Notes under the pieces: model-generated | What the model saw: only the letters and a program-made list of their open reading frames with translations | What the model was told of the DNA's origin: nothing | Databases searched by the model: none | Assembly (NCBI GenBank): GCA_038217285.1 | Contig: JBBQPO010000080.1 | Span: forward strand, 1-21,111 | DNA: 21,111 bases | Direction of reading: 5' to 3' | Source: Chthonomonadales bacterium | GTDB lineage: Bacteria; Armatimonadota; Chthonomonadetes; Chthonomonadales; Chthonomonadaceae | Position numbers and translations under genes: made by a program | Part shown: positions 1-21,111 of the stretch, piece after piece | How the letters are laid out: every line of letters begins with the position of its first letter | Numbering within the stretch: the first letter of the stretch is position 1

Positions 1-139
1 CGTCCGTACAGCCATAATATATCACCCGCGTAGCTTCGCTCCAGACCGTTCAGATTGAAACGGAATCAGTGTTCATTTTGAACGCGATTCAGTGTTCATT
101 TTGAAACGGAATCAGTGTTCAAATTCGCCGGAATGTACA
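1..139 (+). mobile_element. Terminal region of an IS21-family-like insertion sequence (rest of element lies left of the window)
   Basis: Four tandem 23-bp repeats end in ...CCGGAATGTACA at 139, which reads 5'-TGTACATTCCGG... inward. Multiple subterminal transposase-binding repeats and TG...CA ends are typical of IS21-family termini. No transposase is visible in the window. Confidence 0.65.
48..139. repeat. 4 x 23-bp imperfect tandem repeat, consensus GTTCAttTTGAAaCGGAATCAGT
   Basis: Units: 48-70 GTTCAGATTGAAACGGAATCAGT, 71-93 GTTCATTTTGAACGCGATTCAGT, 94-116 GTTCATTTTGAAACGGAATCAGT, 117-139 GTTCAAATTCGCCGGAATGTACA. There are no spacers. Confidence 0.95.
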
Positions 140-1707
140 GACAGACCATACAGATGAAGCAGGTCCATTACCTCACGGTAGCTCTTCTCATTGAAACGTA
201 AGATCTCCTGAAGTTCGCTATCCGTTCTGCCGGCGATATCTCTTAATGCCCGGACGCCTCCCCGTTTCAGGCGATTGTAGGTTCTTACCGTCAGGTCCAC
301 GTCCAGAATGGGTGTCTCCGCGCCTCTGGGGTCGGGAGGTAAGGGCTCAGGTGCAGGGAATGCCTTGCGGAGCTCTCGCGCGGATTCGGCTAAGCTGGCC
401 CAGAACGCATCCTCGCTCATGGTAGCCCTAGGTGCAGCATGGACGTCGTGCAGGAGTCCGGAAATTAGATGCTCGAACCCGTCGTCGGCATGGTTGTCCC
501 GAAAGTATTTCTCACATGCGGGACACATACGTAGATGGCAGGCTTGCACAATGCTTAGGGTTGAATACCGAGTAGTTTTTTCTCCGATATTACAGCGGAG
601 CACCTCACGTATCGCAGCCCGCATGTGCGGGCAGTCTATCGTCTCCCAGCACCACTGGCGACAGAGCGAGCAGCCGTCGAGATGGTCATAAAGAGGAACG
701 TCCTTCTCTTCATAGTAGGCGGCATAGGTGTACCCGCGCGCCTCCAATAGCGACATGCGAGTCTTTGCACACTGGGGAAGAGCTTCCCTGTCAAGGACGA
801 AGGCAGGCGACCCCTCGTCAGTACTCCATGATATTTTTGCCCGTTTCAGGTGCATAAGCAGGCTAGACTCCCGCTCGCTACGGTTGGCTCCCGCCTTCTC
901 CAGCATTTCGGCGATGTCGTAATGGTCCTGGCCGATGGCGAGCGTACAGGGGGTTTCATTATCTCCCCGCTGGCCGTGGACTTCCGCGCCTGCGCTAAGC
1001 AAAAGTGCGACGCTCTCTACCCGTTGTGGGTGTCCTATCCCTGGAGTATCGATCGCGTGCGAGAGAGCAGTTTCGCCTGTACCGCTCCGGGTATTGACAT
1101 CTGCGCCAGCATCCAGCAGAAGACGCAGTACATCAGGCGAGAACGTGGCTTCAATCAGCGGCGTGGCACCTTCGCGGTTACCCTCGTTCACAGGCGCGCC
1201 TGCCTCCAGGAGGAGGGAGACTGCGGCTGCATCTCCGCCGCGCACGGCGTAGACCAGCGCAGTGTTCCCCGCCTCATCAGTTGCCCCAAAATCCGCACCC
1301 GCTTCCAGGAGGCGCCTGAGAACAGCTATATTCGTCCTTTGCGCCATCATCAGCGCCGTTCGACCCGCTGGGTGCGGATACCACATCGAGCGATCATCCG
1401 GATTGGCCCACGATGCCAGATTTACCTGCGCGCCTGTCCGCAGAAGCATATCGACGGTGAGGGTATGACCATTACGCGCAGCAAGCATAAGTGCGGATGT
1501 TCCAAGTGCATCCAGCGAATCGATGGGAATCCCCTCACTCAAGAGGAAGTCGAGCATCTCTGTATGCCCACTCATGGCGGCCATCTGAAGGGCACCTCTT
1601 CCCAATTCATCGCACGCAAAAAGATCGGCTCCCTGGGCTTTCAGAAAGCGGGCGCTCAAGATATCCCCTCGACCGACTGCCTCAAGGAACCGCTCGTCTG
1701 TAGTCAT
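112..1707 (-). CDS. Ankyrin-repeat protein with two HxxxCxxC (zf-HC2/ZAS-type) zinc fingers and a C-terminal RNA polymerase alpha-CTD-like domain
   Basis: The N-terminal ~270 aa contain repeated ankyrin motifs (GxTAL/PLxxA...LLxAGAxVN). HLDGCSLC (661-684) and HLRMCPAC (514-537) are each preceded by an upstream Cys. The C-terminal TPILDVDLTVRTYNRLKRGG...NEKSYREVMDLL matches the alpha-CTD pattern (LELTVRSANCLK...GKKSLTEIKDVL in E. coli). Confidence 0.85.
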   Translation of the reverse strand: MTTDERFLEAVGRGDILSARFLKAQGADLFACDELGRGALQMAAMSGHTEMLDFLLSEGIPIDSLDALGTSALMLAARNGHTLTVDMLLRTGAQVNLASWANPDDRSMWYPHPAGRTALMMAQRTNIAVLRRLLEAGADFGATDEAGNTALVYAVRGGDAAAVSLLLEAGAPVNEGNREGATPLIEATFSPDVLRLLLDAGADVNTRSGTGETALSHAIDTPGIGHPQRVESVALLLSAGAEVHGQRGDNETPCTLAIGQDHYDIAEMLEKAGANRSERESSLLMHLKRAKISWSTDEGSPAFVLDREALPQCAKTRMSLLEARGYTYAAYYEEKDVPLYDHLDGCSLCRQWCWETIDCPHMRAAIREVLRCNIGEKTTRYSTLSIVQACHLRMCPACEKYFRDNHADDGFEHLISGLLHDVHAAPRATMSEDAFWASLAESARELRKAFPAPEPLPPDPRGAETPILDVDLTVRTYNRLKRGGVRALRDIAGRTDSELQEILRFNEKSYREVMDLLHLYGLSVHSGEFEH

Positions 1708-1754
1708 CTGGTTTTACCCTCGATCCTTTTGCGCCAATCTGGTAAAAGCAGATG
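1705..1754 (-). promoter_or_regulatory. 14-bp inverted repeat (1 mismatch) covering the start codon of the ankyrin gene
   Basis: Minus strand reads CATCTGCTTTTACC-N22-GGTAAAACCAGATG. The second arm ends in the ATG and overlaps a GAGGG RBS-like sequence. Confidence 0.3.
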
Positions 1755-2020
1755 GACCAGTGGAGGCAGATCAGATCGCAGGTTCTACAGATGCCTGTCT
1801 GGCAGCCGACCTGCAGGTAGTCTAAGGGGATCTTCTAGGCCGCCCTCATGCCTTAATTCGATTGTCGCCAGTGCCGGTGCGTGTCAGGCGCGAGATTAGC
1901 ACCACGGGCATTGAGGCGCTTGTTTTCGTTTTCGAACTCTCGAGGCGACCTGCATCGGTAACGCCCGTATTGGCAAAGCTACTTTCTCATCGGTAGAACG
2001 ACTGCTCGGTGAAGCCGGAT

Positions 2021-2172
2021 TTAAGCCCAATACCTTTTAGTCAAGCGATTTCGATTTGAGGCGCTCGCTCATTTCGCAAGCGAATCCGAATGGGATTTTG
2101 ATCTCATTTCGGAGGCTCAACGAAGTGTGAATCTGAGGGCCGCTTGTTCTTGTCTCAACGTATTGGGCTTAA
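2021..2172. mobile_element. MITE-like element or internally deleted IS (~150 bp)
   Basis: Perfect 13-bp inverted repeats TTAAGCCCAATAC (2021-2033) and GTATTGGGCTTAA (2160-2172), with imperfect inward extension (AGTCAAG/AGACAAG). The outer TTAA could be a target-site duplication. No coding capacity. Confidence 0.5.
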
Positions 2173-2351
2173 GCCTGTCGTCAGTGACGGATGTGTCGTT
2201 TCTGATGGTTTTCAGAGCGGCGACGACAGGCGCACAAGTACTGTTCTTTTTCATGGGGAAGACGCTCTCAAGATTCAGAGACGGTCTACAATATGCCATA
2301 ATCATGCCGTAGAATCTTGGGGCGAGGCGAGCGGGGGCAGGTCTGCTAGGG

Positions 2352-2371
2352 CGTTAGCAATCCGTTAGCAA
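2352..2371. repeat. Tandem CGTTAGCAA x2 (11-bp period), possible tyrosine-integrase arm-type sites
   Basis: CGTTAGCAA at 2352-2360 and 2363-2371, about 50 bp beyond the tRNA 3' end. Confidence 0.35.
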
Positions 2372-2421
2372 AACACTGCAGATCGGGCCTACGTTCAAGA
2401 AAAAGCAGTGGATTTTAAGAG

Positions 2422-2504
2422 CGGAGAGGACAGGATTCGAACCCGTGCGCCTTTCGGCGGCCTGTTTTCAAGACAGGTGCCATAGACCACTCGGCCACCT
2501 CTCC
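2422..2504 (-). tRNA. tRNA-Ser (anticodon UGA), CCA not encoded
   Basis: Minus strand: GGAGAGG-TG-GCCGAGTGGTCTATGGC-A-CCTGT-CT-TGA-AA-ACAGG-CCGCCGAAAGGCGC (long variable arm)-ACGGG-TTCGAAT-CCTGT-CCTCTCC-G. All stems pair, and the G discriminator is typical of tRNA-Ser. Confidence 0.96.
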
Positions 2505-2518
2505 GTATCGTCTCTCAA

Positions 2519-2547
2519 AGTATAACCTAAACACGCTCGTTCGTCAA
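2519..2547 (-). promoter_or_regulatory. sigma70-type promoter of tRNA-Ser
   Basis: Minus strand TTGACG (2547-2542)-N17-TATACT (2524-2519), ending 14 bp upstream of the tRNA 5' end. Confidence 0.8.
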
Positions 2548-2590
2548 TGTAGCGGCGGGCGTAACATCCGCTTTTGCTGTGCGAGGAACT

Positions 2591-3781
2591 ATGCAGACCC
2601 TGCTCCATGAGCCCAGTTGGCCCCGATTCACGCTCGCTCTCAGCATCAGCGGGATCTGTTTGCTGATCCTGCTGGTGCTGAATCTGATAGGGCAGCGCGG
2701 AGACCGCATCAAACGCGCGGCTTCCAGCGACTTTATTTCGGAGATGCTGCGCCAGGAGAAACCCGATAACGCCATGGTGCCCCGCCGTGTCGTATCGCGT
2801 TCCCGCTATCGGCTGCGGCTCTTCGGTAAACTGGTGTTTCGCTGGACGCTGGTAGGCGTGATCTGCCTCGCGGGTATCGAAGCGATCCTGGCCTATAAGA
2901 CCGTGACCAACTTCGAGGATGGACTTCTGCGTTTTCGGCAGCATCACTATCCGGAATCCATCCTCGCTTACCGTATGGCGCTTGCCGCCGACAGTCGCTC
3001 CGCGACGGTTCACTACTATCTCGGAGTCGTCCTGATGGCGGATGGCCAGCCCCAGTCGGCAATGCTCTCCTTTCGAAGCGCCATCGCCTACAACCCGAAA
3101 CTGGAACAGGCCTGGATCGATTATGGCAACGCCCTCTTCCAACAAGGACAGGTCGCCGAGGCGCTGACGAAGTACCGTGCGGCCCTGCGGCTCGTCCCGA
3201 AGGACAGCCTTGCGCGCGCCGATGTCGCCATCGCACTTCAGGTGTTGGGCCGATCCGAGGAGGCCTTGCCGTTGTATCGGCAGGTGATCGAGGCGTCTCC
3301 GAACGATGCCACGGCCCGCCTCAACCTGGCGAACGTGCTGGCGGGAATGCATCGGTATGCCGAGGCCGACGTGGAGTACCGAACGCTCTTGAAGCTGCGG
3401 CCCGGGAACTCTGCGGCCCGCCTCAACTATGGCCTCATGCTGAACGAGCAGGGCCGCACGGCGGAAGGGCTGCGGCAAATGACGATGGCGACCGAACTCG
3501 ATCCCAACAGTGCGACGACATGGATTCGCTTCGGGACCACGCTGGTCGATCTAGGCTATCTTTCGGAAGCCGCCGCCGCCTTTCGAGTCGCGATCTCTCT
3601 CCACCGGACCTATGCGCCCACCTACTATACGCTGGGGGAGACTCTCCGCAAAGAGGACAGGACGGAAGAGGCGATCCATGCCTTTCAAAACTATCTCCTA
3701 CGGGCGCGCGATCTGCCGGAGTATCGCCAGCAGGTGATGCAGGCGACAGAGACTCTGCGTCGTCTGAAGGGTGGGCACTGA
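2591..3781 (+). CDS. Membrane-anchored tetratricopeptide-repeat (TPR) protein
   Basis: ATG at 2591 follows GAGGA. Two hydrophobic segments precede about 7-8 TPR repeats (e.g. VHYYLGVVL, AWIDYGNALFQQGQVAEALTKYRAALRLVP, ARLNLANVL). Confidence 0.85.
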   Translation: MQTLLHEPSWPRFTLALSISGICLLILLVLNLIGQRGDRIKRAASSDFISEMLRQEKPDNAMVPRRVVSRSRYRLRLFGKLVFRWTLVGVICLAGIEAILAYKTVTNFEDGLLRFRQHHYPESILAYRMALAADSRSATVHYYLGVVLMADGQPQSAMLSFRSAIAYNPKLEQAWIDYGNALFQQGQVAEALTKYRAALRLVPKDSLARADVAIALQVLGRSEEALPLYRQVIEASPNDATARLNLANVLAGMHRYAEADVEYRTLLKLRPGNSAARLNYGLMLNEQGRTAEGLRQMTMATELDPNSATTWIRFGTTLVDLGYLSEAAAAFRVAISLHRTYAPTYYTLGETLRKEDRTEEAIHAFQNYLLRARDLPEYRQQVMQATETLRRLKGGH

Positions 3782-3918
3782 GGCGACGGACGCTCGATGC
3801 AGGGGGCTGGCTGTCCTGGAGAGGAAGCGCGTTCTGCCCGAACGAGGTAAAGAGGGGTTGTGGCTGGGGCTATGTGGATCGAAGACTGCCGTCCGACGGG
3901 GCGGGAGAGGAGTGGAAG

Positions 3919-5022
3919 GTGAACCTTATACCGGAGCCGCGTTGGGGCCTGGTCTACTATAGCTGGGGGCTTTGCAGCATCTGCGTCTTGTTGCTGCTGG
4001 CGATGCGTCTGCGTAATCGGCGGGGCCGCCGGTCTTTCTACGATCCGGAAGCCTATGCGGAGGAGATGGAACTGGCGAAGGTCGATGTCGTCGCTGCGGA
4101 GGCGCCCCGGAGGCGTGGGCCGTTTAAGCTTCCGGAAGGGACGGCGGCCTCCAACCGCGCCACGAACTACCTGGTCGCGCTGGCCCTGGGGGTGCTGAGC
4201 CTTGGCAGCTTCGGGTATGGGATTGCGGCCTATAGCGTGGTTACCGGGTTCGAAGAGGGCAACCGTCTGGCAGCGGCACGGCAGTTCGATGCGGCCAAGC
4301 AGGACTACTACCGTGTTTTGCGTATCTCTCCGGACTCGGTCACCGTCCACTATGCGCTGGCCCGTGTCCTGCTGGCGCAGGGCAAGTTGGAGTCGGCTCT
4401 GGCGGAGTTCCACCGGGTCATGCAGTCGGATCGTAACAACGTCGGGGCGCACACGACCCTCGGCAACCTTTTGCTACGGCAGAAACGACCGACGGAGGCC
4501 ATTGCAGAGTATCGCCTCGCCCTGCAGCTCGATCCCGCCGACGCCATCACCCATGTCGATCTAGGCAATGCGCTCTACGCGGCGGGAAAACTGGAAGAGG
4601 CGATCATCGAATACCACAACGCCACGCGCATCCTGCCCACCCTGGCGGTCGCGCATCTGAACCTGAGCAGTGTGCTGCTGAAGCAGGGAAAACTGGAGCC
4701 GGCGGCGACCGAAGCGCGCCAGGCGGCGAGTCTGGTTCCGGACAGCGTTGTCGTTCACAACAATCTGGGCAACATTCTGCTGGAGCAGGGCAAACGCCTC
4801 GACGCGATCGACGAGTATCGCCGTGCCACCGAGGTGAAACCGGGTTTCGCCTACGGCTACTACAACCTTGGTCAGGCGCTTCTCGCCAACCAACAGCCTG
4901 AGGAGGCGGTTACCGCTTTCGAAACCTATCTCCGCATCGCCAAAGATCAGCCGGAGTATGGGGAGACGATGGAGCGCGTACTCCAGATCCTTGCGGACCT
5001 GAAAACGCCGCAACACCGCTGA
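3919..5022 (+). CDS. Membrane-anchored TPR protein, paralogue of the upstream gene
   Basis: GTG at 3919 follows GAGGAG (3907-3912). Same layout as the upstream gene (EPxW-TM1-basic linker-TM2-VTxFEEG-TPRs-AFxxYL...PEY). The ORF-track start at 3520 overlaps the previous gene and is unlikely. Confidence 0.85.
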   Translation: MNLIPEPRWGLVYYSWGLCSICVLLLLAMRLRNRRGRRSFYDPEAYAEEMELAKVDVVAAEAPRRRGPFKLPEGTAASNRATNYLVALALGVLSLGSFGYGIAAYSVVTGFEEGNRLAAARQFDAAKQDYYRVLRISPDSVTVHYALARVLLAQGKLESALAEFHRVMQSDRNNVGAHTTLGNLLLRQKRPTEAIAEYRLALQLDPADAITHVDLGNALYAAGKLEEAIIEYHNATRILPTLAVAHLNLSSVLLKQGKLEPAATEARQAASLVPDSVVVHNNLGNILLEQGKRLDAIDEYRRATEVKPGFAYGYYNLGQALLANQQPEEAVTAFETYLRIAKDQPEYGETMERVLQILADLKTPQHR

Positions 5023-5116
5023 CGCAGGAAACAGGCGTCTGCTCGACGAAATTGCCCGCTGACATGCAAGCGCTCCGGAAAGTGTGCAAAGGGGCGGTCG
5101 GAAGAATGGAGTGGTG

Positions 5117-5803
5117 ATGGTCGAGTTGAAGAGCTGGCGTAACGGACTGCTGAAAGAGCTACTGCTGACACTGCCCGCAGAGGACAGTTGGGACGAAATG
5201 CTGGCGCAGGTCGAGGCCGTTTTGGACGAAGCGAAGGTAAAAGCCTCGGCGCATGGGGCGCAACTGACGCTCGACATGGGGGTGCGGTCGGTGACGTTCG
5301 AGCCGCTGGCGGAGCTGATCGAGCGGCTGCGCGTGGACTATAGCCTGCTGACGGTATCGGTCATCTCGACGGAGATGCTGACGCAGGAGTCGGCCCGTCG
5401 GCTGGCGCTGAACGTCTACTCGATGCTGCCGGGCACCAGCGCGCCGATCGCAGCGCCGGAAGCGATTCCCGGCAGCAATGCGCTCTATCTGCCGAATACG
5501 GTGCGCTCGGGGCAGCGCATCGACCATCCGGGCACGGTGATCGTCGGCGGGGATGTGAATGCGGGCGCGGAGGTGATCGCGGAGGGCGATATTCTGGTGT
5601 TTGGCACACTGCGCGGGCTGGCGCACGCCGGCAGTCGGGGCAGTGAGAAGGCGCGTATCGTCGCCGGGAATATGCGGCCGCAGCAGATACGGATCGCGGG
5701 CAAGATCGCCCGGTCGCCCGAGGACTCCAGCCCGACACCCGGTGCCCGTAACCCGGAGATCGCCCGCATCGAAAACGGAGAGATCCAGGTCTCCCCTGCA
5801 TAG
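5117..5803 (+). CDS. minC: Septum site-determining protein MinC
   Basis: C-terminal MinC beta-helix motifs TVRSGQRI, GDVNAGAEVIAEGDILVFGTLRGLAHAG and PQQIRIA. GGAG RBS precedes the ATG at 5117. Confidence 0.93.
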   Translation: MVELKSWRNGLLKELLLTLPAEDSWDEMLAQVEAVLDEAKVKASAHGAQLTLDMGVRSVTFEPLAELIERLRVDYSLLTVSVISTEMLTQESARRLALNVYSMLPGTSAPIAAPEAIPGSNALYLPNTVRSGQRIDHPGTVIVGGDVNAGAEVIAEGDILVFGTLRGLAHAGSRGSEKARIVAGNMRPQQIRIAGKIARSPEDSSPTPGARNPEIARIENGEIQVSPA

Positions 5804-5841
5804 GTTAGGAAAGCAGAAGAGAGAGGCGGATGCAGAGCAGA

Positions 5842-5861
5842 AAATCCCCGTGAGGGGATTT
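5842..5861 (+). terminator. Possible intrinsic terminator hairpin after minC
   Basis: AAATCCCC-GTGA-GGGGATTT: perfect 8-bp stem with a GNRA loop, 38 bp after the minC stop. The U-tract is short. Confidence 0.4.
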
Positions 5862-5946
5862 GGGATCCGCGCGGAGCGCAGTCCTATTTCGCAGAAAAAA
5901 AGGAAGCCAGGAAAGAGGAAGTTTGTGGGGGACATCCTTGTTTGAC

Positions 5947-5975
5947 TGGACAGGAGACGTGAAACGGGGTATAAT
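5947..5975 (+). promoter_or_regulatory. sigma70-type promoter
   Basis: TGGACA (5947-5952)-N17-TATAAT (5970-5975), upstream of the 6028 gene. Confidence 0.75.
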
Positions 5976-5976
5976 G

Positions 5977-6006
5977 GTAGACGTAATAGTACACTATTGC
6001 GTCTAC
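5977..6006. promoter_or_regulatory. Palindromic operator or 5' hairpin over the predicted transcription start
   Basis: GTAGACGTAATAGT-AC-ACTATTGCGTCTAC: 14-bp arms with one mismatch. Confidence 0.55.
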
Positions 6007-6027
6007 TTCGCTTTGGAGGCAACCCTG

Positions 6028-6396
6028 ATGATTCGCTGGAAAGAGGGCGACTGCGCGCAGATCGTAGATCGTGTCCCGACCGCCGCCGACACCAAATCCC
6101 AACTCTTCTACAACCACTACCGCAACCTGACCGGCACGGTCTTAAAGCTCTACGGTACCGGCGACACCGCTCAAGCCGCCGTGGACATCGACCTGGAGAC
6201 GCTGCCTGCCGAGATCGCCGCCCGCCACCGCGAAACCCGCGACCTCATGGGCGAGAATCTGCCCGGCGCGACCCGCCGCACCAACGCCGCCAATCCCGCC
6301 CCCGAGTTCCGCCTTCGCTACGTCGTCCTCGTGGGCCTCACCGACATCAAACGCCGTGCCACCACTCCTCCCACCCGCCTTGCCTCGACGCCCTAA
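6028..6396 (+). CDS. Hypothetical protein (122 aa), possibly a small SH3/KOW-like beta-barrel
   Basis: GGAGG at 6015-6019, ATG at 6028, its own promoter and strongly C-ending codons. WKEGDCAQIV...LTGTVLKLY resembles SH3/KOW-type strands (weak). Confidence 0.7.
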   Translation: MIRWKEGDCAQIVDRVPTAADTKSQLFYNHYRNLTGTVLKLYGTGDTAQAAVDIDLETLPAEIAARHRETRDLMGENLPGATRRTNAANPAPEFRLRYVVLVGLTDIKRRATTPPTRLASTP

Positions 6397-6580
6397 CGCC
6401 CTGGGAGTGGTCAAGGGATGTTGGTCTGGTAATAGCCATCTTCGATGGCCTGCCTCTACACCGAGTGCCGTCGTGGTACACTAAAGGGAGCCATTCTACG
6501 TGGAATAGCATCCTTGTTATCAAGCGGCTTCGGAGGGACGAACCGAACCGCCGAGAACCTGCACGGGAACGAACCTATTC

Positions 6581-7234
6581 ATGTCAAATGTAACACGCAT
6601 TAAAATTTGTGGGATTACGAATTGGGAGGATGCGCTGACGGCGGTAGAGCTAGGGGCGGATGCGCTCGGCTTTATTTTTGTGCCGCAGACGCCGCGATTT
6701 GTAGGGGAGCGGGAGGGAGTGGAAGAGATGCTGCGCGCGGTGCCGCCTTTTGTGACGCGGACGGCGGTATGCACGACGGCAGAGACGTTGCCGGTCGGGC
6801 TGCTCGACAGCCTGGGCGCCGTGCAGTTCTACAGTCTGGACTTTCCGCACGTTCCCGGTAAGCGCATGGTGCAGTCGTTTCGGATCAAGGATGCGGGCAG
6901 TCTGGAGTTGATTGAGGAGGCTCTGCGGAGGCGGCGTCCGCAGGCGATTCATCTCGATACGTACCACAAAGATAAGATGGGCGGTTCGGGGGAGACGTTC
7001 AACTGGGAACTGGCGCTGGCGGCGAAAGCGCGGTTCGATCTGCCTTTGATTCTGTCAGGAGGATTGACACCGGAGAATGTTGCGGAGGCAGTCAGGGTGG
7101 TGCGGCCTTATGCGGTCGATGTGTCCAGTGGCGTCGAGGCCGAACCGGGCCGCAAAGATCCGGCCCGGCTGCGCGCTTTCTTCGAGGCCGTCCGCGCCGC
7201 CGACCGTCTGCTCTCTACTTCGCGGGCAGAATGA
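6581..7234 (+). CDS. trpF: Phosphoribosylanthranilate isomerase
   Basis: RIKICGIT, GADALGFIF, GGSGETFNW, ILSGGLTPENV and AVDVSSGVE..PGRKD are hallmark TrpF motifs. Confidence 0.96.
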   Translation: MSNVTRIKICGITNWEDALTAVELGADALGFIFVPQTPRFVGEREGVEEMLRAVPPFVTRTAVCTTAETLPVGLLDSLGAVQFYSLDFPHVPGKRMVQSFRIKDAGSLELIEEALRRRRPQAIHLDTYHKDKMGGSGETFNWELALAAKARFDLPLILSGGLTPENVAEAVRVVRPYAVDVSSGVEAEPGRKDPARLRAFFEAVRAADRLLSTSRAE

Positions 7235-8858
7235 GCAGGGTCACGCTCTGCGCGGGAACTGCCAGACGCACCGTGTTGCCAGAGGCTGACAGATCTTTCT
7301 GCCGGACGATGGTATTGGCGGAGGTGAGCTGCCAGACCTGAATCGCGCCTTTCGGCACGAAGTTGGCGAGCGAGAGTGCAGGGAGCGCCGGGCTGTCCAG
7401 CGATTTGTTGATGAGCATGACGGTCAGCGCTCCGTCGGTGGTGCGCTGCCCCGCGAACGCGGCCAGGCTGTCCGAGTTGGGGGCGACGGCCTGAACGCTC
7501 GTCTCCCCGAAGCCCGACTTCTTCCCGTCGTAGTTGCGGTAGAGCTTCATTGCCTTGTAGGTCGGGGTGTCGGATTTCGGGGTCGTCCAGCGGGTCGCCA
7601 TATCGAGACCCTCCCGACCGAAGATCCCCAGAATGTCGGCCTGCGCGGTCGCGCCGTTGATATGGCTCTCCGCCCCCCAGTTGTATTCGGTGATGCCGGT
7701 GCGCGTTCCAGGATAAGACGTGGCAACCCAGTTCTTCATGCGCGGAATCAGGGCGACCTTGCTGTTGATCCAGCTTTCGTCGGTATAGTTGGGGTCCCAG
7801 AGGGAGCGGGTCGAGCGGTTACGACGGAGTTGCATAGCGCTGTCGGTCCCGTTGTTGAACTCGCCGCCCTGCGGGTAGTAGTGCAGGCTGAAGACATCGA
7901 GTAGACGTTTGCCGGTGCGGACGCCCTCCTGGCGGAACTGGTCGAGCAGCCAGGGCATGGCGTCCACATTGCCGTGTGCGGCGCGGTCGGGCAAATGGCT
8001 CCAGTCCTTGTGATCGTTGCCCCACTGCGAGTCGTAGCCGCTGTAGAGGTAGCCGGTCCAGCCCCACTCTTCCGGCCCCACGACGAGCGCCGTCGGATCG
8101 ACCGCTTTGATCTTCGCCGCATAGTCGAGCGACTTGCTGCGCAGCGCGTCCAGTTTGAGACCGACCGGCTGCACATCGCGATGCGTGCTGTTCCAGAGGG
8201 CCGGTTCGTTGTCGAGAAGATAGTATTTCACGCCCCCAGTGGCAGCCGATCCCCATTTTGCCACGAGATGTTTCACCCATGCCTGCTGGAACGCCGCGCT
8301 GTTGGGCACGTTGGCGTCGGTGGGATCGTTGCCGGTGACAGGCTTCCCCGTGCTTTTCAGGGTGCCATTGCCGGCGTCGGGGAACCACTGCGAGTCGCTG
8401 CCGGTCTGCGCGCCGTACTTCGCGATGGAGAAACCGGCGAGCTTGCCGCGATTGGGCCCGACCTTCGCCACCCAGTCGATCATGGGGATGGTGAGCATCG
8501 TCTGCGCACCGGCAGCTTTGCTGCGGGCCATAAAGGTGTCGCCGCGCTCGCCCGGCGTCGCACTGGGCTCCGCGATGCTCTCGAAATAGTAGTCGTTGGC
8601 ACGGTTGTCGGCGTTCAGTTGCCAGTTGTAGCGCGTCGTGTTGTTGCCGCCGTTGCGATGCAGCGGGATATTGAGATCGTTCAGCGCGGCGTCATCGGCA
8701 TAGGCGACGCCGTAGATCAGCGGACTGATCGGATGCCGGTTGGCCTTCGCATCGATCGTTATGGGGACCGGCGTTCCCTGTGCCCGCGCCGCGCCGCTTC
8801 CTATCGCGGTCAGTCCCCACCCGATCACACCCACCGCTCCGAGTTTTCTCCAGGTCAT
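7215..8858 (-). CDS. Secreted glycoside hydrolase family 44 (endoglucanase/xyloglucanase)
   Basis: Signal peptide (...AARA/QG), ISPLIYG, RNGGNNTTRYNW, catalytic-type YLLDNEPALW and GITEYNWG, and ADILGIFGREG. The 3' end overlaps trpF by 20 bp (convergent). Confidence 0.88.
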   Translation of the reverse strand: MTWRKLGAVGVIGWGLTAIGSGAARAQGTPVPITIDAKANRHPISPLIYGVAYADDAALNDLNIPLHRNGGNNTTRYNWQLNADNRANDYYFESIAEPSATPGERGDTFMARSKAAGAQTMLTIPMIDWVAKVGPNRGKLAGFSIAKYGAQTGSDSQWFPDAGNGTLKSTGKPVTGNDPTDANVPNSAAFQQAWVKHLVAKWGSAATGGVKYYLLDNEPALWNSTHRDVQPVGLKLDALRSKSLDYAAKIKAVDPTALVVGPEEWGWTGYLYSGYDSQWGNDHKDWSHLPDRAAHGNVDAMPWLLDQFRQEGVRTGKRLLDVFSLHYYPQGGEFNNGTDSAMQLRRNRSTRSLWDPNYTDESWINSKVALIPRMKNWVATSYPGTRTGITEYNWGAESHINGATAQADILGIFGREGLDMATRWTTPKSDTPTYKAMKLYRNYDGKKSGFGETSVQAVAPNSDSLAAFAGQRTTDGALTVMLINKSLDSPALPALSLANFVPKGAIQVWQLTSANTIVRQKDLSASGNTVRLAVPAQSVTLLILPAK

Positions 8859-8927
8859 AGCTCACTTCTCCTTCGAAATGCGTCGCTTCCGCCATCGCAT
8901 CGTTGTACGATCCCTGCTACCATTATA

Positions 8928-8958
8928 GGCTATGAAGTCAAAATTTGACTTCATAGCC
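8928..8958. promoter_or_regulatory. Perfect 15-1-15 palindrome in the divergent intergenic region (candidate operator)
   Basis: GGCTATGAAGTCAAA-A-TTTGACTTCATAGCC, abutting a minus-strand TATAAT (8927-8922) that points at the GH44 gene. Confidence 0.65.
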
Positions 8959-9011
8959 CAATGTACTTCGCCTGGAACTTTTCGATGGGCATAGGCATAG
9001 TATAGGTTGTG

Positions 9012-9482
9012 ATGAAATGTTCTCTCAAGTACAACCGCAGATGGATAGGCTTGCTTCTCGCGATGGCCCTTGTCGTGTTGACGCTCCCCTCCCATGCCTC
9101 GTGGCAATGTTTGGACGGTACGCGCTGTCCGCTGAACTGCCCGATGCTTCGTGCTGTCCCGAGCGATCATAACACCTGCATGCTTAAGATGAGTGTTCAT
9201 TGCTCTATGTGTACCGCACACATAGCTGCGCTTTCACAGAAAAACCGCACGGTGCACTGTACGTCATTGCCGTGTGTCCTGCGGGTTGCAGAGCAACCTG
9301 CCTCTTCCCTGAAAAACGGCGTTGAGATCTATGTCCCGCTTCTTGCGATGCCGCCGCCCGCGCTTTTCACTCCTCCATTCGTTCGGATCAGCACGGATGT
9401 TGTTTTTTCTCCCCTTCTCCCCTTTTATCCACAACGCTTCTTGCGTCCTAATTTCGGACGCGCCCCACCCATCTGCCTGTGA
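9012..9482 (+). CDS. Cys-rich exported leader protein with C-terminal RAPP motif (DUF2946/CutF/CruR-like)
   Basis: Signal or TM segment, Cys clusters (CLDGTRCPLNCPM, HCSMC, HCTSLPC), a Pro-rich spacer, then GRAPP (RAPP 9459-9470) three residues before the stop. First gene of an efflux operon. Start is GTG 9009 or ATG 9012. Confidence 0.72.
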   Translation: MKCSLKYNRRWIGLLLAMALVVLTLPSHASWQCLDGTRCPLNCPMLRAVPSDHNTCMLKMSVHCSMCTAHIAALSQKNRTVHCTSLPCVLRVAEQPASSLKNGVEIYVPLLAMPPPALFTPPFVRISTDVVFSPLLPFYPQRFLRPNFGRAPPICL

Positions 9483-9591
9483 TGACTTCACCGCTCGTGT
9501 TCGCTAAACGTTAGCCCCTCGGCACGTTTTTGAGCACGCCTGCGGCGCATTGTTGCGTCTCAGTAGAGGCACATCAGAGGAGATAATTCCC

Positions 9592-9717
9592 ATGAAACGT
9601 CTGAATGACTTTATCATCCGGTCCAACAAGCGACCCGATACCTATGTGCTGCTAGCGAACGCTAATCGTTTTCTGGCAGCGCAAGGAGAAGCATCGTGCA
9701 GTCACATAATCGACTAG
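9592..9717 (+). CDS. Putative 41-aa small ORF (MKRLNDFIIRSNKRPDTYVLLANANRFLAAQGEASCSHIID)
   Basis: Strong GAGGAG (9577-9582) 9 nt before the ATG. It overlaps the RBS and start of the next gene and is below the ORF-track size cut-off. Confidence 0.4.
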   Translation: MKRLNDFIIRSNKRPDTYVLLANANRFLAAQGEASCSHIID

Positions 9718-10274
9718 GAACAAAGAAGCGGTGGTTTCGCGTGGGGCCAGGCTTGCTCCTTGCCCTTATCGTTGCAGGGGCAATCCTGGCTTCGGGGCAG
9801 TGGTTCAACAAGATGCCTACGGATCCAGGCACAGGAAGTATTGTCTGGGAGGCCGATGCGCACGGACATCTGCGCCGCGTGAGTGCGCCTACGACGCCAA
9901 AGCAGGGAGTGCCACCCCGGCTCTGGAAGCCCGAGGTAAGTCTGCTTTCAAAGAGTGCTTCGCTTCTTCACCTGACCGCTGCGCAGCGCACTTGTCTGGC
10001 TGCTCTGGCTACGGCCTGGGAGCGCGAAAAAGCGCAGATCGAGGCAGAGATGGATCGGGCCTCTACCAACGCTCGCGCCGTTGCTGCACACGCCACTCCG
10101 GAGCGAGCCGCTTCCGCTACGCAGATGATGCAGCGCCTTGGCGACTACTCTACGCTCTCCGCACAGTACGACTCTCGACGGACGGCCTATTGGGTACAAG
10201 GGTACGCCATTCTATCGCCGGAGCAACAACGAAAGATGGAGAGCCTTACCGAGGCCGCAAGGAGAAAAGAGTGA
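9696..10274 (+). CDS. Membrane-anchored periplasmic helical protein with LTxxQ motifs (Spy/CpxP/ZraP-like)
   Basis: AAGGAG RBS and GTG start, an N-terminal TM segment, and LHLTAAQR and ILSPEQQ motifs flanking a long helical region. Confidence 0.65.
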   Translation: MQSHNRLGTKKRWFRVGPGLLLALIVAGAILASGQWFNKMPTDPGTGSIVWEADAHGHLRRVSAPTTPKQGVPPRLWKPEVSLLSKSASLLHLTAAQRTCLAALATAWEREKAQIEAEMDRASTNARAVAAHATPERAASATQMMQRLGDYSTLSAQYDSRRTAYWVQGYAILSPEQQRKMESLTEAARRKE

Positions 10275-11623
10275 CCATACACCGACCGATACGCAGGCTC
10301 GGGAGTATTACGCTCTTTGTAGCCCTCCTTGGCAGCCATTCGCTTCTTCTCGCTCACGCGCAGACGCTCGGAGCGGACCAACCCAAATTAGCGGGGCCAC
10401 TCTCGGTTGCGCGGGCCGTGCAAACCGGCTTACGCGAGAACCTGATGCTACGGGCCGCCCGCGCGGATGTGGCGGCGGCGGCAGCGGAGACGCGTGTTGC
10501 CAAAAGCCAGACCCGGCCCCAGGTTTCCGCCAACACCTATCTGTCCTACGGGGATTTCAGCAACATCTTAAACACCGCGCCGAGTGTCGCGCCGACAAAC
10601 TACCTCAACGTCCCCTCGCAAGGGTTTGCCGATCAAAACGTGACCCTTATGGCTCCGCTCTACACCAGCGGGCGCTTGAGCAACCTGGTGCGCGCCGCCT
10701 CCCTGCGGGAACGCGCGGTGACTCAGGATGTCGGTGGCGTTCAGGCGGATACGGGTCTGCGCATCAAAGAGGCGTACTACCGCGCTCTGCTGACCGGCGA
10801 GGTCATCAAGGTGGCTCAGTCGCGTGTCGACGCCGATATCGAACTTGTCCGAAACGCTCAGGCGCTCTTTACCGCAGGGAAAGGACTGGAAGCGTCCGTA
10901 CGCCGGGTGGAGGCTGAGCGCGCAGACGCAGACCGCGCGCTGACGACCGCCCGTAACAATCAGGCCAAAGCCCTTCTTGATCTCAAGGCTGCGATGGGTG
11001 TTCAGCTCGGCTCCGACATCACGCTCGCCGACGCCCTTACCTTTGCGCCCCCCTCCGGAGACCTCGCAAAGCAGCTTGCGGACGCCGCGCAGACGCGTCC
11101 GGAGCTGCTTGCCTCCCGCTCCCGCGTGCAAGCGGCAGAGGCGCAGACACGGTCCGTGCGCGGCTCGCAGGGGCCGCAGGTGGCCGGGATGGCTATGGCG
11201 GACGGGTTTACCTCGCATCCCCTTGGTACCCGTGAAGGCTATACCGTCGGTATCGTCATCAGTCTGCCGCTTCTGGACGGCGGCCAGCGCAGAGCCGAAA
11301 CGGCCCTGGCCCGTGCGCATGCGGAGCGTGCCGACGCCGAGCGGCGCGACCTGGAGCTCCGGATAGCGAACGAGGTAACGCAGGCTTGGCTGGATGTCGG
11401 GACGGCGGCCGAGAACTACCGCAGCGCACAGACTGGGCTCCAGTCGGCACAGGCTTCTTATGACGTCACCGCGCTGCGGGTGCAAAACCAGAAGGGGATC
11501 CTGGTCGAACAGCTCGATGCGCTCGCCGCTGTCGTCCAGGCGCGGGGCAGTGTGGCGCAGGCGCTCTACGATCACGCGCTCGCCGTCGCTCGGCTTCAGC
11601 GCGCTGTGGGGAGGCCAGAGTGA
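10271..11623 (+). CDS. TolC-family outer-membrane efflux protein
   Basis: GTG overlaps the upstream TGA (GTGA). Signal peptide, LSVARAVQTGLRENLML, two OEP repeats (PLYTSGR, RPEL, SLPLLDGG) and terminal LQRAVG. Confidence 0.9.
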   Translation: MTIHRPIRRLGSITLFVALLGSHSLLLAHAQTLGADQPKLAGPLSVARAVQTGLRENLMLRAARADVAAAAAETRVAKSQTRPQVSANTYLSYGDFSNILNTAPSVAPTNYLNVPSQGFADQNVTLMAPLYTSGRLSNLVRAASLRERAVTQDVGGVQADTGLRIKEAYYRALLTGEVIKVAQSRVDADIELVRNAQALFTAGKGLEASVRRVEAERADADRALTTARNNQAKALLDLKAAMGVQLGSDITLADALTFAPPSGDLAKQLADAAQTRPELLASRSRVQAAEAQTRSVRGSQGPQVAGMAMADGFTSHPLGTREGYTVGIVISLPLLDGGQRRAETALARAHAERADAERRDLELRIANEVTQAWLDVGTAAENYRSAQTGLQSAQASYDVTALRVQNQKGILVEQLDALAAVVQARGSVAQALYDHALAVARLQRAVGRPE

Positions 11624-13959
11624 ATCATAGGATGCAAGCCTTTCTTAAGGAACATGGACAAGCGATGAATGTACGAATTATTGCCCTTCTCGTACGCTTA
11701 CTCTGCGCACTCTGTTTGGCGCTGATCGCGCCGATTACTGCGCTTGCCGGGCCCACGACCGAGGCCGGACCCTATCGCATCGAGCTGGCGACCAGTCCGG
11801 ATGTGATCGTCGTGGGCAAGGGGAAGCTGCTGCTCAAGATTACGGACGCCTCCGGCAAACCCGTCGAAGGGGCCAGGATCATGGCTCTGGCGAAGATGCC
11901 GGGCATGAACATGGGCGAGCGCGAGCAGCCCGCCGCAGCCCAGCCTGGTCAGCCCGGCGTCTATGCCGCCCCGGCGCAGTTCGCGATGGAGGGCGGGTAC
12001 GAGGCGACGATACGGATCGAAGGCACCGCAGGCACAGCGACAGCGACACTCTCCTTGACCACAGGGCAGAGCACGGGACCGCTGTCCGGTTCAGGCGCTG
12101 CCTCCGGCGCTTCAGCGTCTTCCGCCCCTACAAGCGGCCGCGGGTTTCGCCTGCTTCCGCTCTTGCCCTGGATCGGCGGCGTGCTGCTGATCGCCTTTGT
12201 GCTCCAGCGGATGCGGCAAAGCGGGCAAAAACTCCACTTCAAGGGAGTCTTCAACCGCACCGTACTCGTTGAAATGTTACTGATGGCACTGTTCCTGGCA
12301 GGAGCCTACTACGCCGTGAGTCACTTCCGCCGGCCGGGAGCGATGACGCCTATGGAAGCGCAGTCCATGGAGATGAATCTTCCTGCGCCTCAGGGCACGG
12401 CCCCCGTAGAGTTGGCCACGGTGACGGAAGGTCCGCTTCAGAGCACGGTGCGCTATACGGGGCAGGCCGTGGGGTATGTGGAGCAGGACGTCTCGCCCCG
12501 CATCACCGGAGTCCTTGTCTCTATGCCGCTCTATGTCGGAGACCGGGTGAGACGGGGACAGATCGTGGCCCGTCTCGATACCTCGCAGAGCGCCCCTCAG
12601 GTCGCCAGTCAGCAGGCGGGCGTGATCATGGCGCAGGAGGGAACCGCCGTCGCAGAGAAGGATTACGAGCAGGCTCTCTCCCTGGTGTGGCAGGCCGAAG
12701 CCGAAGTCGGCATGAAGACCGGAGCCGTCGACTCGGCGCGCGCGGACATCACGACTGCGCAGGACGAGCGCACAAGCGCCCAGGCAAATCTTACGGCGGC
12801 TCAAACCATGGTCGGGGATGCGAACGCCCAACTTCAAGCGGCGCAGGCCGATCAGCGGTACTGGCGACAGGAGATCGACCGCGAAAAATCTCTGCTCGCA
12901 GCCGGAGCCGTGACACGTGACGAGTTTCAGCGCGAAACGGCGCAGGCGGAAAATGCCGACGCCAAAGTGCGGCAGTCACAGGCGCGGATAGACCAGACGC
13001 AGGCGCAGGTCGCAGCCGCTGTCTCAGGCGTCCACAAAACCGATTCAATGATCACGTCGGCACAGGCAAAGCTCACGCAGGCCCTATCGGACCTGACCGC
13101 GTATCACGCGCATGTCCATTCCGAAGAGGCGGCCGCGATTGCCGCCCGGCAGAAGATCAAGCAGGCGCAGGCAGGCGTTGCACAGGCGCGTGCCGGTCTC
13201 GCCGGGGCGGCGGCCACACGCGGCTACAGCGAAATTCGCTCGGAGACGGACGGCGTCGTCACGCAGCGGGTGATCAGCCCCGGCGTACTCGTGAACCCGG
13301 GCCAGACCATCCTGAAAATCGCCCAGATCTCTCCGATCCGCTTACAGGCGAACGTCGCCGAAAACGACCTGGCGCGGGTCCGGGTGGGAGGCTCGGTGCT
13401 GATACACAGCCAGGGCGCTTCGGGAAAATTCCTTCCAGCGCGCATCAGCTCGATCGCGCCTTCTGTCGATCCGACTTCGCGTACCGGCGTCGTTGAAGCC
13501 ATTGTCCCCAATCAAGACGGTCGCTTACTGCCCGGCCAGTACCTTGCGATGGACCTCCTGACAGGACGAGACGCGAACGCGCTGCGCATTCCGACCCGCG
13601 CCATTCGCCACCATACGCCTCCTTCCGGCGGCGTCATCTCCACAAAGACCGCGGCCTATGTCTGGGTTGCGGAGCCTGTCGCCGGCCAGGAGAAGCAGTA
13701 CACGGTGCAGGAGATAGTGGTGCAGACGGGCCTGACCGATGCAACCGGCACCGAGATCGTCTCGGGCCTGAAGGCGGGGCAGCAGGTCGTGGTCGCGGGC
13801 CAGGACTACCTCAAAGACGGAGACACGGTCTCTCCCGTCAGCGCGCCGGAAGCATCTGGAGGAGGCGCCATGCCGAATATGCCAGGCATGTCCAATACGC
13901 CGAGCCCGAACAGGGGCTCCCTGCAGGGAATGCCCGGAATGAACGGAGGCGCGAGGTGA
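11620..13959 (+). CDS. RND periplasmic adaptor (membrane-fusion protein) with N-terminal YtkA/FixH-like domain and Met-rich tail
   Basis: N-terminal DASGKPVEGA..KMPGMNMG..PGVY..FAMEGGY (YtkA-like), two internal hydrophobic segments, lipoyl halves (VGDRVRRGQIVARLD; IRSETDGVV..PGVLVNPGQ), a long coiled coil, VDPTSRT and GLKAGQQVVVAGQ. GTGA coupling at both ends; alternative ATG at 11665. Confidence 0.88.
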   Translation: MNHRMQAFLKEHGQAMNVRIIALLVRLLCALCLALIAPITALAGPTTEAGPYRIELATSPDVIVVGKGKLLLKITDASGKPVEGARIMALAKMPGMNMGEREQPAAAQPGQPGVYAAPAQFAMEGGYEATIRIEGTAGTATATLSLTTGQSTGPLSGSGAASGASASSAPTSGRGFRLLPLLPWIGGVLLIAFVLQRMRQSGQKLHFKGVFNRTVLVEMLLMALFLAGAYYAVSHFRRPGAMTPMEAQSMEMNLPAPQGTAPVELATVTEGPLQSTVRYTGQAVGYVEQDVSPRITGVLVSMPLYVGDRVRRGQIVARLDTSQSAPQVASQQAGVIMAQEGTAVAEKDYEQALSLVWQAEAEVGMKTGAVDSARADITTAQDERTSAQANLTAAQTMVGDANAQLQAAQADQRYWRQEIDREKSLLAAGAVTRDEFQRETAQAENADAKVRQSQARIDQTQAQVAAAVSGVHKTDSMITSAQAKLTQALSDLTAYHAHVHSEEAAAIAARQKIKQAQAGVAQARAGLAGAAATRGYSEIRSETDGVVTQRVISPGVLVNPGQTILKIAQISPIRLQANVAENDLARVRVGGSVLIHSQGASGKFLPARISSIAPSVDPTSRTGVVEAIVPNQDGRLLPGQYLAMDLLTGRDANALRIPTRAIRHHTPPSGGVISTKTAAYVWVAEPVAGQEKQYTVQEIVVQTGLTDATGTEIVSGLKAGQQVVVAGQDYLKDGDTVSPVSAPEASGGGAMPNMPGMSNTPSPNRGSLQGMPGMNGGAR

Positions 13960-16900
13960 GCCAGATACCGTCCCATAAGAATGCGCCCGCTACGCCGCCG
14001 CCGGGGCACCGCATGAACGCGCTTCACTTAATCCATAAATGGTCCATCGAGCATCCTTATGCGGTGATCGCCTTCTACGTGGCGATGATGGGCCTGGCCT
14101 GGATGACCATCAGCCACACCATGCCGCGTCGATTCGCGCCCTATGTGGAAAGTCCTATGATCGGGGTCGTCACCATGATGCCGGGGCTCTCCGCCCAGGA
14201 GATGGAGATCTACGTCAGCAAGCCCATCGAAGAGCAGTTGATCAACGTCAAAGGGCTGCGCTATATTCGCTCGAACTCGCAAAACGGGTTCTCGATCGTG
14301 ACGCTTCAGTTCCCCTACGGCACCAATATGCAGCGCGCGATTGTGGATATTCAGGCGCTCATGAACGTCACGCAGTCCAACCTGCCCGCGACGGGTGCGA
14401 ACCTAAAACCCTCCTGGGTCGTGCCGATCGATCCGCTCAATCTGCCCATTCTCACATTGAGTCTGCGCGGGGATCCGAAAGCGGGCTGGGACGCGGTGCG
14501 GGCGCGCGAGTTCGCCGATAACACGGTCGTGAACCGCATAAAGGAAGTTCCGGACGTCTACTCCGTCGTGCCCTTTGGCGGCTATCGGCGGCAGATGCAG
14601 GTGGTTGTGGACCGCGAGAAACTGGCCGCCTACCGGCTCTCTATTTTAGACGTCAAAAACGCCATTGATCGCTACAACGTCAGCCGTCCGGCAGGTACGC
14701 TGACGAGTGGCGCGCAGGAGGGAATCGTGCGCGTCGATACGCGCGCCCTGAGTGCGGAAGATATCCTGGGCTATCCGATTACGAGCGTCGGCAGCGACGC
14801 TTCCGCGTCCGGGTCATCACCTTCCGGCGGAGCGCCTGCGGGCGGTGGCGGGGGCGGCATGGGAGGTGGAGAGGCGCCCGGTGCCGCGCCTACGCCCTCC
14901 GCGCCGGTCGGTGCGTTGCGTTCGCCGCGCGTGATCTATGTGCGCGATGTGGCGCGAGTCGTGGATACGCACTTCGAGCGCCGAAGCGGCTATCACTACC
15001 TTAAGCACGAGCCGGGTACGAAAGGCGAGGTTATTCCCTCCATCGAAGTGTCGGTCATCCAGGATCCGGGGGCCAGTTCGGCGACCGTGGTTCCCGCCGT
15101 CATGAAGGTCATCAACCAGCTCGAAGACGAGAATCCTGGCCTGCACTTCGACGTCTCCTACGACAACGCCCACTTCGTGAACATTCTCTTTCACAACGTG
15201 TGGGAAGAGCTTCTGACCGCCGTCCTTCTCACGGGCATCGCCATCTTGTTCTTCTTGGGAGAGTGGCGGGGAACGCTCATCGCGATGATCGCGCTTCCCA
15301 CATCCCTTGCGATCGCCGTGATGATGATGGTGCCATTCGGCATGACTTTCAACAGCGGCACCCTCATCGGCCTGCTCCTCGCTATCGGTCGGCTTGTCGA
15401 TGACAGCATTATCGACATTCACGCGGTGGAGCGTCATCTGCGGATGGGGAAGGACCCGAAGACCGCGACCATCGACGGCATTGCGGAAGTACGCCTGGCG
15501 GTAATCGCCTCGACGATCATGATCGTGCTTGCCCTCTCACCGCTGCTCTTTTCAGGGGGGATCACGCAGATCATGTTCAAAGAGCTGGTGTGGCCGCTGA
15601 TCTTCGGCCTGCTGGCCTCGATGCTGGTCTCCTTTACGTTGACCGCCCTGCTCTGCGCGAACCTTTTGCGGCCGGAAAGCGCGCGGGAGACAGACCGAAA
15701 GCATCCCATTATCAAGTGGCTCTACGTCGTGCTCGACCCGTTCCAGCGGTTCTTAGACCGACTGGACGGTGGTTACGGGCGCCTGCTTCGCTGGATGCTG
15801 AAGCACCGATTCGCAAACATGGTCCGCGTCTTCTTAACCCTCATCGTCGGGTTTACCTTCTACTACTTCATCGGCAGTGAGATGATGCCGCTCGCCGATG
15901 TCGGTCAGGCCAATGGTCTTTTGGAGATGGCTCCCGGCACCTCCTATGCCGAAACAGAACGGGCGGTCGGGCAGCTTGAGCGTATCCTGCAGAAGTACCC
16001 GGAGGTGGAGAAAGCAAGTATCGAAATAGGCGCCGAGACCATGTTTGAGAGCTGGACCCCATTCTACACCGGCTACCAGATGCCCCAGGTAAACGGGGCC
16101 TCCATGATGCTGACCTTCAGCGACAAGGATAGCCGCAAGCGCACGATTTTTACTATTATCGACGCGGTCCAAAAGGAGGCCCTACACACCATCCCCGGCA
16201 TTCGGCGCCTGCAGATCAAGGAGATGGGCAGCGACGTCATGGCAACCTCTGCCGCCCCTGTCCATGTCAATATCTTTGGCCCGGACTTAAAGGAACTCGA
16301 CAAGCTGGGCGAGGAGGCGCTCGGGGTCGCCAGGAAGATGCCGGAGATCTTCCAACCCGGAACGACCTGGACGATAGGACTGCCGGATTATCAGATCAAA
16401 GTCGATCCGCAGCGGGCGCAGGAGGTCGGGCTCTCGCCGGAGAGCATTTCGCAGCAGGCCTACTATGCACTAAGCGGGGGGCTGACAAACGAGTTTTATC
16501 GGTTGCCCAACCTGAGGCAGGATACCATCCAGGTGCGCTACGAGCAGAAGGACCGGGCGAACGCGCAGAGTCTGGAGAACCTGTATCTGACAACCCCGGA
16601 CGGACGGCAAATTCTGCTCAAGTCGGTCGCGACTATCGAAGACGGCAATGCCCCAACCGTCATCGAGCACGACGGTTTGAAGCGGGTGATCGGCATTACG
16701 GGCTACTACCGTACAGAGGCGCTCCCGACGATGGATGTGGTGATGAACCTCGTTGCCAACATCTATGCCGGTAATAAGAAGTTAGGTATCCAACCGATAA
16801 ACTTTCCGCCCGGCTACGGCATGGAGATGCGCGGCGACATGACGGAAATGATGGACTCCTTCCGTCGCATGATCAGCGGCCTGACGCTGGCGCTCGCGCT

Positions 16901-17462
16901 CATGTACCTCGTCCTCGTGGTGCAGTTCCGGGGCTTCCTGCAACCGCTGCAGATGATTGCCTCCCTGCCGCTCGAGCTTGCGGGCGTCTTTACCGCGCTG
17001 TGGCTGGCGCACCAATCGTTTTCAACAGTCTCTATTCTAGGCATTATCGTGCTGACCGGCATGGATATCACGACCGCGGTGCTGATGATCGACCTGATCA
17101 TGAAGTACCGGGACCGGGGCGTACCGCGAGATGAGGCCGTGATAAAGGCGTGTCCGGATAGGCTGCGTCCGATCCTGATGACGACAGGGATTACGATCAT
17201 CACGATGCTCCCCGTTGCTCTTGCGCCCAAGACAGGGCTGGACGCCTATCAGCCGCTTGCGACGACCGTGGTAGGGGGATTGCTTGTGGGGACTGTCTTA
17301 AGTCTTCTGGACATTCCCATCATGCACACCTATGTGGATGATCTCACGCGCTGGCTCACCAAGACGTTCCGCAACCGGGATTGGGAGTGGCCCGTGACGG
17401 AGGCAGACGACCTGCACGAGGTAGATGGCAGTGAATTAGGCGACGTGTCAAAGAAGCTATAA
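13956..17462 (+). CDS. RND-family efflux permease (AcrB/CusA superfamily)
   Basis: PGLSAQEMEIYVSKPIEEQL, TM4 AIGRLVDD, RLRPILMTT, PLATTVVGGL and the two-repeat RND topology over 1168 aa. Confidence 0.93.
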   Translation: MSQIPSHKNAPATPPPGHRMNALHLIHKWSIEHPYAVIAFYVAMMGLAWMTISHTMPRRFAPYVESPMIGVVTMMPGLSAQEMEIYVSKPIEEQLINVKGLRYIRSNSQNGFSIVTLQFPYGTNMQRAIVDIQALMNVTQSNLPATGANLKPSWVVPIDPLNLPILTLSLRGDPKAGWDAVRAREFADNTVVNRIKEVPDVYSVVPFGGYRRQMQVVVDREKLAAYRLSILDVKNAIDRYNVSRPAGTLTSGAQEGIVRVDTRALSAEDILGYPITSVGSDASASGSSPSGGAPAGGGGGGMGGGEAPGAAPTPSAPVGALRSPRVIYVRDVARVVDTHFERRSGYHYLKHEPGTKGEVIPSIEVSVIQDPGASSATVVPAVMKVINQLEDENPGLHFDVSYDNAHFVNILFHNVWEELLTAVLLTGIAILFFLGEWRGTLIAMIALPTSLAIAVMMMVPFGMTFNSGTLIGLLLAIGRLVDDSIIDIHAVERHLRMGKDPKTATIDGIAEVRLAVIASTIMIVLALSPLLFSGGITQIMFKELVWPLIFGLLASMLVSFTLTALLCANLLRPESARETDRKHPIIKWLYVVLDPFQRFLDRLDGGYGRLLRWMLKHRFANMVRVFLTLIVGFTFYYFIGSEMMPLADVGQANGLLEMAPGTSYAETERAVGQLERILQKYPEVEKASIEIGAETMFESWTPFYTGYQMPQVNGASMMLTFSDKDSRKRTIFTIIDAVQKEALHTIPGIRRLQIKEMGSDVMATSAAPVHVNIFGPDLKELDKLGEEALGVARKMPEIFQPGTTWTIGLPDYQIKVDPQRAQEVGLSPESISQQAYYALSGGLTNEFYRLPNLRQDTIQVRYEQKDRANAQSLENLYLTTPDGRQILLKSVATIEDGNAPTVIEHDGLKRVIGITGYYRTEALPTMDVVMNLVANIYAGNKKLGIQPINFPPGYGMEMRGDMTEMMDSFRRMISGLTLALALMYLVLVVQFRGFLQPLQMIASLPLELAGVFTALWLAHQSFSTVSILGIIVLTGMDITTAVLMIDLIMKYRDRGVPRDEAVIKACPDRLRPILMTTGITIITMLPVALAPKTGLDAYQPLATTVVGGLLVGTVLSLLDIPIMHTYVDDLTRWLTKTFRNRDWEWPVTEADDLHEVDGSELGDVSKKL

Positions 17463-17485
17463 AGTCAAATAAATCTATCCCCGGT

Positions 17486-17512
17486 TGAACGGCGCTCTCT
17501 CGGGCGGTGTCT
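17486..17512 (+). promoter_or_regulatory. Possible ECF-type (autoregulatory) promoter
   Basis: TGAAC (17486-17490)-N18-GTCT (17509-17512), immediately upstream of AGGAGG (17521-17526) and the sigma gene. Matches the generic ECF AAC...GTC pattern. Confidence 0.35.
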
Positions 17513-17538
17513 CTGGTAGTAGGAGGCGAGAGCAGAGG

Positions 17539-18126
17539 ATGGCAGAAGCGCAATCAGACGAATATCTGCTGGGCAGGATCGGCGAACGGGATGCCGAGGC
17601 GTTCGAGACGCTCCTGACGCGGTACCAGGAGAGCGTTCGCGGGCATCTCCTGCGGACGGTGCGCGATCCCAACACGGCGGAAGACCTGACTCAGGAGGTC
17701 TTTCTGCGGGTCTGGACGCGCGGCGAACAGTGGAACGGCCATGGCCCCTTCCGTGTCTGGCTGTTCCGCATCGCCACCAACCTGGCCCTCAACTATCTCC
17801 GCACCGTGCGCCGCCGTCGGGAGTGTCCCCTGGAACTGCCCTCCGATGGCCCGGACGAAGAGAGCGTGCCGCGTATCCCCGACTGGATGATCGACCGCGC
17901 CAACGCCGGCCCAGAGCGCGCGCTGGAGCAGGGTGAGCGTCGCCGTCAGTTGCAGCATCTGGTCGAAGAGTTGCCGCGCGAGAAGCGCGAGGTGTTCCGC
18001 ATGGTCTTCGACGCCGAGATGGAGATACGCGATGTCGCCGAATCGCTGGGCGTCCCGCCCGGAACCGTCCGCTCCCGCCTCCACTACATCCGCAAACGCC
18101 TCGCCCGCGAATGGGACGAGGATTGA
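17539..18126 (+). CDS. ECF-family RNA polymerase sigma factor (sigma2 + sigma4)
   Basis: sigma2: DAEAFETLLTRY..AEDLTQEVFLRVW..FRVWLFRIATNLALNYLR. sigma4: LPREKREVF..IRDVAESLGVPPGTVRSRLH. ATG 17539 lies downstream of AGGAGG. Confidence 0.93.
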   Translation: MAEAQSDEYLLGRIGERDAEAFETLLTRYQESVRGHLLRTVRDPNTAEDLTQEVFLRVWTRGEQWNGHGPFRVWLFRIATNLALNYLRTVRRRRECPLELPSDGPDEESVPRIPDWMIDRANAGPERALEQGERRRQLQHLVEELPREKREVFRMVFDAEMEIRDVAESLGVPPGTVRSRLHYIRKRLAREWDED

Positions 18127-18166
18127 TCGCCTCATGGGAGAGGCTGCTTATCGAAGGAGACATAAA

Positions 18167-21111
18167 ATGGACATGTCTGCGCCCTGGCACAGGGCTTCGT
18201 TTGACCTCTTTATCCAGGAGAAGCTGCCGCAACTGCTGGCCACGCGTCTGCCGTTAAGCGGCTATCGCGTCACTTTCACGTTCGAGACAAGTTGCGGGAT
18301 CGACCTGGCCCTGGGAACGAGTGGGCACGAGGTAAACCTGGGTTTTGGTGAACTGCCACGACCCGATGCGGAAGGCGTTTTCTGGCGCAATGAGAGGCCC
18401 TATGTCGTGCTGCCGACCGCTTCCTGCGATGAACTCGATCAGGCGGAGATCCATTGCGTGGGCGAACAACTCCTGGCAGACATCACCTCCCGCCTCGGGG
18501 AAGCGCCGGACGAGCTGCCCTGGGATGAGGCGCTGGCCCGGCTCTGGCTGCCGCTCGACGGCTGGATACGCGGCTATATCGAGCGTACCGCGCAGGCCCT
18601 TGACACGACCAATCTCCTCAGCCGCAAGACGCATCTGCGCAGGCTCTCGCTGCCGAGTCGCGAAAAAATGTTTACGCCCGGTCACTATGGACGCGCCTGC
18701 CCCATCGAGACTCCGGAAGGGCCGAACATCGGTCGTGTGCTGGTGGTGGCGCGCGGTGCAACGATTCGGGAGGGCCGCCTGGAGATCGTCGATACCCGTC
18801 CCGAGATGATGCTCGGACTCTGCGCCTCGCTCATCCCCTTCCTGGAACATAACGAGCCCTGCCGTGCGCTCATGGGCGCGAACATGCTGCGGCAGTGGGT
18901 CACCCCAGCCGATCCGGAGCGTGCCCTGGTAGGCACGGGCAACGAGCCCGACGATCCGAACTTCTGGTCGGGACACAATCTGGTCACAGCTTACGTTCCG
19001 TGGGGGCTGGACAGCTTCGAGGATGCGATCGCCTTGAGCGAGACCTGCGCGCAACGCCTCTCCACGCCGAAGCCGATTCAGGTGGGCGATAAGCTGGGGA
19101 ATCGGCACGGCGCGAAGGGAGTGGTCAGCCGCATCCTGCCCGACGCCGAGATGCCGCATCTGTCGGACGGCACCTGCGTGGATCTGGTCTACGACTGCAT
19201 GGGGCTCTATTCGCGGATGAATTTCGGGCAGGTGCGCGAGGCGCTGATGGGACGCATCGCCCAGAAGGAAGGCGTTCCCGCGATCATGCCGCCTTTCGCC
19301 GCCCCTTCAGAAGCGGAGTTGAGAGAGCGCCTGAGGCGGGCCGGACTGCCCGAGGACGGTATGGAACAAGTGACGGAAGGCAAGGACGGAGCGCCGCTGG
19401 AGCGCCGGGCGACGGTCGGCGTGGTCTACTGGGGGCGTCTGATCCACACTGCCGCGCAGGGCTATTTCGCCTCGACGCTGCCGGAGGGCTGTCAGCGACA
19501 GGGAGAACTGGAATACTATGCGCTGCGCAACACGGGAGCAACCGCCAATCTGCGCGAGCATTTCTATCTCCGCGCCTCCGAAGCCTGCGATGCCGCGACG
19601 CTGGCCGAGCGTGTGCGAATCGGCACGCCGCTCACCTTCCCCATGCCTTCGCCACGATGTGCGGAGCTGATACGCCGTCTGGCAGCGGCCGGTATTCAGG
19701 CGGAGAAAGGACCGGAGGGGTTGACCTTCGCCTTTGTCGCTCCTACCGAGGAGATCCTGACGCTGGCGCAGCCGATCCCGCATCCCTGGCTGCCGGAGCG
19801 AACCCTGACGGAGGTCGGCGTCTCTTCGGCGGCGCTTCCGCAGTTTCGCGCACTGACGGAGGCCAATGCCCGAATGTCCCGACTCCTGAATATGGGAGCG
19901 CCTGAGACGCTGCGCGCCGGAGCGTTTTGGGAACTGGAGACTGCCGCTCAGCGCTATCTCAATGCGCTCGTTCCCGCATTGCAACTCCGCTTGCAGGCGC
20001 GTCCGATGTTTAACGGGCGGGCGGTCGCAACGCCCGGCGATCTGCGCTACGATCAGGTCGGAATTCCGGAGGAGATGGCCTGGACCCTGTTCGAGCCCCT
20101 GCTGGCACAGGAACTGGGGGAGGCTGCCCTGGTGCCCCGGACAGAGGCGACTGTGCGGCAACTCGATGCTCTGATGGCGCGCTCCTGGGTGCTTGTACAG
20201 CGTTCTCCTGTCATCGAGCCCACCGGCTTCCTGGCATTTCATCCGTTGCGGTGCGCCGGACAGGTCATTCGCCTGCATCCGCTGGCCAACCACTCCCTCA
20301 ACGCGGATTTCGACGGCGACATTCTGTCGATTTTTCTGCCGATCACCGAGGAAGCTCAGCGGGAGGCGGGAGAGAAACTCACGCTGGCCGGGCATCTGCA
20401 CCGTGAACCGGAACTATTGGGAAATTTCCTGCCTCTGCACTCTGCGCGTGCCGGACTGGCACTGCTGGCCCGTACCGCAGAAGGCCGCGAGGAGATCCGG
20501 CAACTCGCCGGTACAGCCTCCCCCTTGCCGGACAGTTCGCTGAATCGCGCCGGCCTGCTCACGCTGGCGCAAGAGGTGCTGACCACGCAGGGAGCGGAAG
20601 CCACTATCGCCGCTATGGACCGCCTGACGCGACGCGGATTCCAGAGAGCAAAGCGGTCCGGGCTCTCCCTCAGTCCCTTCCTAGGCGCGGGCTTCGCGCG
20701 GCCCGATCCGCCGCAGAACCCGAGTGCCGAAATCTGGACATACTGCACCCCTTACTCCACGACGGTCGTGCCTTTCTACCCACCGGCAAACGCCGAAATG
20801 TGGGAAGTCTACACGGAAGAGCTGATCGAGCGATTGCATAGGCACAGCGCCAACGACGATCTGGAGCCGTTCCTGGTTGCGGTACGCAGCGGCGCCCGAA
20901 GCAACTATCCGATCCTGCAAAAGTTTGTAGGAGCTTATGGGGTCGTAGAGGATGTGAAAGGCGAACGTGTCGCCATACAACACTCCCTGTGCGACGGAAT
21001 GACACCGGAGGAGTGCCATACGCTCTGTGTGGGAGCACGCAATGGAATCGCCCGCGCCGCCGCCGAACTGGAGCATGTCAGCCGTACCCTGCGCCAGTCC
21101 AATCTGCCCAC
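18167..21111 (+). CDS. Miniaturised single-chain RNA polymerase beta-beta' fusion protein (3' end outside window)
   Basis: AAGGAG RBS (18154-18159) and ATG 18167; the frame stays open for 981 codons to the window edge. Beta motifs: HYGRACPIETPEGPNIG 18683-18733, SLIPFLEHNEPCRALMGANMLRQ 18827-18895, FED 19016-19024, GDKLGNRHGAKG 19085-19120, SRMNFGQ 19211-19231, GCQRQGELEYYAL 19487-19525. Beta-prime motifs: LTLAQPIPHPWL 19757-19792, FNGRAV..QVGIPEEMAWTLFEP 20009-20098, NADFDGD 20300-20320, GFQRAKRSGLS 20636-20668, SGAR 20888-20899, GMTPEE..GARNGIA 20996-21052. Confidence 0.93.
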   Translation, partial: MDMSAPWHRASFDLFIQEKLPQLLATRLPLSGYRVTFTFETSCGIDLALGTSGHEVNLGFGELPRPDAEGVFWRNERPYVVLPTASCDELDQAEIHCVGEQLLADITSRLGEAPDELPWDEALARLWLPLDGWIRGYIERTAQALDTTNLLSRKTHLRRLSLPSREKMFTPGHYGRACPIETPEGPNIGRVLVVARGATIREGRLEIVDTRPEMMLGLCASLIPFLEHNEPCRALMGANMLRQWVTPADPERALVGTGNEPDDPNFWSGHNLVTAYVPWGLDSFEDAIALSETCAQRLSTPKPIQVGDKLGNRHGAKGVVSRILPDAEMPHLSDGTCVDLVYDCMGLYSRMNFGQVREALMGRIAQKEGVPAIMPPFAAPSEAELRERLRRAGLPEDGMEQVTEGKDGAPLERRATVGVVYWGRLIHTAAQGYFASTLPEGCQRQGELEYYALRNTGATANLREHFYLRASEACDAATLAERVRIGTPLTFPMPSPRCAELIRRLAAAGIQAEKGPEGLTFAFVAPTEEILTLAQPIPHPWLPERTLTEVGVSSAALPQFRALTEANARMSRLLNMGAPETLRAGAFWELETAAQRYLNALVPALQLRLQARPMFNGRAVATPGDLRYDQVGIPEEMAWTLFEPLLAQELGEAALVPRTEATVRQLDALMARSWVLVQRSPVIEPTGFLAFHPLRCAGQVIRLHPLANHSLNADFDGDILSIFLPITEEAQREAGEKLTLAGHLHREPELLGNFLPLHSARAGLALLARTAEGREEIRQLAGTASPLPDSSLNRAGLLTLAQEVLTTQGAEATIAAMDRLTRRGFQRAKRSGLSLSPFLGAGFARPDPPQNPSAEIWTYCTPYSTTVVPFYPPANAEMWEVYTEELIERLHRHSANDDLEPFLVAVRSGARSNYPILQKFVGAYGVVEDVKGERVAIQHSLCDGMTPEECHTLCVGARNGIARAAAELEHVSRTLRQSNLP

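Follow-up and report, generated by a model that had tools for sequence, protein, structure and literature searches.

The window analyzed here, an entire contig of 21,111 nucleotides from a Chthonomonadales bacterium, ends in a conserved two-gene operon that encodes an ECF-type sigma factor and a single-chain RNA polymerase. The latter, about 1000 residues long, fuses reduced forms of bacterial β and β′, and the same two genes recur side by side from Armatimonadota to Latescibacterota. On balance, we favor the reading that the autoregulated sigma factor and the single-chain polymerase act together as a dedicated holoenzyme.

Locus Layout

The sigma stop codon (TGA, 18124–18126) and the polymerase start codon (ATG, 18167–18169) lie on the same strand, 40 bp apart, exactly as the initial annotation had placed them. 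It had also seen no obvious terminator hairpin between the genes, and a simple scan likewise gave none in the 40-bp gap; the two terminator-like matches that were returned, at 18169–18195, fall within the polymerase coding region. The RNA fold of 18100–18200 is unexceptional (z −1.99). A look for sequencing runs turned up 12, with none given as RNA. A Shine-Dalgarno-like GAAGGAG stands seven bases 5′ of the polymerase ATG (Table 1). A long open reading frame from TTG 17485 was rejected as the sigma start; it begins within the TTGAAC promoter box, and orthologue alignment points to ATG 17539. Because the window is the entire contig, the polymerase gene is truncated by the contig end, and the remaining 20–80 codons were not found in the rest of the assembly. 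The flanking genes in the window are of housekeeping type (MinC, TrpF, an efflux pump) and share the base composition of the module. The module is chromosomal, and it is without annotation; family proteins elsewhere are labeled "hypothetical" or given domain names only.

Table 1. Features of the sigma–polymerase module in the window
Position	Strand	Feature	Basis
17486..17511	+	ECF-type promoter-like motif: TGAAC 17486–17490 (−35-like), 15-nt spacer, GGTGTC 17506–17511 (−10-like)	sequence read, conservation
17518..17526	+	conserved AGTAGGAGG box at a fixed distance 3′ of the −10-like element	weighted profile, 63 sites
17539..18126	+	ECF-type sigma gene, 195 aa, regions 2 and 4 only	ATG start, Pfam, NCBIfam
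18127..18166	+	spacer, 40 bp, GAAGGAG at 18153–18159	sequence read, hairpin scan
18167..21111	+	single-chain reduced β–β′ RNA polymerase gene, first 981 codons	Pfam, AlphaFold2 model, structural matches
19085..19120	+	β-type barrel motif GDKLGNRHGAKG (residues 307–318)	conservation, 61 full-length members
19826..19969	+	helical hairpin (residues 554–601), homologue of the β′ clamp helices	model and profile alignment
20300..20320	+	catalytic NADFDGD (residues 712–718), β′-type barrel	conservation, 61 members
21005..21100	+	long helix (residues 947–978), β′ bridge-helix region	model and profile alignment

Conservation of the Gene Pair

The initial annotation had tied its proposal to the two genes remaining neighbors and co-varying across homologues, and both proved to be so. 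Our locus set comprised 81 sources (80 genome loci and the window), and in 77 of them the sequence extends upstream of the polymerase gene. In 75 of these 77, drawn from at least eight phyla, the polymerase gene is immediately preceded by a family sigma in the same orientation, with phmmer E-values of 5e-25 to 1e-131. At one locus (L083) a family sigma was found within ~1 kb of the polymerase gene; at another (L011) no sigma adjoins the polymerase, and a second, complete pair resides on another contig of the same genome. The intergenic gap is at most 5 bp in 42 of 68 measured loci, with the genes overlapping in 28 of those 42. ORF clustering over all loci gave no third conserved gene: after the polymerase (81 loci) and the sigma (77 loci), the next genuine clusters reflect synteny in ~12 related Poribacteria loci.

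Co-occurrence was assessed in 301 genomes of the source phylum, Armatimonadota. The polymerase is present in 18, and a sigma adjoins it in 17 of them. Searched for independently, a sigma orthologue (E ≤ 1e-30) appears in 15 genomes, 14 of which are polymerase-positive with neighboring coordinates, and in three further polymerase-positive genomes a family sigma overlaps the polymerase gene. Pairwise distances of the two proteins correlate at r 0.92, a value reached by none of 999 Mantel permutations, and their means (0.475 for the sigma, 0.481 for the polymerase) indicate the same evolutionary rate. Such co-variation and adjacency are evidence of co-inheritance, not of contact. Beyond Armatimonadota, the module was found in Chloroflexota, Planctomycetota, Poribacteria, and Latescibacterota.

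Fused forms are very rare. Protein P0124 joins sigma region 2 and the linker to the polymerase with loss of domain 4; P0123 carries unrelated sequence in place of domain 4; and locus L077 shows in-frame read-through from sigma to polymerase, with a frame break further on. We considered these as strong evidence for sigma–polymerase contact and rejected them as such, given the odd sequence of P0123, the frame break in L077, and the unfused state of P0124's nearest relative (73% identical). Because that relative is unfused, the fusions may be recent deletions or assembly errors. A scan for the P0124 locus returned three ordinary unfused pairs and two weak matches.

The Sigma Factor and Its Putative Promoter

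The sigma factor is of the ECF (group 4) type, with ~200 residues and sigma-70 regions 2 and 4 only. Pfam assigns Sigma70_r2 to residues 25–92 (3.2e-17) and Sigma70_r4_2 to residues 135–188 (3.5e-13). Scores against Pfam Sigma70_ECF (25.3 bits, cutoff 21.1) and the NCBIfam sigma70-ECF superfamily (111.6 bits, cutoff 42.9) exceed their cutoffs, and no named ECF equivalog or subgroup is reached, the best NCBIfam score being 132 bits against PRK12513 (cutoff 206). Orthologues from other phyla are 43–59% identical; their alignment shows a region 2.2 and a domain 4 of canonical appearance and an unusually conserved linker, where W116 and P125 occur in ≥90% of the 36 sequences. As the initial annotation had pointed out, the polymerase gene occupies the position where an anti-sigma gene usually follows. 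A co-transcribed anti-sigma factor is common, not obligatory, among ECF systems, and here it is absent: Pfam detects no anti-sigma domain in the polymerase, and there is no other conserved neighbor. The main text and one supplement of the ECF classification paper do not mention polymerase neighbors of ECF sigmas.

The motif first described as TGAAC-N18-GTCT does precede the sigma gene, spanning 17486–17512 with 18 bases between TGAAC and GTCT (17509–17512). In this loose form it has a single match in the window, where 0.10 would be expected, and at least one match arises in 10 of 100 shuffles. Comparison among orthologues shows it to be conserved across phyla as TGAAC-N18-GTC. ECF sigmas characteristically bind the core and start transcription from promoters of the GAAC/CGT type, often their own, and the motif seen here is of that type. 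The strict form, TGAAC-N15-GGTGTC, is found exactly once, on the + strand and always upstream of the sigma, in 57 of 80 related loci, and GAAC-N18-GTC lies within 110 nt upstream of the sigma gene in 63 of 72. A weighted profile of 63 sites adds the consensus aGTaGAgG at a fixed offset from GGTGTC; judged from sequence, the corresponding AGTAGGAGG box is probably the start of a short leader that carries the sigma's Shine-Dalgarno site. When the profile was run over ~1.02 Mb of loci, 62 + 8 of the 77 matches above 15 bits were sigma promoters, and one directly precedes the sigma-less polymerase copy in L011. Rfam searches of nine sources gave only rRNA and tRNA genes and no conserved RNA near the module.

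Genome-wide, the strict motif has three matches in the organism's own 6.2-Mb genome (control pattern, none), two of them inside long ORFs. Five complete genomes yielded 16 matches against 8 for the control; four of the 16 are the operons' own promoters, and two identical extra matches in one genome are paralogous coding DNA. Across these six genomes, neither the strict motif nor the profile scan gave convincing copies other than the operon's own promoter. The initial proposal of a self-contained two-gene system with its own regulon therefore stands in part: the gene content fits, and the regulon was not found in the six genomes. As it appears here, the module is a sporadic accessory whose only recognizable target is itself.

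A Pared-Down β–β′ Fusion

The polymerase matches Pfam Rpb2_3 (residues 143–196), Rpb2_6 (298–428), and Rpb1_2 (672–735), and its full-length relatives measure 1000–1064 aa. NCBIfam rpoB (6.9e-59) and rpoC (2.9e-28) are both hit at scores far from full-length equivalog status (199.5 bits vs a cutoff of 801 and 98.2 vs 963.5, respectively). Separate full-length rpoB and rpoC genes reside on another contig of the same genome (C172), so the pair exists besides the normal enzyme. An AlphaFold2 model (pLDDT 85.8, pTM 0.81) has as its best structural matches bacterial and plastid β and β′ chains, including those of ECF sigma-H complexes.

Both double-psi β-barrels are present with their catalytic motifs, GDK..NRHG..G and NADFDGD. 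In GDKLGNRHGAKG, the G, D, K, N, R, H, G, and final G are each found in 61 of 61 full-length members and are invariant in the family alignment as well. The second and third Asp of NADFDGD are likewise present in all 61, the first in 58, with Asn in the other three; D714, D716, G717, and D718 are invariant in the family alignment. The earlier claim of a fully retained catalytic set is borne out by these data.

The model contains a clamp-helix hairpin (helices 554–575 and 580–601). Alignment of the family profile to the host's own β′ starts at position 558, and among solved structures it starts at residue 341–343 of M. tuberculosis β′. In bacterial RNA polymerase, sigma region 2 docks chiefly on the β′ clamp helices. 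Profile positions 794–959 align with host β′ 764–953, stopping just past the bridge helix, after which only ~50 family residues remain; the ~630 host β′ residues that follow the bridge helix have no counterpart. The alignment also lacks β 1–460, a flap-bearing segment of ~170 residues, and 25 residues after the clamp helices. By this comparison, the mini-polymerase has lost the β lobes, the flap, the rudder, and everything beyond the bridge helix. Both catalytic barrels and the clamp helices are kept, as are the bridge helix and the fork region, which persist in at least eight phyla.

A Proposed Two-Protein Holoenzyme and Its Alternatives

In the holoenzyme that we propose, the TGAAC-N15-GGTGTC promoter and its short leader would drive the sigma gene, with the polymerase gene close behind and translational coupling likely where the genes overlap in relatives. 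By recognizing the promoter of its own gene, the sigma would regulate itself positively; initial expression would probably fall to the host enzyme. Sigma region 2 is envisaged to dock on the retained clamp helices, yielding a two-protein holoenzyme that would need no α, ω, flap, or trigger loop and would initiate at promoters of the TGAAC-N15-GGTGTC type. An ECF review describes the sigma–core contact as mainly region 2.2 with β′ and more weakly domain 4 with β.

A more likely rival than the others, which we still consider rather unlikely, is that the sigma works on the host core only and autoregulates like an ordinary ECF factor, while the mini-polymerase is its regulated output and acts without a sigma, for example in priming or as a repair-linked or specialized RNA synthase. 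GAAC-N18-GTC is the ordinary ECF promoter spacing, read by the normal core, and the promoter architecture here is that of an ordinary ECF system. Sigma domain 4 usually docks on the flap; the mini-polymerase has lost the flap, whereas domain 4 is still conserved, as is the −35-like box. Together with the ordinary spacing, this fits a sigma acting on the host enzyme. The canonical look of region 2.2 and domain 4 and the lack of further promoters of this type in the six genomes point the same way, and the single-chain YonO, as its published description has it, makes active elongation complexes alone, with its promoter factor unknown. This reading gives no reason for the clamp helices to be retained when nearly every other accessory element is lost, for the two genes to overlap often and evolve at equal rates, or for the sigma linker to be conserved. 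Moreover, the fused forms lose domain 4 but keep region 2 attached to the polymerase, and the neighborhood contains no conserved anti-sigma or other regulator.

The position of the polymerase gene, the lack of an anti-sigma domain nearby, and the retained clamp helices could also suggest a core mimic that sequesters the sigma in place of an anti-sigma factor. We judge this improbable: the kept catalytic set, with the DxDxD triad complete in 58 of 61 members and GDK..NRHG..G invariant in all 61, argues against a pure decoy, as do the bridge helix and fork region; ~1000 constrained residues far exceed what a decoy needs, and there is no known sigma output to hold back. That the pair is cargo of a phage, plasmid, or integrative element, transcribing it as phage-encoded polymerases do, is very improbable, for all its sporadic distribution (18 of 301 phylum genomes, one of the 17 other genomes of its family, and 22 of 121 genomes of a second phylum) and the placement of Armatimonadota at three or more separate points in the polymerase tree: 72,556 plasmid and 50,697 phage records yielded no family member and none covering ≥80% of the query, viral contigs hold only relatives of ~20% identity (18–28% over most of the length), no conserved integrase or other mobility gene lies alongside, the neighbors are housekeeping genes of the same base composition, and no PADLOC defense-system family matches the polymerase (the sigma gave only a marginal match, E 0.0011).

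Returning to the dedicated holoenzyme, we also considered a bolder version, toward which we are close to evenly divided and lean slightly against: a portable two-protein machine in many phyla, whose sigma-dependent polymerase of ~1000 residues would dispense with α, ω, flap, rudder, and trigger loop and initiate at TGAAC-N15-GGTGTC. It would be wired as a self-amplifying autogene, because the only recognizable promoter is the operon's own. If true, this would be the smallest sigma-dependent polymerase known, and sigma domain 4 would have to be held by something besides the flap, possibly the N-terminal β remnant, which is lost along with domain 4 in P0124.

Comparison with Known Polymerases

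The pair resembles a bacterial ECF holoenzyme in its two-region sigma, its GAAC and GTC boxes at −35 and −10, and the β/β′ similarity and clamp helices of the polymerase. It differs in having one chain of ~1000 residues instead of β plus β′ (~2900 residues in two host reading frames), in the parts lost, and in lacking an anti-sigma gene. Full-length β–β′ fusions (NCBIfam PRK09603 and PRK14844, ~2850 aa) share the single reading frame and subunit order, but join complete housekeeping subunits; the mini-polymerase is a third of their length, with scores of 163 and 161 bits (cutoffs 5372 and 4632, respectively).

Three further systems are compared through published descriptions. YonO of the Bacillus prophage SPbeta is a single polypeptide of ~100 kDa that has two catalytic barrels but lacks a detectable trigger loop, and shows that such an enzyme can transcribe efficiently. 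Our polymerase, too, has one ORF, both barrels, and no trigger loop. YonO is reported to share only a few active-site residues with cellular polymerases and is prophage-encoded; set apart on that description, the mini-polymerase is strongly similar to bacterial β/β′, chromosomal, and accompanied by a dedicated sigma. Orf6 of the yeast killer plasmid pGKl2 (982 aa) is described as an Rpb2::Rpb1 fusion of nearly equal size, in the same order (second-largest, then largest subunit) and with about half of each subunit deleted; unlike the mini-polymerase, it derives from Rpb2/Rpb1, belongs to a cytoplasmic plasmid of a eukaryote, and has no sigma factor. The multisubunit polymerases of jumbo phages, including AR9, are described as combining reduced β/β′ homologues with a dedicated promoter-recognition protein, but are viral, split over several polypeptides, and without an ECF-type sigma.

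Implications

Full-text literature searches, whose coverage leaves out most subscription-journal papers, returned no description of a sigma and mini-polymerase pair. The general description of bacterial transcription has a single RNA polymerase core exchanging sigma factors. A minimal fused core that exists alongside it and brings its own sigma, spread from Armatimonadota to Latescibacterota, would be an exception to that picture. With lobes, flap, rudder, and trigger loop all gone, the mini-polymerase would reveal which parts are truly needed for sigma-dependent initiation, and a testable question would follow, namely the minimum size of a two-barrel, factor-dependent polymerase. The module could also serve synthetic biology as a compact orthogonal set of promoter, sigma, and polymerase. 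In uncultured bacteria of many phyla, the pair may be a second, minimal transcription machine.

Features of the Sigma–Polymerase Module

The module at the right end of the window pairs an ECF-type sigma gene with a gene for a fused, reduced β/β′ RNA polymerase (mini-polymerase), the remainder of which was not found in the rest of the source assembly (6.2 Mb, 459 contigs). The window makes up one entire contig of that assembly. The initial annotation had its coordinates and the sigma–polymerase gap correct on reading the window sequence; its TGAAC-N18-GTCT motif is present before sigma, and a scan of the gap agrees that it holds no terminator-like site. TTG 17485, which opens the longest ORF, was rejected as the sigma start, as it lies inside the TTGAAC box and orthologues align to the ATG.

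Coordinates of the module and other features in the window
Feature	Position	Strand	Remark
Sigma gene, 195 aa	ATG 17539 to TGA 18126	+	Start set by orthologue alignment
Spacer, 40 bp	Between sigma TGA 18126 and polymerase ATG 18167	+	Contains GAAGGAG box
Mini-polymerase open frame, 981 codons	From ATG 18167	+	Runs off contig
TGAAC-N18-GTCT motif	17486–17512		Before sigma
Outer-membrane factor, YtkA-like-domain membrane-fusion protein, AcrB-type pump	9731–17462	+	Pump stop at 17462, 23 bp 5′ of TGAAC box
Ankyrin-repeat protein, 531 aa	112–1707	−	RNA polymerase α C-terminal domain at C-terminus (PF03118, 39.5 bits, cutoff 23.8)
Weak promoter-profile match, 15.6 bits	2369	−	~660 nt upstream of ankyrin/α-CTD gene

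Pfam matched Sigma70_r2 and Sigma70_r4_2 in the sigma factor, which NCBIfam places within the ECF superfamily as a member of no equivalog. The mini-polymerase has Pfam matches to domain 3 and the second half of domain 6 of Rpb2, and to domain 2 of Rpb1. Against the NCBIfam models it scores 199.5 bits for rpoB (cutoff 801) and 98.2 bits for rpoC (cutoff 963.5); separate, normal rpoB and rpoC genes are present elsewhere in the genome on a different contig. According to ORF clustering, the ankyrin/α-CTD protein is not a conserved neighbor of the module elsewhere.

Conservation of the Pair

Scanning a single genome for each species yielded 201 relatives, from which 80 loci were retained, spanning Armatimonadota, Chloroflexota, Planctomycetota, Poribacteria, Latescibacterota, Hydrogenedentota, Kiritimatiellota, and one Verrucomicrobia-type MAG. 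Including the window gave 81 sources, 77 of them usable for counting adjacency and four without upstream DNA. A close sigma relative lies immediately 5′ of the polymerase on the same strand in 75 of the 77. In locus L083 the sigma is in two pieces within ~1 kb of the polymerase, and in L011 no sigma lies upstream; the L011 genome holds a complete, overlapping pair on another contig, making L011 a second copy. Two of the four sources without upstream DNA come from genomes in which the sigma lies at a contig end. ORF clustering over all loci gave no third gene common to them.

The sigma stop comes no more than 5 bp before the polymerase start in 42 of 68 loci, 28 of these overlapping (start codons were picked by a simple rule, so exact overlaps are approximate); the distance is 11–26 bp in four loci and 40–263 bp in 22. 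Sigma and polymerase distances are correlated (Pearson 0.92, reached by 0/999 Mantel permutations) with nearly equal means, 0.481 and 0.475, a correlation that shows co-inheritance of the two genes, not contact.

A Conserved Promoter-like Motif

Of 72 sigma genes, 63 have GAAC-N18-GTC in the 110 nt preceding them, and two more have an N17 form. The weighted consensus is TGAAC-ctt...CGGTGTC-tT...aGTaGAgG, in which the aGTaGAgG box is probably the sigma ribosome-binding site in a very short leader. The strict form, TGAAC-N15-GGTGTC, has exactly one match, on the + strand 5′ of sigma, in 57/80 loci and is present too in the pairs L182–L184 and L191–L193. Across 1.02 Mb of loci the profile matched 77 times above 15 bits, and 70 of these matches are sigma promoters; the other seven comprise one before the sigma-less L011 copy, one displaced promoter in L052, and five weak matches. 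The L011 motif stands directly 5′ of the polymerase gene.

Several loci are unusual in their arrangement. The L011 polymerase copy (4107–8385) has an IS200-type transposase-like ORF just 5′ and a ~45-residue extra insert at the β/β′ junction region. In L052, from Chloroflexota, the full promoter motif (1482–1511) lies ~3.8 kb 5′ of sigma and the −10 half alone is repeated beside sigma (about 5290–5360), which resembles the outcome of an insertion within the promoter spacer, with target site duplication. In L037 (1–14286) the module is found amid rRNA genes, of which one for 5S rRNA lies ~120 nt 5′ of the promoter motif.

We searched for further targets with the same motif. The bacterium's own genome gave three strict matches versus none for a control pattern, and the two beyond the operon's promoter sit in long ORFs. 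Five complete genomes gave 16 versus eight, four of the 16 being own promoters; in the fifth genome the own promoter has CAGTGTC instead. When the own genome was scanned with the profile, the operon's site came second, and the remaining high scorers were unconvincing. Judged from these matches, the motif points genome-wide to the operon's own promoter alone.

Anatomy of the Mini-polymerase

Relatives of the mini-polymerase are 1000–1064 aa long, and all are unnamed or labeled by domains alone. We aligned a 24-member family profile with the host's own β and β′ subunits. On the β side it keeps a short N-terminal piece, the fork region, the barrel with GDK..NRHG..KG, and the C-terminal part; on the β′ side it keeps the clamp helices, the NADFDGD barrel, and the bridge-helix region. 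Without counterpart are host β 1–460, ~170 residues between the two domain 6 halves (which we take to be where the flap lies), 25 residues following the clamp helices at the rudder position, and ~630 β′ residues past the bridge helix, presumably the region of the trigger loop and jaw. In alignment with solved structures, the β′ match begins with profile position 558 opposite M. tuberculosis β′ residues 341–343, and this position starts a helical hairpin (residues 554–601) in the AlphaFold2 model (pLDDT 85.8, pTM 0.81). The top Foldseek matches of the model are bacterial and plastid β and β′ chains.

The catalytic residues are conserved among the 61 full-length members. The second and third Asp of NADFDGD are present in all 61 and the first in 58, with Asn in the remaining three; the β-side positions G, D, K, N, R, H, G, and the final G are each found in 61/61. 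That the mini-polymerase is a decoy seems very unlikely to us.

How the Pair May Work

On balance, we lean slightly toward the sigma and mini-polymerase forming a dedicated holoenzyme. The sigma would recognize its own promoter, because the motif is conserved across phyla and also precedes the L011 copy. It would further be the initiation factor of the mini-polymerase, given strict two-way co-occurrence, overlapping genes, equal rates, a conserved sigma linker and, above all, the clamp helices kept in an otherwise stripped enzyme. Clamp helices are the main sigma contact according to an ECF review. Three features count against a dedicated holoenzyme: the loss of the flap although sigma domain 4 and the −35 box are kept, an ordinary promoter geometry, and a canonical sigma region 2.2. 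Each of them fits a sigma that can use the host core. That the sigma works with the host core only we regard as unlikely, if the most credible of the alternatives. The two readings are compatible, since the first round of expression may fall to the host core.

Fused forms are rare and lend the dedicated holoenzyme weak support, because the nearest relative of one of them, P0124, is unfused. P0124, which has no domain 4, joins sigma region 2 and the linker to a polymerase whose first ~75 residues are missing; P0123 has ~65 unrelated residues where domain 4 would be. In L077 (5452–6336), sigma reads into the polymerase without a stop and the frame breaks after ~95 polymerase residues.

Distribution and Relation to Known Systems

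Within the bacterium's phylum, the polymerase occurs in 18/301 sampled genomes (13/238 of high quality) and in 1/17 other genomes of the family. A sigma orthologue (E ≤ 1e-30) was found in 15/301, 14 of them polymerase-positive with neighboring coordinates, the fifteenth being a borderline match of 38% identity. A family sigma overlaps the polymerase gene in three more polymerase-positive genomes, and the last positive is a fragment alone. Of 121 genomes from the phylum to which a Poribacteria genome belongs, 22 carry the polymerase. The polymerase tree (FastTree, no bootstrap) mostly groups phyla, with Armatimonadota in at least three places. The module is on this showing an accessory that occurs sporadically and has undergone some transfer. 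No family members were found in plasmid records, phage records, or viral contigs, and the flanks in the window are ordinary chromosomal genes of similar base composition; that the pair is mobile-element cargo is the least credible reading, and we give it very little weight.

By sequence, both parts fall in known superfamilies, ECF sigma factors and bacterial β/β′. The mini-polymerase falls below the NCBIfam cutoffs for housekeeping RpoB/RpoC and for full-length β–β′ fusions. In its working it may be likened to single-chain two-barrel polymerases. YonO is described as lacking trigger-loop homology, with its promoter factor unknown, and killer-plasmid Orf6 as a 982-aa Rpb2::Rpb1 fusion; the mini-polymerase is set apart from both in being close to the bacterial subunits, chromosomal, and sigma-paired. 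The family appears in the ESM Atlas as "hypothetical" clusters. Other families there in which Rpb2 domain 6 is joined to Rpb1 domain 2 span 1095–1675 aa, one cluster being viral, and relatives encoded on 75 viral contigs (L107–L181) are merely 18–28% identical over most of their length. A full-text literature search returned no description of the pair, nor do the main text and one supplement of an ECF classification paper describe it.

The initial annotation proposed a candidate self-contained two-gene transcription system, and this is partly supported. Its holoenzyme and targets are putative, while the sigma and polymerase genes do form a genuine, conserved unit with a conserved promoter.

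Follow-up and report, generated by a model that had tools for sequence, protein, structure and literature searches.

A Putative Miniature Single-Chain RNA Polymerase of Bacterial Beta and Beta-Prime Descent Paired With a Dedicated ECF Sigma Factor Gene

Introduction

A single five-subunit core enzyme of about 400 kDa is generally held to underlie all cellular transcription. To our knowledge, the single-chain relatives of this enzyme are either phage and plasmid enzymes that barely resemble cellular RNA polymerase (RNAP) or come from a eukaryotic plasmid. Orf6 of the yeast linear plasmid pGKL2 is described as an Rpb2::Rpb1 fusion RNAP of 982 residues. YonO, encoded by the Bacillus prophage SPbeta, is a single-chain two-barrel RNAP that lacks a trigger loop and has a mass of about 100 kDa; the YonO paper reports it to be active, processive and efficient in vitro and leaves open the need for any factor. 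Two-barrel enzymes can also switch template or product, as is known for QDE-1 and PolD.

The window analysed here, a 21,111-nt stretch of DNA, is an entire contig (C80). At its end lies a gene whose sequence looks like that of an undescribed second, miniature transcription enzyme beside the normal RNAP. It belongs to a chromosomal, multi-phylum family that keeps 38–42% identity to beta and beta-prime in the conserved blocks. The family no longer has the flap, lobes, zinc domain or trigger loop, and it comes with its own sigma factor alongside. Our literature search found no description of the mini polymerase/sigma pair, and the ECF reclassification paper with one of its supplements makes no mention of Rpb2, PF00562 or PF00623; Iyer and Aravind (2012, J Struct Biol) may bear on novelty. 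An earlier sequence-only reading of this DNA knew of no characterised example. That holds for the family itself, which is undescribed in the literature searched, but the reading had not mentioned the analogue pGKL2 Orf6.

Results

An Intact Gene Divided Between Two Contigs

Translation of the window gave a single stop-free frame of 981 codons (18167–21111, + strand) that runs off the contig end, just as the sequence-only reading had it.

18153..18159, + strand: ribosome-binding site GAAGGAG, 7 nt upstream of the polymerase ATG (direct sequence reading)
18167..21111, + strand: putative mini RNAP gene, beta::beta-prime in a single chain, codons 1–981; continues on contig C293

The last 39 codons were located at bases 1–117 of contig C293, followed by a stop codon. 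Since the missing 3' end was found there, the gene was truncated by the assembly and is not broken. The complete protein, joined from the C80 and C293 parts, has approximately 1,020–1,022 residues. ATG 18167 is backed as the start codon by GAAGGAG 7 nt upstream and by an MxxSAPWH N-terminus common to the homologues. GC3 of the polymerase gene is 0.74 versus 0.77–0.83 for neighbouring and housekeeping genes.

Conserved Domains and Catalytic Residues

Three Pfam domains are found along the protein in the order Rpb2_3 (aa 143–196, E 2e-9), Rpb2_6 (aa 298–428, E 2e-36) and Rpb1_2 (aa 672–735, E 3e-12), in keeping with the earlier claim of RpoB-type followed by RpoC-type motifs in one chain. Searched against PDB sequences, the window protein matched bacterial beta (E 2e-47) as well as beta-prime (E 1e-21). 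The features of the coding sequence are as follows.

18167..19726, + strand: beta-like half, aa 1–520 (family HMM against E. coli beta; model superposition)
18587..18664, + strand: fork loop/rifampicin-cluster region, TAQALDTTNLLSRKTHLRRLSL... (HMM alignment, residue mapping, translation)
19013..19024, + strand: SFED, aa 283–286, equivalent of beta E813/D814 (local HMM alignment, translation)
19085..19120, + strand: GDKLGNRHGAKG, aa 307–318, beta-barrel motif with both catalytic lysines (mapping, translation)
19694..19825, + strand: small beta-sheet junction between the halves, aa 510–553, family-specific (strands 510–551 in the relative's model)
19826..19969, + strand: beta-prime clamp helices, a coiled coil (hhalign match to E. 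coli beta-prime starting at residue 266)
20300..20320, + strand: NADFDGD, aa 712–718, Mg-binding aspartate triad of the beta-prime barrel (translation)
21005..21100, + strand: bridge helix (hhalign to E. coli beta-prime residue 797; helix 948–979 in the relative's model)

The family HMM aligned to E. coli beta residues 474–581, 653–707, 788–823, 1054–1147 and 1177–1342. The beta-like half comprises a remnant of the beta N-terminus, the fork/rifampicin region, regions E and F, the double-psi barrel and the C-terminus. The barrel with its two basic residues (GDK...KG) is present at aa 307–318, where Pfam Rpb2_6 agrees. The mini polymerase scored 198.6 bits against the bacterial model and 121.2 bits against the archaeal one, and the family is clearly derived from bacterial beta and beta-prime. 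It falls far below the NCBIfam equivalog cut-offs for the housekeeping subunits (198.6 versus 801 bits for rpoB and 97.5 versus 963.5 bits for rpoC).

Each catalytic residue that the sequence-only reading had named as retained maps onto E. coli beta or beta-prime. By family HMM mapping, beta Q513, D516, H526, R529, R678, K1065, K1073, R1106 and H1237 are identical in the window protein; beta-prime R425 corresponds to R679 and D460/D462/D464 to D714/D716/D718. Among 89 family members, the equivalents of K1065, K1073 and R1106 are each kept in 88, H1237 in 86 and R425 in 87, while the three aspartates are found in 88, 89 and 89. SFED, assigned from a local HMM match (E 2e-5) and not from the global residue mapping, has E in 66 and D in 83 of the 89. 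The N458 equivalent, which we take to be the rNTP-sensing residue, is N in 67/89 and D in 14/89.

The clamp helices are the main docking site of sigma region 2 on bacterial RNAP. They span residues 554–575 and 580–601 in the relative's model, and the equivalents of N276, R278, R281 and P288 are kept in 87, 82, 86 and 89 of the 89 members. Positions R275, E295 and A302, presumably important for sigma-70 binding, have diverged to A, A/T and R in the same 89 members. Switch 2 is retained, and the hhalign match reached beta-prime residue 797 (bridge helix) with a probability of 99.85%. The junction (aa 510–553) has no E. coli counterpart in the beta or beta-prime alignments.

The AlphaFold model that we used is that of P0002, a full-length relative 87% identical to the window protein. 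It is predicted as one confident unit (pLDDT 93.5, pTM 0.90), and the structures that it matches best are chains of bacterial beta and beta-prime. Residues 1–517 superpose on beta/Rpb2 chains with Z of about 30 and rmsd of 2.3–2.8 Å over 465–516 residues. The whole-chain pTM of 0.90 argues for the two barrels being held in a fixed arrangement in P0002.

Elements That Have Been Lost

In the HMM and hhalign comparisons, E. coli beta residues 1–473 (save the weak N-terminal remnant) and 824–1053 have no counterpart in the mini polymerase, and nothing aligned to beta-prime residues 1–265 and 798–1329. On the beta side this removes the lobes and the flap, an SBHM insert within the barrel; on the beta-prime side, the zinc domain, lid, trigger loop and jaw are absent. 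Only about 20 residues lie between FED and GDKLGNRHGAKG, so the flap insert is missing. The sequence-only reading had proposed looking for a trigger-loop motif beyond the contig end; there is none, because the full-length members stop about 45 residues past the bridge helix. The C-terminal tail was considered as a homologue of the beta-prime C-terminus and set aside: it aligned at the expected place (~1330–1355) at an insignificant E of 0.26.

A jumbo-phage review, citing Iyer and Aravind (2012), describes the flap as the insert in the beta barrel on which sigma/TFIIB docks. With the flap deleted, sigma region 4 is left without a known seat.

A Widespread Family Under Purifying Selection

Among the top 150 representatives at 50% identity, at least ~75 clusters have 943–1,101 residues and span the whole profile, and many homologous proteins of ~1,000 residues share the same deletions; the window gene is not a one-off. 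The same architecture is found on complete chromosomes of other phyla. The family is chromosomal and accessory, with a patchy distribution over several bacterial phyla. The polymerase gene is under purifying selection and does not evolve neutrally (dN/dS 0.14–0.17): dN/dS is 0.141 over 948 codons against locus L006 and 0.165 over 959 codons against L007, and it ranges from 0.08 to 0.20 in all six segments of the gene.

Canonical rpoB and rpoC are present in the same genome as separate genes on contig C172. No ribosomal protein was found by Pfam among the 12 window ORFs scanned, and an ECF sigma gene lies upstream, which agrees with the earlier view that this is not the housekeeping locus. Together, the homologues, dN/dS, the separate rpoBC and the confident predicted fold support the central proposal of the sequence-only reading, a second, stripped-down enzyme derived from bacterial RNAP, whose activity is predicted from sequence.

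A mobile-element origin was tried and rejected, with no match of ≥80% coverage in 50,697 phage and 72,556 plasmid records. IMG/VR gave only four weak partial matches to the mini polymerase. A tblastn search matched 36 phage records, none with ≥80% query coverage, and "Bacillus" was not among the ten name categories listed. A defence function was also discarded: PADLOC returned no match for the polymerase and a marginal one for the sigma factor (E 0.0011).

The Sigma Factor Gene and Its Predicted Promoter

The two upstream features lie on the same strand as the polymerase gene.

17486..17511, + strand: predicted ECF-type operon promoter, –35 TGAAC (17486–17490), 15-nt spacer, –10 GGTGTC (17506–17511)
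17539..18126, + strand: gene for a 195-aa ECF (group 4) sigma factor, its start ATG 17539 preceded by AGGAGG (Pfam, NCBIfam)

The sigma factor carries the Pfam domains Sigma70_r2, Sigma70_r4_2 and Sigma70_ECF, consists of regions 2 and 4 only, and scored 111.6 bits against NCBIfam TIGR02937 (cut-off 42.9). Orthologues of it in three phyla can be aligned from end to end, and dN/dS of the sigma gene is 0.11–0.13. The polymerase gene begins 40 nt downstream of it. An orthologous ECF sigma gene lies upstream on the same strand in all 17 loci with upstream flank and is directly adjacent in 16 of them, an S9 peptidase gene lying between in the other one; in locus L047 the end of the sigma gene and the beginning of the polymerase gene share 4 nt. 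A search of 301 genomes of the phylum gave 14 sigma matches at E ≤1e-35, every one adjoining a polymerase gene, and no such match was found in the 283 genomes of the same phylum without the polymerase. The sigma gene is the invariable partner of the polymerase gene and more than its context. The polymerase is its only conserved neighbour: other flanks vary between loci, there is no anti-sigma gene beside the pair, and no conserved small downstream gene accompanies the polymerase in the loci examined. Sigma-polymerase fusion proteins were looked for and none were found among the lengths listed; in two cases a long open frame turned out to consist of separate genes.

The motif GAAC-N14-17-GTGTC is found upstream of the sigma gene in 29/29 loci scanned (L007 and L034 are one record), all with an AAC –35 element, a GT-rich –10 element and ECF spacing. 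The conserved motif probably functions as a promoter, and an autoregulated one. In locus L015 an inserted gene parts the sigma gene from the polymerase gene, and a second copy of the motif stands immediately in front of the polymerase gene. The 6.2-Mb genome of the window has just three occurrences of the strict motif. A search of that genome for a regulon extending past the operon found none (six matches to a relaxed motif versus two to the reversed control), and motif counts in five other genomes were near the controls.

Discussion

The polymerase gene is unbroken, evolves under purifying selection, occurs widely and is always linked to a sigma gene. We propose that the ECF-type promoter TGAAC-N15-GGTGTC would drive a two-gene operon of a dedicated sigma factor followed by the mini polymerase, in which pruned catalytic skeletons of beta and beta-prime are predicted to be joined head-to-tail. 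The sigma factor on the host core enzyme would fire its own promoter first. The product would be an active single-chain DNA-dependent RNAP without a trigger loop, for which alpha and omega would be dispensable, and it would initiate with the same sigma factor docked on the retained clamp helices. We put the probability of this mechanism as a whole (operon fired by sigma, active mini polymerase, same sigma as its initiation factor) at roughly 0.6. Its parts differ in strength. The retained residues make catalysis by the mini polymerase very probable; since YonO is active without a trigger loop, catalysis without one is plausible here. Control of the operon by the sigma factor is equally probable. 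That the sigma factor is a physical subunit of the mini enzyme is suggested at slightly under even odds. We advance somewhat more tentatively the idea that sigma and one polypeptide could form a complete, self-contained transcription machine with its own promoter class (TGAAC-N15-GGTGTC) alongside the housekeeping enzyme.

The strongest competitor, which we consider unlikely, is that the sigma factor is a transcriptional switch only, working with the host core, and that the mini polymerase acts sigma-free, as YonO may. The geometry of the promoter is that of an ordinary ECF promoter, and the host holoenzyme must be the first to read it, so the sigma factor could be a regulator only. The loss of the flap (the seat of sigma region 4), zinc domain and lid points the same way, as do the diverged clamp-helix positions that we take to contact sigma-70 and the question of factors left open in the YonO paper. 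Against this, the clamp helices (N-x-R-x-x-R and AP motif) survive although nearly all other peripheral elements are lost, no close sigma orthologue occurs away from the polymerase in the 301 genomes, and the pair comes without an anti-sigma gene.

It is improbable that the protein is another kind of polymerase built from the RNAP core, one that copies RNA or single-stranded DNA or primes synthesis in a QDE-1-like manner under an ECF-sensed stress. The missing duplex-DNA channel elements (lobes, jaw and most of the clamp), the regulon search that found none, the variable N458 equivalent (D in 14/89) and the template or product switching described for QDE-1 and PolD would suit such a role. However, the fork, switch 2, bridge helix and the hybrid-contacting Q513, H526, R529 and R425 show the conservation typical of DNA-dependent enzymes, and the linkage to a promoter-recognition factor would otherwise be hard to explain. 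A decaying rpoBC duplicate, an assembly chimera or a non-catalytic sigma-binding decoy, to which the contig-end position and the loss of half of each parent subunit might point, is highly improbable given the same architecture on complete chromosomes of other phyla, dN/dS of 0.14–0.17, nearly invariant catalytic residues, the confident predicted fold, and a contig piece from a public DNA run that spans the beta/beta-prime junction (19548–20061) with zero differences (the three runs gave short contig pieces only, and junction coverage came from one).

If the mini polymerase is active, it bears on which parts of RNAP are truly required for catalysis and which for sigma-directed initiation, and on why cells should maintain a further, minimal polymerase that is under stress-type control. 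Small orthogonal transcription systems would then have a natural starting point as well. Should the two-protein machine prove true, it would be the smallest sigma-dependent RNAP known, one that does without alpha, omega, flap and trigger loop. It would reveal how small a part of the cellular polymerase suffices for promoter-specific transcription, and it could serve as a compact orthogonal expression system.

Compared with known systems, the mini polymerase resembles bacterial beta and beta-prime in that its conserved blocks are 38–42% identical to the genome's own rpoB/rpoC and the region order, catalytic residues, clamp helices and bridge helix are all kept. It differs in size, one chain of ~1,020 residues versus 1,342 + 1,407 residues for E. 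coli beta and beta-prime, and in lacking the lobes, flap, zinc domain, lid, trigger loop and jaw of the housekeeping RNAP. The rpoBC fusions of Helicobacter and Wolbachia are likewise single polypeptides with beta ahead of beta-prime, but they are full-length housekeeping enzymes of ~2,800–2,900 residues; the mini polymerase scored 168 and 160 bits against the fusion models NF007172 and NF011417, whose cut-offs are 5,372 and 4,632. YonO is also a single-chain, two-barrel enzyme without a trigger loop. According to its published description it shares few catalytic residues with the multisubunit enzymes, whereas the mini polymerase matches beta at E 2e-47; YonO is prophage-borne, with no sigma linkage described for it. 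Judged by architecture, pGKL2 Orf6 is the closest described analogue. By its published description it has beta followed by a partial beta-prime homologue, a similar size and about half of each subunit deleted. Orf6 is also reported to retain almost every conserved region of beta, to be without most of the clamp, to depend on a separate Orf7 bearing the beta-prime C-terminal regions, and to act together with a helicase and a capping enzyme in the eukaryotic cytoplasm with no sigma factor. The mini polymerase, in contrast, is bacterial and chromosomal, keeps the clamp helices and is linked to a sigma factor.

The mini polymerase gene and its completeness

The gene at the right end of the window is real, intact and under selection. 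It encodes a pruned single-chain beta::beta-prime protein, referred to here as the mini polymerase, and shares an operon with a dedicated ECF sigma gene. The uninterrupted frame at 18167-21111 claimed in the sequence-only reading was borne out: 981 codons without a stop are open in one frame from ATG 18167 to the last base of the window, which is the entire contig C80 of a 6.2-Mb assembly in 459 contigs. A GAAGGAG ribosome-binding site is found 7 nt 5' of this ATG, and the N-terminal motif of the protein is common to its homologs, which supports the start at ATG 18167. The genome was searched with a full-length relative (P0002, 87% identity), and the missing tail was found in the first bases of contig C293, with 92% identity to P0002 over residues 985-1022 followed by a stop codon. 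Since the tail and stop stand at the start of C293, the gene runs to about 1,022 codons, broken by the assembly alone. The same reading took the mini polymerase to be a second enzyme beside the housekeeping one; separate canonical rpoB and rpoC genes are both present on contig C172 (open frames of 1,375 and 1,587 aa), and their products show 38-42% identity to the mini protein in common blocks.

Domains, retained parts and lost parts

Three Pfam domains were found in the mini polymerase, in this order:
aa 143-196, Rpb2 domain 3
aa 298-428, Rpb2 domain 6 (E 2e-36)
aa 672-735, Rpb1 domain 2

A PDB sequence search with the mini protein found bacterial beta chains (E 2e-47), archaeal subunit B (3e-29) and bacterial beta-prime (1e-21). 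None of the curated NCBIfam models reached its cut-off with this protein. Aligning a family HMM built from 89 members to the two E. coli K-12 subunits (beta, 1,342 aa; beta-prime, 1,407 aa) showed which stretches remain: beta 474-581, 653-707, 788-823, 1054-1147 and 1177-1342, reaching the final residue of E. coli beta, and beta-prime 267-512 and 586-797; hhalign matched the family to beta-prime 266-797 with a probability of 99.85%. Every catalytic residue claimed earlier maps to the identical residue of E. coli beta or beta-prime and translation places the motifs where they had been reported, and the original observation is thereby confirmed.

The family keeps both barrels, in which the catalytic residues hardly vary across the 89 members. 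Also kept are the fork and the rifampicin-cluster residues Q513, H526 and R529, the switch 2 arginines, the beta C-terminus, the beta-prime clamp helices, the F-loop region and the bridge helix. Beta-prime 1-265 (zinc domain, lid) is lost, as is most of beta 1-473 (lobes, protrusion). The flap is also lost, as only ~20 residues separate FED from GDK. All sequence from the bridge helix to a short conserved C-terminal tail (~45 residues) is missing; with nothing remaining between them, the trigger loop and jaw are gone. The tail aligns to beta-prime ~1330-1355, which we take to be the expected place of its counterpart, at a non-significant E value of 0.26.

Predicted fold

Of the modelling suggested in the sequence-only reading, an AlphaFold2 run was made on P0002, in place of the window protein, with the 89-sequence alignment. 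The P0002 model is a confident fold (mean pLDDT 93.5, pTM 0.90, no stretch below 50). Foldseek ranked bacterial beta chains first (E ~1e-24), with beta-prime chains within the top 50. The beta half (residues 1-517) was superposed by VIA-align on beta/Rpb2 chains from all three domains of life (465-516 residues, Z ~30, rmsd 2.3-2.8 A), spanning chain residues ~20 to ~1,140. Because the superposition starts near chain residue 20, the N-terminal 106 residues are what is left of the beta N-terminus; this assignment agrees with a weak hhalign match (family 62-109 against beta 121-173, E 0.008). For the packing of the two barrels into a fixed arrangement, the evidence is the pTM, which suggests it. 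A ~22-residue insert (window 20723-20788, polymerase aa ~853-874) resembles a tandem duplication (SAEIWTY... then NAEMWEVY). It is lineage-specific, being common to the window protein and P0002 and absent from two other family members (P0005 and P0012), and it is the sole low-confidence stretch of the P0002 model (pLDDT 53-74).

Family, distribution and selection

In a word-indexed protein search we found 656 matches. The best 120 of the 656 are nearly all 998-1,064 residues long with the same three Pfam domains and, where named, are called "hypothetical protein". The source names of the homologs include Chthonomonadaceae, other Armatimonadota, Chloroflexota, Poribacteria and Hydrogenedentes; genome scans confirmed three phyla, and the source names add a fourth. 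An exhaustive profile search of 1.84 billion cluster representatives gave at least ~75 clusters of 943-1,101 residues covering the whole profile, besides many fragments; among the matches listed, full-length rpoBC-like proteins (1,600-2,800 residues) appear only below ~450 bits. The deletions, first read as belonging to a stripped-down enzyme, are thus found in many homologs of the same size and domain content. Several representatives of ~490-530 residues begin near the beta/beta-prime junction and may be fragments or genuinely split versions of the protein. In one Poribacteria genome (locus L076, G396:C2) a 1-nt frameshift in a run of three Gs (GGG, locus ~2082-2112), exactly at this junction, divides the polymerase gene into ORFs of 607 and 441 aa; either the sequence is in error there or the gene is a pseudogene.

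At a threshold of E<=1e-60, with the seed genome included in every phylum count, the mini polymerase is found in 18/301 genomes of the window's phylum, among them only 1/17 other genomes of the organism's own family. It is found in 30/151 genomes of the phylum holding a Poribacteria locus (L012) and 3/401 of the phylum holding a Chloroflexota locus (L011), and on these counts the gene is accessory and patchy. Purifying selection was detected rather than the neutral outcome: dN/dS (Nei-Gojobori) is 0.141 against locus L006 (948 codons, dS 0.75) and 0.165 against L007 (959 codons, dS 1.14, near saturation). It is 0.08-0.20 in all six gene segments, including the N-terminal remnant and the junction. 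L034 is the same record as L007 and was left out of the comparison.

Sigma partner and predicted promoter

The partner gene lies directly upstream of the polymerase gene:
17539-18126, ECF sigma factor, 195 aa, regions 2 and 4

A genome scan found 20 related loci; 17 with the whole gene and upstream flank were counted, and the short fragments L008, L009 and L010 were left out. An ECF sigma gene is upstream on the same strand in 17/17 loci and adjoins the polymerase gene in 16 (in L021 an S9 peptidase gene stands in between); the two genes share 4 nt in L047, where sigma stop and polymerase start overlap. The downstream genes vary by locus (sulfatase, FAD oxidoreductase, dethiobiotin-synthase-like, short-chain dehydrogenase, MFS transporter, type I methylase, HNH). 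The sigmas are orthologs with 36-87% identity over full length and a dN/dS of 0.11-0.13, and have in common an acidic linker and a P-x-W-L/M-I-D motif.

The window sigma was also searched in 301 genomes of the phylum. Since all 14 matches at E<=1e-35 adjoin a polymerase gene in polymerase-positive genomes, close orthologs of this sigma do not occur without the polymerase among the genomes searched. In three more positive genomes the neighboring sigma has diverged further (E 1e-28 to 1e-30), and one positive genome with a polymerase fragment only gave no sigma match at E<=1e-25. Sigma matches in 40 other genomes without the polymerase (E 1e-25 to 1e-31, 34-38% identity) are taken to be other ECF groups.

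Each sigma gene is preceded by TGAAC, a spacer of 15 nt (14 nt at a single locus) and GGTGTC. The pattern GAAC-N14-17-GTGTC is at the expected place in 29/29 loci scanned (the window, 17 from the genome scan and 11 from the phylum prevalence search; L007 and L034 are one record). In L015 an unrelated opposite-strand gene lies between sigma and polymerase, and a second motif copy is found directly 5' of the polymerase gene. The motif is predicted to be an ordinary ECF-type autoregulated promoter, with the polymerase gene as a probable conserved target. No wider regulon came to light: the organism's own genome has 3 matches to the strict motif and 6 to the relaxed motif (2 for the reversed control), and counts in five other genomes are near control. 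Two Poribacteria genomes (G303 and G305, loci L062 and L068) have a second, extended motif copy at locus ~1501 ahead of a gene for a multi-pass membrane protein; this gene, orthologous between the two, may be another member of the regulon.

The sigma would switch the operon on via the host holoenzyme, and the same sigma may also serve the mini enzyme. Absence of the flap counts against the latter role, as do changes in the family at three clamp-helix positions, presumably sigma-70 contacts. The equivalents of clamp-helix N276, R278, R281 and P288, kept in 82-89 of the 89 members, count for it, in contrast to the yeast-plasmid enzyme, which is described as having lost most of the clamp.

Other observations in the window

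At 112-1707 (minus strand) is a 531-aa protein with ankyrin repeats, whose C-terminal domain (aa 464-518) resembles the CTD of the RNA polymerase alpha subunit (Pfam RNA_pol_A_CTD, E 5e-10), an unusual pairing 16 kb from the mini polymerase. Genes for an outer-membrane factor, a CusB/HlyD-type adaptor with a YtkA domain and an RND pump (9731-17462) stand between a GH44 glycosidase gene (7215-8858, minus strand) and the sigma gene. The efflux operon looks inserted, because the GH44 gene stands immediately next to the sigma-polymerase pair in L006 and L007, both close relatives.

Comparison with known polymerases

The full-text literature covered (Iyer and Aravind 2012 lies outside it) gave no account of a sigma-linked mini fusion in bacteria, and the ECF reclassification paper with one supplement does not mention such a neighbor. 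Set against statements in a review by Iyer and co-workers, the family would be an exception among cellular-type enzymes. In Salmonella phage Arash (OQ632216.1) and three Vibrio phages (OZ196140.1, OZ196545.1, OZ195729.1), one ~2-kb stretch matches query 298-746, running from the beta barrel straight into the beta-prime barrel, a hint that phages, too, may carry compact fused polymerases. The ESM Atlas holds two clusters of the mini polymerase family (1,006 and 1,026 aa). Further Atlas clusters with both PF00562 and PF00623 (1,330-1,787 aa, taxa unrecorded) suggest that there may be more kinds of mid-sized beta/beta-prime fusions than reported so far.

In architecture, the nearest counterpart described is Orf6 of yeast plasmid pGKL2, an Rpb2::Rpb1 fusion of 982 residues whose working partner is the small Orf7 subunit; a 2018 study calls this fusion unknown in any other polymerase. 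The closest functional precedent is YonO of prophage SPbeta, the sequence of which is described as hardly similar to cellular enzymes. This single-chain enzyme is reported to be efficient without a trigger loop, and with this precedent the mini protein, too, is predicted to be an active RNA polymerase catalyzing without one. Helicobacter-type fusions, unlike the mini polymerase, are full length. The family is widespread and unnamed, and it probably belongs among the single-chain two-barrel polymerases. To our knowledge, it is the first of these tied to a sigma factor.

Follow-up and report, generated by a model that had tools for sequence, protein, structure and literature searches.

The 21,111 nucleotides of DNA analyzed here, referred to as the window (Chthonomonadales bacterium, GCA_038217285.1, contig JBBQPO010000080.1, positions 1–21,111 of the forward strand), probably contain a two-gene cassette in which an ECF-type sigma factor and a single-chain RNA polymerase of ~110 kDa stand behind their own putative promoter. 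The polymerase gene codes for a bacterial RNA polymerase in which the two large subunits form one chain, reduced to about one quarter of the normal enzyme, and the description we favor is that of beta joined head-to-tail to beta', both cut to the core common to all cellular RNA polymerases. Judging from its sequence this mini-polymerase is very likely an active enzyme, and we lean slightly toward the view that the neighboring sigma factor binds and directs it. The family has apparently not been described before; no name for a curated family was found in Pfam, NCBIfam, PHROGs or PADLOC, and a literature search found no paper on it.

The polymerase gene lies at 18167–21109 on the forward strand and is one open frame across the beta and beta' halves, of ~1000 aa, with a GGAG-type ribosome-binding site 8 nt 5' of the ATG at 18167. 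The contig end cuts this frame after 981 residues, and since orthologues are 1000–1023 aa long, ~41 C-terminal residues are missing from the window copy. None of the 15 loci compared has a broken frame; 14 are complete, and the window copy is cut by the contig end only. The same genome retains canonical rpoB and rpoC besides the mini-polymerase. The neighbors of the cassette in the window are housekeeping genes.

The best-scoring relatives of the family, which comprises several hundred proteins, are bacterial beta and beta', with ~30% identity; a PDB search with the family profile matched bacterial beta (E 2.4e-70) and beta' (E 1e-48), and Pfam assigned Rpb2_3, Rpb2_6 (E 2.1e-36) and Rpb1_2 (E 2.9e-12). 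The protein scores 199.5 bits with TIGR02013 (rpoB) and 98.2 bits with TIGR02386 (rpoC), below the respective cut-offs of 801.15 and 963.5. Residue and spacing counts, including those of deletion endpoints, were taken on 91 members (homologues of 33–87% identity). The beta-side double-psi barrel aligns to E. coli beta 1057–1148 and carries the motif GDKLGNRHGAKG (19085–19120, forward strand), which includes the equivalents of K1065 and K1073, lysine in 85/91 and 87/91 members. The NTP-binding arginines R678 and R1106 of beta have equivalents in 89/91 and 90/91 members, H1237 in 85/91, E813 in 80/91 and D814 in 85/91. On the beta' side the catalytic magnesium loop NADFDGD (20300–20320, forward strand) corresponds to beta' 458–464; its aspartate triad is nearly invariant (D460 and D462 each in 89/91, D464 in 88/91), N458 is Asn in 60/91 and Asp in 20/91 members, and R425 has an equivalent in 80/91. 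The bridge helix (21005–21109, forward strand), cut by the contig end, was placed by hhalign on E. coli beta' 745–795 (probability 81%, E 1.3e-5) and spans residues 947–978 of the predicted model. The catalytic apparatus, from the two double-psi barrels and the magnesium loop to the bridge helix and the arginines and lysines that bind NTP, is retained.

An initial annotation had read a series of domain-scale deletions between 18347 and 20020 from the spacing of conserved motifs. Its coordinates and spacings are all exact on re-check, formal alignments put the motifs at the same places, and common endpoints were found in the 91 members: the spacing differs from that of the query by no more than 3 aa in 76–91 of 89–91 members at every junction except switch 3. 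For the gaps we use domain names and boundaries that we presume to apply; all features that follow are on the forward strand. The protein begins with a beta1 (protrusion)-like domain (residues 1–95, 18167–18451) identified by hhalign and the predicted model, family residues 9–82 falling on E. coli beta 32–146 (probability 83%, E 8.8e-6) and model residues 3–147 aligning to a Thermus beta1 fragment. Here GELPRPDAEGVFWRNERPYVVLP, the translation of 18347–18415, is followed by the 11-residue lobe junction TASCDELDQAE (18416–18448), opposite E. coli beta 147–452, and then by IHCVGEQL (18449–18472), of which IHCVGEQ aligns to beta 453–459; these placements therefore mean that 306 E. coli residues are swapped for 11–12. 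Model residues 2–138 align to 132/384 residues of the Mtb beta B1+B2 crystal chain 4kbj_A, and 90/91 members have a junction spacing that departs from the query's by at most 3 aa, so that the claimed loss of the beta lobe (11 aa against ~300 in E. coli) is borne out by profile-profile alignment and by the model. Fork loop 2 (residues 160–174, 18644–18688), said to be roughly halved, has 15 residues between the equivalents of R529 and G556 against 26 in E. coli (within 3 aa in 80/90 members). Larger losses lie outside the range of the initial annotation, namely the flap and everything past the bridge helix. At the flap junction (residues 296–306, 19052–19084) 11 residues stand opposite E. coli beta ~824–1056, which comprises the flap and a lineage insert, with the spacing kept in 89/91 members. 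Switch 3, also correctly read as mostly lost, survives as 13 residues (19448–19486) from the H1237 equivalent to GCQRQGE where E. coli has 28, leaving a gap of 15 residues, and is the least uniform junction (63/91).

E. coli beta 1342 is the last residue matched by the beta part, the motif LAAAGIQAE ending at 19705, and the beta/beta' junction (residues 514–542, 19706–19792, from the alignments and the model) follows: 17 aa lead to LTLAQPIPHPWL, equivalent to E. coli beta' 103–116, and a further 17 aa lead to the clamp helices (spacing kept in 86/91 members). The match of HPWL to beta' 103–126 is the top local one, but with an E of 0.08 the sequence by itself does not make it significant. No Cys occurs in residues 505–620, and because model residues 522–981 align to Mtb beta' 13–880, the 17-aa joiner is probably the N-terminal strand of beta' with the zinc domain excised; the skipping of the zinc-binding domain proposed earlier is in this way backed by structure. 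The retained clamp coiled-coil (19826–19969) corresponds to E. coli beta' ~264–310, aligns to beta' 267–310, is predicted as helices at residues 554–575 and 580–601, and keeps the equivalents of R278 and R281 in 64/91 members each. With exactly 17 aa between HPWL and these helices, the clamp head and lid are gone as had been claimed, and so are the rudder and part of switch 2, where the junction at residues 602–614 (19970–20008) leaves a gap of 25 residues (E. coli beta' ~311–335) before FNGR, which ends at 20020 (spacing kept in 83/91). Switch 2 retains its C-terminal half, with R346, S350 and R352 equivalents in 65/91, 80/91 and 81/91 members. Orthologues have only ~50 residues beyond the bridge helix and no trigger-loop/jaw region; the loss of the trigger loop is read from orthologues only, because the window copy is without its C-terminus, and the similarity of the C-terminal tail to beta' 1331–1354 does not reach significance (E 0.22). 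The lobe, flap, zinc domain, clamp head, lid, rudder and most of switch 3 are lost.

The AlphaFold model of the polymerase has a pLDDT of 94.5 and a pTM of 0.92, and nearly all of its residues superpose on canonical beta or beta': residues 1–516 on 512 residues of Xanthomonas beta (Z 27.0, rmsd 2.7), residues 1–498 on 492 residues of 8i23_C (Z 29.3, rmsd 2.4), and residues 522–981 on Mtb beta' 13–880 over 452 residues (Z 16.8, rmsd 4.0). Against a same-genus orthologue the polymerase has a dN/dS of 0.165, and the sigma factor one of 0.127. The pattern of losses was fixed in the ancestor of the family under purifying selection. That in-frame deletions between structural domains reflect selection for a compact fold and not decay, as was first suggested from spacing, thus stands on the shared endpoints, the kept catalytic residues, the low dN/dS and the confident model.

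The dedicated sigma factor (17539–18126, forward strand, ATG at 17539) has 195 aa and is of ECF size, ~22 kDa with regions 2 and 4 only. Pfam gives Sigma70_r2 (3.9e-17), Sigma70_r4_2 (4.2e-13) and Sigma70_ECF (2.2e-5), and the score with TIGR02937 (sigma70-ECF), 111.2 bits, exceeds the cut-off of 42.9. In 15/15 loci the gene just before the polymerase, on the same strand, is an orthologue of this sigma gene. Among 301 genomes of the phylum, the sigma subfamily is found in 17 of the 18 that bear the polymerase and in none of the 283 others; the best 17 matches (185.8–319.4 bits) all abut a polymerase gene, and the next match scores 155.5 bits. The 15 loci have no conserved neighbors other than this pair, with flanks that differ at every locus. 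A co-encoded anti-sigma factor is typical, not universal, for ECF sigma factors; none is conserved in the 15 loci, where the only conserved neighbor of the sigma gene is the polymerase.

A putative ECF-type promoter of the operon is found at 17485–17511 on the forward strand, consisting of a −35-like TTGAAC (GAAC at 17487–17490), a 16-nt spacer and a −10-like GTGTC (17507–17511), and ends 27 nt before the sigma ATG. GAAC-N16-GTGTC precedes the sigma gene in 15/15 loci, always with a spacer of exactly 16 nt. The TTG at 17485, given as the sigma start by the ORF finder, was rejected as it belongs to the −35 element. A search of the source genome for TGAAC-N15-GGTGTC found three sites against 2.9 expected, one being the promoter of the operon itself, and five other genomes gave 13 matches against five in a reversed control, 5 of the 13 being the operons' own promoters; no regulon emerged from these searches.

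We propose that the sigma factor would recognize the GAAC-N16-GTGTC promoter ahead of its own gene, and that its region 2 would dock on the coiled-coil, which we take to be the docking site of that region and which is the sole clamp element kept. It could then direct the mini-polymerase to double-stranded promoters, making a self-amplifying module independent of alpha or omega. Elongation would be trigger-loop-independent, as in YonO, and would therefore pause little, lack proofreading cleavage and be less faithful. The linkage to sigma, the invariant 16-nt-spaced putative promoter and the kept clamp coiled-coil argue for promoter-directed transcription of double-stranded DNA and against the initial suggestion of a primer-making enzyme of low processivity. 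It is quite possible, though we hold this more tentatively than the pairing itself, that the cassette represents the smallest sigma-dependent RNA polymerase of cellular type, an orthogonal and self-amplifying set of a ~110-kDa chain, a ~22-kDa ECF sigma factor and a 25-bp promoter. Alpha and omega could then be dispensed with, as could a flap, a zinc domain and a trigger loop, and in an enzyme without a flap, sigma region 4 would have to be positioned unlike in any known holoenzyme.

The sigma factor may instead serve the host core only, switching the operon on, while the mini-polymerase does a specialized job independently of sigma; we regard this as rather unlikely, and the same holds for the jobs suggested earlier, namely making short RNAs or primers, or working on nicked, single-stranded or pre-melted templates. 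The flap tip is the docking site of sigma region 4, and the flap is absent from the mini-polymerase together with the zinc domain and the lid; because of the missing beta flap, the fixed −35/−10 spacing is more readily accounted for by the host core enzyme, the rigid 16 nt suiting the geometry of a canonical holoenzyme. The clamp-helix positions R275 and E295, which we presume to contact sigma-70, are replaced in the mini-polymerase (Ala in 68/91 and 62/91 members), the genomes searched yielded no additional promoters of the GAAC-N16-GTGTC type, and in most ECF systems the gene after sigma encodes a partner or regulator and not a polymerase. Against sigma acting on the host core alone stand the coiled-coil, kept as the only part of the clamp, and the absence of the sigma subfamily from the 283 polymerase-free genomes, which exceeds the need of a mere regulator, though it is still compatible with one. 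Against the specialized job, the available part of one report has lid-less enzymes impaired on single-stranded and not on double-stranded templates (PMC6211774), and that of another has YonO processive without these domains (PMC5467207).

Less probable still is a role of the cassette as a mobile or conflict module, for example a back-up or decoy polymerase that steps in once the host enzyme is knocked out by phage or antibiotics, or a selfish, self-amplifying gene pair. Such a role is compatible with either mechanism, and under it the sparse distribution would reflect horizontal transfer. The family is patchy in its phylum (18/301 genomes, 14/159 genera, and 1/17 other genomes of the source bacterium's own taxonomic family), occurs in 2/201 genomes of the phylum containing a Pirellulales-labeled genome and in 0/201 of that containing a Myxococcales-labeled genome, and has the source labels Armatimonadota, Chloroflexi, Hydrogenedentes and Poribacteria. 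The varied flanks fit such a role as well. Many of the RNA polymerase surfaces that phage inhibitors target, namely the jaw, flap and beta' N-terminus, are gone from the enzyme. On the other hand, PADLOC gives no match for the polymerase, no conserved integrase, repeats or other mobile-element genes lie beside it, and the neighbors in the window are of the housekeeping kind; matches with at least 80% query coverage were found in 0 of 50,697 phage records and 0 of 72,556 plasmid records, and no member on the viral contigs examined. A decayed or catalytically dead polymerase relic, such as a sink that binds sigma, is in our view very improbable. Over half of beta and beta' is gone and the scores are far under the NCBIfam rpoB and rpoC cut-offs, but catalytic residues conserved across 91 members, a dN/dS of 0.17, frames intact at all 15 loci compared, uniform endpoints and a confident, compact model speak for a working enzyme.

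Cellular RNA polymerases are five-subunit machines of ~400 kDa, and to our knowledge their necessary parts have so far been studied only by engineered deletions or in very divergent phage and plasmid enzymes. The present family offers a natural deletion experiment within the bacterial lineage, with hundreds of sequences that carry one clean set of deletions; what they keep is very nearly the core in which the enzymes of bacteria, archaea and eukaryotes superpose, at an identity to beta and beta' that permits direct comparison with cellular enzymes. If the sigma factor drives the mini-polymerase, the minimal needs of sigma-dependent promoter opening become testable, a compact orthogonal two-gene expression system would be at hand, and the question is raised of what use a private second polymerase is to a bacterium.

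Several known polymerases resemble the mini-polymerase in part. Phage non-virion polymerases (AR9, PhiKZ) are likewise reduced bacterial-type beta/beta' enzymes without alpha or omega, and are found among the structural neighbors of the model (7s00_C, Z 24.0; 7ogp_C, Z 20.5), but they are phage-borne and consist of several polypeptides, whereas the mini-polymerase is fused. AR9 and PhiKZ polymerases use phage-specific promoter-recognition subunits and no sigma-70-family protein. The fused full-length RpoBC proteins (NCBIfam PRK09603 and PRK14844, ~2800–2900 aa) have the same beta/beta' order in one chain and keep all domains, and the mini-polymerase scores 163 and 161 bits against their cut-offs of 5372 and 4632. 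Among the top Foldseek matches are the beta' chains of M. tuberculosis sigma-H complexes (PDB 5zx2). This canonical holoenzyme with an ECF sigma factor shares the GAAC-type −35-like and short −10-like motifs of the putative promoter and the clamp helices, while the core of the mini-polymerase is one ~1000-aa chain without flap, zinc domain, alpha or omega, so that the presumed docking sites of sigma region 4 are missing.

YonO of Bacillus prophage SPbeta, QDE-1, crAss-like gp66, and P23-45 gp96 and gp64 also hold both barrels in one chain, and these enzymes and the mini-polymerase are alike in having no trigger-loop homology and a size of roughly 100 kDa, YonO being likened by description. YonO-type enzymes are of phage or eukaryotic origin, are sigma-independent, have accessory folds of their own and share few residues with cellular polymerases, unlike the mini-polymerase with its strong match to beta; superposition on the mini-polymerase model gives Z 27–29 for beta against 12.4 for QDE-1, 9.9 for gp96, 9.8 for P74 gp62 and 6.9 for crAss gp66. 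In the available part of the report on YonO, this single chain without a trigger loop is active and highly processive, and under mild conditions in vitro the making of RNA can do without flap, lid, zipper, rudder and lobe (PMC5467207). The polymerase of yeast virus-like elements, again likened by description, is a beta-to-beta' (Rpb2::Rpb1) fusion of similar size, pGKL2 K2ORF6p having 982 aa according to the accessible text of its report (PMC2919709). As far as the available text of PMC6211774 goes, about half of its coding sequence is deleted and it is without lid, rudder, most of the clamp and the clamp coiled-coil, which the mini-polymerase keeps, and a separate small subunit, K2ORF7p, carries C-terminal beta' regions, whereas only sigma is conserved alongside the mini-polymerase (PMC6211774). 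The origin of the yeast enzyme is given in the portion available as viral/eukaryotic, whereas the mini-polymerase family scores best against bacterial beta/beta', and the yeast enzyme has no sigma factor, whereas the mini-polymerase adjoins a sigma gene.

The window is one entire contig of 21,111 bases from a metagenome-assembled genome of 6.2 Mb (459 contigs, 95% complete), and the open frame of the mini-polymerase, a single-chain beta-to-beta' fusion RNA polymerase, extends from 17933 past its 3' end. Since orthologues start with MDMSAPWH and the ATG at 18167 is preceded by a GGAG-type ribosome site, the gene is placed at 18167–21109 (+; 981 aa); orthologues are 1000–1023 aa long, and thus about 41 C-terminal residues of this copy are lost at the contig end. 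Pfam recognizes three large-subunit pieces in beta-then-beta' order, namely Rpb2 domain 3 (E 2.2e-9), Rpb2 domain 6 (E 2.1e-36), and Rpb1 domain 2 (E 2.9e-12). Ordinary rpoB (1371-aa ORF) and rpoC (1581-aa ORF) are present on another contig of the same genome, and therefore the mini-polymerase is an extra polymerase and not the housekeeping one.

The initial annotation had read a series of domain-scale deletions from the spacing of polymerase motifs, and all of its coordinates, motifs, and spacings proved exact when re-read on the window sequence. The motif assignments were checked in three ways: by profile against E. coli RpoB/RpoC, by profile-profile comparison, and by predicted against solved structures. 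The names given to domains at the junctions, and their limits in E. coli, are those we presume to apply; the residue correspondences were computed. As profile-profile references we used alignments of 21 RpoB and 19 RpoC sequences from canonical rpoB-rpoC loci, 80 of which were kept from 600 obtained by a peptide-pattern search of genome contigs; the peptide patterns occur in the mini-polymerase and in canonical enzymes alike, and so the search gave canonical loci only. The greedy mode of hhalign (mact 0.1) produced meaningless pairing in unaligned stretches, and local sub-alignments were used instead.

The loss of the lobe is borne out, with 12 residues standing for 306 E. coli beta residues: in the profile-profile comparison family residues 9–82 correspond to beta 32–146 (prob 83%, E 8.8e-6) and IHCVGEQ falls on beta 453–459, and the Mtb beta B1+B2 chain finds a partner in the mini-polymerase model for only 132 of its 384 residues. 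Fork loop 2 is roughly halved (15 residues versus 26 in E. coli), and switch 3 is mostly gone, the H1237 equivalent being separated from GCQRQGE by 13 residues versus 28 in E. coli. The beta half ends at E. coli beta 1342. For LTLAQPIPHPWL, which comes after a 17-residue joiner, the top local match is beta' 103–126, but this is not significant by itself (E 0.08). The junction contains no cysteine, and the structural alignment of model residues 522–981 to Mtb beta' 13–880 (452 residues, Z 16.8, rmsd 4.0) supports the assignment by which the zinc domain is skipped at this junction. This makes the 17-residue joiner look like the N-terminal strand of beta', and in the predicted structure the zinc domain looks as if excised between this strand and HPWL. 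The clamp is likewise reduced, as its helices (equivalent to beta' 267–310) come 17 residues after HPWL versus about 150 in E. coli. A 25-residue gap at beta' ~311–335 accords with the proposed loss of the rudder and much of switch 2, the second half of which is kept (equivalents of R346 in 65/91, S350 in 80/91, and R352 in 81/91 family members).

The deletions are thus confirmed, and the list can be extended. The entire flap region, beta 824–1056, is represented by 11 residues, and further alignment gaps cover beta 582–652, 708–785, and 1149–1176 as well as beta' 511–566. Complete orthologues have only about 50 residues past the bridge helix, and therefore lack both trigger loop and jaw region; their last 24 residues resemble beta' 1331–1354, a match that is not significant (E 0.22).

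Homologues of the mini-polymerase comprise 929 proteins at E<=1e-3 among 8000 candidates, and the best 120 of the 929 are mostly ~1000–1060 aa long, none of them with a functional name. In a representative library the full-length family members score about 490–917 bits, and long canonical-type fused forms (>1500 aa) start at 236 bits. Junction spacing was counted over 91 members of 33–87% identity and is nearly constant, lying within 3 aa of the query in 90/91 members at the lobe, 89/91 at the flap, 86/91 from the beta end to HPW, 83/91 from the clamp helix to SGR, 76/91 from HPW to the clamp helix, and 63/91 at switch 3. None of the 91 members has a domain restored at any junction. The deletion endpoints are therefore common to the homologues, which is the outcome on which the initial annotation had staked its reading.

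Its further claim, that the enzyme is a compact core maintained by selection and not a product of decay, is upheld by these shared endpoints together with the active site, the substitution pattern, and the fold. Active-site residues, the beta' R425 equivalent included, are kept in 80–90 of the 91 members (the N458 equivalent is N in 60/91 and D in 20/91), and dN/dS is 0.165 versus a same-genus orthologue, with dS (1.14) close to saturation. AlphaFold with the 91-sequence alignment gave a model of pLDDT 94.5 and pTM 0.92, uncertain only in a lineage-specific insert (low pLDDT at residues 854–871), which superseded a model from 25 sequences (pLDDT 70.3, beta barrel <50). Model residues 1–498 superpose on clostridial beta over 492 residues (Z 29.3, rmsd 2.4), the fit to Pol II Rpb2 (465–499 residues in the matches listed, Z 28–29) and to archaeal subunit B (462 residues, Z 29.2) is nearly as close, and thus the retained part is close to the core common to the three domains of life.

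The insert itself, of ~20 residues at 20714–20791 (polymerase residues 850–875), is shared, within alignment A1, only with the closest homologue (P0002), and its junction has the length of the query in just 2/83 family members. Residues 143–183 (18593–18713), which we take to be equivalent to the rifampicin pocket, are mostly kept across the 91 members (Q513 72/91, D516 57/91, H526 79/91, R529 83/91, P564 88/91). The S531 position is variable, most commonly L (19) or R (17) of 91, and drug sensitivity is not predictable from the pocket residues.

Within the phylum of the window the family occurs in 18/301 genomes and 14/159 genera, and in only 1/17 other genomes of the same taxonomic family. 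It was found in 2/201 genomes of the phylum with a Pirellulales-labelled genome and in 0/201 of that with a Myxococcales-labelled genome. Among the source labels of the homologues are Chthonomonadales/Armatimonadota, Chloroflexi, Hydrogenedentes, and Poribacteria; in atlas clusters of 73 and 135 members, most of the few that are assigned to a phylum belong to Chloroflexota, and some homologues lie on contigs of 6–8 Mb. Such patchy occurrence suggests horizontal transfer or repeated loss. In phage and plasmid collections no record covering at least 80% of the query was found. Viral contigs searched with the single protein yielded 12 loci with relatives of 30–235 bits, mostly ~1800–2500-aa fusions, and no family member. 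With the family alignment as query, the best 80 of 318 viral loci include large fusions as well as split pairs in which a beta' gene precedes a beta gene (~890 and ~1010 aa), and none of these 80 is a family member or has an adjacent sigma. The fusions on the uncultured viral contigs are very large single frames, about 1450–2830 aa, in the order beta then beta'; these viral fused and split polymerases are different reduced layouts, outside the mini-polymerase family.

The mini-polymerase gene is directly preceded, on its own strand, by an ECF sigma gene (17539–18126, +; 195 aa). Together with 14 further loci taken from genomes of the same phylum (n = 15), a sigma orthologue adjoins the polymerase gene in 15/15 cases, and no other conserved neighbour was found within about 8 kb of the cassette in these loci. 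When the same 301 genomes were searched with a sigma profile, the 17 best matches (185.8–319.4 bits) were exactly the genes adjoining the polymerase, and the next best sigma scored 155.5 bits. This sigma subfamily is hence present in 17/18 polymerase-bearing genomes versus 0/283 without the polymerase, the 18th having just the 3' part of the polymerase gene where a contig ends. In all 15 loci the sigma gene is preceded by GAAC, exactly 16 nt, and GTGTC, positioned 14–38 nt ahead of the start codon; in the window these are GAAC at 17487–17490 and GTGTC at 17507–17511 (+), with the sigma ATG at 17539, and a TTG at 17485 that was listed as a start belongs to the -35 element and is not the sigma start. 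Judged from its sequence, the element resembles a typical autoregulated ECF promoter. Regulon scans with the strict pattern gave no enrichment past the operon's own copy: it occurs 3 times in this genome versus 2.9 expected, and only once in each of two 3.4–3.5-Mb relatives, at the operon's own promoter. A GGGAAC-N16-GTGTC site at ~79606 (+) of contig C1 in genome G000, apparently intergenic, lies 53 nt ahead of an ORF of 205 aa that has a ribosome-binding site, and could either drive another ECF sigma gene or be fortuitous.

Neighbours of the cassette in the window are an RND efflux operon, MinC, TrpF, a GH44 hydrolase, and TPR proteins. The efflux operon (10283–17462, +), comprising an outer-membrane factor, a HlyD-type fusion protein with an N-terminal YtkA domain, and an AcrB-family pump, stops 23 nt ahead of the sigma promoter and is not a conserved neighbour at the 14 other cassette loci. 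The gene at 112–1707 (-), 16 kb away from the mini-polymerase, encodes an unusual 531-aa fusion of ankyrin repeats and a C-terminal match to the RNA polymerase alpha-subunit C-terminal domain (PF03118, E 4.8e-10, 39.5 bits versus a cut-off of 23.8).

The most economical reading of the cassette is a self-contained module of a sigma and a single-chain polymerase. The sigma would recognize the GAAC-N16-GTGTC promoter, dock on the clamp coiled-coil, the sole part of the clamp that survived, and so direct the enzyme to double-stranded promoters. Such a sigma-directed mini-holoenzyme is better supported than the role proposed in the initial annotation, namely low processivity or primer synthesis. 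YonO, a single-chain relative without the trigger loop, is reported to be fast, processive, and error-prone with no cleavage, and in a mild in vitro setting RNA synthesis is reported to do without the flap, lid, zipper, rudder, and lobe (PMC5467207). On these grounds low processivity or primer synthesis is not supported, though it retains some probability. It is also conceivable, if rather unlikely in our estimation, that the sigma acts with the host core and merely switches the operon on, since the flap, the tip of which anchors sigma region 4, is gone from the mini-polymerase, and two clamp-helix positions that we assume to be sigma-70 contacts are alanine in most family members. Complex prediction with polymerase residues 440–981 and the sigma, both as alignments, returned scores of 0.06 and 0.01, the mark being 0.32, which counts neither for nor against the pairing.

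No curated family for the mini-polymerase was found in Pfam, NCBIfam, PHROGs, or PADLOC, and a full-text literature search found no paper on it. The published reclassification of ECF sigmas, in the main-text passages searched, makes no mention of a polymerase neighbour (PMC7826278). The enzyme is of high interest to transcription researchers. Full-length fused RpoBC proteins differ from it in keeping all domains, and phage non-virion polymerases are split whereas the mini-polymerase is fused. Much more remote are the YonO-type, QDE-1, crAss, and P23-45 enzymes, the structural Z of the model being 7–12 versus the latter three and 27–29 versus beta. The closest architectural analogue is the yeast killer-plasmid polymerase K2ORF6p, which is described as likewise a fusion (Rpb2::Rpb1, 982 aa) without clamp, lid, and rudder and of reportedly viral origin; unlike the mini-polymerase, its coiled-coil is reported missing, and it has a separate small subunit and no sigma (PMC2919709, PMC6211774).
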